Assembly (NCBI GenBank): GCA_949288035.1
Contig: CASEIJ010000049.1
Location: 663-64,662, forward strand
Direction of reading: 5' to 3'
Source: an uncultured Mycoplasmatota bacterium
GTDB lineage: Bacteria; Bacillota_I; Bacilli_A; RF39; UBA660
Length of the DNA stretch: 64,000 bases
How positions within the stretch are numbered: position 1 is the stretch's first letter; each line of letters opens with the position of its first letter. Shown here piece by piece: positions 1 to 64,000 of the stretch. The position numbers and the translations under genes were made by a program. Under the pieces are notes generated by a model. It saw only the letters and a program-made list of their open reading frames with translations. It was not told the origin of the DNA and searched no databases.

Positions 1-1974
1 TGAAGCTATTAATATTTCACTGTTTCCATCTGTTTTTTTGACAGAAATCAATTCATCTTTTTCTTTTAAGGTGATTGCAATTTTACCATTTGAACGAATG
101 TTTTCAAACTCAGTAATAGCCGTTTTTTTCACAATTCCATTTTTAGTACAGAACACAACGTATTTAGCTTCATCATGAGAAGTTACTTTTAACATTGCTT
201 TGATTTTTTCGCCTTTATCTAAAGGAAGTAGATTTATAATTGGTAATCCTTTGGATTGACGGCTAAATAATGGAATTTCATACCCTTTCATGCGATATAC
301 TTTTCCTTTGTCACTAAAGAACATTATAAAATCATGTGTTGTCATTGAAATTAAACTTTCAACAAAGTCTTCTTCGTTTGTAGACATACCTTTAATTCCT
401 ACCCCACCACGATTTTGTGTTTTGTAATTTTCACTATTCATTCTTTTAATATAGCCATTATTTGTCAATGTAACAACAATATTTTCAACAGGAATTAATG
501 ATTCATCTTCAATATAATCGATTGCAGACATATCAATATAAGTTCTTCTTTCATCTGCATACTTTTTCTTAATTTCTAACAATTCTTCTTTAATAATATT
601 CAAAATCTTTTCATTACTTTCTAAAATTGAACGAAGCTCTTGAATTAATTTTAACAATTCTGCTAATTCATTTTCAATTTTCTCTCTTTCTAAGCCAGTT
701 AAACGTCTTAATTTCATTTCAAGAATTGCATTGGCTTGAATTTCACTTAAACCAAATCTGTCCATTAATCCCTGGCGTGCGATATCATCTGATTTAGCGG
801 CTTTAATTAATTTGATAATTTCATCAATATTATCAAGTGCAATTTTTAAACCTTCTAATATATGTACTCTTTTTTCTGCTGCATTTAAATCAAATTTTGT
901 TCTTCTAATAATGACTTCCTTTTGAAAATCAATATATTTTGAAATAATATCTTTTAATCCTAATGTTTTTGGAACTCCCTGATCTAACATTAAAAATGTA
1001 ATACCATAATTTGTTTGAAATGATGTATGCTTATATAATTTATTTAAAACAACTTGCGCATTAGCATCCTTTTTTAATGTAATAGTTATTTTAATACCAT
1101 TTTTTAAATCTGAATGATAATCCGAAATTCCTTCAATTACTTTGTTATGAACTAATTCTGCTACTTTATTTTTCAATTCTGAAGTATTTACTCCGTATGG
1201 CACTTCATCAATTATGATATAATTTCGACCATTTTTTTCTTCAATATGTGCTTTACTTCGAACTGTAATTGTTCCTTTTCCAGTTTCATATGCTTTTTTA
1301 ATTCCACTATTTCCTAAGATTGTTGCTCCGGTTGGAAAATCTGGACCTTTAATATATTGCATCAATCCAGTTACATCTATATCTGGATTATCGATATATG
1401 CGACACATCCATCTATTACCTCACCTAAATTATGCGGTGGAATATTAGTAGCCATACCAACTGCAATTCCAGTAGTTCCGTTTACTAAAATATTAGGAAA
1501 ACGAGAAGGTAAAACTTTTGGTTCTTGTTCTAATTCATCAAAATTAGGAACAAAATCCACTGTATCTTTATTAATATTTCGTAATAATTCCAACGAAATC
1601 TTTGATAATCGAGATTCAGTATAACGCATTGCTGCGGCACCATATCCTTCAATATTACCAAAGTTTCCGTGTCCATCTACTAACATATAGCGATATGAGA
1701 AGTCCTGAGCCATACGAACCATTGCTTCATAAATAGAAGAATCACCGTGTGGGTGAAATTTACCCATAACATCTCCAACGATTCTAGCACTTTTTTTATG
1801 AGGTTTATCTGGTGTAATACCTGATGCATACATAGAATATAAAATACGTCTATGAACAGGTTTTAAACCATCTCTAAGGTCTGGTAAAGCACGTGATGTA
1901 ATTACACTCATAGAGTATTCTAAGAATGATTTTCGTACTTCTTCTACGATATTTTGTTCTTTTAATTGATCCAT
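1..1974 (-). CDS. gyrA: DNA gyrase subunit A (N-terminal 658 codons; 3' end runs off the window)
   Basis: Absent from the ORF track because it has no in-window stop. Minus-strand translation from ATG at 1974 reads [46 protein letters not shown]...GKFHPHGD...[11 protein letters not shown] (catalytic Tyr motif). It starts 10 nt after the gyrB stop. Confidence 0.95.
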
Positions 1975-1984
1975 TCTATCCCCC

Positions 1985-3913
1985 CTATACATCTATCATT
2001 TCTGCGAATTTTGCATTTGTTTCAATAAAATTACGGCGTGGCTCTACTTCTTCTCCCATAAGTTGAGAAAATACTTGATCTGCTCGAACCATATCATCCA
2101 CAGTGATTTGTCTTAATACACGTTTATGAATATCCATAGTCGTTTCATTTAATTCTTCAGCATCCATTTCTCCTAAACCTTTCATACGAGCAATCTCATA
2201 TTTTGTGTTTGGATTTAAACTTGCAATATATTCGTCTCTTTCGGCTTCATTTAATACATATTTAATTGTTTTACCATGCTTAATAACGAATAAAGGTGGT
2301 TGAGCTGCATAAACATGTCCGGCCTCTACAATTGGTCTAAAAAAGCGGTAAAATAGCGTTAAAAGAAGTACTCGAATATGTGATCCATCAACGTCAGCAT
2401 CGGTCATAATAATAATTTTGTCATATCTAAGTTTTGATAAATCAAACTCTTCTCCAATACCAGTACCAAAAGCAGTAATAATTGTTCTAATCTCTTCATT
2501 TCCCAAAGCACGATCTAATCTTGCTTTTTCGACATTTAAAATCTTTCCACGTAATGGAAGAATTGCCTGTGTCATACTATCTCTACCTTTAATTGCACTA
2601 CCTCCAGCAGAATCTCCCTCAACTAAGAAAATCTCACATTCACTTGCATCCTTACTCTTACAATCAGATAATTTTCCCCACGTATTAGTCATATCTAAAT
2701 CACCTTTACGGCGCGTTAATTCACGAGCACGTTTTGCAGCCACTCTAGCTTTCGCTGCAAGCATTGCTTTTTCAATAATTGCTTTCGCTTGATTTGGATT
2801 TTCAAGCAAAAATCTTTCTAATCCTTCTCCAAATATACTAGAAGCAATTTTACGAACTTCAGAATTTCCTAATTTTGTTTTTGTTTGCCCTTCAAATTGA
2901 GGATCTGGATGCTTACAAGAAACAATTAATGTTAGTCCTTCTTTCACATCTTCAGAACTTAAATTATCATCTTTTTCTTTTAATATGTTATTTTTTCTAG
3001 CATAATTATTTAAAACACGAGTTAAAGCCATTCTAACACCATCTTCATGGGTTCCACCTTCTGGCGTATGGATATTATTTACAAATGAATAAACGCTAGC
3101 AGAATATCCAGTATTATATTGTAATGCAGCTTCAATACTAATATCGTTTTCTACACCACCTATATGAATAATACTTTCATGAATTGGTGTTTTATTTTTA
3201 TTTAAAAACTTAACATATTCACTTAATCCACCTTCATAAACAAACTCTTCTCTTTTCTTCTCTGCTTCATTTCTATCATCACACAAAATAATACGAAGTC
3301 CTTTATTTAAGAAAGCGAGTTCCCTTACTCTTTCCTTTAAAATATCATAATCAAAAGACGTTGTTTCTGTAAAAATAGTCGGATCTGGTTTAAAAGTAAC
3401 CGTCGTACCAGTTCTGTCCATATCACAGTCACCAATCACTTTTAAACGATCAACTGCTTTTCCTCCATTTTCAAAGCGAATAAAGTAAATTTTTCCACCT
3501 TGATATACTTTTACTTCTACCCAACTACTTAATGCATTAACAACAGATGCTCCTACCCCATGAAGGCCGCCTGATACTTTATATCCACCGCCTCCGAACT
3601 TACCACCAGCATGTAATACTGTATAAACTGTTTCTACAGTTGAAATACCAGTTTTTGGATGGATACCTGTTGGAATACCACGTCCGTCATCTTTAACTGT
3701 GACTGATTCATCTTTATTAACAATAATTTCAATATCATCACAATATCCTGCCAACGCTTCATCTATTGCATTATCCACTATTTCCCATACCAAATGATGT
3801 AAGCCACGAGAACTTGTAGAACCAATATACATACCAGGACGTTTTCTAACTGCTTCTAACCCTTCTAACACTTGAATATCAGAAGCATTATAATGTTCAA
3901 TTTTTTCTTCCAT
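1985..3913 (-). CDS. gyrB: DNA gyrase subunit B
   Basis: 642 aa. Motifs [51 protein letters not shown] and [10 protein letters not shown] are classic GHKL/Toprim GyrB signatures. Confidence 0.97.
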
Positions 3914-3916
3914 AAT

Positions 3917-5029
3917 TTACACCTCATCTTTACTGATTAATTTTCCATCATGAATATGAATTAAAGATGCATTTTCAATTAATTTTGAATCTAATAATTC
4001 TAATTCAGTTGTTGTTATAATTGTTTGTGTATCATGATTAATATGTTTTAGTAAATTATTTCTTTTATGAAAATCCAATTCACTAAAAACATCATCCAAT
4101 AATAAAATCGGAGTATCTTTCTTATAATCTTGAAACAATTTGATTTCAGCTAATTTTAAGGAAAGTACAGCCATTCTTTGTTGTCCTTGAGAACCATACA
4201 ATTTTAATAAATTGCCATTTAACAGAAATTCTAACTCATCTTTATGTGGTCCAACTAAGGTAACCCCCAATCTTTTTTCCGTTTCATGATGCTTTTTTAA
4301 TTTATCTAACAATTGTGATTGGTAAGTATTTTGGCTTAATAAATCAATATTTGTATGATAATTCAAGGAAAATCCATTCAATCCTGATATATCTTTAAAT
4401 ATTTCAGGTATATATTGATTTAATTTATCAACAAATTTTTTACGCATTTTATAAATTAAACCAGCTTTATCTGTAAAATATTGATCTAAAATTGAAAGAT
4501 AACTTTCATCCACATATTCACCCTTTACATATTGTTTTAAACAATCATTTCTCATTTTCAATAATTTATTATAATCATTTAAAACATCTAAATAGGTGGT
4601 ATATAATTGTGATAATTCAAGATTCATAAATCTTCTACGTAGAGATGGGCCTCCCTTAATTAAATCTAAATCTTCTGGATAAAAAATAATAAGATTCATA
4701 TGAGAAATGTAGTCACTTATTTTTTTTATCTCATTATGATCAATTTTTAATAATTTTTTAGTTTTAGAAATTCCTAACTCTAATGTAGTAGTTTGATCTT
4801 GGAAAACAACATTCCCTTGAATATAAGCAGTAGACTCATCTTTTTGAATTAATGTATTATCAATAAAAGATCTATGAGATTTTGTCATTCCCAATACATA
4901 AATTGCTTCTAATAAATTTGTTTTTCCTTGAGCATTATTTCCATAAATAATATTCACAGAGGGTTGAAACGAAACTTGAAAGTCATCATAATTACGAAAA
5001 TGACTTACATAAATATTTTTTAAATACAT
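3917..5029 (-). CDS. recF: DNA replication/repair protein RecF
   Basis: MYLKNIYVSHFRNY..., Walker A GNNAQGKTNLLEA, and LLLDDVFSELD. The start was moved from the GTG at 5050, which lies inside the GAGGGAGG SD, to the ATG at 5029. Confidence 0.93.
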   Translation of the reverse strand: MYLKNIYVSHFRNYDDFQVSFQPSVNIIYGNNAQGKTNLLEAIYVLGMTKSHRSFIDNTLIQKDESTAYIQGNVVFQDQTTTLELGISKTKKLLKIDHNEIKKISDYISHMNLIIFYPEDLDLIKGGPSLRRRFMNLELSQLYTTYLDVLNDYNKLLKMRNDCLKQYVKGEYVDESYLSILDQYFTDKAGLIYKMRKKFVDKLNQYIPEIFKDISGLNGFSLNYHTNIDLLSQNTYQSQLLDKLKKHHETEKRLGVTLVGPHKDELEFLLNGNLLKLYGSQGQQRMAVLSLKLAEIKLFQDYKKDTPILLLDDVFSELDFHKRNNLLKHINHDTQTIITTTELELLDSKLIENASLIHIHDGKLISKDEV

Positions 5030-5160
5030 ATCCTCCCTCTTTTCCACCAAAAACGCTGTTATTTTGAGTTTACTATATAAAAGGTACTCCTATACACACT
5101 TACTATTATACCACATATAAGCGGCAAAAAATAAAAAAACAAGTAAAATTACCTGTTTTT

Positions 5161-5610
5161 TTATAATATTTTTCTTTTTCTCAAGACTGATTCTAATTTG
5201 GTAGCTCTTAATATTTGATTTTCTAGCGAACCATATGAAATATCTAATTCAACATTTTTACCACATTGAAAATATAAAATAGATTTTTCTTCATAACGAA
5301 TATGATTTTTAACATGATTTAAAGCTATCCAAGCACATTTAGGAAATCTTGGAGAAGCAGTTGGAAAAAAAATAATGGATTGCGTTTCCTCAATAATAAT
5401 TGGTGCTTTATAATTGATACCAGTTAAATGTTTGGTTCCTGCATGTCTTCCTAGATAAGAACTTCCAAATGAACGACAACTATAGTCAATAATTTGACTA
5501 GGAGTTTTATTCACTAAAAAACTATCTTGTCTCTCTAAAACTTTTGTAACATGCGTACCAACAGGTAGCAAAGCTAGTGTATTTGAATTAACTTCATATT
5601 CATTTACCAT
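5161..5610 (-). CDS. ComK-family competence transcription factor-like protein
   Basis: By eye it aligns along its whole length to B. subtilis ComK as I remember it: YEVN..T.A.LP, SCRSFGSSYLGRHAGT, KAPIII, IFFPTASPRFPKCAWI, ISYGSLENQ. The track GTG at 5619 is part of the GGAGGTGA SD, so I use the ATG at 5610. Confidence 0.75.
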   Translation of the reverse strand: MVNEYEVNSNTLALLPVGTHVTKVLERQDSFLVNKTPSQIIDYSCRSFGSSYLGRHAGTKHLTGINYKAPIIIEETQSIIFFPTASPRFPKCAWIALNHVKNHIRYEEKSILYFQCGKNVELDISYGSLENQILRATKLESVLRKRKIL

Positions 5611-5708
5611 TTTTTTCACCTCCTCTATTAATAATGTTCGACAAAAGATGTCGAATGTCCTTTACTTTATCAAAAAAAAGTGAAAAAAATGTCATTTTAT
5701 GTCAAAAC

Positions 5709-5733
5709 ACAAAAAAAAGAACATAATGTTCTT
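5709..5733 (-). terminator. Rho-independent terminator after dnaN
   Basis: Arms AAGAACA (5717-5723) and TGTTCTT (5727-5733) are followed on the minus strand by a T-run (plus-strand A-run 5709-5716). It overlaps the dnaN stop. Confidence 0.55.
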
Positions 5734-6854
5734 TAATATGTACGGATTGGTAAAATCAATTGTATTAAATTATCACTCTCAGGATTTTTAAGAATAATTG
5801 GTTTAATTTCACCATTAAATAATAGCTCTACTTCTTCACTTTCAAATGATTTCAATGCATCCATCATATATTTACTACTAAATGCGATTTTTATCTCTTG
5901 ATCATGATTTTTTTGTACATTTAATTTTTCTTCTACATTACCAATTTCTGGAATATTAGATGAGACAATAATTTCATTTCCTTTACTTTGTAATTTTATT
6001 GTATTTTTATCTGCTTCATTTGTTAATAAAGATGCACGGTCAATAGAATTAAAGAAATCTCTGTAATTAACACGCATCGTTAATTCAAATTCCGTTGGAA
6101 TTAATTTTGATGTATTTGGATATGTTCCATTAATTAATCGAGACATCATAATAATAGAACTAAATTTAAATATAACTTTATTATTAAATACATGCATCTC
6201 TAATTGTTCATCTTCATCGTTAAATAAACGAATCAATTCGTTTAAATTTTTTGTAGGGATAACAATATCTGTTGCATCTTGTAATAAACTTTGGATTTCA
6301 ACGGTTTTTTTAGCTAAACGATAAGAATCCGTTGCTGTACATTCCAAAACATTTCCTTCAAAATGAAAATTAATGCCTGTCAAAATTGGTCTTGACTCTT
6401 GTGTTGAAGTAGCAAAAGATGTTTGTATAATAATATTTTTAAATAATTTTTGAGAAATATAAACAGGTGTTTTACTATCTTCTAATTCTAAATTAGGAAA
6501 TTCTGATACATTATTACAATTTAAATGAAATGAAGAATTTTGTGTATAAATATAAAGTTTTGAATCGACAACTTCTTCTATATTAATTAATTCGTTAGGT
6601 AATTTTCTAATAATTTCGTATATATATCTACCTGAAACAACAATTTCTCCTGTTGTGTCTATATTATCAATATCATTTTTATTAATAAATGTTTTTATAG
6701 CTACTTCATTATCAGTACTCATTAAATATAATCCATCATTTGTTAATTCAAATTTAATACAATTTAATATTGGTATTAAATTTTTGTTAGAAATTCCCCT
6801 AATTACATAATTTAAATGCTCCATTAATTTGTTTTGTTTAATTGTTAATTTCAT
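5733..6854 (-). CDS. dnaN: DNA polymerase III beta sliding clamp
   Basis: 373 aa starting MKLTIKQNKL; it ends ...LILPIRTY, typical of beta clamps. It sits directly downstream of dnaA. Confidence 0.95.
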   Translation of the reverse strand: MKLTIKQNKLMEHLNYVIRGISNKNLIPILNCIKFELTNDGLYLMSTDNEVAIKTFINKNDIDNIDTTGEIVVSGRYIYEIIRKLPNELINIEEVVDSKLYIYTQNSSFHLNCNNVSEFPNLELEDSKTPVYISQKLFKNIIIQTSFATSTQESRPILTGINFHFEGNVLECTATDSYRLAKKTVEIQSLLQDATDIVIPTKNLNELIRLFNDEDEQLEMHVFNNKVIFKFSSIIMMSRLINGTYPNTSKLIPTEFELTMRVNYRDFFNSIDRASLLTNEADKNTIKLQSKGNEIIVSSNIPEIGNVEEKLNVQKNHDQEIKIAFSSKYMMDALKSFESEEVELLFNGEIKPIILKNPESDNLIQLILPIRTY

Positions 6855-6906
6855 TGTGTATACCTTCTTTCTTGTATTTATTTTATAAATGTATTTATAT
6901 TATAAA

Positions 6907-6978
6907 AGTGGATAATGTGGAAAAAACAAAATATAGATGAAAAATAATATCAAAATACCATTTACTGATTGTGGATAA
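6907..6978. other. oriC, dnaA-dnaN intergenic DnaA-box cluster with adjacent AT-rich tract
   Basis: AGTGGATAA (6907-6915, 1 mismatch), TGTGGAAAA (6916-6924, 1 mismatch) and a perfect TGTGGATAA (6970-6978), against the consensus TTATCCACA/TGTGGATAA. A very AT-rich stretch lies at 6880-6906. Confidence 0.7.
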
Positions 6979-7006
6979 AAAGTATATAAAATTCTTTTTT
7001 ACACAC

Positions 7007-8359
7007 TTATTTAATTTGAGTAATAATTTTTTGAATTTCCATCTCTAAAATGGGATTTTTTTTCATTTCATTTTTTATCTTTTCCACGGAGTGCATAACT
7101 GTTGTATGATCTTTTCCACCAAATTCAATTCCAATCTTTGGCAAAGATTCTTCTAATACAGTTCTACATATATACATTGCAATTTGGCGTGGAACTGCAA
7201 TTGATGCCATTCTTTTTTTACTCTTTAAGTCTTCCACAGTAATATTATAATTACTTGCCACAAGTTGTTGTACTTGATCAATTTTATTTTTAGCCACCAC
7301 ACTTTTAGCAAAATAGTCTTTTAGGGCTTCAATGGCTAAATCTAGTGTAATATCTGATCCATTCATCATAGTAGCATATGCCACTACCCGTGTAATAGCC
7401 CCTTCAAGTTTTCGTATATCACTTGTACAATTACTAGCAATATATTCTTTTACTTCTTTAGGAAACGCATTAGACATGACCTGCCCTTCCAATTTTTTAT
7501 CAATAATATCCATTCGCAATTTAAAATCTGGTGGGAGAATATCTATAGTAAGACCCCAGTTAAACCTTGTACGTAAACGATCTTCCAACAATTTTAAATC
7601 ATCAGGAGAACGATCAGAAGAAATAATAATTTGTTTGTTATTTCCATACAAATCATTAAATGTGTTGAAAAATTCTTGTTGAGTTTGATTTGCATTTCCT
7701 AAATATTGAATATCATCAATCATTAACACATCAATATCACGATATTTTCTTTTAAAAATATCCACACTATCAAAATTATTTCCTTCTTTATTCTTTTTAT
7801 TAATTCCTATAAAATCAGAAACAAATTTTTCACTTGTTACATATAAAACTCTTTTTTTACTATTTTTTATAATATAGTTTCCAATAGCATGCATTAAATG
7901 GGTTTTACCTAGTCCACTATTTCCATATATAAATAAAGGATTATACATAAATCCAGGTTTTTCAGCGACAGCTAGAGAGGTTGCTTTGGCAAATTTATTA
8001 CTAGAGCCGACAATAAAGTTATCAAATGTATATAGAGGATTTAAATTTGTTTCATATTCATTAATAGCCGGAACTCCTACATTGTCTGTATCAATTTCAA
8101 TATTTTTTTCGACTTCTTCTTTTGTTACATATTCAAATTGAAAATTAGTTCCTGTAATTTCTGCAAATGTTTCTTGGATTAGATCATTATAATTTTCTTT
8201 TAAATGTTTTTTATGAACATGCATTGGAACTAATACGGTTGCATGATTTTCTTTTAATTCGATTAATTCTGTTTCCATGAACCATGTTTCAAAAAGCATG
8301 GGTGATATATTTTCTTTCATTTTTTCTAGAAAAGTTTTCCACAAAGTTTTGTTATCCAT
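7007..8359 (-). CDS. dnaA: Chromosomal replication initiator DnaA
   Basis: Walker A GNSGLGKTHLMHAIGN, MIDDIQ, and a C-terminal DNA-binding domain ...FGGKDHTTVMHSVEKI. The GAGGTGA SD is placed for the ATG at 8359 (MDNKTLWKTF...) rather than 8386. Confidence 0.96.
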   Translation of the reverse strand: MDNKTLWKTFLEKMKENISPMLFETWFMETELIELKENHATVLVPMHVHKKHLKENYNDLIQETFAEITGTNFQFEYVTKEEVEKNIEIDTDNVGVPAINEYETNLNPLYTFDNFIVGSSNKFAKATSLAVAEKPGFMYNPLFIYGNSGLGKTHLMHAIGNYIIKNSKKRVLYVTSEKFVSDFIGINKKNKEGNNFDSVDIFKRKYRDIDVLMIDDIQYLGNANQTQQEFFNTFNDLYGNNKQIIISSDRSPDDLKLLEDRLRTRFNWGLTIDILPPDFKLRMDIIDKKLEGQVMSNAFPKEVKEYIASNCTSDIRKLEGAITRVVAYATMMNGSDITLDLAIEALKDYFAKSVVAKNKIDQVQQLVASNYNITVEDLKSKKRMASIAVPRQIAMYICRTVLEESLPKIGIEFGGKDHTTVMHSVEKIKNEMKKNPILEMEIQKIITQIK

Positions 8360-8443
8360 AGAAAAAATATCACCTCGTTTCATCATTAACTACCAATATT
8401 CTACATTATTTTTGTTGAAAATACTAGTGAAATCAATAAAAAA

Positions 8444-8707
8444 TGTGGAAAAAAACAAATCCACACACTTTTCCACACATCAAAGCTATATAAAACAATT
8501 AAAAATTAGAATTATCCACAAAAATGTGGATAATTATTTATGGAATAATTAACATTGTGAGAAAGTTTTCCACAATTAAGTGTAAAAAGTTGGGAAATAT
8601 TTAAAAATAAAGAAAAAAGTGTAGAAAAAAATGTGAATAAGTCGAATTATGTCGAATATTAAAAAATAAAGAATGTGGATATAAAAAGCTTAGCAAAGTT
8701 TTCCACA
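8444..8707. other. oriC, dnaA-upstream DnaA-box cluster
   Basis: Perfect boxes TTATCCACA (8512-8520) and TGTGGATAA (8525-8533) form a 22-bp palindrome. One-mismatch boxes lie at 8444-8452, 8469-8477, 8566-8574, 8632-8640, 8674-8682 and 8699-8707. An AT-rich tract follows at 8714-8800. Confidence 0.85.
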
Positions 8708-8824
8708 TTCTAGATTTTATTTTTTTAAATTTATACGAAAAAATAAGTTTTTGTTTGACAAAACAATAATATATATATATAATTGATAAAGCAAAGCGAA
8801 AAAGAAAACCAGGAGGTGTATAAA

Positions 8825-8959
8825 ATGAGAGGAAATCACGGAACTACGTTTCAACCAAATAATAGAAAAAGAAAGAAAAAACACGGTTTCTTCGCAAGAG
8901 TAAAAACAAATGTTATGACTCGTAGAAGAAAAAAAGGACGTAAAGTTTTAGCTCACTAG
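8825..8959 (+). CDS. rpmH: 50S ribosomal protein L34
   Basis: Too short for the ORF track. The ATG at 8825 follows AGGAGGTG, and the translation is [44 protein letters not shown] (44 aa). Confidence 0.93.
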
Positions 8960-8960
8960 G

Positions 8961-8989
8961 AATCACAAGAATCACTTTGTGATTTTTTT
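8961..8989 (+). terminator. Rho-independent terminator after rpmH
   Basis: Arms AATCACAA (8961-8968) and TTGTGATT (8977-8984), followed by a T-run. Confidence 0.6.
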
Positions 8990-9060
8990 CTTATGTTATT
9001 TCCCATTTATCCCTTTATTTTTTTTCGAAAATAAAGTAAAATAGATTTAATTAGTGAGTT

Positions 9061-9441
9061 TTGAAAGCTGGTGAAAAATTGAAAAAAATCAATAGCCTAA
9101 AAAAAAGCACTGATTTTGAGCGTATAATCAAACATAATCGCTCATATAAATATAGAGATTATTTTATTTATGTGGAAAGAGATACAAATGATATTTATCA
9201 TTTTGGATTGTCTGTAGGTAAGAAATTAGGAAATGCAGTTAAAAGAAATAAAGTAAAAAGACAACTTCGCTCTATATTAGATCAAATGCAGTTTATAAAT
9301 CATTTTAATTGTATTATTATTGTTAGAAAAAGTTATCTTGAAAATGATTTTTCAACCAATCGTGATAATTTAATCGCAGCAATGAAACAATTAAATTTAG
9401 TGAAAGGAACTAACAAACATGAAAAAAAAGAATTATCGTAA
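9061..9441 (+). CDS. rnpA: Ribonuclease P protein component
   Basis: LKKSTDFERI..., GLSVGKKLGNAVKRNKVKRQLR (RnpA RNR-type motif), and the position after rpmH. The start is uncertain: TTG at 9061, or TTG at 9079 preceded by GGTGA. Confidence 0.88.
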   Translation: MKAGEKLKKINSLKKSTDFERIIKHNRSYKYRDYFIYVERDTNDIYHFGLSVGKKLGNAVKRNKVKRQLRSILDQMQFINHFNCIIIVRKSYLENDFSTNRDNLIAAMKQLNLVKGTNKHEKKELS

Positions 9442-10351
9442 TTTAAAAAAAATTTTGATTATGCTGATCTTAGTTTTTTCTCTAACTGGTTGTACAACAA
9501 TCTTAAAAGATTCTGATGGAAAAGCCGTTCAAAATAAAACAACCGGTCAAAGTTTAACAAAGAATATTTTATGTCAGCCATTAGAAAAAGAAACAATTAA
9601 ATTATACAAGAAAAATAAGGTAGATGTATCTGAGCTGCCAAAGTGTGCAGAAATGAATATTGTTTCTGGAAATTATGAAGGAATATGGACTACTGTTTTT
9701 GTAAAACCATTAGCATGGGTAATTATTCAAATTGGAGAAATTTTCAAAAACTATGGATTATCTATTATTATTACAACATTGTTAATTCGTTTAATAACTA
9801 TGCCATTTACAAAAAAAGCAGCACTTCAATCAGAAAATTTAAAGAAAGCTCAACCTGAATTAGAAAAATTAGAAAGAAAATATAAAAATAAAACTGATCA
9901 AAACAGTATGCTTCAAAAGAATCAAGAAATGTTAGGAATTTATAAAAAATATGAAATAAATCCAATGAGCAGTTGTTTATTTTCAATATTGCAAGTTCCA
10001 TTATTTTTCGCCTTTTATGAAGCAATGAATCGCTTACCAGCTATTTTTGAATCTAGTTTCATAGGTTTTCAATTAGGAACTACTCCAGTTACTGGTTTAT
10101 CTCATGGTCATTATTTATACTTAATTATTGTTGTTTTAGTTATCGCAACAAGTTTCTTCTCATTTAAATTAAATAGTGGTGCAAGTATGAGTGAAGATCA
10201 AGCAAAACAAATGAAAATGATGACAAATTTTATGACAATTTTTATCGGTATTGCATCTTTAACTTTATCAACAGGTATTGCGATTTATTGGATTGTTAAT
10301 AGTGGATTTACAATTTTACAAAACTTATGGGTGAAAAGGAGAAAAGCATAA
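9419..10351 (+). CDS. yidC: Membrane protein insertase YidC/OxaA-type lipoprotein
   Basis: LTGC lipobox, multiple TM helices, the motif PLFFAFY...P, and conserved rnpA-yidC-jag synteny. Confidence 0.9.
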   Translation: MKKKNYRNLKKILIMLILVFSLTGCTTILKDSDGKAVQNKTTGQSLTKNILCQPLEKETIKLYKKNKVDVSELPKCAEMNIVSGNYEGIWTTVFVKPLAWVIIQIGEIFKNYGLSIIITTLLIRLITMPFTKKAALQSENLKKAQPELEKLERKYKNKTDQNSMLQKNQEMLGIYKKYEINPMSSCLFSILQVPLFFAFYEAMNRLPAIFESSFIGFQLGTTPVTGLSHGHYLYLIIVVLVIATSFFSFKLNSGASMSEDQAKQMKMMTNFMTIFIGIASLTLSTGIAIYWIVNSGFTILQNLWVKRRKA

Positions 10352-10971
10352 TGATAGAAAAATATGTATTAGAAGCTAAAACAGAAGAAGAATTATTACC
10401 TTTAGCGATGGAAGAATTAAATACAAGTGAAAGTAATTTATATTATCAAACAAAAGAAGTACAAAGTGGTAAATTATTTAAATCAAAAAAGTATCAAATA
10501 GAAGTATATAAAAAAGATGAAGTAATCCAGTATATTAAAAATTATATACAAGAGTTATCTCAGAAAATGGATTTACAAGTTCAAACAGAAATTCGAGTAG
10601 AAGATACGAATTTTCAAATTCAATTGTATTCAGAAAATAATGCGATTTTAATTGGAAAAGAAGGTCGTACTATGAACGCGATTCAAACCATATTAAAACA
10701 AGCAGTCCAAAATCAGATTGATTATCCACTTCACATTCATTTAGATGTATCTAATTATAGGGCAAAACAAGAACATAATTTTGAATATGAAATGAAAAAA
10801 TTAATGAAAGAAGTTCAAAGAACTAAGATTGATATGAAACTGGAGCCAATGAATTCATATCAACGTCGTATGATTCATAATTTGGCCACCAAGTTTACAA
10901 ATATTACAACGTTTAGTACCGGAGAAGGAAAAGAAAGATATATAACAATACATTATGAAGAAGAGAAGTAA
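10351..10971 (+). CDS. jag: Jag/KhpB RNA-binding protein (KH + R3H domains)
   Basis: LIGKEGRTMNAIQ (KH-like) and SYQRRMIHN (R3H). The ATG at 10351 overlaps the yidC stop and is preceded by AAAGGAGAAAA. Confidence 0.88.
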   Translation: MIEKYVLEAKTEEELLPLAMEELNTSESNLYYQTKEVQSGKLFKSKKYQIEVYKKDEVIQYIKNYIQELSQKMDLQVQTEIRVEDTNFQIQLYSENNAILIGKEGRTMNAIQTILKQAVQNQIDYPLHIHLDVSNYRAKQEHNFEYEMKKLMKEVQRTKIDMKLEPMNSYQRRMIHNLATKFTNITTFSTGEGKERYITIHYEEEK

Positions 10972-11034
10972 AGCTTCTCTTTTCTTGACGATAAAACAAA
11001 AATAGTTTAAAATGCACTTGAAGAGGAGAATATT

Positions 11035-11541
11035 ATGAAAAAAAGACCAATGTCGAAAGAGTATTTAGAAATAGTTGCCAGTATTTTAGAACATCCAGAA
11101 TTTCAACGTCGTAAAGATTATCCTCATCATGGAAATATAAGCGTATATGACCATTGTTTAGCAGTGTCATATACTGCGTATTGCGTAGCAAAAAAAATGG
11201 GTGTGGATTATAAAAGTGCAGCAATTGGAGGATTATTACATGATTTTTATACATCCCCATGGCAAGATTGTACAGAAAAAAAGAAACTATTTGAAAAACA
11301 TGGTTTTGCTCATGCGAAAGAGGCAGCTAAAAATGCATGGAAATATTTTCCTGAGCACATGAATGAAAAAAGAGAAGATATTATTTTAAGACATATGTTT
11401 CCATTAAATATAAAACCACCAAAATATATTGAAAGTTGGATTGTAACTATGTCCGATAAATATGTTTCTTTAGAAGTAGTAAAAGATATAAAACATTTGC
11501 CAAGATATGTTGGATTTGGCCCTAAAAAGAGAAAGAAGTGA
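11035..11541 (+). CDS. HD-domain phosphohydrolase
   Basis: YPHHGNISVYDHCLAVS and GGLLHDFY (H...HD...D pattern), with a good SD (GAGGAGAA). Confidence 0.7.
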   Translation: MKKRPMSKEYLEIVASILEHPEFQRRKDYPHHGNISVYDHCLAVSYTAYCVAKKMGVDYKSAAIGGLLHDFYTSPWQDCTEKKKLFEKHGFAHAKEAAKNAWKYFPEHMNEKREDIILRHMFPLNIKPPKYIESWIVTMSDKYVSLEVVKDIKHLPRYVGFGPKKRKK

Positions 11542-11545
11542 TAAT

Positions 11546-12904
11546 ATGGAAGATACGATTGCAGCAATTTCTACAGCTCTAGGAGTTGGTGCTATATCAA
11601 TTGTACGAGTAAGTGGAAATGAGGCTATTCAGATTGTTAATAAAATATTTCAAGGGAAAGATTTAACTAAAGTTAATACACATACCATTCATTATGGAAA
11701 AATTATGGAGAATGGAAAAGAAATCGATGAAGTATTGGTTTCCGTTATGAAGGCTCCATACACTTATACAAGTGAGGATATTGTAGAAATTAATTGTCAT
11801 GGCGGAATAGCTACTACCAATAAAATACTAGAATTAGTTTTAGAAAATGGATGTCGTATGGCTCGACCTGGAGAATTTACGGAACGTCGTTTTATAAATG
11901 GTAAAATTGATTTAATACAAGCACAAGGTATTAAAGATTTAATTGATGCTACCAGTGATGAAAAAAGAACACTTGCAATGAATCAATTAAGTGGAAAAGT
12001 ATCTTCTATGATAGAGCATTTAAGACAGGAGATATTAGAAGATATTTTAGCAAATATAGAAGTAAATATTGATTATCCAGAATATGAAGATATCAAAAAA
12101 TTAACGAATGAAGATATTCTTCCAAATTTAAAAAAGATAAAAAAAGAAATGGAACATATTTTAAAAGAAAGTAGAAATGGAATTATGATTCAACAAGGAA
12201 TTAAAACTTCTATTGTGGGAAGACCAAATGTTGGTAAAAGTAGTTTGTTAAATGCTTTATTAGAAGAAAATAAAGCAATTGTAACCGATATTGAGGGAAC
12301 AACGAGAGATATTGTAGAAGGAGAGATACTAGTTTGTGGAGTTCCGTTTCATATTATAGATACAGCAGGAATTCGAAAATCAGATCATTTAGTAGAACAA
12401 ATTGGAATTCAAAAAAGTTTAGAATTAATTGATCAATCAGAATTAGTATTGTTTGTTTTAAATAATAATGAACCATTGACCGAAGATGATATAAAAATCT
12501 GGAATAGGTTAAAAGATAAAAATAAAATTGTTATTATTAATAAAACGGATTTACCAACAAAGATAAAATTAGATAAGATTCCAAAAGAGGAATGCGTTTG
12601 GATTAGTGCAGGAAACCAACAAGGAATTGATTTAGTAAAAGAAAAAATGAAAGAAATATTTTCTTTGGAGAAAATTCAAACAGAGGATCCTACATATTTA
12701 ACAAATGCAAATAGTATTTCTTCTCTAAAAAATGCAATTACGAGCATTGATCAAGCAATTACAGGAATTTATCAAGAAATGCCGATTGATATGGTAGAGA
12801 TTGATATAAAAAATGCATGGGATGAGTTAGGATTAATTATTGGTAAAACATATCAAGATGAATTGATCAATCAGTTATTTAGTCAATTTTGTTTGGGAAA
12901 ATAG
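11546..12904 (+). CDS. mnmE: tRNA modification GTPase MnmE
   Basis: MEDTIAAISTALG..., G1 motif GRPNVGKSSLLNAL, DTAGIR, and the C-terminal CLGK. The ATG at 11546 is preferred over the track start at 11507, which overlaps the HD gene. Confidence 0.95.
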   Translation: MEDTIAAISTALGVGAISIVRVSGNEAIQIVNKIFQGKDLTKVNTHTIHYGKIMENGKEIDEVLVSVMKAPYTYTSEDIVEINCHGGIATTNKILELVLENGCRMARPGEFTERRFINGKIDLIQAQGIKDLIDATSDEKRTLAMNQLSGKVSSMIEHLRQEILEDILANIEVNIDYPEYEDIKKLTNEDILPNLKKIKKEMEHILKESRNGIMIQQGIKTSIVGRPNVGKSSLLNALLEENKAIVTDIEGTTRDIVEGEILVCGVPFHIIDTAGIRKSDHLVEQIGIQKSLELIDQSELVLFVLNNNEPLTEDDIKIWNRLKDKNKIVIINKTDLPTKIKLDKIPKEECVWISAGNQQGIDLVKEKMKEIFSLEKIQTEDPTYLTNANSISSLKNAITSIDQAITGIYQEMPIDMVEIDIKNAWDELGLIIGKTYQDELINQLFSQFCLGK

Positions 12905-12986
12905 AATTTTTTATGATTCTATTTTTCTTTATTGTTTTTTAATTTTGTTTAAGATATAATAGTTTCGTTAAAAAGGACGTGGGAAT

Positions 12987-14852
12987 ATGAAATATGATTG
13001 TATTATAGTTGGTGGGGGACATGCAGGATGTGAAGCCTGTCTTGCAACAGCTCGTATGGGCATGACAACATTATTAGTAACAGGAAATATTCAAAATATC
13101 GCAGATATGCCATGTAATCCATCGATTGGAGGAAGTGCAAAAGGAATTGTAGTTCGTGAAATTGATGCATTAGGTGGCGAAATGGGAAAAAATGCTGATA
13201 AGTCACAAATTCAAATGAAGATGTTAAATAATAAAAAAGGTCCAGCGGTTCAAGCGTTAAGGGCCCAAGCTGATAATATTTCATATCCAAAACAAATGCA
13301 AGAAACTCTTTTTAAACAGGAAAATTTAACTATTTTAGAAGCAATGGTTGAAGATTTGATGGTAGAAGAAAATACAGTAAAAGGAATTGTACTTGCAGAT
13401 GGAGAACAAATATATAGTAAATGTGTTATTTTAACAACGGGTACTTATTTAAAGGCAGATATTTTGGTGGGAAATACTCGTCATCGAGAGGGTCCACATG
13501 GAGAAAAACCGAGCCAACATTTAAGTGATTGTTTAAAAAAATTAGGATTTCAAATTATTCGATTAAAAACAGGAACCCCGCAAAGAATAGATAAAAATTC
13601 CATTCATTATGAAAAGACAAAACGAGAAGATGGAGATACAACTCTTTATACATTTAGTTTTGATGATATTCCAAATTATGATGTCACAAAACAAACACCT
13701 TGTTATTTAACATATACTACTGCGAAGACACATCAAATCATTCGCGATAATTTATCAAAATCAAGTATGTATGGTGGACTAGATGATATAAAGGGAATAG
13801 GACCAAGATATTGTCCTTCTATTGAAGATAAAATTGTTCGCTTTGCAGATAAAGAGCGTCACCAATTATTTTTAGAGCCTACTAGTTTAGAATCTAATGA
13901 GATTTATATTCAAGGTTTTTCAACAAGTATGCCTTATGATATTCAGGAACAGATGGTACACAGTATTCCAGGATTAGAAGATGCTAAGATATTAAAATAT
14001 GCTTATGCGATTGAATATGATGCAATTTATCCAACTCAAATTAAACAAACATTAGAAACAAAAATAATTAAAAATTTATATACAGCAGGACAAATAAATG
14101 GAACGAGCGGATATGAAGAAGCTGCTTGTCAAGGATTAATGGCCGGAATTAATGCTGCTTTAAAAATAAAAGGAAAAGAACCATTGATTTTAAAAAGAAG
14201 TGATGGTTATATAGGAGTTCTAATTGATGATTTAGTTACGAAAGGAGTAAGAGATCCGTATCGATTATTAACATCACGAGCAGAATATCGCCTATTATTG
14301 CGTCATGATAATGCTGATTTAAGATTGAGAGAATATGGATATCAAGTTGGTTTGATTTCTGACAAACAATATGATGTACTATCAAAAAAGAAACAATCAA
14401 TTAAAGATGCATTATGCCAATTAAAAAAACATAAAATTACACCAGTAAAAGAAGTAAGTGATTATTTAGATACAATTCCTACTGCACCATTAAAAGATGG
14501 TATTACTCTATATGATTTACTAAAAAGACCAGAAATAAAAATATCGCATCTTCAACGTTTTATTGACTTACCATATGATTCATCTATTTTAGAACAAGTA
14601 GAAATTCATGTGAAATATGAGGGTTATATTAAGAAAGCTGAACGTGAAGCCGAAAAAATGGAACGTTTAGAAGAAAAGAAAATACCTGATAATATTGATT
14701 ATAACAAGATAAAAAATATTGCCAGTGAAGCACGTCAAAAATTACAGGAAGTACGCCCTACTTCTATTGGACAAGCACTTCGTATTAGTGGTGTGAATCC
14801 TTCCGATATATCTATTTTAATGGTTTATTTAAAAAAGGGGGAAAAACATTGA
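12987..14852 (+). CDS. mnmG: tRNA uridine 5-carboxymethylaminomethyl modification enzyme MnmG (GidA)
   Basis: GGGHAGCEA FAD motif, 621 aa, between mnmE and rsmG. Confidence 0.96.
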   Translation: MKYDCIIVGGGHAGCEACLATARMGMTTLLVTGNIQNIADMPCNPSIGGSAKGIVVREIDALGGEMGKNADKSQIQMKMLNNKKGPAVQALRAQADNISYPKQMQETLFKQENLTILEAMVEDLMVEENTVKGIVLADGEQIYSKCVILTTGTYLKADILVGNTRHREGPHGEKPSQHLSDCLKKLGFQIIRLKTGTPQRIDKNSIHYEKTKREDGDTTLYTFSFDDIPNYDVTKQTPCYLTYTTAKTHQIIRDNLSKSSMYGGLDDIKGIGPRYCPSIEDKIVRFADKERHQLFLEPTSLESNEIYIQGFSTSMPYDIQEQMVHSIPGLEDAKILKYAYAIEYDAIYPTQIKQTLETKIIKNLYTAGQINGTSGYEEAACQGLMAGINAALKIKGKEPLILKRSDGYIGVLIDDLVTKGVRDPYRLLTSRAEYRLLLRHDNADLRLREYGYQVGLISDKQYDVLSKKKQSIKDALCQLKKHKITPVKEVSDYLDTIPTAPLKDGITLYDLLKRPEIKISHLQRFIDLPYDSSILEQVEIHVKYEGYIKKAEREAEKMERLEEKKIPDNIDYNKIKNIASEARQKLQEVRPTSIGQALRISGVNPSDISILMVYLKKGEKH

Positions 14853-15556
14853 GTCAAGAAGAATTTGTTTTAGAATTAAAGAAATTAGGAATTGAATTAA
14901 CAGAACAGAAAGAAAAACAATTAAAAAAATATTATGAAATGTTAGTTGAATATAATAAACATATGAATTTAACAGGTATTACAGAAAAAGCAGATGTTTA
15001 TTTGAAACATTTTTATGATAGCCTTACTTTAGAAAAAGCGATTCATTTAGAAAAAATGCACACTCTTTGTGATATTGGTACGGGTGCTGGATTTCCAGGA
15101 TTAGTGTTAAAAATTATTTTTCCTAATTTAAAGGTTACTTTAGTTGATTCCTTAAATAAAAGAATTCTATTTTTACAAGATGTTATTACAGAATTAGGAC
15201 TAACGGAAATAGAAGCCAAACATGTTCGTGCTGAAGAGTTTGCTAAGTTGCATCGTGAAGAATACGATATTGTAACATCACGAGCAGTCGCAAATTTATC
15301 GTTATTATCAGAAATATCATTACCATTAGTACGGGAAAATGGATATTTCATTCCAATGAAAGGCCATTTAGAAATAGATATAACTACTTTAAATTCAATT
15401 ATTAAAAAGTTAAATGGAAAATTAGAAGAAATTATATCTTTTGATTTGCCAAATGAACATAGCGTTAGAAATTTATTGAAAATACGAAAAATAGATAAGA
15501 CAAACATAAAATATCCGAGAAAATTTTCAGATATAAAAAAGAAACCACTTCAATAA
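14849..15556 (+). CDS. rsmG: 16S rRNA (guanine527-N7)-methyltransferase RsmG
   Basis: DIGTGAGFPGLVLKI SAM motif. The TTG start overlaps the mnmG stop. Confidence 0.93.
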   Translation: MSQEEFVLELKKLGIELTEQKEKQLKKYYEMLVEYNKHMNLTGITEKADVYLKHFYDSLTLEKAIHLEKMHTLCDIGTGAGFPGLVLKIIFPNLKVTLVDSLNKRILFLQDVITELGLTEIEAKHVRAEEFAKLHREEYDIVTSRAVANLSLLSEISLPLVRENGYFIPMKGHLEIDITTLNSIIKKLNGKLEEIISFDLPNEHSVRNLLKIRKIDKTNIKYPRKFSDIKKKPLQ

Positions 15557-15679
15557 GATGGTTTCTTTTGTTTGGGAAATGATTGGGAAATATTTTTTTA
15601 ATTCTTGTAAAAGCCAAAAAATTATAGTACAATAAAAGAAAAGAATAATGAATAATAGATAAAAAGGGGCATGAGAGTT

Positions 15680-17902
15680 ATGAATGAAGCTGGACAAGTA
15701 AGAAAATTACCAATTGATGATGTTCTTCCAAACAGATTCCAACCTCGAATTAAATTTTCGGAGTCGGAAGTTTTGGCGTTGGCTGATTCTATTAAAAATC
15801 ATGGAGTAATTCAACCGATCTTAGTACGTCCAATTGGCGATAAATATGAAATAATTGCCGGAGAAAGAAGATATAAAGCAAGTGTTATGGCAGGTTTAAA
15901 AGAAATACCTGCAATTGTAAGACAACTGGATGATAAACAAAGTGCAGAATTAGCACTTATAGAAAATGTTCAAAGAAAAGATTTAACGCCAATTGAAGAA
16001 GCCCTATCTTATAAAAAAATATTAGATATGGGATATTTAACTCAAGAACAATTAGCATTAAAGTTAGGTAAAAAACAATCAACGATTGCTAATAAATTAA
16101 GACTTTTAAATTTAGATGAAGATGTTCAAAATGCTTTATTGTATGAGAAAATATCAGAAAGACATGCCCGTTCTTTATTAAAATTAGAAAAAGAAGATCA
16201 AAAAGAAATGTTAAAACGAATCATTAATGAACGTTTAACAGTAAGACAAACAGATTTAGAGATTCAAAAAATATTAACAGAAAAAGAGAAGCAAAATCAA
16301 AATCAACAGACCAATATTTTAAATGAAGATATTGAAATATTAGATTTTCCAGAGGAAGAGACGGTGAAAAGTATGGAAGATAATTCAGTAAATCAATCAA
16401 CACAGTATAATATTCCAAATAATGCAATTCAAAATGATGTACCGGAAACAATCATATCTAATCAAGCAGAATCAATCAATCAGCAGCCAATTCCTACAGA
16501 ATTCAATATCAACCCATCTGTTCAAGTTTCTCAGCCAGTGAATCCAGGTTTTATGGATGTAGATAAAATTGTCGAAACGGCGCAAGATATTAATCGCCCA
16601 ACTCAAAAAGATAAAAAGACGATTGAAGATTTATTGAAACCAGATGAACAAATGTTAAAAATGGAAGCGGAAGAAAAAAAAGCACAAGAACAGAAAGATG
16701 AAGCAGAACAAATATTAAAACCAGGAAAATTCTTTAATTTAGCTGATTTAGAAGAAGCTGAAAAAGAAACACCACAAAATGGATACATTGAAAATTTAGA
16801 TCAAGCCCAAGCTAATATGGATTTTGGAGTAAAACCTACTCCTGCTCCAACAAATGGATTTGACTTTGATAAATTTTTCAATCCTAATGAGTTTGAAAAA
16901 ACATTGGAACCTACTAATCATTCTATGGATGCTGAAGAAGTAAACACACCTCAAGATGCATTAAGTCAAAATACACTAATGCCAGAGGTTTCTGTTCAAC
17001 AACCTGTTGTAGAAAATCAACCTGCAGTATTACAAAATAACAATGAACAAAATACTTCTAATATAATGAATCAAACAATCGAATCAGAAAATAATATAAT
17101 TGACGCACAGCCAGAACAACAAAATATGCCAGAAATATCATCTATTACCCCTATGGATTTCAAAGCTGCAGAATCTATGCCACAACCAGAAATTTCTTCA
17201 GCCAATCAAGAGGATTTGTTATCAACTCCTGCAGTATTAGATGATAAGGACCAAGTAGTTGTTCCTCCTAAAACTGATGAGGTAAGTGAATCACAAACTC
17301 CACAAATTCCAACTATGAGTGAAGAAGAGTTTTTAAAATCAATCCCAGATAGTAATTTACCATTATCTTCTTTAAATACATCTCAAAAAGAAGAAGTAAA
17401 AGAACCAGAAATTCATTCAGAAGATTTAGAACCACAATATGATTTTACAAATTTATCTAATATTACTTCTGATACATCATTAGAGCAATCAATGAATTCT
17501 GTACAAACTCCAGGATTGAACGATTTCGTTACTCCGAAAGAGGAAAATAAGATCGAACCACTTTTAGAACCAGAAATTACTCCAGTTGAACCAATTATTA
17601 CAGATCAAGCAAATTCATTCTTATTTGAACCTGATATGCCTGATGAGAATGTTACTTCAGTATCTCAAGAAAATGTTGTTTCTACTCCATTACCTGAAAC
17701 AGAATCTGTTGTATCATCAAATTCTGTTTCAACTCCTGAAGTGAATCCAGAACCAGTAAAAGTATTTGATGTTCAAAAAGTAAGTTTAGAAGCTAAAAAT
17801 TTTGCACAAGAATTACAGAATAAAGGTTACCAGGTGCGCATTGAAGAATATGATTTTGAAGATTTATATCAAGTAGTATTTAAAGTAAGAAAAGATATTT
17901 AA
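15680..17902 (+). CDS. parB: ParB/Spo0J/Noc-family protein with a roughly 480-aa low-complexity insert
   Basis: The N-terminal ~200 aa align with Spo0J: LPNRFQPR, IQPILVRP, the GERRYKAS CTP-binding box, and the HTH TQEQLALKLGKKQSTIANKLRLL. A Q/E/P/N/S-rich region follows, then a short C-terminal module ...KGYQVRIEEYDFEDLYQVVFKV. The ATG at 15680 has better SD spacing than 15671. Confidence 0.85.
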   Translation: MNEAGQVRKLPIDDVLPNRFQPRIKFSESEVLALADSIKNHGVIQPILVRPIGDKYEIIAGERRYKASVMAGLKEIPAIVRQLDDKQSAELALIENVQRKDLTPIEEALSYKKILDMGYLTQEQLALKLGKKQSTIANKLRLLNLDEDVQNALLYEKISERHARSLLKLEKEDQKEMLKRIINERLTVRQTDLEIQKILTEKEKQNQNQQTNILNEDIEILDFPEEETVKSMEDNSVNQSTQYNIPNNAIQNDVPETIISNQAESINQQPIPTEFNINPSVQVSQPVNPGFMDVDKIVETAQDINRPTQKDKKTIEDLLKPDEQMLKMEAEEKKAQEQKDEAEQILKPGKFFNLADLEEAEKETPQNGYIENLDQAQANMDFGVKPTPAPTNGFDFDKFFNPNEFEKTLEPTNHSMDAEEVNTPQDALSQNTLMPEVSVQQPVVENQPAVLQNNNEQNTSNIMNQTIESENNIIDAQPEQQNMPEISSITPMDFKAAESMPQPEISSANQEDLLSTPAVLDDKDQVVVPPKTDEVSESQTPQIPTMSEEEFLKSIPDSNLPLSSLNTSQKEEVKEPEIHSEDLEPQYDFTNLSNITSDTSLEQSMNSVQTPGLNDFVTPKEENKIEPLLEPEITPVEPIITDQANSFLFEPDMPDENVTSVSQENVVSTPLPETESVVSSNSVSTPEVNPEPVKVFDVQKVSLEAKNFAQELQNKGYQVRIEEYDFEDLYQVVFKVRKDI

Positions 17903-17965
17903 TCTTTTCTTTTTTTTGAATCGCATAATTATTTTTCTTTCATATAGTAACATTAGGTGATTATT

Positions 17966-18886
17966 ATGAAAAAATTAAAATGTAACTATCCATTTCATGC
18001 TAGAAAAGCAATTGATAAAGAGTTAAAATGTGAAGAAATACCTATATATTTTCCAGCTCAACATCAAAATAGACAACCAGGAATGGAATATCTTATGAAA
18101 CCATTGCCTATATATGATATACCTAGTATATGTGAGAATAAACGTTTGCATAACAAAGTAGCAATTATCACTGGAGGAGATTCTGGAATTGGAAGAGCTG
18201 TTGCAGTTGCTTTTGCGAAAGAAGGCGCAAAGCTAATGCTTGTTTATTATGATGAACACAAAGATGCTTTTGATACAAAAGAATATATTGAAAATTTAGG
18301 TGGCTGTGTTGAACTATTATCTGGTGATTTAAAAGACCCATCCTTTGCAAAATTTGTAGTAGATAGTACATTGGAAAGATATGGAAAAATTGATATTTTA
18401 GTCAATAATGCAGGTGTTCAATATCCACAGAAATCTTTATTAGATATTACAGAAGAACAGTTTGATTTTACATTGAAGACGAATTTATATTCTATATTTT
18501 ATTTAACGAAAGAAGCGCTTCCTTATTTAAAAGAAGGATCTAGTATTATTAATACAAGTTCTATTACAACTTATTATGGAGAACCAGAATTAATTGATTA
18601 TGCTGCATCAAAAGGGGCAATTGTCGGTTTTACAAAAGCATTAGCTACTAATTTGGCTCGTAAAAATATACGTGTCAATGCAGTCGCTCCAGGAACGTTT
18701 TGGACCCCATTACAACCATCAAGTTGGTCTAGTGATAAAATACCCACATTTGGTTCTAAAAGTGATTTAAAACGTGCTGGAGAGCCATATGAGATTGCTT
18801 CAACTTATGTCTATTTAGCAAGCCCTGATTCATCTTATACAACAGGACAAGTGATTCATGTAAATGGAGGAGAATACAAAGCATAA
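17966..18886 (+). CDS. SDR-family oxidoreductase (YhdF/YhxC general-stress type)
   Basis: TGGDSGIGRA, NNAG and YAASKGA (YxxxK). The AGGTGA SD serves the ATG at 17966. Confidence 0.8.
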   Translation: MKKLKCNYPFHARKAIDKELKCEEIPIYFPAQHQNRQPGMEYLMKPLPIYDIPSICENKRLHNKVAIITGGDSGIGRAVAVAFAKEGAKLMLVYYDEHKDAFDTKEYIENLGGCVELLSGDLKDPSFAKFVVDSTLERYGKIDILVNNAGVQYPQKSLLDITEEQFDFTLKTNLYSIFYLTKEALPYLKEGSSIINTSSITTYYGEPELIDYAASKGAIVGFTKALATNLARKNIRVNAVAPGTFWTPLQPSSWSSDKIPTFGSKSDLKRAGEPYEIASTYVYLASPDSSYTTGQVIHVNGGEYKA

Positions 18887-18958
18887 ACTTTGTATTTTTT
18901 TCTTGTAAATGTATAAAAATATGATATAGTAAAGTTAATATAATAATGAGGTGATTCA

Positions 18959-20182
18959 GTGAAATGTAATAAAAAGAAAATAATATTTGCACTCATAATC
19001 AGTTTTTTTGTTGTAATAGTAAGCTATTTTCTATATCAATATATACGTATTAAAACAGCTAAAATAGAAGTGAAACTAAAATCAAATTTAAATGTTGAAT
19101 TTGCAACGTCTTTAAAAGTTTCTGATATGATAGAAAGTATAAATGGAAAAATTGTTGATAATTACCAAATAGATACAACTAAATTGGGAGATAAGAATAT
19201 TTCATTTTATTTTATCAATGATGATGGTATAAAAGTGCCATATGAGTATCAAATTCATATTGTAGATACAACAGAACCTCTTATCTGGTTAGGAAATACA
19301 TATACAGTTACAAAAGGTTCTAATATAAATCTTACTGATAAAATTTTATGTGGAGATAACTATGATGATCATCCAAAATGTACAATTGAAGGTACTTATG
19401 ATATGAATACTGCTGGTAATTATGAATTAGTATTTAAAGCAGTTGATAAAAATGGAAATACAGAAGAACAACCTTTTACCCTTGTTGTTCAAGAGCCTGT
19501 TACTGATACAGAGAACAACACAAATATTGAAGCTGAAGAACCTATTTATACTCAATTTACAGATGTAGTGAAAAAACATAAGACAAAACAAACTAAAATA
19601 GGTATAGATTTATCAAGTTTTCAAGGAAATGTTGATTTTAAAAAATTAAAAAATACTGGTGTTGAGTTTGTAATGATTCGTGTTGGTGGAACAAAAGGAA
19701 TAGATACAGATTACTTTGTGGATAAACAATTTAAACATAATATTGAACAAGCAAACAAATATGGAATAGATGCTGGAATTTATTTTTATTCATATGCTGC
19801 CTCAGTAGAAGATGCCAGAAAAGATGCTAAATGGGTATTGAAACAGATAAAAAAATATGATATTCAATTACCAATTGCCTTTGATTGGGAGAATTGGAAA
19901 TATTATAATGATTATCACCTTAGTTTTTTTGGATTAACTAGTATGGCTGAAGCATTTGTTGATGAAGTAGAAAAAGCAGGATATGATGGTATGATTTATA
20001 GCAGTAAAACCTATTTAGAAAATATGTGGATGCCTTTAGAAGATGATGTTTGGCTTGCTCATTACACAGAACAAACTAATTATCAAGGCTCTTATAAAAT
20101 GTGGCAAATGTGTGAAGATGGTCAAGTTGATGGTGTAGATCATCTTGTTGATATTAATATCTTATATTTAAAAAAGAAATAA
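18959..20182 (+). CDS. Membrane-anchored GH25 muramidase (lysozyme) with an Ig-like domain
   Basis: N-terminal TM helix and a central Ig-like/DUF5011-like segment. The C-terminal part reads IGIDLSSFQGNVDFKKLKNTGVEFVMIRVG...IAFDWE, a GH25 signature. Confidence 0.75.
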   Translation: MKCNKKKIIFALIISFFVVIVSYFLYQYIRIKTAKIEVKLKSNLNVEFATSLKVSDMIESINGKIVDNYQIDTTKLGDKNISFYFINDDGIKVPYEYQIHIVDTTEPLIWLGNTYTVTKGSNINLTDKILCGDNYDDHPKCTIEGTYDMNTAGNYELVFKAVDKNGNTEEQPFTLVVQEPVTDTENNTNIEAEEPIYTQFTDVVKKHKTKQTKIGIDLSSFQGNVDFKKLKNTGVEFVMIRVGGTKGIDTDYFVDKQFKHNIEQANKYGIDAGIYFYSYAASVEDARKDAKWVLKQIKKYDIQLPIAFDWENWKYYNDYHLSFFGLTSMAEAFVDEVEKAGYDGMIYSSKTYLENMWMPLEDDVWLAHYTEQTNYQGSYKMWQMCEDGQVDGVDHLVDINILYLKKK

Positions 20183-20228
20183 CTAGTCTCTGATTTCATG
20201 ATATGTTATAATTATAAGTGGTGATAGA

Positions 20229-21137
20229 ATGAAAAGGTTTATTGTAATAGGAGTCATTCTAGTACTGTTCTTATTCACTCCATTTCAGGTTTTAGGAAAA
20301 GATTATGATTCTATTTGTTTTGTGGGTGATTCTAGAACAGTCGGATTAAAAAATAGTACTGCTAATTCTTCTAAGTATGTTTTTATAGCGAAAGAAAGTA
20401 TGGGATATAATTGGTTTTCTTCAGAAGCAGTTAATACTTTAAGAAATCATTTAAACACACATTCTAATGGAGCAGTTGTATTTAATTTTGGAATCAATGA
20501 TATAGGTGCAACAGGAGAAGAAAATGTATATAAGTATATTTCTCTTTATAAACAATTAGAACAAGAATTTCCCGATACAGATTTCTATTATATGACGGTA
20601 AACCCAGTACAAAATCATCAGACAATATCAAATAGTGCTGTTGAAAAATTCAATTCTATCGTAGCACAAAATTTTCCAAATCAAATCATAGATACTTATT
20701 CGAATATCAATTTTCAATTTACAGATACAGTTCATTATCAAACAGCTACTTATCGTGACATTTTAAATTATACAGAAGAAGTATTAAAAGGAAAGAGTGG
20801 AAACATTAAAGAATATCATAAAAAACCATTAATGACAAAATTGGATCCAGATGCTGTTGGTTGTAAATTATTTGGAGATGACTTATTAGACTTATTAGCA
20901 GATATATACCATTGGATTAGAGGCGTTGCAGTTGCTGCTGTTGTTATTTTAGGTATTATGGATTTTATTAAAGCAGTTGTGGCAAATCACGAAGAAATGA
21001 TAAAAAAATCTGGTACAACATTTATGAAAAGATTGCTTTTACTTGTAATATTGATTATGTTACCAGATTTAATAGATTTTGTTTTAGCACTCATTTTTGG
21101 AAAATCAGAAGCTGGAAATTGTTTGGAAAAATTTTAA
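20229..21137 (+). CDS. Secreted SGNH/GDSL-type hydrolase with a C-terminal two-helix membrane hairpin
   Basis: Signal peptide; block I FVGDSRTVG, block III FNFGINDIG, block V DTVHY. Two hydrophobic helices sit at the C-terminus (GVAVAAVVILGIMDF, LLLLVILIMLPDLIDFVLALIFG). Confidence 0.6.
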   Translation: MKRFIVIGVILVLFLFTPFQVLGKDYDSICFVGDSRTVGLKNSTANSSKYVFIAKESMGYNWFSSEAVNTLRNHLNTHSNGAVVFNFGINDIGATGEENVYKYISLYKQLEQEFPDTDFYYMTVNPVQNHQTISNSAVEKFNSIVAQNFPNQIIDTYSNINFQFTDTVHYQTATYRDILNYTEEVLKGKSGNIKEYHKKPLMTKLDPDAVGCKLFGDDLLDLLADIYHWIRGVAVAAVVILGIMDFIKAVVANHEEMIKKSGTTFMKRLLLLVILIMLPDLIDFVLALIFGKSEAGNCLEKF

Positions 21138-21159
21138 AGCAGGTAAAGTTACCTGCTTT
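21136..21159. terminator. Bidirectional hairpin between convergent genes
   Basis: Arms AAAGCAGGT (21136-21144) and ACCTGCTTT (21151-21159), T-rich on both sides. It overlaps both stop regions. Confidence 0.55.
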
Positions 21160-22120
21160 TAATTTTTTGTTTGGAAATATTTTTGTTGTGATCTAACCAA
21201 TAATATTCAGAAGTGTTGTAATTGTTTATGTAATTATCGAATATGTGATTTGATTCTGGTATTACATCAAAAATAGAAATCCCTTCTTGATTGAGATGAA
21301 TTACAAATTGTTCCAGTGTTTCAAAAGAAATAGATTGTGAATCGAGCACAATGACTTTCACATCAAGCTTATTAATCATTGCTTTTATAAAAGAAATATC
21401 TTTATAGGAAAAATCCATTGGCTGAATAATCAGAAAACAATTATTTAAACGATGTATATTTAAATAGTTCTTTAATTTTTGATATGTAATACTTTCACGT
21501 AAATCATGAATTTGCTTTTTATGGGTTAGATATTTAGATAAGAAATAATAAGAGTGATTATAGTTTGAATTTAAAAAATGAATGATTGTATTTGTAAGAG
21601 TTATCATGCTTTCATTGAATAGATTTGGGTGTTTTATGAATCTGTACTTTGTTAATGGATCATCTAAGTCTATAATTTTTACTTGTCCGGTATTAGTATA
21701 AATAATATTATCTAATTTATAATCTAGCGGATAAATATTATTAGTGGATAATTCCTCAGCATTACGTAATAATTGTTTTACAATATTTTCTTTTTCTATA
21801 AAAGGTAGTTGTTGTAATTCATATAATATTTTTCCTTCATAGTATGGATAACATATGCCACAGAATTTTTGGTCGATATATAAACGTTCGTAATTTAGAT
21901 CTGTATATCGTAACTTTTTATTTAAATATTTCACCAATTGAAATTTAATTGGATGAGGTTTAAGACATGGGTTTGAAATTAGTTGATATCCAAAATCAGA
22001 GTGTGTTTTTACAAGGGTGTGATATCTTTTAAATGCAGTTGTATCATTATGAGAAACTGCTCCAAATGTTCCTGCAGAAATATATGTTAGTTGTTTAAAT
22101 TCATTTTCTGTTAAATTCAT
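21149..22120 (-). CDS. Hanks-type protein-kinase-like protein with an uncharacterised C-terminal domain
   Basis: Gly-rich loop plus Lys: SAGTFGAVSHNDTTAFKRY. Catalytic-loop-like PLDYKLDNIIY (DxKxxN) and DFG-like IIDLDD. The AAAGGAG SD serves the ATG at 22120 (MNLTENEF...). Confidence 0.5.
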   Translation of the reverse strand: MNLTENEFKQLTYISAGTFGAVSHNDTTAFKRYHTLVKTHSDFGYQLISNPCLKPHPIKFQLVKYLNKKLRYTDLNYERLYIDQKFCGICYPYYEGKILYELQQLPFIEKENIVKQLLRNAEELSTNNIYPLDYKLDNIIYTNTGQVKIIDLDDPLTKYRFIKHPNLFNESMITLTNTIIHFLNSNYNHSYYFLSKYLTHKKQIHDLRESITYQKLKNYLNIHRLNNCFLIIQPMDFSYKDISFIKAMINKLDVKVIVLDSQSISFETLEQFVIHLNQEGISIFDVIPESNHIFDNYINNYNTSEYYWLDHNKNISKQKIKSR

Positions 22121-22254
22121 TTCATTTACTCCTTTGTTTTCAATAATAACAAAGTTTTTAAAAGGAAACAATAGAAAATACAAAAAATGATATTTTCCTC
22201 CTCCTGATGATATGATAAAATAAATCTGTATTTATAAGGAAGAAGGCGAATGCA

Positions 22255-24204
22255 TTGTTTGAATTAGTGTCAAAATATAAACCAAGTGGAGATCAACCAG
22301 AAGCAATTCAGAAATTAGCAGATGGAATTAAAAATAATGTGAAACATCAAGTTTTATTAGGTGCAACGGGAACGGGAAAGACATTTACGATTGCAAATGT
22401 TATAAAAGAAGTAAATAAACCTACTTTAGTACTTGCTCATAATAAAACTTTAGCAGGTCAATTATATGGTGAATTAAAAGAATTATTTCCTAATAATCAT
22501 GTAGAATATTTTGTCTCATACTATGATTATTATCAACCAGAAGCATATGTTGCAAAAACAGATACTTATATTGAAAAAGATGCTGCTATTAATGATGAAA
22601 TAGATGAACTACGTCACTCTGCTACCTCTGCCCTACTAAAATACAAAGATGTTATTGTAGTAGCGAGTGTTTCATGTATTTATGGAATCGGAGATATAGA
22701 AGAATATCGAAAGAAAATGCTTACTATAGATGTTGGAGAAACAATCGATCGTGATGAAGTGATTGAAAAATTAATTGAAATGTTATATGAACGTAATCAA
22801 ATGGATTTAAAACGTGGTGCGTTTCGCGTTCGTGGAGATACTTTAGAATTAGTTCCTATTAGTCAGCATGGTAAAGGAATTCGGATTGAGTTTTTTGGTG
22901 ATGAGGTAGAAAAAATTAATGAATTTGATACTGTAACAGGTGCGGTTTTGAGTTCTAAGAAGACGATTAGTATTTTTCCAGCTAGTCATTTTGTTACAAG
23001 CGAAGAAAAATTAAAAATTGCTGTAAAAAATATCAAAGAAGAATTAGAACAACAGTTAGAAAAATTTAAAAAAGAAAATAAGTTAATAGAATATCAAAGA
23101 TTGATGGAAAGAACGAATTATGATATGGAAATGCTTTTAGAAACAGGTTTTTGCCGTGGTGTAGAGAATTATTCTAGACCATTAGCGCTTAAACCTCCAG
23201 GAGCAATGCCTACTACATTAATTGATTTCTTTGGTGATGATTTTCTTTTAGTAGTGGATGAATCCCATGTGACATTACCACAGGTAAGAGGAATGTATAA
23301 TGGAGATAGAGCGCGAAAAGAAGTGCTTGTGAATTATGGTTTTCGTTTACCAAGTGCACTAGATAATAGACCACTACGTTTTGAGGAATTTGAGGGAAAG
23401 ATTCATCAAGCAATTTATGTTTCTGCAACGCCAGGGGATTATGAAAAAGCATTATCTAATGGCCATATCGTGGAACAGATTATTCGTCCAACAGGTTTAC
23501 TTGATCCAACAATTGAAGTAAAACCTACAAAAGATCAAATAGACGATTTATTAAATGAAATTCATAAACGAATTGATAAAAATGAAAGAACGTTAGTAAC
23601 AACTTTAACAATACGTATGGCAGAGGAATTAACGACATATTTGAAAAATGCCGATATCAAGGTTGCATATTTACATAGTGAAATAAAGACATTGGAACGT
23701 ATGCGTATTATTCGTGATTTAAGATTAGGAAAATATGATGTGGTAGTAGGAATTAACTTGTTACGCGAAGGAATTGATATTCCAGAAGTAAGCTTGATTG
23801 CTATATTAGATGCTGATAAACAAGGATTCTTACGTAGTGATAGAAGTTTAATTCAGACAATTGGACGAGCAGCTCGTAATAGCGAGGGACATGTGATTAT
23901 GTATGCAGATACAATCAGTGATTCTATGAAAATAGCAATCGAGGAGACGAGAAGACGTCGTGAGATTCAGATGAAATATAATCAAGAGCATGGAATTGTT
24001 CCTAAAACAATTATGAAAGAAATACACGAAGTGATTTCTAATAATCAGGAAATTGAAGAGAAGAAACCTGAGAAGATGAGTAAACATGAGAAAAAGAAAT
24101 TGATGATGGATATTGAGTCAGAAATGAATCAAGCAGCTAAAAATTTAGATTTTGAAAGGGCTATGGAATTAAGAGATATTTTATTTGAATTACAAAGCGA
24201 ATAA
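22255..24204 (+). CDS. uvrB: Excinuclease ABC subunit B
   Basis: [27 protein letters not shown], and a C-terminal UVR domain ([11 protein letters not shown]). TTG start with an AAGGAAGAAGG SD. Confidence 0.96.
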
Positions 24205-24216
24205 AGGCAAAAACAT

Positions 24217-24247
24217 TAGAGTATAACTAAACATATACTCTATTTTT
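24217..24247 (+). terminator. Rho-independent terminator after uvrB
   Basis: Arms TAGAGTATA (24217-24225) and TATACTCTA (24234-24242), followed by TTTTT. Confidence 0.65.
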
Positions 24248-24330
24248 GTCTAGAAATGTCATATGAATGAAGAAAAGTGTAGATACCTGTTTACATAGAA
24301 TTATGATATAATATACTGCAAGGAAGTGAA

Positions 24331-24765
24331 ATGATGAAAGTAATAATCGAAGATACAAATGATAAAAAGATACATTTGAATCGTATGATTGAATGGTTAG
24401 TAGGAATGGTAGGATATGCAATTATATTGATTGCTGTATCGCTGTTGTTTCCAAAAACACTACAAATTGATTCTAATTTATTTGGTATGTGGGCACTTGT
24501 GGCAGCAATTATTATATTTATCTTAAATAAAACAATTAAACCTATATTATTTTGGTTGACTTTACCAATTACGGGTCTTACGTTAGGGTTGTTTTATCCA
24601 TTTATTAATGTATTTATCCTATACATGGTAAGTTTTCTATTACAAGATCATTTTCAAATTCATGGTATTTGGATGGCATTTTTCATTGCTATTATTATAT
24701 CCATTTTAAATATGTTAATGGATAGTATTGTATTAACTCCATTATTTAGGAGAAAGAAAGTATGA
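24331..24765 (+). CDS. Small multi-TM membrane protein, phage-holin-family-IV/YvlD-like
   Basis: Four predicted TM helices. The pattern ...KPILFWLTLPITGLTLGLFYPFINVFIL resembles the holin-4/DUF360 family; this is a call from memory. Confidence 0.5.
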   Translation: MMKVIIEDTNDKKIHLNRMIEWLVGMVGYAIILIAVSLLFPKTLQIDSNLFGMWALVAAIIIFILNKTIKPILFWLTLPITGLTLGLFYPFINVFILYMVSFLLQDHFQIHGIWMAFFIAIIISILNMLMDSIVLTPLFRRKKV

Positions 24766-25559
24766 ATCCGATTTTAATAGAATTAGGTAATATACAAATT
24801 CATTGGTATTCAGTTTTTATTGCGATAGGATTAATATTAGGTGGTTATTTCGTTTTACAAGAAGCAAAACGCCATGGTATATCAGAAGATAAGATGATAG
24901 ACTTTTTCTTCTTTTTATTACCAATCGCATTTATTGGAGCAAGATTGTATTTTGTGTTATTTCATTTAGATTATTATTTAAGTGAACCGTTAGATGTCTT
25001 CAAAGTGTGGGAAGGTGGTCTTGCGATTCATGGCGGTATTATTGCCGGATTTCTTTATTTATTATATTTTACGAAAAAAAATAATTACTCTCCCCTTTTT
25101 TTCTGTGATATGATTGTCATAGGATTAATTTTAGGGCAAGCAATTGGACGTTGGGGAAATTTTATGAACAGCGAAGCTTATGGACCTGTAACCACATTAG
25201 CATTTTTAGAGAGCCTACATCTCCCTAAATTTATTATAGATGGAATGTATATTAATGGTGTTTATCATCAGCCAACTTTTTTATATGAATCTTTATGGTG
25301 TTTTTTAGGTTTTATTATTTTAATTTGTTTCCATAAAAATAAAAAGTTAAAATTAGGTACGTTAACTAGTTTTTATTTAATATGGTATGGAATTGAACGA
25401 TTTTTTGTCGAAAGCCTTAGGACGGATAGTTTAATGCTAGGAAATTTTAAAATAGCGCAAATTGTATCACTGTTATTTGTAGTGTCAGGAGTTATTTTAT
25501 GCATACTATGTTTAAAAAAGTGGAAAAAGAATTATTGGGAGGAAAAGTATGAGAAATAA
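24762..25559 (+). CDS. lgt: Prolipoprotein diacylglyceryl transferase
   Basis: GARLYFV, WEGGLAIHGG and GRWGNFMNSEAYG motifs. Confidence 0.93.
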   Translation: MNPILIELGNIQIHWYSVFIAIGLILGGYFVLQEAKRHGISEDKMIDFFFFLLPIAFIGARLYFVLFHLDYYLSEPLDVFKVWEGGLAIHGGIIAGFLYLLYFTKKNNYSPLFFCDMIVIGLILGQAIGRWGNFMNSEAYGPVTTLAFLESLHLPKFIIDGMYINGVYHQPTFLYESLWCFLGFIILICFHKNKKLKLGTLTSFYLIWYGIERFFVESLRTDSLMLGNFKIAQIVSLLFVVSGVILCILCLKKWKKNYWEEKYEK

Positions 25560-26454
25560 TAAGTATCCATTTATTGTAATCGGTGGTGGTATAAGTGGTA
25601 TGACAGCAGCGATTTATTTGAAAAGAGCTGGTTACGATGTTATGATTTTAGAAAGGGAGATTCCTGGGGGACAGATCAATCGTACAGCAGAAATAGACAA
25701 TTATCCTGGATTTCTAACAATTGATGGTCCTAGTTTAGCAATGAATGTATATCAACAAACTCAAAAGCTAAATATTCCAATGATTTTTGAAGATGTTCTA
25801 AATATCAATAAGGAACAAGAAATTAAAATTATGACAAAACAGAATGAATATATTTGTGATCGTTTAATTATTGCAACTGGAAGAACGCCTAGAAAGTTAG
25901 AATTACGTGATGAAGAAAAATATATAGGGCATGGTATTAGTTATTGCGCTTTATGTGATGGCGCATTTTTCAAAGATAAGACAGTTGCTGTTATAGGAAG
26001 TGGCAATAGTGCCTTGGAAGAAGCACTTTATTTAACAAAACTTTGTAAAAAAATCATTATGATTAATCGCAGTGAAAAATTTAAAGGTAGTAAGATTCTT
26101 TATGAAAAACTGAAAGCAAGTCCTAAAGTTCATTTTTTATACCAAACTCATGTTGTAGGAATATTAGGCAATGAAGAAAAAATAACAGGTATTGAAGTTA
26201 TGCAAGAAGAAAAGAAATCAATATTACAATTAGATGGTTTATTTGTTTATATTGGATCTATTCCAAATACTTCATTTTTAAAAAATATTGATATTCATCT
26301 TGATCAAGGTTTTATAGTAACAGATCAAAATATGCATACTAATATAGAAGGAATTTATGCATGCGGTGATTGTGTTAAAAAAGAAGTTTATCAATTAACA
26401 ACTGCAGTGGGTGATGGTGCTACTGCAGCAACAACAGCCGAAAAAGAATTATAA
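25549..26454 (+). CDS. trxB: Thioredoxin-reductase-like flavoprotein
   Basis: GGGISGMTAAIY (FAD), redox CALCDGAFF, and GSGNSALEEALYL. The canonical HRRxxFR NADPH motif reads NRSEKFKG here. Confidence 0.8.
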   Translation: MRNNKYPFIVIGGGISGMTAAIYLKRAGYDVMILEREIPGGQINRTAEIDNYPGFLTIDGPSLAMNVYQQTQKLNIPMIFEDVLNINKEQEIKIMTKQNEYICDRLIIATGRTPRKLELRDEEKYIGHGISYCALCDGAFFKDKTVAVIGSGNSALEEALYLTKLCKKIIMINRSEKFKGSKILYEKLKASPKVHFLYQTHVVGILGNEEKITGIEVMQEEKKSILQLDGLFVYIGSIPNTSFLKNIDIHLDQGFIVTDQNMHTNIEGIYACGDCVKKEVYQLTTAVGDGATAATTAEKEL

Positions 26455-26522
26455 AATTCTTTTTCTTTTTCCTTTGATTATCAAAATGATTAAAATTATA
26501 GTATAATAATAATGGTGATAGT

Positions 26523-27467
26523 ATGAAAAAGAAGATTGTCGTATTAGGTGGAGGAACAGGAATGTCTACTCTACTTCGAGGCTTAAAGCAATTTCCGGTA
26601 GATATTACAGCAATTGTATCTGTTTGCGATGATGGGAAAAGTACAGGGCGTTTACGCCAAGAATTTAATACCATTGCTGTTGGTGATATGAGACGTGTTT
26701 TAGTAGCTCTTTCTGAGGTTGAACCTCTTGTTGAGAAGTTATTTAATTACCGTTTTCACACAACAAGTGATTTAGATGGTCATACTGTGGGTAATTTATT
26801 ATTAACTGCAATGTCTAATATTAATGGTAATTTATCAGAAGGAATTGAAGCATTAGCTAAAATATTAAATTTAAAAGGACGCGTATTGCCATTAACTGAG
26901 GATAATGTTGTATTGATGGCAAAAATGGAAGATGGAAGAGTGATTGAAGGAGAACATAATATTACCGAAACACATGGTGTAATTAAAAAGGTATATTATA
27001 AAGAAGAACCAGTAGTTAGTTCAGAAGTAATTCGTTCTATTAAAGAGGCAGATTTAATATTATTATCGATGGGAAGTTTATATACAAGTATTATTCCGAA
27101 TTTAATCTGTAAAGATGTAATACATGCGATTGATAAAAGTCATGCTCAAGTGATGTATGTATGCAATATGATGACACAACCAGGAGAAACAGATAATTTT
27201 ACAGTTGCAGATCATGTCGAAGTTTTAAATCGTTATTTAGGAAAACATAAAGTAGATAAAGTAATTGTAAATGAAGGGAAAATTGATAAGGTTTTAAGGG
27301 ATAAATATGCGGATTTAGAACAAAAAGACCCTGTAAAAGTTGATATTGCTGCTTTGCGAAAATTAAATGTAAAAATAATAGAAGATGATTTTGTAATTAT
27401 AGAAGATGGAGTTTTAAGACATAATTCTATGAAATTAGCATTCCACATCTTCTCTAACTTATTATAA
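26523..27467 (+). CDS. yvcK: YvcK/GlmR-family (CofD-like) gluconeogenesis/cell-shape factor
   Basis: VVLGGGTGMSTLLRGLK, and its position directly upstream of whiA. Confidence 0.9.
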   Translation: MKKKIVVLGGGTGMSTLLRGLKQFPVDITAIVSVCDDGKSTGRLRQEFNTIAVGDMRRVLVALSEVEPLVEKLFNYRFHTTSDLDGHTVGNLLLTAMSNINGNLSEGIEALAKILNLKGRVLPLTEDNVVLMAKMEDGRVIEGEHNITETHGVIKKVYYKEEPVVSSEVIRSIKEADLILLSMGSLYTSIIPNLICKDVIHAIDKSHAQVMYVCNMMTQPGETDNFTVADHVEVLNRYLGKHKVDKVIVNEGKIDKVLRDKYADLEQKDPVKVDIAALRKLNVKIIEDDFVIIEDGVLRHNSMKLAFHIFSNLL

Positions 27468-28399
27468 TGTCATTCACAGGTTCAATTAAAGAAGAAGTAT
27501 GCAATTTAAGAACAACTAAGACAGATGAAATATCAGAATTATCCGCTTTGGTTAGAAATCTTGCTACAATTTATGATCAATATTTTCAAGTAACGACTGA
27601 AAATGAAAATGTTTCTCGTCGTATTTTTCAATTAATTCAAAAAAATTATGATGTAACAAGTAAAATTATCGTACGTCGTGGATATAATTTTAATAAAAAC
27701 TTACAATATATATTAGAAGTGAAATATAAAGAAAATGAAATATTAGAAGATTTATCAATTATAGAACATGGTAAGATGAGAATGGTTCCTCATTCATATA
27801 TTTATGATGATTTTGAATTAAAGCGTTCTTATTTGAGAGGTGTATTTTTATCATGCGGTAGTATGAATGATCCGAAAACATCTCGTTATCATTTAGAATT
27901 TGTTTTTAGTGATTTAGAATATGCGGAATTTATATTAGGTTTATTAAATGGCTTTCATTTAAATGCTAAACTATTAAAAAGAGATAATAAATATATGGTA
28001 TACATGAAAGAAGCAGAAAAAATTGGTGATTTTTTGAGAATTATAGGCGCTGATAAGGCAACGATGTATTATGAAGATATTCGTATTTATCGAGAAGAAA
28101 AAAATAGAACGAATCGGTTAAATAATTGTGAACAGGCCAATGTTGAAAAATTAATGGAAACTGCTAACCAACAAATAAAAGATATTCAATATTTAAAGGA
28201 TAAGAATGTATTTGAATTATTAGATGATAAAGTACAGGAAGTAGCCAATTATCGATTAAAATATCCAGAAGTATCTTTATTAGAGTTAAGTGAGATTATT
28301 AGTATAGAAACAGGTAATAAAATAACGAAGTCAGGATTACATCATCGCTTTAAAAAGATAAAAGATTTAGCTAGCAAGACAAAAGCATGCGAAAAATAA
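27467..28399 (+). CDS. whiA: Sporulation/cell-division regulator WhiA
   Basis: 310 aa with LAGLIDADG-like repeats (YLRGVFLSCGS) and a C-terminal HTH (KSGLHHRFKKI). yvcK-whiA synteny. Confidence 0.9.
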   Translation: MSFTGSIKEEVCNLRTTKTDEISELSALVRNLATIYDQYFQVTTENENVSRRIFQLIQKNYDVTSKIIVRRGYNFNKNLQYILEVKYKENEILEDLSIIEHGKMRMVPHSYIYDDFELKRSYLRGVFLSCGSMNDPKTSRYHLEFVFSDLEYAEFILGLLNGFHLNAKLLKRDNKYMVYMKEAEKIGDFLRIIGADKATMYYEDIRIYREEKNRTNRLNNCEQANVEKLMETANQQIKDIQYLKDKNVFELLDDKVQEVANYRLKYPEVSLLELSEIISIETGNKITKSGLHHRFKKIKDLASKTKACEK

Positions 28400-28500
28400 A
28401 ATGAATTTGCAAAATTGCATTTTCATTTTTTTATTTTTGTTATAAGATATGTGGAAGACATATTTGAAAAAATATAGTATAATGTTGTATAGGTGATTTC

Positions 28501-29475
28501 ATGGAAACAATGTTTAAAAAACTAACGTCTTTAATTCGTGAAAGTGATAATGTAATGATTATGGCACATCATGATATTGACATGGATGCTTTTGGTTCTT
28601 CTTTAGCACTTTATGAAATTGTTCGAAGTTTTGATAAAAATTCGTATGTTTTTTTAGAAAATCTAAAAGATAATATGGCAATTTCTCATGCACTAGAAAG
28701 TTTAGAAGATGCGAAAATTGATATTGCTTTTTTAAATGAAAAAACCTATTTAGAGTATAAAAGAAAAAATAGTTTGTTAGTTATATTAGATGTATATAAA
28801 AAAGAAATGTTAGAGTTTCCTGAAGTAGTAAATAAGTTTGAAAATATTGTAGTAATTGATCATCATGTGAAAAATATGACAATACAGTACCATACATTAT
28901 TTGAATATATTGCACCTGATTTATCAAGTGTGAATGAGATTATGGTTGATTACTTAAAATATTTAAATAAAACAGTAAATCCAGTTATCGCAACAATTAT
29001 GTTAGCTGGAATAGAAATTGATACAAATCAATTTAATGTTAAAACAACGGATAAAACATATGAAGCAGCAGCTTTTTTAACAAAGATAGGTGCAGACCAT
29101 GTTTTGAAACAGGAATTATTAAAAGAAGATCGAAGTAGTTACTTAAAAAGACAACATTTTGTGAAAAAAAGTTTTATGGTCAATCAAAATATGGCGATGT
29201 GTATTTTAGATGAACAACATTATGAAAGAAAAGATTTAGCAGTAATTGCTGAAGAACTGTTAAAATTTGATAATGTTGAAGCTTCTTTTGTAATAGGACG
29301 ATTAGATAAAGAAACAGTATATGTAAGTGCACGTTCTATTGGAAAGATTAATGTAGAAGAATATATGGAACAATTAGGTGGTGGTGGTCATACAACCGAT
29401 GCAGCTACTAGTGTTAAAAATAAAACAATTTCAGAAGTGAAAGAAGCATTAATTCAAGTATTGAATGGAAGGTGA
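28501..29475 (+). CDS. DHH/DHHA1 phosphoesterase (stand-alone; in the GdpP position upstream of rplI)
   Basis: HHDIDMDAFGS, VIDHHV and GGGGHTTDAA motifs. At 324 aa it has no TM/PAS/GGDEF-like N-terminus. Confidence 0.8.
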   Translation: METMFKKLTSLIRESDNVMIMAHHDIDMDAFGSSLALYEIVRSFDKNSYVFLENLKDNMAISHALESLEDAKIDIAFLNEKTYLEYKRKNSLLVILDVYKKEMLEFPEVVNKFENIVVIDHHVKNMTIQYHTLFEYIAPDLSSVNEIMVDYLKYLNKTVNPVIATIMLAGIEIDTNQFNVKTTDKTYEAAAFLTKIGADHVLKQELLKEDRSSYLKRQHFVKKSFMVNQNMAMCILDEQHYERKDLAVIAEELLKFDNVEASFVIGRLDKETVYVSARSIGKINVEEYMEQLGGGGHTTDAATSVKNKTISEVKEALIQVLNGR

Positions 29476-29479
29476 AACA

Positions 29480-29917
29480 ATGAAGGTAATATTTATTCGT
29501 GATTTAAAAGGTCAAGGTAAAAAAGGTGAAGTAAAAGAAGTGAAAGATGGGTATGGAAATAACTTTCTAATTAAGAATGGGTATGCGGTTTTAGCAAGTT
29601 CTGGAAATATGACGAAATTAAAAAATGAAGAAGCACGTCGTGGTATTGAAGAGACTTTAAAAGTACATGATATGGAAGATATAAAAAAGGAATTAGAAGC
29701 AAAAACATTTGAATTTAGTGCTAAAACAGGAAAAGAAGGAAAAATGTTTGGACAAATTTCTATAAAACAAATAAAAGAAGCTTTAAACAAAGAAGGATTT
29801 CATATTGATAAAAAACAGATTCATTTAGATCATCCAATTCAAAGTTTAGGGACGCATTTTGTAGAAATAGAATTACATAAAAAAGTAATTGCGAAAATGA
29901 AAGTTCACGTAAAATAA
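29480..29917 (+). CDS. rplI: 50S ribosomal protein L9
   Basis: MKVIFIRDLKGQGKKGEVKEVKDGYGNNFLI. The GAAGGTGA SD serves the ATG at 29480. Confidence 0.95.
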   Translation: MKVIFIRDLKGQGKKGEVKEVKDGYGNNFLIKNGYAVLASSGNMTKLKNEEARRGIEETLKVHDMEDIKKELEAKTFEFSAKTGKEGKMFGQISIKQIKEALNKEGFHIDKKQIHLDHPIQSLGTHFVEIELHKKVIAKMKVHVK

Positions 29918-29938
29918 ATGTAGTTCGGGGGGATTGTT

Positions 29939-31282
29939 ATGAAAGAGAGGGTTATACCACACAATATAGAGGCTGAACAATCTGTGTTAGGATCTATGTT
30001 CTTATCTAAATATGCAGCTCAAAAATGTGTAGAAAATTTAGATAAAGATTTGTTTTATTCTGATCAGCATCAGAAAATATTTGAAGTGATGCGTGATTTA
30101 TTAGAGAAACAAGTTCCAATTGATTTTACAACGGTCAGTGCAGAATTAGATAAAAGAAAATGGTTAAAACAAGTAGGAGATGTAGAATATTTAAGTGAAT
30201 TAACAAATATTGTGCCAAGTGCTGCTAATGTAGATAATTACATGCAAATTGTTGAAGAGAATGCGATTTTAAGACGTTTAATAGAAGAGTCTACTGAAAT
30301 TGCCAATGATTGTTTTGGAGCAACTGGTGATATTAGTGAGTTATTGGATAATGCTGAAAAAAAGATTTTAAATGTTGTTAAAACAAGAAAAGGAACGGAA
30401 TTTCGTAGTTTATCTGATGTTTTAAATAAAACACAGTTAGATTTAGAAAAATTATCGAAGAATAAAGGAGAAATTACAGGAATTGCGACGGGGTTTTATG
30501 ATCTAGATCGTATTACATCTGGATTTCATGAGAATGAATTAATTATTATTGCTGCTCGTCCAGCAATGGGAAAAACTGCCTTTGCTTTAAATTTAGCAAT
30601 GAATATGGCAAATAATACAGATAAGGCAGTTGCTATTTTTAACTTGGAAATGGGAGCAGAACAATTAGCAATGCGTATGATTGCTAGTGCAGGTCAAATT
30701 GATAGTAGGAAGTTGCGTACTGGACGTTTAGAGCATCAAGATTGGAAACGTGTTAACGAAGCAATGAGTAGACTTGCCAATAAGAAAATATATATAGATG
30801 ATACACCAGGACTTTCTATTAGTGATATACGCTCTAAATGTCGTCGTTTATCAGCGAGTGATACTGGTCTTTCGGCAGTGATTATTGACTACTTACAATT
30901 AATTAGTGGTTCTAGTAAATACGCTGGTCAAAGACAACAAGAGGTATCAGAAATTTCTCGTTCATTAAAAACAATGGCAATGGAATTAAATATTCCTGTA
31001 ATTGCTTTAGCACAACTTTCACGTAGTGTTGAAGGACGTGACGATAAGCGACCAATTTTAAGTGATTTAAGAGAATCTGGATCAATTGAACAAGATGCAG
31101 ATTTAGTTGCATTCTTATATCGTGATGATTATTACCATAAAGAGAATGCAATTGATGAAAATACAAGTCGTAGTGAATTGTTAATTAGAAAAAATCGTAG
31201 TGGTCCAACTGCAACTGTTGATTTAATTTTTAAATTACAGACATCTACATTTTTAAATTTTATCAATCGTGAAGAGTCATAG
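29939..31282 (+). CDS. dnaB: Replicative DNA helicase (DnaB family; DnaC in B. subtilis nomenclature)
   Basis: PHNIEAEQSVLGSM, Walker A AARPAMGKTAFALN, IIDYLQLI, and SRSVEGR...LSDLRESGSIEQDAD. Confidence 0.96.
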   Translation: MKERVIPHNIEAEQSVLGSMFLSKYAAQKCVENLDKDLFYSDQHQKIFEVMRDLLEKQVPIDFTTVSAELDKRKWLKQVGDVEYLSELTNIVPSAANVDNYMQIVEENAILRRLIEESTEIANDCFGATGDISELLDNAEKKILNVVKTRKGTEFRSLSDVLNKTQLDLEKLSKNKGEITGIATGFYDLDRITSGFHENELIIIAARPAMGKTAFALNLAMNMANNTDKAVAIFNLEMGAEQLAMRMIASAGQIDSRKLRTGRLEHQDWKRVNEAMSRLANKKIYIDDTPGLSISDIRSKCRRLSASDTGLSAVIIDYLQLISGSSKYAGQRQQEVSEISRSLKTMAMELNIPVIALAQLSRSVEGRDDKRPILSDLRESGSIEQDADLVAFLYRDDYYHKENAIDENTSRSELLIRKNRSGPTATVDLIFKLQTSTFLNFINREES

Positions 31283-31313
31283 TGAATTGTTAGAATAGAA
31301 AGGTATGTGATTT

Positions 31314-32762
31314 ATGAAAAAAATTGGTTTGTTATTATTAGCAGTGATTCTAATTAGTACTTTATTTGTATCGGGATTTCAATCAAAAGGAGATTTAGAA
31401 CCAAATACAGTATATGAAGTATATTTAGATGACGAAGTGATTGGACGAGTAAAGTCGAAAGATTCACTAGAAGAGTATATTGATCAAAAAGGAGAAGCTT
31501 ATAAGAAGAAATTAAATGCTGATAAGATATATGCTCCGAATGGATTAGAAATAAAAAAAGTAATCACATATGATGAAAAGGTAGATCGTGTTGCTGATAT
31601 TTATCAAAAAATTTCTGAAAAAAAACCATTTACAATTAAAGGATATCGTTTAACGATTCAAAATGGTAAAAAGAAAACAAGATTGTATATAGATAAAAAA
31701 TCAGTTGCCAAAGAAGCACTAGAAAACACAGTAAAAACATTTGTTGGTATAGAAGAATATGAATCATATATGGAAGATACACAAACGCCAGTAACAACAA
31801 CCGGTAGTTATATTGATAATATTTATATTAACAATAATATGACTATGAGTGAAAGTTATATTCCTGTAACAGAAAAAATATATACTGATTCTAAAGAATT
31901 GTCTCAATACTTATTATTTGGAAAAAACAATAATAAGAAAGATTATACAGTTCAAGTGGGAGATACAATTAGTCAAGTAGCTTTTAATAATCAAATTAGT
32001 GTGAATGAATTTTTAATATCAAATCCGGAATTTACAAGTGAGAAAAGTTTATTATTCCCTGGTCAAACAGTTGTAATTGGAATGACAGATCCCCAGATTC
32101 AAGTAGTATCGGTAGTAAATCAAACATCAGATGTTGTAAATAATTACTCTACAGAAGAAAGATATGATTCTAGTAAACTTGTGGGAGAAGATGAAGTTAT
32201 CCAAGAAGGAGAAGATGGATTGGACCGTGTAAAACAAGAGTTAACTTATGTGAATGGAGATGTTATCTCTACAGAGATTCAATCCCGTGAAGAATTAAAA
32301 CCAGCGATTAAGAAAATCGTTGTCAAAGGTGATAAAGTAATTCCTTCTGTAGGATATGGAGCATGGTATTGGCCAGTACCAAGCCATTACATCATTAGTC
32401 CAATGGGATATCGTGTTGATCCAATTAGTGGAGCTCGTTCACTACATACGGGTGCAGATATTGCAGAAAGTTGTGGAAAACCAATTTGGGCAGCTAATAA
32501 CGGAGTTGTGACAGAAGCTGCATATCGTCCTGATTTAGGTAATGGTAATTACGTAACAATTAATCATAATAACGGATATTATACATTATATGCTCATATG
32601 TCTAAATATATAGTACATGTAGGGCAAGTTGTAGAAAAAGGACAATTAATTGGATATGTTGGTAAAACAGGTCGAGCGACTGGATGTCATTTACATTTTG
32701 AAGCATGGAGAAATGGAGCGCCACGTCGTGGTCAAGTATATAATGCGCTTCTCTTATACTAA
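31314..32762 (+). CDS. Secreted M23 (LytM) peptidoglycan endopeptidase with LysM and G5 domains
   Basis: Signal/TM segment; LysM YTVQVGDTISQVAFNNQISVNEF; G5-like ...VIQEGEDGLDRVKQELTYVNGDV; M23 motifs HTGADIA and GCHLHFE. Confidence 0.85.
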   Translation: MKKIGLLLLAVILISTLFVSGFQSKGDLEPNTVYEVYLDDEVIGRVKSKDSLEEYIDQKGEAYKKKLNADKIYAPNGLEIKKVITYDEKVDRVADIYQKISEKKPFTIKGYRLTIQNGKKKTRLYIDKKSVAKEALENTVKTFVGIEEYESYMEDTQTPVTTTGSYIDNIYINNNMTMSESYIPVTEKIYTDSKELSQYLLFGKNNNKKDYTVQVGDTISQVAFNNQISVNEFLISNPEFTSEKSLLFPGQTVVIGMTDPQIQVVSVVNQTSDVVNNYSTEERYDSSKLVGEDEVIQEGEDGLDRVKQELTYVNGDVISTEIQSREELKPAIKKIVVKGDKVIPSVGYGAWYWPVPSHYIISPMGYRVDPISGARSLHTGADIAESCGKPIWAANNGVVTEAAYRPDLGNGNYVTINHNNGYYTLYAHMSKYIVHVGQVVEKGQLIGYVGKTGRATGCHLHFEAWRNGAPRRGQVYNALLLY

Positions 32763-33514
32763 TGAAAGTTAGTGTTTTAGCAAGTGGTAGTAAGGGAAAT
32801 TCTACTTATATAGAAACGCTTCATCATAAGTTTTTAGTAGATCTTGGAACGACTTCTACTTATGTAGAAAAGAAATTAAAAGAGTTAGAAATTGATCCAA
32901 AGGAAATTGAAGGAATTTTCCTTACTCATACACATGTAGACCATATTAGTGGTTTACGTGTATTTATTAAAAGATATCATCCAGAATTATATGTAAGTCA
33001 AATTATGTATGATGAATTAGTAAAAACATATCCTGATTTTTCATATACCATTATTGATAAATATTTTGAACTAGATTCTTTTCATATCACTGTTTTTAAA
33101 ACAAGTCATGATGTTGATGATTCTAATGGATATTTATTTGAAGAAAATCATTCTTCTATTGTTTATATTACCGATACCGGTTATTTAAATAAAAAATACT
33201 TTAATATGTTAACAAACAGAAGTATTTATATTATGGAAAGTAATCACGATATTAATCTGTTGATGAATGGATCGTATCCTTATCATTTAAAACAACGTAT
33301 TTTAGGTGATAGAGGCCATTTATCAAATGTAGATAGTAGTTATTATTTATCAAAATTAATTGGAAAAAATACAGAAAAAATTATATTAATTCACTTGAGT
33401 GAAGAAAATAACGATGCTAAGATTGCATATGATACTTGTGTTGAAAAAATTAATGATCAAGTTCCGGTGATTATATCAACACAAAAAGAACAAACAGAAT
33501 TGGTGGAAGTATGA
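32762..33514 (+). CDS. MBL-fold metallo-hydrolase (YycJ/WalJ-like)
   Basis: THTHVDHISG motif, ~250 aa, located upstream of rlmH as in Bacillus. Confidence 0.8.
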   Translation: MKVSVLASGSKGNSTYIETLHHKFLVDLGTTSTYVEKKLKELEIDPKEIEGIFLTHTHVDHISGLRVFIKRYHPELYVSQIMYDELVKTYPDFSYTIIDKYFELDSFHITVFKTSHDVDDSNGYLFEENHSSIVYITDTGYLNKKYFNMLTNRSIYIMESNHDINLLMNGSYPYHLKQRILGDRGHLSNVDSSYYLSKLIGKNTEKIILIHLSEENNDAKIAYDTCVEKINDQVPVIISTQKEQTELVEV

Positions 33515-33966
33515 TTAAAATTATTTGTGTTGGAAAAGTAAAAGAGTCATTTTATCGGGAAGCAATCGCTGAATATCAAAAGAGATTATCAAAATATACG
33601 AAATTGGAAATTATTGAAATTCCTGATGTTACAACATCTAATATTGAAGAAAACATAACAAAAGAAGCAAGTATGATAAAAAAATATATTGGACCGAAAG
33701 ATTATGTAATCGCATTAGAGATAGAAGGAACACAAGTTTCTAGTGAATCATTTGCGAAAAAAATTGATTCTATTTATCAAACTCATTCAACCGTTACTTT
33801 TATTATTGGGGGATCATATGGTTTAGCACAAACGATAAAACAGATGAGTCATTGGTCATTATCCTTTGGTAAAATGACTTTTCCGCATCAGTTATTTCGT
33901 GTTGTGCTATTAGAACAAATATATCGTGCATATAAAATAAATAATCATGAATCATACCATAAATAA
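33511..33966 (+). CDS. rlmH: 23S rRNA (pseudouridine1915-N3)-methyltransferase RlmH
   Basis: MIKIICVGKVKESFYREAIAEYQKRL..., FIIGGSYGL, and LLEQIYRAYKI (SPOUT). Confidence 0.92.
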   Translation: MIKIICVGKVKESFYREAIAEYQKRLSKYTKLEIIEIPDVTTSNIEENITKEASMIKKYIGPKDYVIALEIEGTQVSSESFAKKIDSIYQTHSTVTFIIGGSYGLAQTIKQMSHWSLSFGKMTFPHQLFRVVLLEQIYRAYKINNHESYHK

Positions 33967-34020
33967 TTGAATAAAATTTATGAAATCGCTCATTATGACA
34001 ATATAAGGGAGCGATTTTTT

Positions 34021-34551
34021 ATGAAAAAATATATTGTGATTGGCTTAATATCTGTTTTATTTTTTCAAGCATTTTGTACACAATCTACCAATGTTTTAAT
34101 TCCTGAAGAAGCCATACGGTTACGTGTATTAGCAAATTCTAATAGCACAGAAGATCAACAGTTAAAAATGAAGGTAAGTGAAGCACTTCAAAGTGAATTA
34201 TATACGTTATTAAAAGACACTAAGGGAATATATAGAGCGCGTGAAGAAATCAACGCTAGTTTACCTGATCTAAGAACCAAAGTAGCAAATACTTTAAAAC
34301 AACAAAATAGTCCCTTATCATTTCAAGTGGACTATGGGGCACATTATTTTCCAGAAAAAACATATAAGGGTGTTACTTATCCAGAAGGAAATTATGAATC
34401 TTTATTAGTAACTTTAGGAAAAGGAGAAGGAAATAATTGGTGGTGTGTTCTTTTTCCTCCTTTATGTATTATGGAAGCAGAAGAAAAAGAAGAGGCTGAA
34501 GATACAGAGTATAAATTTTTTATCCAAGAACTCATTGAAAAATATTTATAG
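34021..34551 (+). CDS. spoIIR: Stage II sporulation protein R
   Basis: IRLRVLANSNSTEDQQLKMKV and NWWCVLFPPLC motifs. The AAGGGAG SD serves the ATG at 34021 (the track TTG at 33967 has none). Confidence 0.85.
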   Translation: MKKYIVIGLISVLFFQAFCTQSTNVLIPEEAIRLRVLANSNSTEDQQLKMKVSEALQSELYTLLKDTKGIYRAREEINASLPDLRTKVANTLKQQNSPLSFQVDYGAHYFPEKTYKGVTYPEGNYESLLVTLGKGEGNNWWCVLFPPLCIMEAEEKEEAEDTEYKFFIQELIEKYL

Positions 34552-34556
34552 TTAGA

Positions 34557-34588
34557 ATGCATAGAATTATCTAGGTGATTCTATGCAT
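34557..34588 (+). promoter_or_regulatory. 11-bp perfect hairpin holding the mntP SD in its loop and the start codon in its stem (may also terminate spoIIR)
   Basis: ATGCATAGAAT (34557-34567) pairs with ATTCTATGCAT (34578-34588). The loop TATCTAGGTG holds the SD, the mntP ATG is at 34583, and GTTTTTG follows. Confidence 0.45.
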
Positions 34589-35113
34589 GTTTTTGTAATA
34601 TTTTTAATTGCAATCAGTTTATCTATGGATGCTTTTTCATTATCACTTTTGTATGGAACTTTGAATTTGAAAAAACATTTTGTTTGGAAATTATCTATTA
34701 TTGTAGCTTCTTATCATTTTTTTATGCCATTGCTCGGTCACTTTTTTGGTAAGTTATTATTTCAAATATTACCTTTAAATCCAGAATTTATTGTTTCAAT
34801 CATATTATGTTTTATTGGCATTCAAATGATATTTGAAAGTTTAAAACAGGAAAAAGAAGTAAAAGAATTTCAGTTATTAGAGTTATTATTGTTTGGTTTT
34901 GCAGTATCCATGGATAGTTTTTCTGTGGGAATTGGTCTTTCTGCGATTTCTCCTCATTTACTATTATGTGCTCTTACTTTTTCTATTTGTAGTGGTTTTT
35001 TTACATGTTTGGGGTTAAATTTGGGTAAGAAGTTAAATAGCATTTTTGGTATACTTGCCCCAACTGTTGGTGGAATAGTTTTAATAGTTTTAGGTATAAT
35101 ATATGGTCTTTAA
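34583..35113 (+). CDS. mntP: MntP/YtaF-family (DUF204) manganese efflux or sporulation membrane protein
   Basis: Duplicated SMDAFS / SMDSFSVG motifs and six TM helices. Confidence 0.75.
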   Translation: MHVFVIFLIAISLSMDAFSLSLLYGTLNLKKHFVWKLSIIVASYHFFMPLLGHFFGKLLFQILPLNPEFIVSIILCFIGIQMIFESLKQEKEVKEFQLLELLLFGFAVSMDSFSVGIGLSAISPHLLLCALTFSICSGFFTCLGLNLGKKLNSIFGILAPTVGGIVLIVLGIIYGL

Positions 35114-35157
35114 TTGTTTTCTATAGTAAAACTTGTTATAATAAGAAAGGTGATAAT

Positions 35158-36009
35158 ATGTTAGAAAATACAAAACAAATGTTAGAAAAAGCAAAACAAG
35201 AAGGGTATGCGGTACCACACTTTAATATTAATAACTTAGAGTGGACAAGATTTATTTTAGAGACATGTGAAGCCGAAAAAAGTCCTGTTATTTTAGGGGT
35301 TAGTGAAGGTGCGAAAAAATATATGGTAGGATTTTTTACGGTTGCAGAAATGGTTAAAGCAATGATAAAAGAGTTACATATTACAGTACCTGTTGCTCTA
35401 CATTTAGATCATGGTAGTAGTGTTGAATCTTGTAAAGAAGCAATAGATGCTGGATTTACATCTGTTATGATTGATGCTTCTAAGTATAGTGTTGAAGAGA
35501 ATATTAAAATGACAAGTGAAGTTGTTGCATATGCTCATGGAAGAAATGTAACAGTAGAAGCAGAAATTGGACATGTAGGGGGAGAAGAAGACGGGATTGC
35601 TGATGAGCTTGCTTATGCGAAAGTAGAAGATGCTGTTCGTTTAGCAAAAGAAACAGAGATTGATTCATTGGCGCCAGCTTTAGGTAGTGTACATGGTATT
35701 TATAAAGGAGAACCAAAACTAGATTTTGATCGTATGAAGAAAATTCAAGAACTTACAAATTTGCCATTGGTATTACATGGGGGGTCGGGAATTCCTGATG
35801 AATTGATAAAACAAAGTGTAATTTGTGGAATTTGTAAATTAAATATTAATACAGATTTACAACTTGTTTGGGCGAAAGATGTAAGAATGTTTTTAAATGA
35901 AAATCAAGCTGTATATGATCCTAGGAAAATTATTAAATCAGGAGAAAAAGCAATGAAAGAAAAAATTAAGGAAAAAATCTATTTATTAAATAGTAATGGA
36001 AAAGCATAA
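35158..36009 (+). CDS. fba: Class II fructose-1,6-bisphosphate aldolase
   Basis: AVPHFNINNLEW, LHLDHG and VLHGGSG motifs. Confidence 0.93.
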   Translation: MLENTKQMLEKAKQEGYAVPHFNINNLEWTRFILETCEAEKSPVILGVSEGAKKYMVGFFTVAEMVKAMIKELHITVPVALHLDHGSSVESCKEAIDAGFTSVMIDASKYSVEENIKMTSEVVAYAHGRNVTVEAEIGHVGGEEDGIADELAYAKVEDAVRLAKETEIDSLAPALGSVHGIYKGEPKLDFDRMKKIQELTNLPLVLHGGSGIPDELIKQSVICGICKLNINTDLQLVWAKDVRMFLNENQAVYDPRKIIKSGEKAMKEKIKEKIYLLNSNGKA

Positions 36010-36050
36010 CAAAATAATAAAAACATCATAAAATATATAGGAGTGGAGAA

Positions 36051-37304
36051 ATGAAAGAGTTAGTAATTCAGGGTGGAAAATCACTTTCAGGTACAATTGA
36101 GATTAGTGGTGCAAAAAATAGTGCTGTTGCACTTGTACCAGCAAGTTTATTATCAGATGAGGAAGTTGTTATTGAAAATATTCCGAATATTACAGATATT
36201 GATGCATTAGATGAGATTTTAATTTATTTAGGCGCATCTTTAAAAAGAGATGGATCAACTATGATAATTCATTCAGAACATGTTCAAAATAAAGAAATTC
36301 CAGAATCGATTTCTAAAAAATTAAGGGCTTCATACTATTTTATGGGAGCATTATTAGGAAAGTATAAAAAAGTAGAAATGTATTTTCCCGGAGGTTGTGC
36401 GATTGGAAAAAGACCAATTGATCAACATTTAAAAGCTTTTGAAGCATTAGGTGCAACCATTCAAATAGATGGTAATAAATATAAAATAGAAGCAGAAGAA
36501 TTAGTTGGAAATGATATTTATCTAGATTGTGCTAGTGTAGGAGCAACAATGAATGCCATGTTGGCAAGTGTCAAAGCAAAAGGGAAAACAATCATCCATA
36601 ATGCAGCGAAAGAACCAGAAATTGTCAATGTAGCAACTTTGTTGAACAATATGGGAGCAGAAATTGAAGGAGCAGGAACAAGTGAAATTGTAATTTGTGG
36701 TGTTGAAAAATTGGGAAAGGCATATATTGAAGTAATTCCGGATAGAATTGAAGCAGGAACGTATATTATCTTAGGAGCATTATTAGGAAATCCTTTAACC
36801 ATAGATAATATTATTCCTAATCATGTGGAAGCATTACTTTCAAAATTAAAAGAGATTGGCATTCAGTATGAGTTATCAACGAATCGTATTACTGTTTGGG
36901 CATCTAAAAAATTAGAACCAACTTCGATTACAACAGCAGTATATCCAGGTTTTCCTACAGATTTACAACAACCTATTACAACGTTATTAGCGTGTATACC
37001 AGGTGAATCTAAAGTAATCGAAACGATTTATGAAAACCGTTTTCAAAATGTTTCTTATTTAAATAAATTAGGTGCAAATATCAATATTCAAGGTGATACG
37101 CTTCATATTGAGGGTGTGAAACAATTACATGGAACGACCGTACAAGCAACAGATTTAAGAGCAGGAGCATGTTTATTTTTAGCAGGATTAAAAGCAGATG
37201 GTATCACTGTCATAGAACATGTAGAATATGTGTTAAGAGGATATGAAAATATTATAGAGAAATTGACCAATGTAGGTGCTAAAATAGAATTAAACGAAAT
37301 ATAG
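36051..37304 (+). CDS. murA: UDP-N-acetylglucosamine 1-carboxyvinyltransferase
   Basis: ISGAKNSAVALVPASLL, the active-site Cys context GGCAIGKRPIDQH, and fba-murA synteny as for Bacillus murAB. Confidence 0.95.
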   Translation: MKELVIQGGKSLSGTIEISGAKNSAVALVPASLLSDEEVVIENIPNITDIDALDEILIYLGASLKRDGSTMIIHSEHVQNKEIPESISKKLRASYYFMGALLGKYKKVEMYFPGGCAIGKRPIDQHLKAFEALGATIQIDGNKYKIEAEELVGNDIYLDCASVGATMNAMLASVKAKGKTIIHNAAKEPEIVNVATLLNNMGAEIEGAGTSEIVICGVEKLGKAYIEVIPDRIEAGTYIILGALLGNPLTIDNIIPNHVEALLSKLKEIGIQYELSTNRITVWASKKLEPTSITTAVYPGFPTDLQQPITTLLACIPGESKVIETIYENRFQNVSYLNKLGANINIQGDTLHIEGVKQLHGTTVQATDLRAGACLFLAGLKADGITVIEHVEYVLRGYENIIEKLTNVGAKIELNEI

Positions 37305-37347
37305 TAAAAGTAGAGAAATCTACTTTTCTTTTTGTGGAGGAGATCGT

Positions 37348-38082
37348 ATGAAATTAAAAACTGCTCTTATTCTTGCTTTAACGTTATTTATTGTTTTTGT
37401 GATTTATTTATCTCATATTGATAAGAAAGTATATTATGTAGCACTTGGTGATTATCAAGCATTAGGATTAACTAATACAGGGGAAATTACCTATGGATAT
37501 ACAGATTATATAAAAGATATATTAAAAAAGGAAAATAAATTAGAAACATATATTATTGGTTATGCGCAAGATAATGCAAGAATTACCGATCTGATAAATG
37601 ATATAGAACAAAATAAAAAAATTCAAATAAAAAATAAAATGCAGACTTTAAAAAATGCACTAATTAAAGCGGATCTAATAACACTATCCATTGGTATGAA
37701 TGATTTATTTTATAAGATTGGTGTGAACTCTGATTTACAATCATTAAATTATAGTGAAATATATTATCATATTGATGAGATGATGGAAGATATGGAAAAT
37801 TTATTTGAACTATTAAGAGAATATTGTAAAGAAGATATTATCATGACTAATTTTTATAATCCAATTGATATTCAGAATGAACAATTAAATGAAGTGTTGA
37901 ACTATGCAAACAAAAGATTAAATGAATTAGCACATATTTACCATATATCTATCGTACATATAAATAAAATTTTTAAAGAAAGGTTAAATCAAATACCAAG
38001 TATTTATCCCACAAAAAACGAATATCAAATCATTAGTGAATGTATATGTGATAAAATGTATAAAACTTTGTTAAAAAAATAA
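37348..38082 (+). CDS. Membrane-anchored SGNH/GDSL-like protein (block I reads GDY, not GDS)
   Basis: N-terminal TM; VALGDYQALG (block-I-like) and LSIGMNDL (block III). I could not find a clear DxxH block V, so it may be non-catalytic. Confidence 0.45.
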   Translation: MKLKTALILALTLFIVFVIYLSHIDKKVYYVALGDYQALGLTNTGEITYGYTDYIKDILKKENKLETYIIGYAQDNARITDLINDIEQNKKIQIKNKMQTLKNALIKADLITLSIGMNDLFYKIGVNSDLQSLNYSEIYYHIDEMMEDMENLFELLREYCKEDIIMTNFYNPIDIQNEQLNEVLNYANKRLNELAHIYHISIVHINKIFKERLNQIPSIYPTKNEYQIISECICDKMYKTLLKK

Positions 38083-38113
38083 AACATGGTATAATGCAAG
38101 TGAGGTGAAAAAA

Positions 38114-38758
38114 ATGAGTCAAAAGAAGTTATTTGCAAAAATTTTTCTATGGATGTTTATTGGCTTGCTAATTACGTTTGGAACTGCATATTATGTATCT
38201 ACACAAGAATTTTTAATTTTAAACATTTTAAAATTAAATTGGATCTGGATTTTACTAGAAATAGGTATTGTTATTTTCTTGAGTATGAGAATTACGAAAA
38301 TGAGTTCATTTACAGCAAAATTATCTTTTGCCCTTTATAGTTTTATGACCGGATTAACATTATCTTATATTTTCTTATTATTCTTATTACCATCTATTTT
38401 AATCATTTTCTTAGCAACTGCAATTATGTTTGGAATATTTGGTTTATTTGGATATTTTACAAAAATTAATTTATCTAAGTTATCTACCATTTTAATGATG
38501 GGATTACTAGGAATTATTATCGCTGGATTAATTAATATATTTGTTGGTAGTGCAACGGTTGATTTTATTATATCTATCATAGGGGTGGTTGTATTTACAA
38601 TTTTTGTTGCTTATGATATACAAACCGCAAAAATGCTTTCTACTTTAGAAACACTTCCAGAAGATAATTTAGCAATTTATGGTGCATTAAATTTATATTT
38701 AGATTTCATTAATATTTTCATACATTTATTATCTATTTTTGGAACTCGCCGAGATTAA
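38114..38758 (+). CDS. Bax inhibitor-1/YccA-family membrane protein
   Basis: Seven TM helices and a C-terminal ...YLDFINIFIHLL pattern. The GAGGTGA SD serves the ATG at 38114. Confidence 0.8.
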   Translation: MSQKKLFAKIFLWMFIGLLITFGTAYYVSTQEFLILNILKLNWIWILLEIGIVIFLSMRITKMSSFTAKLSFALYSFMTGLTLSYIFLLFLLPSILIIFLATAIMFGIFGLFGYFTKINLSKLSTILMMGLLGIIIAGLINIFVGSATVDFIISIIGVVVFTIFVAYDIQTAKMLSTLETLPEDNLAIYGALNLYLDFINIFIHLLSIFGTRRD

Positions 38759-38855
38759 ATAAAAATACTTGCCAAATAATTAGAAATTTGATATATTATA
38801 TAAGTATTTATTATCTATGACATGAATTTGTCATGGCGGAAGGAGAGATTACAGT

Positions 38856-39071
38856 ATGAAAAAGAATATTCATCCAGAATATATGGATACTACTGTTACT
38901 TGTGCTTGTGGAAATACATTTCAAGTAAGAAGTAATCGTAGTGAAATTCATGTGGAAGTTTGTAGTCAATGTCATCCAGCTTATACTGGTAAAAATTCAC
39001 AATCAGGAAAAAGAGCAGGAAATATTGAAAAATTCAACAAGAAATATAATCGTACAACGAAAGAAGCATAA
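38856..39071 (+). CDS. rpmE: 50S ribosomal protein L31 (Zn-ribbon type)
   Basis: MKKNIHPEY..., with CAC...[10 protein letters not shown] cysteines. Confidence 0.95.
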
Positions 39072-39112
39072 GCTTCTTTTTTTTACACGAAAAAATCGCT
39101 TTTTAAAGCGAC

Positions 39113-40102
39113 TTATTTATCAATTAAATGAAGATTATCTAATAATATACCAGTTCCTTCAGCAACACATGTAAGTGGGCTTTCAGCAATAAAAACAGGA
39201 ACTTTTAATTCATGAGATAATAGTTGATCAAACCCTTTAATTAAAGAACCTCCACCAGTTAGTACAATTCCTTTATCAATAATATCAGCAGATAATTCTG
39301 GAGGAGTTTGTTCTAATACATTTTTTGCTTGATGAACAAGTAAATATACACTTTCACGTAATGCTTCTTCTATTTCATCAGAAGAAAGTGTAATTGTATG
39401 TGGAAGACCTGTTACTAAATCTCTTCCTCTTACTTCCATTTTTTCTACTGTATCACTTGGATATACGGAACCAATTGTCATTTTAATTTCTTCTGCAGTA
39501 CGATCACCAACTAATAACTTATATTTATCTTTAATATATTTAATAATATCGTTATCAAAAGTATTTCCTGCAACTTTAATAGAACAACTTGTGACAATCC
39601 CACCTAGAGAAAGTATTGCAATATCAGTCGTTCCTCCTCCGATATCGATTACCATATTACCACTTGGTTTAGAAATATCCATTCCTGCCCCAATTGCTGC
39701 AACTTTAGGCTCTTCTTCTAGAAATACTTTTTTCGCACCTGTTCTTTCAGCAGCTTCTTTAATCGCATTTTTTTCTACTTGTGTAATATTTGATGGACAA
39801 CAAATTAAAATACGTGGTCTTGATAAAAAACTTTTTCCATTTACTTTTCTAATATAGTGATTTAACATAATTTCTGTTAAATTAAAATCAGCAATCACTC
39901 CATCTTTCATGGGTCTGATTGCTTGTACTCTACCAGGAGTTCTTCCTAACATTTCGCGCGCTTCAGTCCCAACGGCAAGTGGCTTTTTTGTTTCAGAATC
40001 AATGGCAACGACACTAGGCTCATTTAACACAATTCCTTGACCCTTAATGTATATTAAAACATTTGCTGTTCCTAAGTCTATTCCAATGTCTTTTGTAAAC
40101 AT
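39113..40102 (-). CDS. mreB: Rod-shape-determining actin homologue MreB/Mbl
   Basis: DIGIDLGTANVL, DIGGGTTDIA and LTGGGSL motifs. It lies next to spoIIID, as B. subtilis mbl does. Confidence 0.93.
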   Translation of the reverse strand: MFTKDIGIDLGTANVLIYIKGQGIVLNEPSVVAIDSETKKPLAVGTEAREMLGRTPGRVQAIRPMKDGVIADFNLTEIMLNHYIRKVNGKSFLSRPRILICCPSNITQVEKNAIKEAAERTGAKKVFLEEEPKVAAIGAGMDISKPSGNMVIDIGGGTTDIAILSLGGIVTSCSIKVAGNTFDNDIIKYIKDKYKLLVGDRTAEEIKMTIGSVYPSDTVEKMEVRGRDLVTGLPHTITLSSDEIEEALRESVYLLVHQAKNVLEQTPPELSADIIDKGIVLTGGGSLIKGFDQLLSHELKVPVFIAESPLTCVAEGTGILLDNLHLIDK

Positions 40103-40167
40103 TTACCATCCCTCCTCGTATTAACTTTATCTATTATATCACAAACTCTCTTGAAAGAATAGGAAAA

Positions 40168-40416
40168 TTATTGTTTCTGAAACTTTTTTTTCGTTGATTC
40201 TCCTCCTCTAATATGACGAATACAATTGTGAAAATTTAAAATTTTTTCTACTTCAAGATATAATGCATGATCCACTTTTTTTAATCTCTCATGTAGGTCT
40301 TTATGAACAGTACTTTTTGATACATAAAAACGATTTGCAATCTCTCTAACAGTATACCCAGTTTTTAACATATAATAAGCTTCATCCATCATTCTTTTAT
40401 GAATTTTTGTATTCAT
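40168..40416 (-). CDS. spoIIID: Sporulation transcriptional regulator SpoIIID
   Basis: VSKSTVHKDLHERL...HIRGGESTKKKF matches the SpoIIID HTH and C-terminal basic region. 82 aa. Confidence 0.9.
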   Translation of the reverse strand: MNTKIHKRMMDEAYYMLKTGYTVREIANRFYVSKSTVHKDLHERLKKVDHALYLEVEKILNFHNCIRHIRGGESTKKKFQKQ

Positions 40417-40481
40417 AAATCACCCCTTAATTCATTATATAAATAAGAGTTTTATTTATACGAAAAAAAGAGCATTTGCTC

Positions 40482-41114
40482 TTACTTTGCTTCTAATTTT
40501 TTGTCAAAATAATCATTAGGATTTACTGTTTGTCCATTGTCGATTAATTCGAAATGTAAATGATTTCCTAAGTCTTTTTCTACATTAGAAGTCCCACTTT
40601 TTCCAAGTATTTGTCCTTGTTTTACAGTATCTCCTTGTTTTACAGCTGTACTACTAAGACTTTGATAAACACTGATTAAATTATTTTCATGTTTAACTTC
40701 AATTATTTTTCCTAGCAATTCATCCTCTTCTACACTACTAACTGTACCATCTAAGATTGCAGTCACATCGAAGTTATCTTTTCCTCCATAGCTGATACCA
40801 CTATTCTGTAAATAAGTTGATTCATATAGGATTAATGAATTTTCTTGTTTTGTACTATCTGCTTTATAATCATAATAGTCTTTTACAACTGTAATATCAG
40901 GATCTGTATATGGTCTTGTAATAATCATATCGTCATTGACGACAGGTTCTGTATTATCAAAGATCGTTTCTGATACATATCCATATTTATCTTCATCTTT
41001 AAAACCTTCTTGATGTACAAGACTTTCAATCATATAAGCACACCCTAATACAAGAACAATCGCACCTACATAAACAAAAGGAATTACTGATTTTTTTAAT
41101 CTTCTTTGTTTCAC
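40482..41114 (-). CDS. spoIIQ: SpoIIQ-like membrane-anchored degenerate LytM (M23) protein
   Basis: N-terminal TM. HLHFE is retained, but the HxxxD position reads YGGKD, a degenerate Zn site as in SpoIIQ. Synteny is spoIID-spoIIQ-spoIIID-mbl. I prefer the GTG at 41114 after AGGTGA over the SD-less TTG at 41162. Confidence 0.65.
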   Translation of the reverse strand: MKQRRLKKSVIPFVYVGAIVLVLGCAYMIESLVHQEGFKDEDKYGYVSETIFDNTEPVVNDDMIITRPYTDPDITVVKDYYDYKADSTKQENSLILYESTYLQNSGISYGGKDNFDVTAILDGTVSSVEEDELLGKIIEVKHENNLISVYQSLSSTAVKQGDTVKQGQILGKSGTSNVEKDLGNHLHFELIDNGQTVNPNDYFDKKLEAK

Positions 41115-41154
41115 ACTATCACCTCTATTTAAAGTGTGAACAAAAAAAGAAAAT

Positions 41155-42072
41155 TTATTCAATTTTCTGTATTTCGATACCTTGATAATAATATTTTAAT
41201 ATTTCTTGATAATTTGCTCCGTTTTGTGCCATTCCATATGCTCCATACTGACTCATTCCAACACCATGTCCAAAACCTTTTGTATGAATAATAATTTGAT
41301 TATCTTTTTTTTGTATTTCAAAAAAACTAGAACGTAATCCCAGAATTTTAGTAACATCTGTTGCATTGAAATCTTTTCCATTGATATTAAGTGTTTTAAT
41401 TCGTCCTGTTGATGTTTGTTTCGTAATTTGTACAGAAAAGGCTGAATTTACGTCTAGGTTTAGTTTTTGGTAGAATTCTTCAATTGTAAATGTTTTAGAA
41501 TCTTCAAAAACAGGTGACACATCTTTTTCCCAATCAGATTTCACACTTTTTAAATAAGGTAAACTTTCTTGAAAGACTTCTTCACAATTTTCAGTGTATC
41601 CTGTACTAGTAGAAAAAAAGAAAGCTTGAGCAATTTCACCTTGATAAGTAAGGTATTCTCCTTGGGTTTCTAATACTGCTTGTTGAATTCTTTCTATTTT
41701 TTCATTATATTCATCTTTCCAGCGCTCTTTTAATTCATCCTGATTATAATACACTTGATTTGCCACTGTATCTACTACATCGTATTCTTGCTCTTTTGCA
41801 TATTCAATTTTTCTTAAAACATAGGTTCTTGCAGCTACTGCTTGTGCTTTTAGTGCTTCCATAGGAAATGTAGTAGGCATTTCTCCTGATAAAACACCAA
41901 CCACATAATTTTCTAATGGAACTTGTTCAATTGTATTCTTTTTTTCTCTTTTTACTCTAACAATTTGATTTGTTTGAAAGTGAACTGTAGTCTTTTCTTT
42001 TGTCTGAATAAGAAGAACTATTATACAAGGTATTAATAATAAAGTAATTGTTAAAACAAATATTTTTTTCAT
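41155..42072 (-). CDS. spoIID: Stage II sporulation protein D (lytic transglycosylase)
   Basis: ALKAQAVAARTY and GHGVGMSQYGAYGMA (SpoIID/LytB domain). I prefer the ATG at 42072 (MKKIFVLTI..., TM anchor), although neither candidate start has a visible SD. Confidence 0.85.
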   Translation of the reverse strand: MKKIFVLTITLLLIPCIIVLLIQTKEKTTVHFQTNQIVRVKREKKNTIEQVPLENYVVGVLSGEMPTTFPMEALKAQAVAARTYVLRKIEYAKEQEYDVVDTVANQVYYNQDELKERWKDEYNEKIERIQQAVLETQGEYLTYQGEIAQAFFFSTSTGYTENCEEVFQESLPYLKSVKSDWEKDVSPVFEDSKTFTIEEFYQKLNLDVNSAFSVQITKQTSTGRIKTLNINGKDFNATDVTKILGLRSSFFEIQKKDNQIIIHTKGFGHGVGMSQYGAYGMAQNGANYQEILKYYYQGIEIQKIE

Positions 42073-42135
42073 ACTATTATTATATCCGTTCAGTGTGAAA
42101 AAATTTGTCAAAGAAAAAGAAGAAAGAATTCTTCT

Positions 42136-42342
42136 TTATACAATGATTGCCGAATTAACAAAAAAATCATAAAAGAAATTAACAACTAAATAGGATAATC
42201 CTAGACTTGCCATTAAATATAGTAATTTTACTTGTAATTCGTGATTTTTTTTAAATTTATTATTTAAGTTTAAAGAATCAAGTGCAAAAATAGAAAGAGG
42301 AACAACAATAATATATAAAATTGTCTTAATTGTCATAGTCAT
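42136..42342 (-). CDS. DUF1146 (YwzB-like) small membrane protein
   Basis: Two TM helices separated by FKKNHELQVKLLYLM. Start at 42342 or 42336, after AAGGAA, overlapping the rpiB stop. Confidence 0.55.
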   Translation of the reverse strand: MTMTIKTILYIIVVPLSIFALDSLNLNNKFKKNHELQVKLLYLMASLGLSYLVVNFFYDFFVNSAIIV

Positions 42343-42763
42343 CAATTTCCTTAATTCTTCTTTGATAGCGTTCATTCTTCATAAATGGGGTATTTAGAAA
42401 GGTTTTTACCATTTCGAGTGCTAAATCATCAGGTGTTGTTTCCCCTAATGTCATGACATTTGCATTATTATCTCGTCTGGTCATTTCAACTTCGTGGATA
42501 TTATTTACTTTTGCACATCTTACATGACGCACTTTATTACAAGCAATACTCATTCCAATACCAGAACCACAAATTAATATACCATAATCAATTTGATGGT
42601 CACGGATTGCTTCTCCAACTTGAAAAGCATAGGTTGTATAGTCCACGTTCTCTGTTGTATCTGTTCCAAAGTTAATTACTTCATATCCTTGTTGGAGTAA
42701 ATAGTTTGAAATTACTTGTTTTAAATGTACACCATGATGATCATTTCCAATTCCTATTTTCAT
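42326..42763 (-). CDS. rpiB: Ribose-5-phosphate isomerase B (RpiB/LacAB family)
   Basis: MKIGIGNDHHG..., ILICGSGIGMSIACNK. Confidence 0.92.
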   Translation of the reverse strand: MKIGIGNDHHGVHLKQVISNYLLQQGYEVINFGTDTTENVDYTTYAFQVGEAIRDHQIDYGILICGSGIGMSIACNKVRHVRCAKVNNIHEVEMTRRDNNANVMTLGETTPDDLALEMVKTFLNTPFMKNERYQRRIKEIDDYDN

Positions 42764-42772
42764 AGTGCCTCC

Positions 42773-44038
42773 TTATGCATTATTTTTATTTGTGTCAGTT
42801 TTAACAAGTGTTTTTTGTTGTTCTCCTAATTTCATAGTATCTTGATATATGTGATTTTGGTTGTCATTCACATAACTCATACCAATCGTAACATTTTCTC
42901 CTGCTTTCATTTTTTGAATGATATCTTGATCAAGTGAAACTTTATATGGTTCTTCACTTTCTTTCCCGTTAGTATTTACCATTGTTTCTTTGTTTGGATC
43001 AAATAAAATTGGTGTTTGTTCATCAGGATTACAAATAATAAATTCCTCTTCTTTTTGATCAGGAGTTTTAGCTTTAATTAAATGTGAGTCTATTTTTAAC
43101 ATTTTTAATACATTATGAGAAATTGTTGTAATGTTATCTGATGATATTTTATCTTTTTGATCTTTTCCAAAGCGAGATAGAATTTCAATTGCTCTATCTT
43201 CTAGAGAGGATGTTGTTGCACGGTATGATTCAATTTGCGCTAATAAAGGAGGATAATAGGTATTAAACTCTTGATTGTTTACAAAGTTTTTGGTGCCTTG
43301 ATATATCTCATTTTGGAATGGAGATATTCCTTCTTGGTTTGCACTTAGTTCTTGAATTTTCTTTTCTGCAAATTTCGTAACACGATTCATTTGTGTTTCA
43401 TTTGTATCTTCTTTGACAGCTGTTGCTTTTTTAATAATAATATCAACATTCATAGAAAATTTTTGAAATAAGTCATCATAGTTTTTATCTACTTGTTTTA
43501 AATAATCTTTTGAACACTCATTTAAAGTCTGTTCTACTTTTTTAAAATTAATGTTTTCACTTTCTACTGCTTTTCTCGCATTGGCAATTAGTGTATAAAT
43601 ACCATCATCGCAAAATAGTTCTTGTTTTTTTTCACATACATTTTTTAATCTTGTATTCATGTTGTTTTTTGTATGAGTAATGCCATTTTCAACTTCATCA
43701 ACAGTATTTGATAGCGTATTTGTCTCAAAATTAGGTTTTTCAATTTCATTACTTAATGAGTCAGGTAATGTTTTTAAATATTTTTCCATATCTTGACAAC
43801 AAGAGAATAATTCTTTATTTGTATGTTCTACATGGTCATTATGGCTATTATTAAAGATTCTAGAAACTTCATCAAAAGGTGTATTTATTCCATTTTCTTT
43901 TAGAAGTGAATATACTTTTTGTGAGTACTCAAAAGAACGTAACAAATTATTTTTTGTTAATTCATGAAATAATGAATCCGCTGTTAAATTAATATTTACT
44001 GCATTTTGTAGTTCATAAATAGCTGCTACATTTGCCAT
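42773..44038 (-). CDS. Hypothetical cytoplasmic protein, largely helical, no family recognised
   Basis: Long clean ORF with an AGGTGG SD before the ATG at 44038, ending 9 nt upstream of rpiB. It has no signal peptide or TM and no motif I recognise. Confidence 0.6.
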   Translation of the reverse strand: MANVAAIYELQNAVNINLTADSLFHELTKNNLLRSFEYSQKVYSLLKENGINTPFDEVSRIFNNSHNDHVEHTNKELFSCCQDMEKYLKTLPDSLSNEIEKPNFETNTLSNTVDEVENGITHTKNNMNTRLKNVCEKKQELFCDDGIYTLIANARKAVESENINFKKVEQTLNECSKDYLKQVDKNYDDLFQKFSMNVDIIIKKATAVKEDTNETQMNRVTKFAEKKIQELSANQEGISPFQNEIYQGTKNFVNNQEFNTYYPPLLAQIESYRATTSSLEDRAIEILSRFGKDQKDKISSDNITTISHNVLKMLKIDSHLIKAKTPDQKEEEFIICNPDEQTPILFDPNKETMVNTNGKESEEPYKVSLDQDIIQKMKAGENVTIGMSYVNDNQNHIYQDTMKLGEQQKTLVKTDTNKNNA

Positions 44039-44170
44039 AAAAACCACCTCTATTTTTTTCTATAATTCTAACAATAGTATAGCACACTACCTTCTAAAAC
44101 TGTATAAAAAACGACAATATTAGAGTCAAACAATTGTCAACAAATAATCGAATATGATTTTGTGAATTTA

Positions 44171-44199
44171 TTGACGGCGTATATAAAAAACGTTATACT
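44171..44199 (+). promoter_or_regulatory. Sigma-A-type promoter for the fem cluster
   Basis: TTGACG (44171-44176), a 17-nt spacer, then TATACT (44194-44199). Confidence 0.5.
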
Positions 44200-44228
44200 A
44201 ATAATAATGAAAAGAAAGGATGATAAAA

Positions 44229-45521
44229 GTGAAATTTGAGGAATTATCAAAAGAAGAATTTACAACCTTTGAAAAAAATCATCCATATGGAAGTTTTTAT
44301 CAAACCATCGGTTGGGGAGAATTGAAAAAAAGAAATGGTTGGAACTACTATTTAGTAGGTTTAAAAGAAAATGATAAAGTTTTAGCGGGAGCAATGCTAC
44401 TAGAAAAGAAATTACCATTCGGACTTTCTTTTATTTATTCACCACGTGGTTTTTTAATTGATTATTTAAATGAATCACTACTTTCTTTGTTTACCAAAGA
44501 AATCAAGGCGTTTGCTAGAAAACATCACGCTATTTTTGTTAAAATAGATCCGTATGTACAATTAAGAGAACGAGATATTGATGGAAATATTATTGAAAAT
44601 GGTTTTAATAATGAAAAAGCAATTACCAATTTAAAACAATTAGGGTTTCGTCATAATGGGTATACTTTAAATATGGAGGATTTACAACCTCGTTTTGCTT
44701 TTGCTCTTAATTTAGAAGGAAAAACAACAGAAGAAATTTTAAAAGATATGGAATCTAAAACACGTCAACTTATCCATAAGAATGAAAAGAATGGCATTAT
44801 CACGAGAGAAATTACCGTGGATGAAATTGATAAATTTAAGAAAATTATGCAGCATACAGCGGATCGTAGAGGATTTATTGATCGTCCACTGAGTTATTAT
44901 AAGAATATGTTAAGTGATTTAAAAGATGGAGCAAAAGTGATTATTGCTGAAATTGATTTAGAAGATTACAATCAACGTTTGAAAAATGAAATTGCAGCAT
45001 CTCAAAAAATTGTTGCGGAAAAAGAAGCAGCATTAAATGATCCATCTAAAAAGATTAACCCTGATAAGACGAAGAAGAAAATTGAACAAGAAAAAAGTAA
45101 TATGGATCGTCTTACGAAAAAATTAAATGAAGGTGAAACATTATTGAAAGAACACGGTAAAGTTTTGACGCTAGGGGGTATTATTTTCATGCTTCATGGT
45201 AGTGAGATTTTATCATTATTTGGTGGTTCTTATGAGGAATATAAAGACTTTTTAAGTCCCTACTCGACTTATTTTCATATGATTCGTTATGGAGTTGAGC
45301 ATGGTTATAAAAAATATAATTTCTATGGAATTAGTGGCGATTTTAAAAATAAGAAAAATGAATTATATGGTTTATATGATTTGAAACGTGGCTTTGGTGG
45401 TCATGTAGAAGAATACTTAGGAGAATTTGATTTAGTTACGAAACCGTTCATGTATCATATATATCATCTTGCATTCGCACTATATGGAAAATTAAAAAAA
45501 TGGAAAAGGAAGAGGGGATAA
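44229..45521 (+). CDS. FemABX-family peptidoglycan aminoacyl/peptidyl transferase, paralogue 1
   Basis: MKFEELSKEEF..., GWGELKK, SPRGF, YNFYGISG and KRGFGG, plus a central coiled-coil insert (residues ~240-310). GTG at 44229 is spaced 8 nt from AAAGGA. Confidence 0.85.
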   Translation: MKFEELSKEEFTTFEKNHPYGSFYQTIGWGELKKRNGWNYYLVGLKENDKVLAGAMLLEKKLPFGLSFIYSPRGFLIDYLNESLLSLFTKEIKAFARKHHAIFVKIDPYVQLRERDIDGNIIENGFNNEKAITNLKQLGFRHNGYTLNMEDLQPRFAFALNLEGKTTEEILKDMESKTRQLIHKNEKNGIITREITVDEIDKFKKIMQHTADRRGFIDRPLSYYKNMLSDLKDGAKVIIAEIDLEDYNQRLKNEIAASQKIVAEKEAALNDPSKKINPDKTKKKIEQEKSNMDRLTKKLNEGETLLKEHGKVLTLGGIIFMLHGSEILSLFGGSYEEYKDFLSPYSTYFHMIRYGVEHGYKKYNFYGISGDFKNKKNELYGLYDLKRGFGGHVEEYLGEFDLVTKPFMYHIYHLAFALYGKLKKWKRKRG

Positions 45522-45522
45522 C

Positions 45523-46764
45523 GTGCAATTTTGTGAGTTATCAAAAGATGAATTCCGTGAGTTTTTAGATCACAATCCATTACAAAGTTTTTTACAAACA
45601 CCAGAAATAGGTGAATTACGTAAAAAAGGTGGATGGCGAGTTCATTTTGTAGGTGTAAAAGAAAATAAAAAAATAATTGCGGCAACCATGTTAGTCAGTA
45701 AAAAAAATTTTATGAATTCTTATGAATTTTATTCATCACGTGGTCCATTATTAGATTTTAATAATCGGGAATTAGTTGTATTTTTCTTTCAACAATTAAA
45801 AAAATATATTCAGAAGAAAAATGGTTATATTTTAAGAATTGATCCTTATTTAATCTATCATCAACGTGATATAGATGGTAATATTGTAGAACATGGTATA
45901 AATAATGAACCAGTAGTACAATTATTAAAAAAATTAGGTTTTAAACGTAAAGAAAATCCAGAACAAGTTCAATATATGTTCTCAATTGATCTAGGAAAAT
46001 CAAATGAAGACATCTTTCAGTCATTTCGTTCAAATGTTAGAAATTATATACGTAAAACAGAGAAAATGGGAATTGTAGTGAAAGAACTAACAAGAGGTGA
46101 ATTACCTGGTTTAAAAAAGATTACAGAAGAAACTGGAAAAAGAAAAGGGTTTGTAGATAAGTCATTAACATATTATGAAGATATGTATGATTTATTTCAT
46201 CCTCGTGGTGAGATTCGCTATTTATTAGCATCCATTTATTTAGATGATTATTTAGAAAAGTTACAAAACGAATTAAAAGAATATGAGATAAGATTAGAAA
46301 ATACAGAGGATGTTCATTCTAAAAAAGGACTAAGAAAGTCTTTATCAATTAATATTGAAAATACAAAAAAAAGAATTGAAGAGACAGAAAAATTAATACA
46401 AGAAAAAGGAAATCAACTTGATTTATCAGCAGCTATGTTTATGATGACAGGACATGAAGTGATTTATTTATTTAGTGGTAATTATGATGAATATATGAAG
46501 TTTAATGCACAGTATGCAATTCAATGGAATATGATTCAATATGCGAATGAACATGGTTTTGATAAATATAATTTTTATGGTATTAGTGGTAATTTTGATG
46601 AAAATGATTCTGAATATGGTGTATATGAATTTAAAAGAGGTTTTTCAGGTTATGTAGAGGAATTAATTGGGGAATTTCAAATGCCAATTAATATGAAAAA
46701 ATATACGTTATTTAATATTATCAATAATACGAAACGCTTTATAAAAAGATGCATAGGGAGGTAA
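45523..46764 (+). CDS. FemABX-family transferase, paralogue 2
   Basis: Same motif set (SSRGP, YNFYGISG, FKRGFSG) with a coiled-coil insert. The GTG start is 1 nt after the paralogue 1 stop. Confidence 0.85.
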   Translation: MQFCELSKDEFREFLDHNPLQSFLQTPEIGELRKKGGWRVHFVGVKENKKIIAATMLVSKKNFMNSYEFYSSRGPLLDFNNRELVVFFFQQLKKYIQKKNGYILRIDPYLIYHQRDIDGNIVEHGINNEPVVQLLKKLGFKRKENPEQVQYMFSIDLGKSNEDIFQSFRSNVRNYIRKTEKMGIVVKELTRGELPGLKKITEETGKRKGFVDKSLTYYEDMYDLFHPRGEIRYLLASIYLDDYLEKLQNELKEYEIRLENTEDVHSKKGLRKSLSINIENTKKRIEETEKLIQEKGNQLDLSAAMFMMTGHEVIYLFSGNYDEYMKFNAQYAIQWNMIQYANEHGFDKYNFYGISGNFDENDSEYGVYEFKRGFSGYVEELIGEFQMPINMKKYTLFNIINNTKRFIKRCIGR

Positions 46765-46767
46765 TCT

Positions 46768-47988
46768 ATGAATTATGAATTTAAAACCAATATAGAAAAG
46801 TCAGAATTCGAACAATTTACTCAAAATGCGGAGATTCTCTCTTTTATGCAAGAATATGGTTGGGCTTCTGTAAAAAGTGAATGGAAACACTTTTATTGTG
46901 GATTATATTGCGATGGGAAGTTAGTAGCGACTGCTGTTGTATTAAAACGTTTGTTACCTCTTGGTATTTCTTTTATGTATATTCCAAGAGGGATGTTAAT
47001 TGATTACCAAGATAAAGAATTATTAAATATTTTTACAAAACATCTTCAACATTTAGCCAAACAAGAACATGCATATGTGTTAAAAATAGATCCAAATTTC
47101 TGTTGTAAAGAATATTCAATTAAAGAAATTGAAAAGAAAGAAACGGTAGAAATCCCAAAAAATTATTCTATTGATTATGAAAAAAAACATCGCAACTTAT
47201 TATCTTGTGGATATCGTTTTAAAGGATATACTAAATCGATTCAAGAAACATTACAACCACGTTATCATATGTATATTCCATTCATCAATATAAAAAATGA
47301 ATTTTTAACACCAGCAGAAATAAAAACAAGTTTCAAAAAAAGAATTCGAAGTTATATTGGAAATTATCACGAAAAAAGAGGGGTTACTTATTTTCATACA
47401 ACAGATCCTAAATATTTAGATATGTTTATGGAAGTAATTACCCAAACCGAAAAACGCCAAAATATTCGTTTACGTAATAAGGAATATTTTGAAAAAATGA
47501 TGGAAGCATATAAAAAAGAATCATATTTGTTTTTTGGAATGTTGAATTTACAAACATATCTTGATTTTTTAAAAGAAAATAATGGAAAAGAAGAAGAAAT
47601 AAATGAAGTCATCGCATTGTTAGATGAAGGACAAGTAGAAATTCCATTATCTGCAGCTTTTGTTATTATTCCACAAAATAAAGGAATAAAGACAAGTGAA
47701 TATTTATATGCGGGAAATCATTTGTTATTTACGAAATTAAATGTCTCAGTAGGATTAGTATATGAAATTTGTAAATATTCGCTCGAACAAAAATGTCAGT
47801 ATTGTAATTTAGGCGGTATTAATGGAACATTTGATGATCATTTAACACCATTTAAGTCAAGATTTAATGCAATTGTATTTGAATTTGCTGGAGAATATGA
47901 TTTAGTGATTCAACCAATTCGTTACCGTTTATATGAATTTGGTATGCCTATTTTAAAAAAGGTATATCATTTTATCCGTAGAAAATAA
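46768..47988 (+). CDS. FemABX-family transferase, paralogue 3 (more divergent)
   Basis: FMQEYGWASVK, IPRGM and CNLGGINGTFDD, with a shorter helical insert. It starts 3 nt after paralogue 2. Confidence 0.75.
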   Translation: MNYEFKTNIEKSEFEQFTQNAEILSFMQEYGWASVKSEWKHFYCGLYCDGKLVATAVVLKRLLPLGISFMYIPRGMLIDYQDKELLNIFTKHLQHLAKQEHAYVLKIDPNFCCKEYSIKEIEKKETVEIPKNYSIDYEKKHRNLLSCGYRFKGYTKSIQETLQPRYHMYIPFINIKNEFLTPAEIKTSFKKRIRSYIGNYHEKRGVTYFHTTDPKYLDMFMEVITQTEKRQNIRLRNKEYFEKMMEAYKKESYLFFGMLNLQTYLDFLKENNGKEEEINEVIALLDEGQVEIPLSAAFVIIPQNKGIKTSEYLYAGNHLLFTKLNVSVGLVYEICKYSLEQKCQYCNLGGINGTFDDHLTPFKSRFNAIVFEFAGEYDLVIQPIRYRLYEFGMPILKKVYHFIRRK

Positions 47989-48043
47989 TAAAACAGTAGA
48001 AAATATAACAATTTTTTGATAAAATGAAGTTGGTGGTATACAT

Positions 48044-49195
48044 ATGAATAATGAAGTTATTAGACAAGTTTTTCTCATGTTAGGAACTACTTTCCTATTT
48101 TCGCTTTGTATTACACCAGTAATTAAAATGATTGCGAAACATGTTGGAGCCATGGATATTCCAAATGAGAGAAAAGTACATAAAGTTCCAATGCCAAGAT
48201 TAGGTGGATTATCGATTTTCTTTGGCTTTTTACTTGGCTATATGTTATTTGGGGAACAAAGTATTGTTATGAATTCCATATTAATTGCTAGTTTTGTAGT
48301 AATTTTAATTGGTGTATTTGATGATATTAAGCCACTGAAAGCTTCGGTAAAATTTATTGGACAACTTGTTGCAGCATGTATTATTGTATTTTATGGAAAT
48401 ATTATTTTAAGAGATGTGAGTGCTTTTGGTATTTATATTGATTTTGGATTATTTTCAATTCCATTCACTATCTTCTTTATTCTCGGTTGTATTAACTGTA
48501 TGAATTTAATTGATGGATTAGATGGACTAGCTGCTGGAATTTCTAGTATTTATTTCGCAACGATTGGTATTATTGCTATCATGCAAGGAAAATTTGGATT
48601 GGATTTCTTATTGACATTTATTATGTTAGGTTCTACATTGGGATTTTTAGTTCATAATTTTAATCCAGCTACCATTTTTATGGGAGACAGTGGATCGATG
48701 TTTTTAGGATTAATTATTTCTGTCATTGCCCTACTTGGATTTAAAAATGTCACGATGACTTCATTAATTATTCCCCTATTATTACTTGCAATTCCAATTT
48801 TAGATACGATATTCGCAATTATTAGAAGAACCTTAAAAGGAGAAAAAATATCTACGCCTGATAAATATCATATTCATCATCAATTATTAAAAAGAAATTT
48901 ATCACAACGTCAAACTGTATTAGCAATTTATGTAATCAATATTTTATTTGCAATCGCATCTATTGTATATGTTCTAAAAGATGCGAAACTAGGATATATT
49001 ATTTATGGTGTGTTACTAGCAATTGTTCTTATCTTTATTTTAACAACTGATGTTGTATATGATAGTTCTAGTTTGAGAGATAAAATAAAAAGAAAAATAT
49101 TGAAAAAGGAACCAGAAAAAACGACAAAGAAAGAGAGTAAAAAAGATTCAGATAAATCAAAGATTAAAAAGAAAGTAACGAGAAAGAAGAGATAA
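48044..49195 (+). CDS. tagO: MraY/WecA/TagO-family undecaprenyl-phosphate sugar-1-phosphate transferase with a Lys-rich tail
   Basis: VFDDIKPL, NCMNLIDGLDGLAAG, FMGDSGSMFLG and HIHHQL. The C-terminal ~45 aa are K/E-rich. Confidence 0.8.
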   Translation: MNNEVIRQVFLMLGTTFLFSLCITPVIKMIAKHVGAMDIPNERKVHKVPMPRLGGLSIFFGFLLGYMLFGEQSIVMNSILIASFVVILIGVFDDIKPLKASVKFIGQLVAACIIVFYGNIILRDVSAFGIYIDFGLFSIPFTIFFILGCINCMNLIDGLDGLAAGISSIYFATIGIIAIMQGKFGLDFLLTFIMLGSTLGFLVHNFNPATIFMGDSGSMFLGLIISVIALLGFKNVTMTSLIIPLLLLAIPILDTIFAIIRRTLKGEKISTPDKYHIHHQLLKRNLSQRQTVLAIYVINILFAIASIVYVLKDAKLGYIIYGVLLAIVLIFILTTDVVYDSSSLRDKIKRKILKKEPEKTTKKESKKDSDKSKIKKKVTRKKR

Positions 49196-49252
49196 TCTTC
49201 TTTTTTTGTTTATTAATGCGAAAAATATCCATACTAACATTGGGTGAGAGTC

Positions 49253-49990
49253 ATGATAGAAAATATATTTCAAACAAATTGGACAGAATTACTTGACGTT
49301 ACGCTACGTGCAACAGTTTCTTTAGTAACTTTATTTTTAATTACAAAAATGTTAGGAAAAAAACAAGTATCTCAACTTAGTTTATTTGATTATGTAATTG
49401 GTATTAGTATTGGTAATTTTGCTGCTGAGATGACGATTAATTTAGAATCAGATTATTTACATGGTATTTTAGCAGTTGTGATTTTTGGCATAGTCGCATA
49501 TTTTGTTAGTATTTTAACTATGAAAAGTATTCATTTAAGAAGATATTTTATGGGTACCCCTACTCTTTTAATTCAAGATGGAAAATTACTAGAAAAGAAT
49601 ATGAAAAAGGTAAGATATGATATAAATGATTTATTAGAACAATGTCGTATTAATGGTTATTTTGATATGAGTGAAATAAAATATGCTTTAATGGAGGCAA
49701 ATGGTACCGTTAGTATTTTACCGTTTGAAACAGAAAGACCATTAAAAGTAAAAGATATGAAAGTAAAGCCTAAAAAAGAAGGATTATGTGCGAATGTCAT
49801 CATTGATGGAAAAATTATGCCTCATAATCTAGAAAATTTTCACAAAACGACAGATTGGTTAAAAAAAGAGTTAAAAGTAAAAGGATATGAAGATATCAGT
49901 GATATTTTACTTGCAACATTAGATGTGAATGAAAAATTACAGATATATGAAAGAAATTTAGATGAAAAAATTAAAAATGTATTAGAATAA
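49253..49990 (+). CDS. DUF421 (YetF-family) membrane protein
   Basis: ITKMLGKKQVSQLSLFDYVIGISIGNFAA followed by a soluble C-terminal domain. The ATG at 49253 follows GGGTGAGAG. Confidence 0.75.
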   Translation: MIENIFQTNWTELLDVTLRATVSLVTLFLITKMLGKKQVSQLSLFDYVIGISIGNFAAEMTINLESDYLHGILAVVIFGIVAYFVSILTMKSIHLRRYFMGTPTLLIQDGKLLEKNMKKVRYDINDLLEQCRINGYFDMSEIKYALMEANGTVSILPFETERPLKVKDMKVKPKKEGLCANVIIDGKIMPHNLENFHKTTDWLKKELKVKGYEDISDILLATLDVNEKLQIYERNLDEKIKNVLE

Positions 49991-50070
49991 ATGTCAATTA
50001 GGTGTCTTTTGATCATTTAAATATAGTAATTTATAGATTTTTTTGATAACATGTATCAAGGTGATATAGT

Positions 50071-50526
50071 ATGCAAGAAGCAATGAATCGACAATTTTGT
50101 GCTTCCGTCTTTATTATTAATCCAGAAAATTTAAAAATATTATTAGTACACCATAAAAAGTTTAAAAAATGGGTACAACCTGGAGGACATATTGAAGCAG
50201 GAGAAGCACCAGAAGAAACCGCTGTTCGTGAAGTGTTTGAAGAGACAGGAATGAAGGTAAAGTTACTTGGAGAACATTTTCCACGTGAGAATGATTTTAT
50301 TAAGCCAATGGGAATTCAATGCAATCGTAATTTATTAGGTGAAATACACATTGATATTTTATATGCAGGTGTTCCCCAAGATTCTATAGAAGTAAAAATT
50401 AATACAGATGAAAATGATGGTGTTAATTGGTTTTCTAGAGCAGAATTAGAACATTTAAATGTATTTCCTGATATTTTAATTACAATGGATCATATTTTAA
50501 AAACATATTTTCATCAAGAAGGATAA
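50071..50526 (+). CDS. NUDIX hydrolase
   Basis: Nudix box GGHIEAGEAPEETAVREVFEETG. Confidence 0.88.
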   Translation: MQEAMNRQFCASVFIINPENLKILLVHHKKFKKWVQPGGHIEAGEAPEETAVREVFEETGMKVKLLGEHFPRENDFIKPMGIQCNRNLLGEIHIDILYAGVPQDSIEVKINTDENDGVNWFSRAELEHLNVFPDILITMDHILKTYFHQEG

Positions 50527-50611
50527 TTATCCTTTTTTTAATAATTATAAATAGAGTATATGTTTACTTTTTCTATATTTTTAATACAAAAACAATGGTA
50601 AATAAAACATA

Positions 50612-50641
50612 TTTACATATTTATAAGATTTATGATATAAT
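50612..50641 (+). promoter_or_regulatory. Extended -10 sigma-A-type promoter upstream of typA
   Basis: TTTACA (50612-50617), an 18-nt spacer, then TGaTATAAT (50633-50641). Confidence 0.45.
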
Positions 50642-50668
50642 AGCTCAGGCCAAAAAGGGAGTGTTTGT

Positions 50669-52480
50669 ATGAAAGAAATTAGAAATATTGCGATTATTGC
50701 TCACGTAGACCATGGAAAAACTACTTTAGTAGATCAATTATTAAAAATGTCGGGAACATTTCGTGAAAACGAAGAAGTAGGAAGTATGGATTCAAATGCC
50801 TTAGAACAAGAGAGAGGAATTACCATTTTAGCTAAGACGACAGCCATTGATTATAAAGGAGTACGTATTAATATTTTAGATACACCAGGACATGCTGATT
50901 TTGGTGGAGAAGTAGAACGTATTATGAATATGGTAGATGGTGTATTACTTGTAGTAGATGCATATGAAGGGACTATGCCACAAACACGTTTTGTATTAAA
51001 AAAAGCATTAGAAGCACATGTAACACCAATTGTAGTTGTGAATAAAATAGATAAACCATCAGCACGTCCAACGGAAGTAGTTGACGAAGTAATGGATTTA
51101 TTTATTGAATTGGGTGCTGATATTGAACAATTAGAATTCCCAGTTGTATATACAAGTGCATTAGCTGGTACTTCTAGTTTAGATCCAGATGTTTCAACAC
51201 AAGAACATACAATGGATCCAGTATTAGATATGATTGTAAACTATATTCCTGCTCCTAATGTAAATTTAGATGGAGGATTACAATTCCAACCTGCTTTACT
51301 AGATTATAATGACTTTGTAGGAAGAATTGGAATTGGGCGTATCACAAGAGGAACAGTAAAAGTAAATGAAATGGTATCATGTGTTCGACTAGATGGATCA
51401 AAAAAGCAATTTAGAGTTCAAAAAATATTTGGTTTTTTAGGATTAAAGAGAATTGAAGTAAAAGAAGCAAGTGCTGGAGATATTGTTGCCATTGCTGGAC
51501 TTCCAGATATTGAAGTAGGAGAAACAGTTTGTACAGTAGGACAAGAAGAAGCATTACCTTTACTTCATATTGATGAACCAACATTACAAATGACATTTGG
51601 AGTAAATTCCTCTCCATTTGCTGGACGTGAGGGAAAATTGTTAACGGCTCGTAAGATTGAAGAACGTTTACATAAAGAAACAGAGCGTGATGTAAGTTTA
51701 AAAGTAGTTCCAAATCCAAATGATAGTGAATCATTTATTGTATCTGGACGTGGAGAATTGCACTTATCTATCTTAATTGAAAATATGAGGCGTGAAGGAT
51801 TCGAATTACAAGTGTCAAAACCAGAAGTAATTGTGAAAGAAATTGATGGTGTAAAATGTGAGCCTTTTGAAGATGTTACTGTAGAAGTTCCAGAAGAATA
51901 TGTAGGATCCGTAATTGAGTCTTTAGGTAATCGTGAGGGAGAAATGATTAATATGACAACACATGGAAATCAAACACAACTTACTTATGTTGTTCCATCA
52001 CGTGGATTAATTGGTTTTTCTATGGAATTTATGACGATGACAAAAGGATATGGAATTTTAAGCCATACATATAAAGAATATCGTAAACAAGCTTCACAAC
52101 ATGTAGGACAAAGAAAAGCAGGAGTATTAGTTTCTATGGAAAATGGAAAAGCAACTGCTTATGCTTTAGGGCAATTAGAAGATCGTGGAATTATGTTTAT
52201 CGAACCTGGTACAGATGTATATGAAGGTATGATTGTGGGAGAACATAGTCATGATAATGATTTAGCAGTGAATGTTGTAAAAGGTAAAAAATTAACAAAT
52301 ACACGTGCTGCAGGTAGTGATCATACAGTTGTATTAAAAAGACCTCGTCAAATGACATTAGAAGTATGTTTAGACTATATTAATGAAGATGAATTGGTAG
52401 AAGTAACACCACAGTCTTTCCGTCTTAGAAAAAAGATCTTAAATACAAATGAAAGAAAAAAATACGATGCGAGAAAATAA
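50669..52480 (+). CDS. typA: Translational GTPase TypA/BipA
   Basis: IRNIAIIAHVDHGKTTLVD, DTPGHADFGGEVER and NKID. 603 aa. Confidence 0.96.
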   Translation: MKEIRNIAIIAHVDHGKTTLVDQLLKMSGTFRENEEVGSMDSNALEQERGITILAKTTAIDYKGVRINILDTPGHADFGGEVERIMNMVDGVLLVVDAYEGTMPQTRFVLKKALEAHVTPIVVVNKIDKPSARPTEVVDEVMDLFIELGADIEQLEFPVVYTSALAGTSSLDPDVSTQEHTMDPVLDMIVNYIPAPNVNLDGGLQFQPALLDYNDFVGRIGIGRITRGTVKVNEMVSCVRLDGSKKQFRVQKIFGFLGLKRIEVKEASAGDIVAIAGLPDIEVGETVCTVGQEEALPLLHIDEPTLQMTFGVNSSPFAGREGKLLTARKIEERLHKETERDVSLKVVPNPNDSESFIVSGRGELHLSILIENMRREGFELQVSKPEVIVKEIDGVKCEPFEDVTVEVPEEYVGSVIESLGNREGEMINMTTHGNQTQLTYVVPSRGLIGFSMEFMTMTKGYGILSHTYKEYRKQASQHVGQRKAGVLVSMENGKATAYALGQLEDRGIMFIEPGTDVYEGMIVGEHSHDNDLAVNVVKGKKLTNTRAAGSDHTVVLKRPRQMTLEVCLDYINEDELVEVTPQSFRLRKKILNTNERKKYDARK

Positions 52481-52503
52481 ACTATCTTTTTGATAGTTTT
52501 TTT
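52479..52503 (+). terminator. Rho-independent terminator after typA
   Basis: Arms AAACTATC (52479-52486) and GATAGTTT (52492-52499), followed by a T-run. Confidence 0.6.
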
Positions 52504-52531
52504 GTTATATTTAATCATAGGAGGAGTGTGT

Positions 52532-53209
52532 ATGAAAAAAGGAATTATTATTGCCTTAGTTGCAGTCATCGTAGTTGCTTTAGGTGCATTTGGAGGTTAC
52601 TACTACTATGAAAACTATGTGAAAGAAGAGCCAAAAGAAGAAGAAAAGACACCTGAGAAAGAACAAGAACCAGAAGAAGAAACAGTGAAAGAATGGACAG
52701 ATGAAGAAATACAAGAGATTTTATCACTATTTTTTGAAAATACTGGTATGACCAATGCGACATCTACGAAAGATATGACTGATAGTGAAGTATTTACATC
52801 CATTGCATATATGATTTTCTTTGATTTAGATGAAGAAGAATATGGTGTAGTAACAGGGGATGAAACAGGAAATGTATATGCGAAATCAATTCCACTGTCA
52901 TCTATTCAAAAGCTAGCAAAACAATACTTTAATCGCGATAATTTTATGTATCCAGGTGATAATATATTTAAATATGATGAAAGTTCTCAAGTTTATCGTA
53001 GTTCCACTACTTTTGGTTTAACAGGACCATCTCCATATTATGTAGTACAAAATGTAGATAGAAATGGAACAGAATATACTGTTACATTACTAGAAACTTA
53101 TTCAGACGATATGAAAGCCCAAATGCCTCAATTACAAGATGTTACATATACTGTACAAATGCACTGCGACAATGAAATTTGTTATCCAGTTTCATGGACA
53201 GAACAATAA
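52532..53209 (+). CDS. Hypothetical membrane-anchored protein with an acidic E/K-rich linker
   Basis: The GGAGGA SD serves the ATG at 52532. There is one N-terminal TM (GIIIALVAVIVVALGAFGG), an EEPKEEEKTPEKEQEPEEE linker, and a globular C-terminal part. No family recognised. Confidence 0.6.
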   Translation: MKKGIIIALVAVIVVALGAFGGYYYYENYVKEEPKEEEKTPEKEQEPEEETVKEWTDEEIQEILSLFFENTGMTNATSTKDMTDSEVFTSIAYMIFFDLDEEEYGVVTGDETGNVYAKSIPLSSIQKLAKQYFNRDNFMYPGDNIFKYDESSQVYRSSTTFGLTGPSPYYVVQNVDRNGTEYTVTLLETYSDDMKAQMPQLQDVTYTVQMHCDNEICYPVSWTEQ

Positions 53210-53284
53210 TTTTCTTAAAACTTTTATTCCTTGCTTGAATAAAAGTTTTTTGTATGATAGAATGACTATAATGGAGATGATAAG

Positions 53285-54073
53285 GTGAAATTAGAGAATA
53301 AAATTGCGGTTGTAACTGGGGGAGCTATGGGAAATGGTGCTGGAATTGTAGAAGTATTTGCAAAATATAAAGCACGTGTTATCATCTTTGATTATAGTGA
53401 TAAAATTGCTAGTGCCATTCAAGATTTTAGAAATAAAGGATATGATGTAGCTGGATATAAAGTAGATATCAGAGATGCTAGAAGAGTAAAGTTATGTGTT
53501 GATGATATTATAAAACGTTATGGACATATTGATATTTTAGTGAATAATGCTGGAGTTGCCAAATTAGTGCCATTCGTAGAAATGACAGATGAAATTAGAG
53601 ATTTTCACTTTGATATTAATATTAAGGGAACTTGGAATGTCACAAAATCAGTTGTTCCATATATGCAAATACAAAAATATGGTAAAATTGTAAATTTATC
53701 AAGCGTAACAGGACCAATGGTTGCTGATGCAGGGGAAGTCGCATACGCAACGACTAAATCTGCTTTAATTGGCTTTACGAAAGGATTAGCTCGTGAACTT
53801 GTTGATGATCATATTAACGTCAATGCAATTATGCCAGGATATATTATGACACCAATGGTAGATGGAATAGCAAAAGACAGTAATGCTAACGATCCTGAGT
53901 CAGTAGTCAAAGGAATTGCTGAAGGGATTCCAATGGGAAGACTTGGAACAATACAAGAATTAGGAGAACTAGCAGCTTTCTTAGCAAGTGATGAATCAAG
54001 TTATATTACAGGTCAAGGAATCGTTATTGATGGTGGTTCTACACTTCCAGAAACAAAATCAGTTGGAGCTTAA
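53285..54073 (+). CDS. SDR-family oxidoreductase (UcpA-like)
   Basis: TGGAMGNGAG, NNAG and YATTKSA (YxxxK). GTG start. Confidence 0.82.
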   Translation: MKLENKIAVVTGGAMGNGAGIVEVFAKYKARVIIFDYSDKIASAIQDFRNKGYDVAGYKVDIRDARRVKLCVDDIIKRYGHIDILVNNAGVAKLVPFVEMTDEIRDFHFDINIKGTWNVTKSVVPYMQIQKYGKIVNLSSVTGPMVADAGEVAYATTKSALIGFTKGLARELVDDHINVNAIMPGYIMTPMVDGIAKDSNANDPESVVKGIAEGIPMGRLGTIQELGELAAFLASDESSYITGQGIVIDGGSTLPETKSVGA

Positions 54074-54140
54074 AAGAATAAAGAGGTTCGTAAAGAATCT
54101 TTTTTTGTGGTACAATATTGCAGGTAAAGGAGGTGAGTAA

Positions 54141-55757
54141 ATGTACGGAGAACATATGAGTTTAAAATTTCATTTGGAAACGATTTACGATGATGCATCA
54201 TTTCGCATTGAAAATAAAGATAAAGTAGGAATTGTTGGTGTCAATGGAGCAGGGAAAACAACTTTATTTAAGGTTATATTAAAGAAGGAAGAATTAAATC
54301 AAGGAAGAATTGTTATTCCTAGAAATACTAGAATTGGTTATTTACCCCAAGAAATTATATTAGAAGATAAAGATATAACTGTTTTTGACTATTTATTAAG
54401 TGCTCGTCCAATTGAAATGTTAAATAAAAAACTAGAACAATTATATATAGATGTAGCTGTAGCAAATGGTAAAGAACAAGATAAACTTTTAAAAGAGATT
54501 AGTAAAACACAAGAAAAATTAGAATATTATAATTGTTATGAAGCAGAAAGTATATTATTTACAATCATTAGTAATATGAATATAGATAGTGAATTGTTAG
54601 ATATGAAATTAAATGATTTATCAGGAGGACAAAAGTCAAAAATCGCATTTGCTCATCTTCTATATTCTGCTCCTGAAATCATGTTGTTAGACGAACCAAC
54701 TAACCATTTGGATGCAACAACAAGAGATTATATTACAAATTACTTAAAAAATTATAAAGGAATGGTTTTAATTATTTCTCACGATGTATCATTTTTAAAC
54801 GCCATTGTGAATAAAATTATGCATATTGATAAAGTAAGTCATAAAATAGAAATGTATCGTGGAAATTATAGTGATTATTTAAAAAAGAGTGAGAAACAAA
54901 AAGAATTAAAAGAAAGAATCATAGAACAGCAAGAAAAAGAGGTCGCAAAATTAAGAGAGTTTGTTTTACAATATTCTAATTCTTCTGGAAAAAGAAAAAG
55001 AATTGCGCAAAGTAGAGAAAAATTATTAGCAAAAAAAGAAAAAGATATGATAGAACGTGATAGGACATATAAACGAGTAAAATTACGTTTACAACCAGAA
55101 AGAGAAGGTTCTAAGATACCACTTAAAGTAAATAATATTTCTTTTGGATATCCAAACTCTAAAGAATTAATCCATAATTTATCATTTTTAATTAATAAAA
55201 AAGAAAGATTTTTAATTGTTGGAGAAAACGGAGTAGGGAAAAGTACCTTACTAAAACTATTAGTAGGAAAATTAAAACCATTGGAAGGTAATATTTGGTA
55301 TGGTAGTAAGACAGATATGGCTTATTATGCACAGGAACAAGAAACATTAGATTTAGATAAAACGGTTTTAGAAAATGTCATAAACCAATCCTATACGGAA
55401 AAAGAATTAAGAACAATCCTTGGAAGTTTTTTATTTCATGGGGATGATGTATTTAAAAAAGTAGCAGTGTTATCTCCTGGAGAAAAAGCAAGAATTGCTC
55501 TTTGTCAAGTGATGCTGAAACGAGCAAATTTACTGTTACTAGATGAACCAACTAACCATTTAGATCCAGAAACACAAGAATTAATTGGAGAGAATTTTAA
55601 AGACTATGAAGGTAGTATTATCTTAGTAAGTCATAATCCAAGTTTTGTAGAAGCAATTGGAATAGATCGTATGTTAATTCTACCCCAAGGAAAGATCACC
55701 AATTATTCCAAAGAATTGTTAGAATATTATTATAAATTAAATACCACACAAAAATAG
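54141..55757 (+). CDS. ABC-F family ATPase (two ABC domains, no TMD)
   Basis: GVNGAGKTT / LSGGQ / LLDEPTNHLD, then GENGVGKST / LSPGE / LLDEPTNHLD, with a charged inter-domain linker. The subfamily (housekeeping versus resistance) cannot be resolved by eye. Confidence 0.88.
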   Translation: MYGEHMSLKFHLETIYDDASFRIENKDKVGIVGVNGAGKTTLFKVILKKEELNQGRIVIPRNTRIGYLPQEIILEDKDITVFDYLLSARPIEMLNKKLEQLYIDVAVANGKEQDKLLKEISKTQEKLEYYNCYEAESILFTIISNMNIDSELLDMKLNDLSGGQKSKIAFAHLLYSAPEIMLLDEPTNHLDATTRDYITNYLKNYKGMVLIISHDVSFLNAIVNKIMHIDKVSHKIEMYRGNYSDYLKKSEKQKELKERIIEQQEKEVAKLREFVLQYSNSSGKRKRIAQSREKLLAKKEKDMIERDRTYKRVKLRLQPEREGSKIPLKVNNISFGYPNSKELIHNLSFLINKKERFLIVGENGVGKSTLLKLLVGKLKPLEGNIWYGSKTDMAYYAQEQETLDLDKTVLENVINQSYTEKELRTILGSFLFHGDDVFKKVAVLSPGEKARIALCQVMLKRANLLLLDEPTNHLDPETQELIGENFKDYEGSIILVSHNPSFVEAIGIDRMLILPQGKITNYSKELLEYYYKLNTTQK

Positions 55758-55785
55758 AAAGCTATGAATTCTTTCTATTTTTTTT
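55754..55785. terminator. Hairpin terminator between convergent ABC-F and ddl
   Basis: Arms ATAGAAAG (55754-55761) and CTTTCTAT (55771-55778), followed by T7. It overlaps the ddl 3' end. Confidence 0.55.
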
Positions 55786-56781
55786 GTAAGCATTTTCAAT
55801 TAAAATGGAGATTAGTTTCGAATAAGATATTCCATCTGCAATACATAATTGCGGATACATACTAATCTCTGTAAATCCTGGAAGTGTATTGATTTCATTT
55901 AAATATATTTTATTTTCATCTTCTTGATAAAAGAAATCAATTCTTGCAAGACCAGAACATTCTAACAATTGAAATGCTTTTTTAGCTATTTTTCTAATAT
56001 CTTCTTTGACAGTTGTTGATATATCAGTATTTATTTGCGTATAGGATTGGTTATTTTCATATTTCGCATCATAATCATAGAAAGAATTTGCAGAAAATAT
56101 TTCTCCAACAGATGATACATGAATCTCTTTTGTTTCTAATACCGCACATTCTAATTCATGTGCATGTATAAATTTTTCAATAAGTAATTTATGATCGAAC
56201 TGAAAAGCGTGATTGATCGCTTTAATACATTCCTTTCTATTGTTTGCTACTTCAATACCAATCGAAGAACCACCACGAGATGGCTTAATGATCATTGGAT
56301 AACCAATTGTTTGTTCTAACTCTTTGATAGAGTATTTATGATTGGTAATAGTTATATAAGGAACAACTGGAATATTATGTTCTTTTAATAATTCTTTTGT
56401 ACATACTTTATCAAAACATATCGCACTACTTTGTAAATTACATCCTACACACGGAATATTTAATAATTCACATAACCCTTGAATACATCCATTTTCTCCA
56501 TAAGCACCATGTAACATAGGAAAGACAACATCATATTTTTGTAGTTCATAACAAATATTTTCAATTTTATCATTTTTATGGTTATCCACCCATGTATGTT
56601 GAAAAATAGATTCAAAATCATGATCAAAACGATGCCATTCATTTTTCTCGTCAATATATATTGAATGAACATCATATTTCTTATCGTTAATTTCACGAAG
56701 TACAGACTCTGCAGAATGACAAGAAACAATATGTTCGGTAGAAGCTGTACCAAATAAAACAACAACTTTCTTCAATCTCAT
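55762..56781 (-). CDS. ddl: D-alanine--D-alanine ligase (ATP-grasp)
   Basis: VVVLFGTASTEHIVSCHSA, KPSRGGSSIGI and LNEINTLPGFT. I prefer the ATG at 56781, because the GTG at 56787 is inside the GAGGTGA SD. Confidence 0.9.
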   Translation of the reverse strand: MRLKKVVVLFGTASTEHIVSCHSAESVLREINDKKYDVHSIYIDEKNEWHRFDHDFESIFQHTWVDNHKNDKIENICYELQKYDVVFPMLHGAYGENGCIQGLCELLNIPCVGCNLQSSAICFDKVCTKELLKEHNIPVVPYITITNHKYSIKELEQTIGYPMIIKPSRGGSSIGIEVANNRKECIKAINHAFQFDHKLLIEKFIHAHELECAVLETKEIHVSSVGEIFSANSFYDYDAKYENNQSYTQINTDISTTVKEDIRKIAKKAFQLLECSGLARIDFFYQEDENKIYLNEINTLPGFTEISMYPQLCIADGISYSKLISILIENAYKKNRKNS

Positions 56782-56890
56782 TTTCACCTCTTTATTATAG
56801 TTTATGTAAAAAAATAAAGTCCTTTCCTAGTTTTAGGTAGATACCTATACATGATATAGCGAAGTACATATGCTAATATTGAGGGGGTAC

Positions 56891-57379
56891 ATGATGAATA
56901 ACTATGTAAATTACAATGAATGTGAAAGTAATTCATATTCAGACTGTGTTATGGATTTTACACAATCACGTTGGAATCCAGGTGTCTATAATGGAAATTT
57001 TACATCGGCAACAGATATAAATGAAGATCGTATGCCAAAACTATATAGTCCTTATGAAGGATATGTAAGAGGAAATTTATTTCCGTCGTTATATCAAGGA
57101 TATAAAAATATAAAACCATCTATCAAAGAGACAAATAATCAAAAGCAAGAATTATTATCTTATATTGGAGCATATGCTTTTGCAGCGCATGAATTAAATT
57201 TATATTTAGATAACTATCCAACTGACAGGGAAGCAGTCAAACAATATAAAAAATATCAAGAAGAGGCTTCAAAAGCGATGAAAGAATATGAGAAAATGTA
57301 TGGATCATTAACTGTTACTGGTGTGAATGCTCAAGATTGGACTTGGGTAAATGAACCATGGCCATGGGACAATAATTAA
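56891..57379 (+). CDS. Spore-coat CotJA-like/CotJB fusion protein
   Basis: The C-terminal half matches CotJB (FAAHELNLYLDNYPTD...YGSLT...DWTWVNEPWPWD). The N-terminal half carries a CotJA-like PKLYSPYEGYVRGNLFPSLYQGY segment. The GAGGGGG SD serves the ATG at 56891. Confidence 0.7.
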   Translation: MMNNYVNYNECESNSYSDCVMDFTQSRWNPGVYNGNFTSATDINEDRMPKLYSPYEGYVRGNLFPSLYQGYKNIKPSIKETNNQKQELLSYIGAYAFAAHELNLYLDNYPTDREAVKQYKKYQEEASKAMKEYEKMYGSLTVTGVNAQDWTWVNEPWPWDNN

Positions 57380-57390
57380 GGGGGTTATTT

Positions 57391-57951
57391 ATGTTTGCAT
57401 ATCAAAAAAGATTACAATTTCCAATTAATATCAAAAAGAAAGATTTGAAAATGGCAAAATTTTTATTATCGCAATATGGTGGTCCATATGGGGAACTAGC
57501 AGCAAGTTTGCAATATTTAAATCAACGTTTTAGTATGCCAGATGGAAGAGGGAAAGCCTTACTTACCGATATTGGAACTGAAGAATTAGGGCATATTGAA
57601 ATGATTTGTACAATGGTACAGCAATTAATGAAAGGTGCAACTCCAAAAGAATTAAAAGAAGCAGGATTAGGTGGTCACTATGCGCAATTTGATCATGCAC
57701 TATATCCAACCGATGCGAATGGAGTACCATTTACAATTACTTATATACAAGCTACAGGTGATGTAATTGCTGATTTAGAAAATAATATGGCTGCTGAACA
57801 AAGAGCACGTGCTACATATGAACATTTAATGGATTTAACAGACGATAAAGATGTATTAGATCCATTATCTTTTTTAAGACAAAGAGAAATTGTACATTAT
57901 GCTAGATTTAAAGAATTAAGAGATATTTATAAAAAAGAAATGAATAGATAA
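57391..57951 (+). CDS. cotJC: Spore-coat protein CotJC (manganese-catalase family)
   Basis: By eye it aligns end-to-end with B. subtilis CotJC: QYGGPYGELAASLQYLNQR, LTDIGTEELGHIEMI, AEQRARATY, FLRQREIVH. Confidence 0.9.
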   Translation: MFAYQKRLQFPINIKKKDLKMAKFLLSQYGGPYGELAASLQYLNQRFSMPDGRGKALLTDIGTEELGHIEMICTMVQQLMKGATPKELKEAGLGGHYAQFDHALYPTDANGVPFTITYIQATGDVIADLENNMAAEQRARATYEHLMDLTDDKDVLDPLSFLRQREIVHYARFKELRDIYKKEMNR

Positions 57952-58055
57952 ATAAAATGCAGACTTTTGTTCTGCGTTTTTTGTATGATGAAAAAATACT
58001 AGGGAAAAGAATATTTACTTTCTTTTTTTGCATATTAAAAATGAGGTGAGAAATC

Positions 58056-58793
58056 ATGAGAAAATATATATTAATTGTTTCTGTTGTAATCATTTTAAGT
58101 GTAATCACAGCTTGTGTCGGACAAACAACGAATTTAGTATTAAAAGATATTACTGGAATTCGTTATCAAGATCATCCAGTACATGAAAAAGATTTTAAAC
58201 AAATAGAAAAATTGATTTCTCAGATTAAATTTCAGAAAATTAAAATGAAAGTGAAAGATGATCGAACGATTTTAATTACTACAAAAGATAATATTTATCA
58301 CTTTGAAATAGGTGATAATTATCGCATGAAATATACGATTAATGAGGCATCTTACTATTCGAAAGATGAGGGACATATTAAGAATTTATTGGATTATTTA
58401 GAAGGATTACCGGGTAAATATGAATCACAGGCATATTATTATGCGAAAATAGATGAGAAATACGAGAAGAAAAAGGATGATGTGTTTATAAAAATGGAAG
58501 CCGATGGAGAACATGAAACACAAGTTGCAATTGAAGCCAAAGAAGATATTTATCAATTAAGAGTACACGAAATTGAATATGATAAGGAGACAGAGAGTTA
58601 TCAAGATATAAATCTTGTGAAAGATAGTAATAAAGTGAAAGCAGGAAAGCAAATTGTGGTAAAAGGGAAGATTAGTAATGTTCCAATGTGGAGAATTGAA
58701 ATAGAAAATCAATATGGGTATAAGACGACTTTCCTACCATATTATGATGAAGTAAAAAAAGAAGTTATGTTAAAAAGAGAGATGAATACATAG
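58056..58793 (+). CDS. Hypothetical lipoprotein
   Basis: Lipobox LSVITAC after a signal peptide, with a strong SD (GAGGTGA). No family recognised. Confidence 0.6.
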   Translation: MRKYILIVSVVIILSVITACVGQTTNLVLKDITGIRYQDHPVHEKDFKQIEKLISQIKFQKIKMKVKDDRTILITTKDNIYHFEIGDNYRMKYTINEASYYSKDEGHIKNLLDYLEGLPGKYESQAYYYAKIDEKYEKKKDDVFIKMEADGEHETQVAIEAKEDIYQLRVHEIEYDKETESYQDINLVKDSNKVKAGKQIVVKGKISNVPMWRIEIENQYGYKTTFLPYYDEVKKEVMLKREMNT

Positions 58794-58877
58794 CTTCTTT
58801 TTTGTATGTAAATAGAGAAAATTACAGTATATGTTTAGTTTTTATGTATATTATAATTGTATTTTTATAAAAAATAC

Positions 58878-58906
58878 TTGCGAAAATAGAGTATTACTGA
58901 TAAAAT
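58878..58906 (+). promoter_or_regulatory. Extended -10 sigma-A-type promoter for tRNA-His
   Basis: TTGCGA (58878-58883), a 17-nt spacer, then TGaTAAAAT (58898-58906), 19 nt upstream of the tRNA 5' end. Confidence 0.55.
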
Positions 58907-58925
58907 AGTATTTGTCAAATGACAT

Positions 58926-59002
58926 GGCGGTATTGGTGAAGTGGTTAACACGGCTGACTGTGACTCAGTTATGCATCGGTTCGAATCCGATATACCGCCC
59001 CA
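58926..59002 (+). tRNA. tRNA-His (anticodon GTG) with encoded G-1 and CCA
   Basis: Hand-folded. G-1 at 58926 pairs with C73. The acceptor stem is GCGGTAT/ATACCGC, the anticodon arm is GCTGA-CTGTGAC-TCAGT (anticodon GTG), and the T arm is ATCGG-TTCGAAT-CCGAT. The 3' CCA is at 59000-59002. Confidence 0.9.
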
Positions 59003-59013
59003 AAATAGAGTTG

Positions 59014-59039
59014 AACTAGGGAATAATCCTAGTTTTTTT
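59014..59039 (+). terminator. Rho-independent terminator after tRNA-His
   Basis: Arms AACTAGG (59014-59020) and CCTAGTT (59028-59034), followed by a T-run. Confidence 0.65.
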
Positions 59040-59174
59040 GTGCCTTAAAGTTAATAAAACATAAAGATGATGAGCTATTTTATTATGTATAGAAAAGCTT
59101 TTTGCAACTTTGTTGATTTACTATTTAGTATGATACATGCTATAATAATGAAGGAAAATGTTAGGTGAAGTTAT

Positions 59175-60011
59175 ATGAGTGAAAAAGATTTAGATTCTAG
59201 TATGAATCCATATCAAGAAAAACAAAAGCCTAAGGGTTATATAAAACAATTACAATGGGATATGGCGATTGGATTACAACAAGTAGATAATTTAAAACCA
59301 TCTAAATATCTTGAACAGATTAGTGAAAAAAATATTTCAGGTGAATTAACAATCAAAGAAGTAGAACAAAGTTTAAGAAAATATTACACTACAAAAGAAA
59401 AACAAAAAGATATTAATCATAATGAATTAGAATGCGACTTTGTATCTATGAGAATTGTTGAACTGTTAAATCAAGATAATTTCGAATTATCAGTAGATTA
59501 TCTAAAATATATTTATAAATATTTATTTCAAGATGTTTATGAATTTGCAGGAGAATTTAGAAAAATTGATTTCTCTAAACATGAAAAAATATTAAATAAC
59601 GATTCAGTTGCTTATGGAGATTCTAAAACATTAACAGAATCATTAGAATATGATATTAGTCAAGAAAAAGAAAAGAATTATAAAGATATGTCCATTGTAG
59701 AAGTGATTAAAAATATTACTGATTTTACATCTAGTATATGGCAAGTACATCCCTTTAGAGAAGGTAATACTAGAACAACAGCAGTATTTATAGAAAAATA
59801 TTTAGTTAGTTTAGGATACAATGTAGATAACTCATTATTCAAAGATAAATCAGTATATTTTAGAAATGCATTAGTTAGAAGTAATTACTTTAATAATTAT
59901 TTAAATATAAAAGAGGATAAAAGTTATTTAATTAAGTTTTATGAGAATTTATTATTAGGTAAAAATAATAATTTACATTCTGAAGATTTGATTGTAAAAG
60001 AGTTATTTTAG
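59175..60011 (+). CDS. Fic/Fido-domain protein with an N-terminal VbhA-like helix module and a non-canonical active-site motif
   Basis: The Fic motif reads HPFREGNTRTTA against the canonical HxFx(D/E)GNGRxxR. The N-terminal GLQQVDNLKPS...ISGELTIKEVE resembles the VbhA/alpha-inh module. There is a strong SD and a TGcTATAAT extended -10 at 59138-59146. Confidence 0.8.
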   Translation: MSEKDLDSSMNPYQEKQKPKGYIKQLQWDMAIGLQQVDNLKPSKYLEQISEKNISGELTIKEVEQSLRKYYTTKEKQKDINHNELECDFVSMRIVELLNQDNFELSVDYLKYIYKYLFQDVYEFAGEFRKIDFSKHEKILNNDSVAYGDSKTLTESLEYDISQEKEKNYKDMSIVEVIKNITDFTSSIWQVHPFREGNTRTTAVFIEKYLVSLGYNVDNSLFKDKSVYFRNALVRSNYFNNYLNIKEDKSYLIKFYENLLLGKNNNLHSEDLIVKELF

Positions 60012-60021
60012 GAGGGGTACT

Positions 60022-60339
60022 ATGCAAGAGTTAACAAAAAAAATTAAAGAGTTTAATGAAGAACGTGACTGGGATCAATTTCATAGTCCTGAAAATTTGG
60101 CAAAATCAATATCAATAGAAGCAGGAGAATTATTGGAATGTTTTCAATGGAATTCTAATTATAATATTAAAGAAGTAAAATCAGAACTTGCAGATGTAAT
60201 TAACTATGCATTATTGCTGGCAGATAAATTAGGAGTGGATCCTGAGAAAATTGTTTTGGATAAAATGAAAATTACAGCAAAAAAGTATCCAATAGAAAAA
60301 GCTAAAGGAGTAAGTACAAAATATACAAAGTTAAAATAA
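60022..60339 (+). CDS. MazG-like all-alpha nucleoside-triphosphate pyrophosphohydrolase
   Basis: 105 aa with RDWDQFHSPENLAKSISIEAGELLECFQW and ELADVINYALLLA (metal-binding E/D ladder). AGGAGGGG SD; it starts 10 nt after the Fic stop. Confidence 0.8.
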   Translation: MQELTKKIKEFNEERDWDQFHSPENLAKSISIEAGELLECFQWNSNYNIKEVKSELADVINYALLLADKLGVDPEKIVLDKMKITAKKYPIEKAKGVSTKYTKLK

Positions 60340-60367
60340 GTTTTTAATATAGTAAGGAGTATGCAAA

Positions 60368-62245
60368 ATGTTAGTGTATGAAGGAGTAAAATCAAGTTTT
60401 ATTAATGATGTCAACTTAAATCTCATTGTAAATAAAATTTATGAAAAATATCAAAAATATTTTGGAAGAACAAGTGATTCTCAATTAAACTCGTGGAAAA
60501 ATTCTATGCAATATATGCGAGGTGTATTAGATGACAATGAAATACCAGACAATGCAGGAGTAGCTATTGAATTTAATATTCCAACGACTTCTAAAAGAAT
60601 AGACTTTATTCTATCTGGTAGAGATAGAAATAAAAAAGATTCTGTTATTATTATAGAACTAAAGCAATGGGAAAAATGTGACGCAGTAGAAGGAAAAGAC
60701 GGAATTGTTTCTACTTTTACTGGGCATGCAATAAGAGAAGTTACACATCCGTCATATCAAGCTATGAGCTATGCTAATTTAATTAAAGACTTTAATGAAA
60801 CAGTGCAGTTAGAAGATATAGGTTTATATCCTTGTGCTTTTCTACATAACTATGTATTAAATGAAGATGATCCAATTTGCAGTAGTCAATATCAAGAATA
60901 CATAAAAGAAGCTCCAATGTTTGGGGCTAATGATTTTATGAAACTAAGAAGTTTTATAAAAAGATATATTCTTGAGGGTGATGATAGAGAAACTTTATAT
61001 AAAATTGAAAATGGGAAAATAAGACCATCCAAAAGACTACAAGACTCACTTACTACAATGTTACAAGGCAATAAAGAGTTCAACATGATTGATGAGCAGA
61101 AAGTAATCTATGAAGATGCTATTAGAATGGCTATAGATACTTTATCAGCAAATGAGAAAAATGTATTGGTTGTACAAGGAGGACCAGGTACCGGGAAATC
61201 AGTTTTAGCAATTAATTTATTGGTTGAACTTACTAACAGAAATATGACTTGTTTCTATGTAACCAAGAATGCAGCGCCAAGGGCGGTCTTTAGAGATAAA
61301 TTAAAAGGCTCGTTTAAAATGACATATATTAATAATTTATTTCAAGGATCAGGACAGTTCACAGAAGCCGAAAGCAATGAAGTTGATTGTTTGATTGTAG
61401 ATGAAGCGCATAGATTAAATGCGAAATCTGGAATGTTCCAAAACTTAGGAGAAAATCAAATTAAAGAGCTTATCAATGCTTCCAATTTTTCAATATTCTT
61501 TATTGATGAAGACCAAAAAGTTACACTAAAAGATATTGGTTCAGTAGATGAAATAAAGAAATATGCTAAAGAATTAAATGCAGGAATAAAAATAGTAGAG
61601 CTAGAAAGTCAATTTAGATGTAATGGATCTGATGGATATCTTGCTTGGTTAGACAATGTTTTAGATATAAGAAAAACGGCAAATTTCGATGGTATGGACT
61701 TCGACTATGATTTTAGAGTAGTAGATAATCCGAATGAACTAAGAAAATTAATAGAAGAAAAAAATAAAATAAATAATAAGTCAAGATTAGTTGCTGGATA
61801 TTGTTGGGATTGGATTAGTAGTGGTAAAAATGATTCTAATGTTCATGATATAGTTATTCCAGAATACAATTTTGAAATGAGTTGGAATTTAGGAAATTCA
61901 CAAACATGGGCAATTGATCCTTTGTCAATAAACGAAGTAGGGTGTATCCATACATGTCAAGGGTTAGAATTCGACTATGTAGGAGTAATAATAGGTGAGG
62001 ATATTAGATATGAAAATGGAAAAATTATTACAGATTACACAAAAAGAGCTAAAACAGATCAATCATTAAAAGGAATTAATAAAATTGCCAAAGAACAAGG
62101 TCAAGAAGTAGCAAATCAAATAGCAGATAAAATAATAAAAAATACATATAGAACTTTAATGACAAGGGGAATGAAAGGTTGCTATGTATATTGTATAGAC
62201 AAAAAATTACAACAATATTTAAAAAATAAAATTAGAATAAATTAA
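60368..62245 (+). CDS. DUF2075-type protein: N-terminal PD-(D/E)xK-like nuclease core fused to an SF1/Schlafen-like P-loop NTPase
   Basis: RIDFILSG...SVIIIELKQWEK (D...ExK pattern), Walker A VQGGPGTGKSVLA, Walker B CLIVDEAHRL, CIHTCQGLEFDYVGVIIG and LMTRGMKGCYVY. It starts 28 nt after the MazG stop. Confidence 0.8.
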   Translation: MLVYEGVKSSFINDVNLNLIVNKIYEKYQKYFGRTSDSQLNSWKNSMQYMRGVLDDNEIPDNAGVAIEFNIPTTSKRIDFILSGRDRNKKDSVIIIELKQWEKCDAVEGKDGIVSTFTGHAIREVTHPSYQAMSYANLIKDFNETVQLEDIGLYPCAFLHNYVLNEDDPICSSQYQEYIKEAPMFGANDFMKLRSFIKRYILEGDDRETLYKIENGKIRPSKRLQDSLTTMLQGNKEFNMIDEQKVIYEDAIRMAIDTLSANEKNVLVVQGGPGTGKSVLAINLLVELTNRNMTCFYVTKNAAPRAVFRDKLKGSFKMTYINNLFQGSGQFTEAESNEVDCLIVDEAHRLNAKSGMFQNLGENQIKELINASNFSIFFIDEDQKVTLKDIGSVDEIKKYAKELNAGIKIVELESQFRCNGSDGYLAWLDNVLDIRKTANFDGMDFDYDFRVVDNPNELRKLIEEKNKINNKSRLVAGYCWDWISSGKNDSNVHDIVIPEYNFEMSWNLGNSQTWAIDPLSINEVGCIHTCQGLEFDYVGVIIGEDIRYENGKIITDYTKRAKTDQSLKGINKIAKEQGQEVANQIADKIIKNTYRTLMTRGMKGCYVYCIDKKLQQYLKNKIRIN

Positions 62246-62469
62246 CATAACAAAAATTTGAGATTTTCTCCAACTAGATTAAATATACATTACACAATTG
62301 TGTTTCCTTGACAAAAAGGAAAGTTTATTTGAAGTACTCAATTGGACTGTTATATATAATTGTTAAATATGATTTTATTGCCGTTACAATAAGAAAATAG
62401 CTTTTTTTGCAGATAAAGGAGGCAAGCTTTTACGCACTGTGAAGATATTGCGAAATTTATTAAATAATT

Positions 62470-62500
62470 AAAAAAGTAGTGAGATTCAAACTCACTACTT
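62470..62500 (-). terminator. Hairpin terminator after the DUF2188 gene
   Basis: Arms AAGTAGTGAG (62474-62483) and CTCACTACTT (62491-62500). The plus-strand A-run at 62470-62473 gives the minus-strand T-run. Confidence 0.6.
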
Positions 62501-62514
62501 TACTTTAATTTTTT

Positions 62515-62739
62515 CTATCCTCGTGGTGGATAGGGATCGTTACCATAGGAATTACTGCCTTGAATTTTTCCGTTTAATCCGTGAATAATAAGTTCGCTTT
62601 GTTGATTTTGTGCAATTCTCTTTCCTACTTTAATAGCTTGTTCTTTTGTAGAAAGTATATGGCTAGGTTTAGAATTTCCGGCCCCTAATACATTCCATCC
62701 GCCGTTCGGATTATGAGTAATATGGTAATTTTTACCCAT
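62515..62739 (-). CDS. DUF2188-family small protein
   Basis: MGKNYHITHNPNGGWNVLGAGNSKPSHILSTKEQAIKVGKRIAQNQQSELIIHGLNGKIQ..., the DUF2188 pattern. The AAAGGAGG SD serves the ATG at 62739; the upstream part of the track ORF lacks coding character. Confidence 0.75.
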   Translation of the reverse strand: MGKNYHITHNPNGGWNVLGAGNSKPSHILSTKEQAIKVGKRIAQNQQSELIIHGLNGKIQGSNSYGNDPYPPRG

Positions 62740-62974
62740 AAATATATATCCTCCTTTATCTGCCAAAACTAAAAATTGCTTTTTAGAAAAAGAATGTGAT
62801 ATAATTATGTTGCGGAGAATAACCATATCACTTGGCTATTTTCTTTTTTTGTCTTAAGACAATACTATTTTAACATCAAGAGTGGAGCAAAGTCAATATA
62901 AAAAAGTTAAAAAAGTTTTCTAAAACGCTTTACTTTGTCCCAGAAAAACACTAAAATAATAGTAGGTGATAAAT

Positions 62975-64000
62975 ATGAAAAAAATTGATGTTATTAACTT
63001 AATCAAATACTATTCAGAAAAGAATGATTATGCTTTTAGAAATGAAGCATACAAAATTGCACATGATTTTGATAAAGAAGGAGATATACAACTTGCAGAA
63101 TATATTATGGCCTTGTTATCAGATACCAATACATTTGTTCCGCAGTCTTATGATTATTTATCTACTTTTTTTGAAAAAGTAGAAATTACAAATTCTTCTT
63201 TACCATTGCCAGAAGTAATTAAAAATGATATTTTGGGTATCATTAATGCAATTGGACATAATGTTGGTATTAATAAGTTTCTATTTGAGGGGCTACCGGG
63301 GACTGGAAAAACAGAAAGTGTAAAACAGATTGCAAGAATATTAAATAGAGAATTATATATATCTAACTTTGATGCAATTATTGATAGCAAATTAGGTCAA
63401 ACTTCTAAAAATATTTCTAAAGCATTTAATGAAATTAATAAATTACCACACCCAGAAAAAATAATAATTTTATTTGATGAAATAGATGCATTAGCCATGG
63501 ATAGAATGAATAATAATGATTTGCGAGAGATGGGGAGAGCTACTTCCACTTTGTTAAAAGAACTTGATAAGTTAAATGAAAATATTGTTTTAATTGCTAC
63601 TACTAATCTATTTGAATCATTTGATAAGGCGTTAATTAGAAGGTTTGATGCGGTAATTAATTTTAACAGATATAAAAAAGAGGATTTAATTGATGTGGCA
63701 GAATCCATTTTAAATGAATATTTGGAAAAAATAACATGGGCTGCCAAAGATATAAAATTATTTAGAAAAATAGTTGGTTTAATGAACCCATTGATTTACC
63801 CTGGAGATTTGAAAAACATAATTAAAACTTCATTAGCATTCAGCAATCCATCCAATCAATATGATTATTTAATTAGATTATATGAAGCGATTACATCGAA
63901 AAAAATTAATGGTAATATTAAAATACTGCAAGAGCAGAAATTTACCGTTAGAGAAATAGAACATTTAACTGGAATTTCAAAAAGTCAAGTTTCTAGGGGG
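62975..64000 (+). CDS. AAA+ ATPase (classic AAA clade) with a helical N-domain and a C-terminal HTH-like segment; 3' end runs off the window
   Basis: Absent from the ORF track (no in-window stop). I read 342 open codons from the ATG at 62975 after TAGGTGA. Motifs: Walker A FEGLPGTGKTES, Walker B IIILFDEIDAL, sensor-1 LIATTN, Arg region ALIRRFD, and near the end REIEHLTGISKSQVSR (HTH-like). Confidence 0.8.
   Translation, partial: MKKIDVINLIKYYSEKNDYAFRNEAYKIAHDFDKEGDIQLAEYIMALLSDTNTFVPQSYDYLSTFFEKVEITNSSLPLPEVIKNDILGIINAIGHNVGINKFLFEGLPGTGKTESVKQIARILNRELYISNFDAIIDSKLGQTSKNISKAFNEINKLPHPEKIIILFDEIDALAMDRMNNNDLREMGRATSTLLKELDKLNENIVLIATTNLFESFDKALIRRFDAVINFNRYKKEDLIDVAESILNEYLEKITWAAKDIKLFRKIVGLMNPLIYPGDLKNIIKTSLAFSNPSNQYDYLIRLYEAITSKKINGNIKILQEQKFTVREIEHLTGISKSQVSRG

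Follow-up and report, generated by a model that had tools for sequence, protein, structure and literature searches.

Close to the end of a 64,000-nt stretch of genomic DNA (hereafter, the window), a tRNA-His gene is followed by genes for a Fic protein, a MazG-like protein, and a DUF2075 nuclease-helicase, raising the question of whether these three genes form one system and what they might do. The reading that we favour, at a probability a little above one half (roughly 0.55), is that a defence island begins here, at a tRNA-His hotspot of a gut Bacilli/Mycoplasmatota-like genome, and that the region comprises four independent modules: a Fic cassette equipped with its own promoter, a pair made up of the MazG-like protein and a PD-(D/E)xK-DUF2075 protein, a DUF2188 gene, and ietAS. 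This estimate includes the mechanism proposed for the pair below.

Layout of the region downstream of tRNA-His

The features of the region are collected in Table 1. The ORF coordinates, spacings, and motifs quoted in an earlier note on this DNA were all borne out on re-analysis, as were its three domain calls (Fic, PF02661, 2e-11; MazG-like, PF12643, 6.5e-20; DUF2075, PF09848, 2.6e-108 over residues 264–611). Both ARAGORN and Rfam confirmed the tRNA, which starts at 58927 and not, as given previously, at 58926.

Table 1. Features of the window from tRNA-His to its right-hand end
Feature	Position	Strand	Basis or remark
tRNA-His (GTG)	58927–59002	+	ARAGORN; Rfam, 65.1 bits
Terminator-like hairpin 3' of the tRNA	59013–59035	+	9-bp stem, then T-run
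Promoter-like site, TTTACT-18-TGcTATAAT, extended -10	59117–59146	+	top-scoring in region
Fic gene	59175–60011	+	278 aa; Pfam, PADLOC
Fic motif, residues 192–203	59748–59783	+	HPFREGNTRTTA
MazG-like gene	60022–60339	+	105 aa; PF12643
DUF2075 nuclease-helicase gene	60368–62245	+	625 aa; Pfam PF09848
Predicted PD-(D/E)xK-type nuclease domain, ~residues 1–230	60368–61060	+	invariant residues, AF2 core
DUF2075/Schlafen-group-3 SF1B helicase domain, ~residues 240–625	61085–62245	+	PF09848 SLFN-g3_helicase/DUF2075
Bidirectional terminator-like hairpin	62473–62501	both	11-bp stem
DUF2188 gene	62515–62826	-	PF09954, 1.5e-20; PADLOC PDC-S16, 6.5e-32
IetA, AAA ATPase of ietAS	62972–64000	+	runs off window end; frame translation; PADLOC IetA, 8.8e-43

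The three ORFs are co-directional and separated by only 10 and 28 nt, each is preceded by a purine-rich ribosome-binding site, no T-run terminator-like site was found between them, and the bidirectional hairpin at 62473–62501 closes the operon on one strand and, on the other, the DUF2188 gene that converges on it. From this arrangement of the sequence, Fic, MazG-like, and DUF2075 are likely to be co-transcribed. The site put forward earlier as their promoter matches at 10 of 12 positions, in addition to the TG extension. It should be noted that the consensus scan alone cannot establish a promoter, because shuffled sequence yields as many promoter-like sites as the region does (37.0 compared with 37). 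However, the -10 element of this site lies inside the Fic-cassette block that is conserved in other genomes, with homology starting at 59134–59156, and the site probably drives the Fic cassette and, in the window, the whole three-gene transcript.

Fic as a leader cassette and the MazG-like/DUF2075 pair

The earlier note had modelled the trio as one three-component defence/toxin system, in which protein modification, a change in the nucleotide pool, and a nuclease-helicase act jointly. The short gaps, the single good promoter, and the lack of an internal terminator in the window fit such a model, as do the recurrence of the trio, always in the same order, in 17 of 84 DUF2075 loci (taken mostly from the GTDB one-genome-per-species collection) and the occurrence, in five further loci, of a different HTH-Fic gene close to the module. 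Yet Fic is absent from 67 of the 84 DUF2075 loci and from 77 of 80 MazG-like loci, and its close homologues (92–96% identical), five of which were sampled independently, are in all five cases found directly upstream of other cargo (a methyltransferase, a helicase, and an Eco57I-type enzyme; a Type ISP enzyme; a Dam methyltransferase-HNH-Gabija cluster; an 800-aa protein with a DndC-like protein; and a Dam methyltransferase with an 835-aa protein). In one locus (L189), collinear homology to the window, at 90%, ends exactly at the Fic stop codon, and Fic identity holds steady at ~80–83% while DUF2075 identity drops from 86% to 63%, i.e., the divergence of Fic is decoupled from that of the pair. 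A joint three-gene system is therefore very unlikely; Fic is a separable leader cassette that stands outside the MazG-like/DUF2075 pair.

The Fic protein matches the PADLOC candidate PDC-S72 at 1.6e-83, and its active-site motif (Table 1) is invariant in 15 homologues. The canonical AMP-transferase motif HxFx(D/E)GNGRxxR is altered in it, with the second Gly replaced by Thr and the last Arg by Ala, and the SoFic HMM scored E = 0.0038 (14.6 bits), with no stretch passing alone. The protein is 44% identical over 242 aa to a Campylobacter fetus Fic2-type protein (E = 7e-60). C. fetus Fic2 carries the motif HPFREGNTRTIA and is toxic in E. coli (PMC5651007), and the two proteins have in common the degenerate motif HPFREGNTRT(I/T)A, without the second Gly and the last Arg. 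The Fic of the window may be a Fic2-type, non-AMPylating, toxin-like protein that serves as a portable first gene before many restriction and defence cargos; it would probably provide the operon promoter, with no mechanistic tie to the pair. Two differences from C. fetus stand out. On plasmids of C. fetus, fic2 is directly adjoined by a fic1 gene, the two forming the Fic1-Fic2 toxin-antitoxin system, whereas no Fic1-type antitoxin gene lies upstream of Fic in the window, where the tRNA and the promoter are found instead with no gene between tRNA and Fic; and, unlike C. fetus Fic2, the Fic described here stays constant as the leading gene while the defence cargo behind it varies. An inhibitory helix, (S/T)xxxE(G/N), was not found on reading the 278-aa protein. 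A Fic2-type toxin with no visible antitoxin in the window is an unexplained point against our best reading. Ahead of Fic in eight other loci there is an AbiEi_4 gene.

Comparison of gene neighbourhoods across phyla shows that the predicted functional unit is the MazG-like/DUF2075 pair, co-inherited as such, and not the trio. A same-strand MazG-like gene adjoins DUF2075 in 73 of the 84 loci, in many phyla, and in the reverse search a DUF2075 gene lies beside ~55 of 61 informative MazG-like loci, which makes the two strongly co-conserved as neighbours. Their proteins also co-diverge (Spearman rho 0.81, p = 3e-16). The pairing is kept at identities of 55% (Microcystis), 52% (Marivirga), 41.5% (Priestia), and 40% (P0311), and in Bacillus cereus a DUF2075 gene at 25% identity still comes after an all-alpha NTP pyrophosphatase gene, albeit of a different type. 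The nuclease head of the helicase partner can be of either PD-(D/E)xK or GIY-YIG type. The MazG-like partner is not always required, because in one locus (L001) its gene is interrupted with DUF2075 intact, because it is absent from five loci with ample flanks, and because a 34%-identical member of the DUF2075 family stands alone.

Alternatively, the nuclease-helicase might be toxic, with the MazG-like protein as its regulator or antitoxin, acting by binding it or by destroying an activating nucleotide signal, the two forming an abortive-infection pair. The genes are tightly coupled in 39 of the 84 loci (from gaps of 46 nt down to 13-nt overlaps), the proteins co-diverge, the gene order can flip with adjacency retained, and complexes have been reported to be common in nuclease-NTPase systems (bioRxiv 10.1101/2025.07.10.664194), all of which would suit such a role. 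Translational coupling is loosened, however, in the 34 loci where an unrelated gene lies between them, and the interrupted MazG-like gene of L001 is tolerated. Moreover, a 25%-identical DUF2075 gene in Bacillus cereus follows an HNH gene and a gene for a PRA-PH-type all-alpha NTP pyrophosphatase, which takes the place of MazG-like, and this swap speaks more for a catalytic role common to both enzymes than for a specific binding interface. We consider a regulator or antitoxin role quite improbable.

The inserted gene in the 34 loci is a variable stand-alone HEPN or nuclease gene (DUF4145, AbiU2, ApeA, Hypoth_Ymh, HNH, and DpnII-MboI types among them). This recalls PrrC in EcoprrI, where an Abi/anticodon-nuclease gene sits inside a Type I restriction locus, and the swapping of cargo at a fixed junction beside a conserved gene recalls defence-island hotspots flanked by conserved genes. 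Unlike in EcoprrI, the host operon here is not a Type I restriction-modification operon, and a guard relationship would be an analogy only.

Predicted activities of the pair

The first gene of the pair encodes, on the evidence of homology, an all-alpha NTP pyrophosphatase of the DCTPP1/RS21-C6-like kind. Among proteins of solved structure, those nearest to it are an archaeal pyrophosphatase (4qgp, 1.4e-16) and DCTPP1/RS21-C6 (1.8e-16), and the four acidic metal ligands E33, E36, E55, and D58 (ExxE ... ExxD), contributed by the motif EAGELLE at residues 33–39 together with E55 and D58, are retained and are invariant in 19 diverse homologues. DCTPP1 prefers 5-modified dCTP. It is a eukaryotic housekeeping enzyme, whereas its homologue here is a mobile, defence-island gene tied to a nuclease-helicase.

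In the second protein of the pair, the N-terminal domain is a predicted PD-(D/E)xK-type nuclease: E68, D79, E97, and K99 (with an E97-L-K99 core) do not vary across 77 sequences that reach down to 31% identity, and are placed by an AF2 model (pLDDT 91.9) on an alpha-beta-beta-beta-alpha-beta core. Pfam gives this domain weak NERD matches only (4 of 21 members, best E = 0.0028). In the helicase domain, Walker A (GGPGTGKS, residues 271–278, with GTGKS at 274–278) and Walker B (DEAH, 345–348) are invariant, and Foldseek returned DSH9, SLFN11, RecD2, Dna2, Upf1, and Dda, with E values from 6e-10 to 4e-7. The PADLOC models for Nhi of Staphylococcus epidermidis (PDLC02372, 1.4e-16; residues 240–420, model positions 183–332 of 470) and AbiO (PDLC02350, 2e-18; residues 235–499) match the helicase part only and leave the nuclease domain uncovered, and PDC-S41 (8.7e-18; residues 7–312) spans the nuclease domain and the P-loop. 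PDC-S41 is a computational single-gene candidate with no partner gene defined, and is probably of the same broad family.

On sequence and model, this gene has the published Nhi-like architecture, with both defining domains predicted to be present: Nhi-like (Millman et al., 2022) and Nhi (Bari et al., 2022) likewise combine an N-terminal PD-(D/E)xK nuclease and a DUF2075/SF1B helicase in one polypeptide, and the likeness, drawn by architecture, extends to the defence-island setting. The published proteins are treated as single genes, whereas the MazG-like protein here is a conserved partner, often with the variable gene in between. The earlier description of the module as undescribed holds in part, in that the third gene is of Nhi-like architecture with AbiO, PDC-S41, and Nhi matches and Fic corresponds to PDC-S72, but MazG-like was not found named with DUF2075, Nhi-like, or Schlafen in the literature searched; only the MazG-like partnership appears to be new, the other two genes being of known kinds.

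We propose that the 625-aa protein would work in the manner of Nhi-like, as an ATP-driven SF1B translocase that brings the nuclease to phage DNA, probably base-modified. The DCTPP1-like pyrophosphatase would hydrolyse modified dNTPs (e.g., 5-methyl- or 5-hydroxymethyl-dCTP), keeping salvaged modified nucleotides out of host DNA and thereby sparing host DNA as a target; phages that make modified DNA might be starved by it as well. We infer this role of the MazG-like protein from its context. A link to DNA modification is suggested by the escape of phages from Nhi-like through loss of the phage DNA methylase (bioRxiv 10.1101/2022.08.27.505566), by an MrcB_N domain gene that overlaps the MazG-like gene upstream of DUF2075 in Priestia, by the recurrence in these islands of a parallel pair, in which a NUDIX protein (PDC-S07, 9e-42) neighbours a Type IV methyl-directed restriction enzyme (1e-118), and by the kinship with DCTPP1.

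Intact, invariant catalytic residues and relatives that are dNTP pyrophosphatases would suit nucleotide depletion to starve phage replication, with the nuclease-helicase sensing infection and the MazG-like effector hydrolysing canonical dNTPs or NTPs, as dCTP deaminase and dGTPase systems do; in two loci (L067 and L080), genes for HD and NUDIX hydrolases are found with the module. Against this, an enzyme of 105 aa that lacks a regulatory domain would drain dNTPs constantly, the MazG-like protein has no match in PADLOC v2 at E ≤ 0.01 (the depletion models for dCTP deaminase and dGTPase included), and 34%-identical DUF2075 members exist with no pyrophosphatase partner. The DUF2075 protein also retains an invariant nuclease site of its own and so would be more than a sensor. 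We regard depletion as unlikely.

The island at the tRNA-His hotspot

The proposed switch to accessory, defence-type cargo directly after tRNA-His is supported, and the tRNA bounds a variable defence island on its left side, with PADLOC matches on four adjoining genes. The same tRNA stands ahead of the island in related loci (L001, L002, L004, L006, L007, L008, L011, and L169–L172), and the same site holds differing cargo in relatives, as expected for the hotspot suggested earlier: L006 and L008 have flanks that are 98.2% identical and different cargo. The Fic-MazG-DUF2075 block is 92–97% identical between genomes, whereas the flanking cotJC is only ~73% identical. No integrase or recombinase ORF was found in 59003–64000, and neither the window nor any of eight related loci showed the 3' end of the tRNA repeated over at least 14 nt. 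The window stops short of the island's far end. Serine recombinases occur in other loci.

This setting bears on whether the pair might not be a defence system at all but serve in DNA repair or under replication stress, as a module of mobile elements that couples dNTP-pool cleaning to a Schlafen- or Dna2-like nuclease-helicase. Dna2 is among the structural matches, 16 of the best 150 DUF2075 family representatives exceed 700 aa (the four tails that were read are LexA/S24 peptidase-like, one being confirmed by Pfam), and some close MazG-like homologues adjoin a Y-family polymerase and YolD instead of DUF2075. The neighbours, however, are overwhelmingly defence genes (Gabija, ietAS, restriction-modification, HEPN/Abi, and Type IV restriction), the architecture is that of an experimentally defensive protein class, and the locus bears signatures of hotspot turnover and horizontal transfer. 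A repair module is highly improbable, and we continue to read the region as a defence island.

Two further genes in the window are adjoining cargo of this island. The DUF2188 gene, found in only 3 of the 84 DUF2075 loci, is outside the pair; its PF09954 and PDC-S16 matches both begin at residue 30–34, and its translation probably begins at Met30 (nt 62739). IetA runs off the end of the window, and its partner IetS would be positioned past that end, so that the completeness of ietAS is judged through a relative (L004) that is 96.6% identical to the window through 64000. In this relative, the gene after IetA clusters with a gene of another locus (L019:5904–8132) that matches IetS at 6.9e-65.

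The MazG-like gene and its DUF2075 neighbour

The earlier note had read from the sequence a tRNA-His, its hairpin, and three closely spaced co-directional ORFs, all of which were found in place with the spacings described, and Pfam confirms its three domain calls (Fic, MazG-like, and DUF2075). The genes are separated by 10 and 28 nt, with a purine-rich ribosome-binding site at all three. It should be noted that a consensus scan finds as many promoter-like sites in the region as in shuffled sequence (37 versus 37.0), so the scan by itself does not prove the promoter upstream of Fic. Rfam finds no regulatory RNA in the locus; elsewhere in the window it places an L31-Firmicutes ribosomal-protein leader (38815-38845, + strand; RF03156, 36.9 bits).

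Features of the tRNA-His locus and its flanks, in window coordinates
Feature	Position (nt)	Strand	Remarks
cotJB, cotJC, and 245-aa gene	56870-58793		upstream genes; cotJC encodes a Mn-catalase-type protein
tRNA-His(GTG)	58927-59002	+	ARAGORN, Rfam
Terminator-like hairpin	59013-59035		3' of tRNA-His
Promoter-like site	59117-59146		TTTACT-18-TGcTATAAT; best-scoring in region
Fic ORF	59175-60011	+	278 aa; Pfam Fic 2e-11
MazG-like ORF	60022-60339	+	105 aa; Pfam MazG-like 6.5e-20
DUF2075 ORF	60368-62245	+	625 aa; Pfam SLFN-g3_helicase/DUF2075 2.6e-108
Bidirectional terminator-like hairpin	62473-62501		next T-tailed hairpin beyond that of tRNA-His
DUF2188 gene	62515-62826	-	convergent; PADLOC candidate PDC-S16, 6.5e-32
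Promoter-like site near DUF2188 gene	62896-62867		TG-extended, good
IetA AAA ATPase gene	62972-64000	+	runs past window end; PADLOC 8.8e-43

Neighbours were tabulated for 84 loci centred on DUF2075 (80 from the GTDB one-genome-per-species set, three from metagenomes, and the window), with DUF2075 proteins 58-98% identical to the window's and hosts that include Bacilli, Clostridia, Saccharibacteria, Methanobrevibacter, and Thermoplasmatota. A MazG-like gene lies on the same strand immediately upstream of DUF2075 in 32 of the 84 loci, upstream with an insert of 124-3532 nt in 34, and immediately downstream in seven. No MazG-like homologue was found in 11. In only five of these do both flanks exceed 2 kb, and most of the others have a short flank to one side or to both. 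For the reverse test, 80 metagenome loci were retrieved with a MazG-like alignment, and about 55 of the 61 informative ones have an adjoining DUF2075 helicase gene on the same strand. Across 66 loci, the identities of the two proteins to the window copies are correlated (Spearman 0.81, p = 3e-16). We therefore consider the MazG-like and DUF2075 genes to be a functional unit, with a probability of roughly 85%. Three observations count against this reading and against the mechanism proposed below: the five well-flanked loci that lack the MazG-like gene, its interruption in one locus (L001), and the close MazG-like homologues that adjoin a Y-family polymerase and YolD instead.

In L001 (9650-9971), the MazG-like gene is split into ORFs of 46 and 68 aa upstream of an intact DUF2075 gene, and it is whole in L002, from a sister sample; the split reflects a pseudogene or else an error in the assembly, which bears on how essential the partner is. 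The polymerase neighbourhoods (L122, L125, and L127, ∼3900-7000), a conserved setting of their own, carry an IMS Y-family polymerase, YolD, the MazG-like gene, and a 220-aa protein, without DUF2075.

The pair is also seen at lower DUF2075 identity to the window: 55% in a Microcystis record, 52% on a Marivirga plasmid, 41.5% on a Priestia plasmid, and 40% at the family representative P0311, where two DUF2075 genes stand in tandem. On Bacillus cereus plasmid pb1 (L183, 1211-4803), a PRA-PH-type pyrophosphatase and HNH_4 precede a DUF2075 gene at 25% identity, and one family member at 34% stands alone without a pyrophosphatase partner. The PRA-PH type is an all-alpha NTP pyrophosphatase different from the MazG-like one, and some 70 Bacillus plasmid records match the query.

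About half of the DUF2075 proteins adjoining MazG-like genes in the reverse test carry the PD-(D/E)xK head of the window's protein and about half do not; among the latter, the seven heads examined have a GIY-YIG-type motif, confirmed by Pfam in one. Such GIY-YIG-DUF2075 fusions are paired with the same MazG-like subfamily in L128 (4977-6698), L137, L160, L093, L120, and L141, and in L115 (4202-8106) a single MazG-like gene sits between a PD-(D/E)xK-DUF2075 gene and a GIY-YIG-DUF2075 gene. The closest solved structures to the MazG-like protein are an archaeal pyrophosphatase (4qgp, 1.4e-16) and DCTPP1/RS21-C6 (1.8e-16), and its acidic ligands E33, E36, E55, and D58 are invariant.

The nuclease-helicase, its slot, and a proposed mechanism

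The helicase half of the 625-aa protein is a DUF2075 SF1B helicase, with Walker A (GGPGTGKS, 271-278) and Walker B (DEAH, 345-348) invariant in the family. In the N-terminal half, E68, D79, and E97-x-K99 are invariant across 77 sequences with identity down to 31%, and an AF2 model built on this alignment (pLDDT 91.9, pTM 0.87) places E68, D79, E97, and K99 on an alpha-beta-beta-beta-alpha-beta core, predicted to be of the kind typical of PD-(D/E)xK nucleases. A model on a shallow alignment (86-97% identity) had been unusable (pLDDT 42), and a profile search to widen it gave only proteins 83-97% identical; searching representatives of 50% identity clusters solved the depth. Foldseek with the full model against the PDB returned DSH9, SLFN11, RecD2, Dna2, Upf1, and Dda, a list dominated by the helicase and without an independent match to the nuclease fold. 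Because Pfam shows weak NERD similarity at most in the N-terminal 250 aa, the nuclease assignment rests on the motif and the model. PDB searches with the single protein and the family profile gave P-loop-level matches only and no close solved structure, and an exact look-up of the window's protein returned no record. Clustered at 50% identity, the family numbers 832 clusters for E ≤ 1e-30 and 4680 for E ≤ 1e-3.

The protein shares its architecture, a nuclease joined to a DUF2075 helicase, with the 'Nhi-like' proteins of Millman et al., named after Nhi of Staphylococcus epidermidis. The PADLOC search suggested in the earlier note matched both the Fic and the DUF2075 proteins, but no v2 model matched the MazG-like one. 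For the DUF2075 protein, the AbiO (2e-18) and Nhi (1.4e-16) matches are confined to the helicase part, whereas the computational candidate PDC-S41 (8.7e-18) spans residues 7-312.

Sixteen family representatives (P0268, P0271, P0273, P0274, and 12 others) are longer, at 700-1068 aa. A 'Rosetta stone' fusion to a MazG-like domain was considered for these and rejected, the extension resembling an S24/LexA-type peptidase: the four tails read have a Peptidase_S24/LexA-like C-terminal look, one of them confirmed by Pfam (PF00717, 4.7e-10), which hints at control by RecA- or DNA-damage-triggered self-cleavage.

In 34 loci, a gene lies between the members of the pair, and those classified are stand-alone effectors: DUF4145 with a zinc ribbon, HEPN_AbiU2, ApeA HEPN, Hypoth_Ymh, HNH_2, DpnII-MboI, and a predicted membrane protein (e.g., L003 9227-9988, L035 9388-9996, L024 5370-5936, L063 1078-2847, L025 9202-9990, and L036 9291-9989). 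These are kinds typical of abortive-infection genes, and the slot acts as an in-operon cargo site; by analogy only, its genes resemble the Abi genes carried inside Type I restriction loci.

The 625-aa protein would act as the Nhi-like enzymes do, the SF1B motor bringing the nuclease to foreign DNA. Several observations suggest that this target would be modified DNA. On a Priestia aryabhattai plasmid (L086, 2960-6866), mutT, an MrcB_N gene, the MazG-like gene, and DUF2075 are followed by Type I restriction-modification genes, and the MrcB_N and MazG-like genes share a 4-nt overlap; MrcB_N is a domain of McrB-type proteins, which read modified cytosine. In L035, L045 (6856-9985), L049, and L054, a NUDIX gene (PDC-S07, 9e-42) adjoins a Type IV methyl-directed restriction enzyme (1e-118), a second pair of NTP pyrophosphatase and modification-dependent nuclease in the same islands. 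Finally, DCTPP1 prefers 5-modified dCTP. Since these observations point to modified DNA, we propose that the MazG-like enzyme may hydrolyse modified dNTPs, which would keep host DNA free of the mark and deny phages modified precursors; judged from gene content and homology, this specific hygiene mechanism is tentative.

Rather unlikely, in our estimate, is the wider reading in which an NTP pyrophosphatase plus a nuclease is a general and so far unrecognised design for modification-dependent immunity and, separately, the Fic2-type gene is a portable promoter-and-toxin leader, mobilising or stabilising exchangeable defence cargos at tRNA hotspots. In such a design, a nuclease attacking modified DNA would always need a small dNTP 'pool-hygiene' enzyme as its partner; with modified dNTPs destroyed, the host would never gain the sensed mark and phages could not build protected genomes. 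The forms of pairing in the data are MazG-like or PRA-PH with a DUF2075 nuclease-helicase, NUDIX with a Type IV enzyme, and, in some loci, an HD-domain gene beside the module.

The earlier note had called the system undescribed. The DUF2075 gene belongs to a known kind and the Fic protein is a listed computational candidate; the pyrophosphatase partnership, in contrast, was not found in the literature searched. In that library, which is incomplete, the searches turned up no paper that names a MazG-type enzyme together with DUF2075, Nhi-like, or Schlafen proteins, a single search found none that links modified-dCTP hydrolysis to Type IV restriction, and none was found that describes a conserved partnership with a pyrophosphatase, exchangeable nuclease heads, a slot inside the operon, or the Fic leader cassette. 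What the locus does reveal is a two-gene module that is robust and widely distributed and whose mechanism can be tested. Nhi-like/DUF2075 proteins, bacterial relatives of the human Schlafen helicases, are now catalogued as single-gene defences, and a conserved pyrophosphatase partner spanning Bacillota, Bacteroidota, Cyanobacteria, Saccharibacteria, and Archaea would alter their annotation and reconstitution. The pairing offers a testable route to mechanism, modified-dNTP hydrolysis combined with restriction of modified DNA, and bears on how type-IV-like nucleases spare the host when modified nucleotides are salvaged.

The Fic gene and its cargos

The proposal that all three genes form one defence or toxin system finds no support as such: the pair is conserved as neighbours and the full trio is not, Fic being present in 17 of the 84 DUF2075 loci and 3 of the 80 MazG-like loci and heading other cargos elsewhere. 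In five Fic clusters sampled independently of one another, with 92-96% identity to the window's, Fic lies 10-64 nt upstream of different genes: an N6/N4 methyltransferase, a helicase, and an Eco57I-type enzyme (L168); a 1590-aa Type ISP enzyme (L169 and L170); a Dam-like methyltransferase, HNH, and Gabija (L171-L173); an 800-aa protein and a DndC-like PAPS reductase (L184-L188); and a Dam methyltransferase with an 835-aa protein (L189). Nucleotide homology to the window starts at 59134-59156, including the -10 element, and ends at 60008-60015; L189 is collinear with the window at 90.0% over 55185-60008, through cotJ, the 245-aa gene, the tRNA region, and Fic, and its homology ends at the Fic stop codon. 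Fic identity is 80-83% while DUF2075 identity drops from 86% to 63%. Fic is not part of the MazG-like/DUF2075 pair.

Together with its -10 element, Fic makes up a cassette of ∼880 bp (59134-60011), 88-94% identical across L168-L173 and L184-L189, where it invariably comes first and the restriction or defence cargo behind it differs. The Fic result thus shows, at a defence hotspot, a leader gene that is portable and a recombination junction that stays in place, of use for cargo mining in gut metagenomes.

The Fic motif HPFREGNTRTTA is invariant in 15 homologues; compared with the AMPylation consensus, its second Gly and last Arg are missing. Campylobacter fetus Fic2 is defined by this degenerate motif too, and it is a protein toxic in E. 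coli that interferes with ribosome assembly and is counteracted by Fic1 or Fti3 (PMC5651007). The window's protein shares 44% identity with a Fic2-type protein from a C. fetus plasmid and matches PADLOC PDC-S72 at 1.6e-83; membership of SoFic was rejected (E = 0.0038). A 200-aa AbiEi_4 gene (antitoxin-type HTH), absent from the window, is present in eight loci. In six of these (L014, L015, L018, L024, L028, and L031) it lies directly upstream of Fic, and it is a possible candidate for the partner that the Fic2-type protein lacks here.

The surrounding island

The region of the three genes is very probably a defence island. The closest genomes belong to uncultured gut 'Bacilli'/Mycoplasmatota-like MAGs, Candidatus Pelethosoma, Fimihabitans, and Ventrenecus being examples; a tRNA-His gene stands ahead of the island in L001, L002, L004, L006-L008, L011, and L169-L172, and metK forms the right flank in L001 and L004. 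The left flanks of L006 and L008 are 98.2% identical and their cargo differs, one having Fic and the other a 702-aa gene, with MazG-DUF2075 alleles 90.6% identical. Genomes with only ∼73% identity in cotJC share the Fic-MazG-DUF2075 block at 92-97%, which indicates recent horizontal exchange. L008 (9594-9640) and L011 (9620-9645) lack Fic and retain only its last 24-48 nt 5' of the MazG-like gene, and L004 (5972-6137) and L005 (5566-5844) have extra partial 5' Fic copies upstream of the full gene; on their sequence, these remnants look like scars of cargo exchange by recombination in or beside Fic.

The window's part of the island contains no recombinase, and when direct repeats of the tRNA-His 3' end were sought as att-site candidates, none turned up; in other loci the module has serine recombinases at its flanks. 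Downstream, L004 is 96.6% identical to the window up to 64000, and the gene that follows IetA there falls into one cluster with an L019 gene whose IetS match is at 6.9e-65, so that a known ietAS system probably lies beside the module. Minus-strand ORFs of 78 and 116 aa at 63154-63747 were rejected as genes because they overlap the IetA frame. The DUF2188 start is probably Met30 (nt 62739), since the Pfam, PADLOC, and PHROG matches begin at residues 30-34. On the other side of tRNA-His, the segment from cotJB to the 245-aa gene is inverted in several relatives (L006, L008, and L001) compared with the window and L189.

Follow-up and report, generated by a model that had tools for sequence, protein, structure and literature searches.

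The window, which is the whole 64,000-nucleotide stretch of DNA analysed here, holds an operon in which a nuclease-helicase gene follows a gene for a MazG-like nucleotide pyrophosphatase. We consider it rather likely that this is an anti-phage (anti-mobile-DNA) operon, located in a tRNA-His-linked island and combining an Nhi-like effector with an active DCTPP1-type enzyme of the nucleotide pool. The domain identities, the conservation of residues, the homology with Nhi-like, the pairing of the two genes and the island context give direct support to this reading. MazG-like and DUF2075 nuclease-helicase genes travel as a pair across many phyla, and this pairing looks undescribed. A full-text search returned no relevant paper on DUF2075 with MazG or on MazG with Schlafen, and on MazG and defence it returned one prediction only. 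MazG domains have so far been predicted as defensive and are untested in that role (PMC13092281). The features of the operon and its surroundings are as follows.

58927..59002, forward strand: tRNA-His (GTG), found by ARAGORN; the accessory defence island starts directly 3' of it
59013-59035: terminator-like hairpin after tRNA-His
59117..59146, forward strand: promoter-like site TTTACT-18-TATAAT with TG, 5' of the Fic gene (consensus scan, 10/12; a pattern match only)
59175..60011, forward strand: Fic-domain protein, first gene of the operon (278 aa; Pfam Fic E 2.1e-11; PADLOC PDC-S72 E 1.6e-83)
60022..60339, forward strand: MazG-like all-alpha NTP pyrophosphatase, DCTPP1/RS21-C6 type (105 aa; PF12643 E 6.5e-20)
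60368..62245, forward strand: nuclease-helicase gene (625 aa; ATG start; upstream ribosome-binding site AAGGAG)
60368..61087, forward strand: its N-terminal domain, PD-(D/E)xK / RecB-like core (residues 1-240)
60569 (E68), 60602 (D79), 60656 (E97), 60662 (K99), 60758 (Q131), 60770 (Y135): catalytic codons of the N-terminal domain
60596-60619: RIDFILSG, residues 77-84, N-terminal domain
60644-60670: VIIIELKQW, residues 93-101, N-terminal domain
61157..62200, forward strand: DUF2075 / SLFN-g3 SF1B helicase domain (residues 264-611)
61178-61201: Walker A GGPGTGKS, residues 271-278, helicase domain
61391-61417: LIVDEAHRL, residues 342-350, with Walker B DEAH at 61400-61411
61955-61981: motif V region CQGLEFDYV, residues 530-538, helicase domain
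62162-62179: arginine-finger motif TRGMKG, residues 599-604, helicase domain
62473..62501, no strand: bidirectional terminator-like hairpin with an 11-bp stem, separating the nuclease-helicase gene from the convergent DUF2188 gene
62515..62826, reverse strand: DUF2188 protein, PADLOC candidate PDC-S16 (Pfam E 1.5e-20; PADLOC E 6.5e-32)
62966..64000, forward strand: IetA AAA+ ATPase, cut by the end of the window (PADLOC IetA E 6.2e-43; NCBIfam IteA_antiphage 4.9e-34)

The initial annotation had described the open reading frame at 60368-62245 as an N-terminal D...ExK restriction-type core fused to an SF1 NTPase, and the frame and every motif that it quoted are present at the positions listed. 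Across an alignment of 69 full-length homologues of the nuclease-helicase (31-56% identity), the residues E68, D79, E97, K99, W101, P128 and Y135 are invariant in the N-terminal half, and G271/G274/G276/K277, D345/E346, D380, Q383, R417, Q531/G532 and R600 are invariant in the helicase half. Given this invariance, the motifs are not chance matches.

The N-terminal domain bears a PD-(D/E)xK (RecB-like) signature, consisting of invariant E68, D79, E97-x-K99 and Q131-xxx-Y135 on an alpha-beta-beta-beta-alpha-beta core. The AF2 model of the whole protein is confident (pLDDT 93.3, pTM 0.92), and in its N-terminal domain (pLDDT 87.8-93), with strands at 64-70, 77-85 and 91-99, a helix at 128-142 and a strand at 152-159, the catalytic residues sit on the strands expected for the PD-(D/E)xK fold. 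The invariant catalytic residues, the upstream glutamate and QxxxY, together with the confident model, thus bear out the restriction-type core. When both halves were compared by fold, the helicase emerged as SF1B, and the nuclease half showed the topology and residues, but only weak fold matches. A Foldseek search with a separate model of the N-terminal domain gave no PDB match at E <= 0.001. The best one was Card1 (E 0.011, TM 0.30), and the weak matches were mostly PD-(D/E)xK or restriction-type nucleases. A library of viral structures yielded two matches at E <= 0.001, one unnamed and the other a "C2H2-type domain protein". Searching the PDB by sequence, whether the query was the full protein or the N-terminal profile, returned nothing informative; the domain has no Pfam match, and no SLFN_AlbA_2 was found in residues 1-260. 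By themselves, the fold searches weakly suggest a PD-(D/E)xK domain, and since no PDB fold match reached E <= 0.001, the nuclease fold rests mainly on the motifs, the topology and the alignment with Nhi-like. The QxxxY RecB-like signature is typical of DNA nucleases (RecB/Cas4/Dna2 families), which speaks against an RNase. A RecB-like nuclease fused with an SF1B helicase would be expected to act on DNA and is unlikely to target tRNA.

The helicase half matches Pfam PF09848 (SLFN-g3_helicase = DUF2075) at residues 264-611 with an E of 2.6e-108 and over the full length of the model (positions 1-354). Its Walker A GGPGTGKS, DEAH and arginine-finger TRGMKG motifs are intact and invariant in the homologues. 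Foldseek matches in the PDB include DSH9, SLFN11, RecD2, Dna2, Dda and Upf1 (E 2.5e-10 to 1e-6), with SLFN14 also among the top matches. The Pfam name and the matches to SLFN11 and SLFN14 confirm that DUF2075 is the family of the Schlafen group-3 helicase, as the initial annotation had stated. The likeness to Schlafen group 3 (SLFN11, SLFN14) therefore covers a homologous C-terminal helicase (PF09848; Foldseek E 3.8e-10 to 7zel) and the general logic of a nuclease fused to an SLFN-g3 helicase. It is a likeness of architecture, not of nuclease: the Schlafen nuclease is an AlbA_2-type RNase, whereas that of the window protein is a restriction-endonuclease-type domain, so that the Schlafen-like architecture originally proposed stands for the helicase half and falls for the nuclease half. 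Membership of the Schlafen nucleases was ruled out, there being no AlbA_2 match and the N-terminal fold matches being restriction-type nucleases. We regard as quite improbable a Schlafen-like abortive-infection RNase, with the helicase as the sensor of phage nucleic acid and the N-terminal nuclease as the domain that cleaves tRNA or mRNA. The homology of the helicase domain to SLFN11 and SLFN14 is in its favour, as are the SLFN11 helicase, which binds ssDNA and activates the tRNase (PMC12330615), and the cutting of RNA by some PD-(D/E)xK enzymes (10.1101/2025.07.10.664194); however, the N-terminal domain is not an AlbA_2/Schlafen nuclease, and Nhi and Nhi-like, the closest relatives so far characterised, have DNA as their target.

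The architecture, first likened to that of the Schlafen helicases, had in fact already been named and tested as Nhi and Nhi-like. Nhi-like is a verified anti-phage protein of B. cereus FSL H8-0482 (Millman et al. 2022, 10.1101/2022.05.11.491447), which gives protection as a single gene and which phages evade by losing a DNA methylase (10.1101/2022.08.27.505566). The family profile was aligned by hhalign with the first 399 aa of Nhi-like, whose sequence was taken from the table of 10.1101/2022.05.11.491447, with a probability of 99.0% and an E of 2.3e-18 over 329 columns. The aligned part reaches from the nuclease core as far as the first RecA domain and has the catalytic E/D/ExK in register, with an identity of only about 21%; by BLASTP the match is restricted to residues 193-349 (E 7e-9). 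Because the profile aligns with a verified Nhi-like protein and the catalytic residues are in register, the architecture is of a known anti-phage type, and the window protein is, judged from its sequence, a nuclease-helicase of the Nhi-like kind. Both proteins have the same order, an N-terminal PD-(D/E)xK nuclease and then a DUF2075 helicase, in about 610-625 aa, with homology detectable across both domains, and both are found in defence islands. However, Nhi-like was verified alone, and about 85-90% of the loci of the window clade have a DCTPP1-like gene as partner.

Nhi (SERP2475, Staphylococcus epidermidis; Bari et al., 10.1101/776245) likewise joins a PD-(D/E)xK nuclease to an SF1B helicase overlapping DUF2075. 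Its immunity requires both nuclease and helicase residues and blocks the accumulation of phage DNA (10.1101/776245). Unlike the window protein, Nhi has a C-terminal glyoxalase-like domain, no MazG partner has been reported for it, and the PADLOC Nhi model matches only residues 240-420 (E 1.4e-16). Other partial PADLOC matches are AbiO over the helicase core (2e-18) and PDC-S41, a PADLOC candidate, over the N-terminal half (8.7e-18), both of which are, in contrast, listed as single-gene systems. Coverage being incomplete, the window protein would not be called AbiO or PDC-S41 by their models, and since current defence-finder models cover the window clade only in part, its loci may go unannotated. 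In relatives on B. thuringiensis/cereus plasmids, which share 25% identity with the window protein, the upstream genes are an HNH gene and one for a PRA-PH-type NTP pyrophosphatase.

The Dna2 / RecB-family nuclease-helicases also place a RecB-like nuclease (D, ExK, QxxxY) N-terminal to an SF1B motor (fold match 5ean), but the window protein lacks the Fe-S cysteine cluster of Dna2, its helicase is of the DUF2075 subfamily, and its gene is an accessory island gene and not a housekeeping one. A Dna2-like function in DNA repair or replication restart on mobile elements, and not in immunity, would fit this parallel. It would also fit two further observations: close relatives (the nearest 50%-cluster representatives) carry a LexA/UmuD-type S24 domain, a link between the family and DNA-damage signalling, and some MazG copies have Y-family polymerase genes nearby. 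Nevertheless we hold this to be very unlikely: the distribution is patchy (4/41 relatives; 68/299 genomes of a wider sample) and horizontally transferred, the genes are consistently among defence systems, and the family has homologues whose anti-phage activity has been demonstrated. As these representatives carry S24, a degraded LexA-type S24 tail was searched for 3' of the window copy, and none was found.

The MazG-like protein matches PDB dCTP pyrophosphatase 1 / RS21-C6 with an E of 1.8e-16, the C-terminal KYT.L included. Its E33, E36, E55 and D58 (EXXE...EXXD) are invariant in 31 partner proteins and conform to the EXXE(12-28)EXXD pattern of metal binding. Mammalian DCTPP1 / RS21-C6 (PDB 2a3q/6sqw) has the same metal site and the same C-terminal KYT.L, whereas the partner in the window is a bacterial protein of 105 aa within a defence operon. 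By analogy with mammalian DCTPP1, dCTP or 5-modified dCTP would most likely be the substrate.

Functional coupling with the upstream MazG-like gene had been suggested from proximity, and the comparison of loci shows a conserved partnership. The MazG-like stop codon lies 28 nt before the nuclease-helicase start in the window. Of 80 related loci, which come from Bacillota, Saccharibacteria, Methanobacteria, Cyanobacteria and other groups, 69 have a MazG-like gene next to the helicase gene and on its strand. An independent sample drawn through Pfam had it within 1.5 kb in 15/29 loci, where the flanks extended only 1.5 kb. In the reverse direction, MazG-seeded metagenome loci contain the helicase gene in 23/30 cases, the remaining 7/30 being MazG-like genes of the partner clade without it. 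Pairwise identity in one gene is correlated with that in the other (Spearman 0.68). The partner is not essential for all family members, since Nhi-like was cloned on a fragment without a MazG gene (10.1101/2022.05.11.491447, table) and about 10% of close relatives of the nuclease-helicase lack one. About half of the loci have a variable defence gene between the two, namely an HNH, a type IV restriction enzyme, ApeA, PD-T7-4 or a second DUF2075 protein. No direct repeats or recombination sites were found flanking these intervening genes; the junctions were no more alike than shuffled controls (z mostly -1.8 to 2.4), which gives no hint of an integron-like site.

Such linkage might also be expected of a regulator or antitoxin that binds the nuclease-helicase and silences it until infection, or of an enzyme that destroys a small-molecule signal. 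The operon is tight, with the ribosome-binding site of the next gene overlapping the MazG stop, the two genes are co-inherited, and one Nhi homologue was reported to be toxic on over-expression (10.1101/776245). We nonetheless judge this unlikely, because none of the four catalytic residues that bind metal varies among the partners, which argues for an enzymatic function. In addition, many loci have unrelated genes between the two, the helicase gene is also found alone, and the verified Nhi-like works without a partner.

In the reading that we favour, an Nhi-like effector with a DCTPP1-type enzyme, the single-chain nuclease-helicase would be the main effector. Its ATP-driven SF1B (DUF2075) motor would load onto and travel along single-stranded or forked DNA of the replicating invader, the N-terminal RecB-like PD-(D/E)xK domain would then cut this DNA, and phage DNA accumulation would stop. 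The presumably co-transcribed MazG-like protein would be an active DCTPP1-type deoxynucleotide pyrophosphatase acting on the nucleotide pool, either starving the phage of (modified) precursors or preventing modified dCTP derived from degraded phage DNA from entering host DNA. In this scheme we infer that the window copy is active in defence and has DNA as its substrate, and likewise what the MazG-like protein does and acts on.

A more specific version, which we consider possible but doubtful, is that the two genes form an undescribed bipartite module against modified-cytosine DNA, with a reusable slot after the MazG stop. Here the nuclease-helicase would attack methylated or hypermodified phage DNA, and the DCTPP1-type enzyme would destroy 5-modified dCTP and so deny the phage its modified precursor. 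Alternatively, the enzyme would stop salvaged modified dCTP from labelling the host chromosome as a target for self-attack. The position after the MazG stop would serve as an expression slot capturing type IV methyl-directed restriction, HNH, ApeA, PD-T7-4 and DUF2075 genes. The escape from Nhi-like by loss of the phage DNA methylase is cited in this version.

Nhi-type nuclease-helicases are catalogued as single-gene systems, yet a large, horizontally mobile clade nearly always has a partner that resembles a dCTP pyrophosphatase and is predicted to be catalytically intact. If the partner contributes, one operon would link direct attack on nucleic acid with control of the (modified) dNTP pool, and the DCTPP1 family would gain a bacterial role. 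The slot between the MazG-like and helicase genes is additionally a practical place to seek further defence genes.

In the island, the DUF2188 gene is a neighbour outside the module, and IetA is followed further along the contig by an IetS subtilase, an SLFN_AlbA_2 protein (prokaryotic Schlafen) and a SWIM protein. Other loci have Hachiman, PARIS AriA, AbiL, type IV restriction enzymes and ApeA among their defence neighbours; the PADLOC tally of 148 neighbours is descriptive, a list of families and not a share of neighbours matched. Near relatives of the nuclease-helicase number in the thousands in gut and rumen metagenomes. The pair could instead be a mobile element's own toolkit for counter-defence or addiction, with the MazG-like protein destroying host immune nucleotides. 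MazG-family genes are frequent in phages, homologous pairs occur on plasmids, and the pair is present on a plasmid-like cyanobacterial record that has a Rep3 initiator and was submitted as a Microcystis phage. However, very few phage records carry it (4/50,697, with at least 5 relatives confirmed in a viral-contig scan), the neighbours are defence and not anti-defence genes, and the MazG-like protein belongs to the DCTPP1 type, whose substrates are dNTPs and not cyclic oligonucleotides, and we give such a toolkit a very low probability. On the evidence of its sequence, the promoter-like site at 59117..59146 is the probable start of a transcription unit of the Fic, MazG-like and nuclease-helicase genes. 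The Fic protein bears the motif HPFREGNTRTTA at residue 192. Its gene is an optional member of the module, and stands immediately 5' of the MazG-like gene in 12 of the 80 related loci.

The window is AT-rich (G+C about 29%) and derives from a small genome (1.19 Mb) of an uncultured, gut-type Bacilli lineage. The genes under study are as follows:

59175-60011 (+), Fic protein, heading the operon
60022-60339 (+), MazG-like protein (PF12643), 105 aa
60368-62245 (+), nuclease-helicase, 625 aa, intact, with AAGGAG 5' of the start

All six motifs quoted in the initial annotation were found in the nuclease-helicase where they had been placed. We aligned 69 full-length homologues (31-56% identity to the query), drawn from 1.84 billion cluster representatives. 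The residues E68, D79, E97, K99, W101, P128 and Y135 are invariant in the N-terminal part, as are the Walker A glycines, K277, D345/E346, D380, Q383, R417, Q531/G532 and R600 in the helicase part. Because of this invariance, the motifs are under selection and are not chance matches.

The helicase half is readily assigned, with residues 264-611 giving a full-length match to PF09848 (SLFN-g3_helicase, formerly DUF2075; E 2.6e-108). The AlphaFold2 model, for which these 69 aligned sequences were the input, has very high confidence (mean pLDDT 93.3, pTM 0.92), and its top PDB matches are the SF1B helicases DSH9, human SLFN11 and SLFN14, RecD2, Dna2, Dda, Upf1 and nsp13 (E 2.5e-10 to about 1e-6). 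The initial annotation gave DUF2075 as the bacterial counterpart of the Schlafen helicase domain, and both the family name and the SLFN11 and SLFN14 folds agree.

For the nuclease half, a Pfam search with the N-terminal 240 residues returned no family, and single family members gave marginal matches to NERD, RE_NgoBV and HSDR_N_2. In the AlphaFold2 model, this part consists of a helix (37-54), three strands (64-70, 77-85, 91-99), an inserted beta-hairpin region, a helix (128-142) and a strand (152-159); this predicted arrangement is that of the PD-(D/E)xK nuclease core, alpha-beta-beta-beta-alpha-beta. D79 is located at the start of the second predicted strand, E97-x-K99 lies within the third, and H127-P-S-Y-Q131-x-x-x-Y135 supplies a QxxxY motif, which is known in RecB/Cas4/Dna2-type nucleases. 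Modelled separately, the domain reached a pLDDT of 87.8. Fold searches with it were weak, with no PDB match at E <= 0.001, and the head of the list (all E > 0.001) consisted mostly of PD-(D/E)xK enzymes, including Card1, Shedu, EcoO109I, MspJI, SfsA, EndoMS, BstEII and Exo5. A viral fold library agreed, returning PD-(D/E)XK nuclease superfamily proteins, herpesvirus UL24 and Mrr. The restriction-endonuclease-type D...ExK nuclease proposed at first reading stands mainly on its invariant residues, its predicted core and the alignment with Nhi-like given below.

A nuclease followed by DUF2075, the order seen here, is the published layout of two anti-phage proteins, Nhi and Nhi-like (10.1101/776245; 10.1101/2022.05.11.491447). 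In Nhi of S. epidermidis (SERP2475), which blocks phage DNA accumulation, immunity is lost in nuclease and helicase mutants (bioRxiv 10.1101/776245). Nhi-like, named for a "domain organization identical to Nhi", was verified in B. subtilis (bioRxiv 10.1101/2022.05.11.491447). PADLOC models matched our protein partially, namely AbiO (2e-18), the candidate family PDC-S41 (8.7e-18, N-terminal half) and Nhi (1.4e-16). For a direct comparison, we took residues 1-399 of the verified Nhi-like protein (B. cereus FSL H8-0482) from the supplementary table of 10.1101/2022.05.11.491447. BLASTP aligned the linker and Walker region only (E 7e-9), and the family profile extended the alignment to 329 columns, covering the stretch from nuclease core to first RecA domain (probability 99.0%, E 2.3e-18). 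The family segment "IEFNIP..KRIDFIL...IIIELKQW" pairs with "IFEYEIL..RRPDILL...IVIECKSY", placing E, D and ExK in register. Since the alignment spans both domains with the catalytic residues matched, the nuclease-helicase is, as judged from sequence, truly of the Nhi-like kind, though a distant member. A Schlafen identity of the nuclease half was rejected, as residues 1-260 gave no SLFN_AlbA_2 match, this half aligns with Nhi-like and its fold matches are mostly PD-(D/E)xK enzymes. The initial annotation, which likened the fusion to a eukaryotic Schlafen, was therefore sound in its observation and partly right in its interpretation: the likeness holds for the helicase half, but not for the nuclease half, and the protein belongs to a known anti-phage kind. 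According to a 2019 paper, DUF2075 occurs in fusions with PD-(D/E)xK nucleases and with GIY-YIG nucleases, and its genes also lie beside those of DUF3427 enzymes (PMC6765204).

The MazG-like partner can be placed more narrowly as a homologue of dCTP pyrophosphatase 1/RS21-C6 (E 1.8e-16), the C-terminal KYT.L included. Its metal-binding E33, E36, E55 and D58 are invariant across the MazG-like partners, so an enzymatic role would be expected. The coupling suggested from proximity is supported by adjacency in three samples. On the helicase side (relatives at 58-98% identity from Bacilli, Clostridia, Saccharibacteria, Methanobrevibacter, Thermoplasmatota and others), a MazG-like gene adjoins the helicase gene on the same strand in 69 of 80 genome loci, mostly upstream and in seven loci downstream; three of the 11 exceptions end at a contig edge upstream, the usual side of the MazG-like gene. 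An independent Pfam model search found DUF2075 genes in 68 of 299 evenly sampled genomes, and among the 29 best loci (flanks limited to about 1.5 kb, the window's own locus left out), 15 contain a MazG-like gene. In the reverse direction, with metagenomic members of the MazG-like clade as the starting point, a DUF2075 homologue adjoins in 23 of 30 loci that have 2.5 kb or more on each side. The identities of the two genes covary pairwise (Spearman 0.68, 2145 pairs, uncorrected for phylogeny). On B. thuringiensis plasmids, a DUF2075 protein (25% identical) is preceded by another kind of all-alpha NTP pyrophosphatase (PRA-PH type) and an HNH gene, so the pairing theme is wider than this clade. 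A full-text literature search found no paper with both DUF2075 and MazG; in DefensePredictor, a MazG NTP pyrophosphohydrolase appears as a predicted defence domain, as yet unvalidated (PMC13092281).

About half of the loci have a variable slot of 150 bp to 3.5 kb between the pair, occupied by unrelated genes; flanking repeats were sought around these and none found. The slot genes encode HNH nucleases, a methyl-directed restriction enzyme of type IV (PLD-helicase-DUF3427; PADLOC mREase_IV, E 1.6e-226), ApeA (HEPN), PD-T7-4 (DUF4145), PDC-S64, Hypoth_Ymh, a GIY-YIG-DUF2075 protein and several proteins without a match. The gene following MazG starts 8-12 nt past the MazG stop, with a ribosome-binding site overlapping the stop codon (TAA/TAG-GGAG).

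The nuclease-helicase gene occurs in only 4 of 41 related genomes. A terminator-like hairpin follows tRNA-His, and a promoter-like site (59117-59146) precedes the Fic gene. From there to the nuclease-helicase stop, a scan found one terminator-like site only, a weaker 8-bp hairpin (60910-60928) inside the helicase gene; a strong bidirectional hairpin lies beyond it (62473-62501). The Fic protein matches the candidate family PDC-S72 (E 1.6e-83), has the non-canonical active-site motif HPFREGNTRTTA at residue 192, versus HxFx(D/E)GNGRxxR, and is encoded 5' of the MazG-like gene in 12 of 80 loci. Downstream come DUF2188 (PDC-S16), IetA, IetS (S8 subtilase), a 501-aa SLFN_AlbA_2 protein, a SWIM protein and housekeeping genes, partly on the contig's continuation (L091):

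62966-64000 and L091:4629-7908, complete IetA-IetS pair (AAA+ ATPase and S8 subtilase), a known anti-phage system, with IetA extending past the end of the window
L091:7911-9416 (about window 66248-67753), SLFN_AlbA_2 (Schlafen nuclease) protein, E 7e-11, directly past IetA-IetS

This island therefore has both halves of the eukaryotic group-3 Schlafens in different genes, the AlbA_2 nuclease in this one and the DUF2075 helicase in the nuclease-helicase gene, with a few kb between them. Neighbours in other loci, counted without redundancy, hit many PADLOC families, among them Hachiman HamB, AriA, AbiLi and methyltransferases.

By homology with Nhi and Nhi-like, the nuclease-helicase would translocate along invader DNA as an ATP-driven SF1B motor and, coupled to this movement, cut it with the RecB-like domain. 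Mammalian DCTPP1 prefers 5-modified dCTP, and methyl-directed enzymes of type IV turn up repeatedly in the slot; taken together, this hints at a module that may target modified-cytosine DNA. Within the known Nhi-like kind, the locus is marked out by its conserved dCTPase partner and by the gene slot, and is worth an experiment.

The nearest 50%-cluster representatives (P0121, P0124, P0130, P0187, P0196; <= 58% identity) have a further domain at the C-terminus, a Peptidase_S24 of the LexA/UmuD type, which suggests RecA-dependent self-cleavage control in these relatives; P0168 has a PIF1 helicase instead. Neither such a tail on the window copy nor a remnant downstream of the gene was found. A Hymenobacter canadensis plasmid (L088, 4001-7987) and the loci L129, L145, L158 and L181 have a second DUF2075 gene, arranged with the first in tandem or on the other side of a single MazG-like gene, suggesting duplication or stacking of the module. 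In the metagenome loci L150, L153, L155 and L170, a MazG-like gene without a DUF2075 neighbour lies 3' of a Y-family-polymerase-like gene and a small gene (129 aa; 106 aa in L170). It is followed in the first three by a conserved 220-aa protein with no function assigned; the MazG-like domain of L170 instead forms part of a 455-aa fusion protein. DUF2075 genes with 3-9 in-frame TGA codons are found in genomes reading TGA as sense (G051, G084, G090, G091, G094 and others), and the family therefore extends to Mycoplasma-like lineages belonging to the same class. Finally, the MazG-like/DUF2075 pair lies in a 22 kb record (PP438423.1) with a TPR protein and a Rep3-type plasmid initiator; deposited as Microcystis phage Mwe-JY31 and bearing no annotated virion genes within the stretch read, it looks more plasmid than phage.
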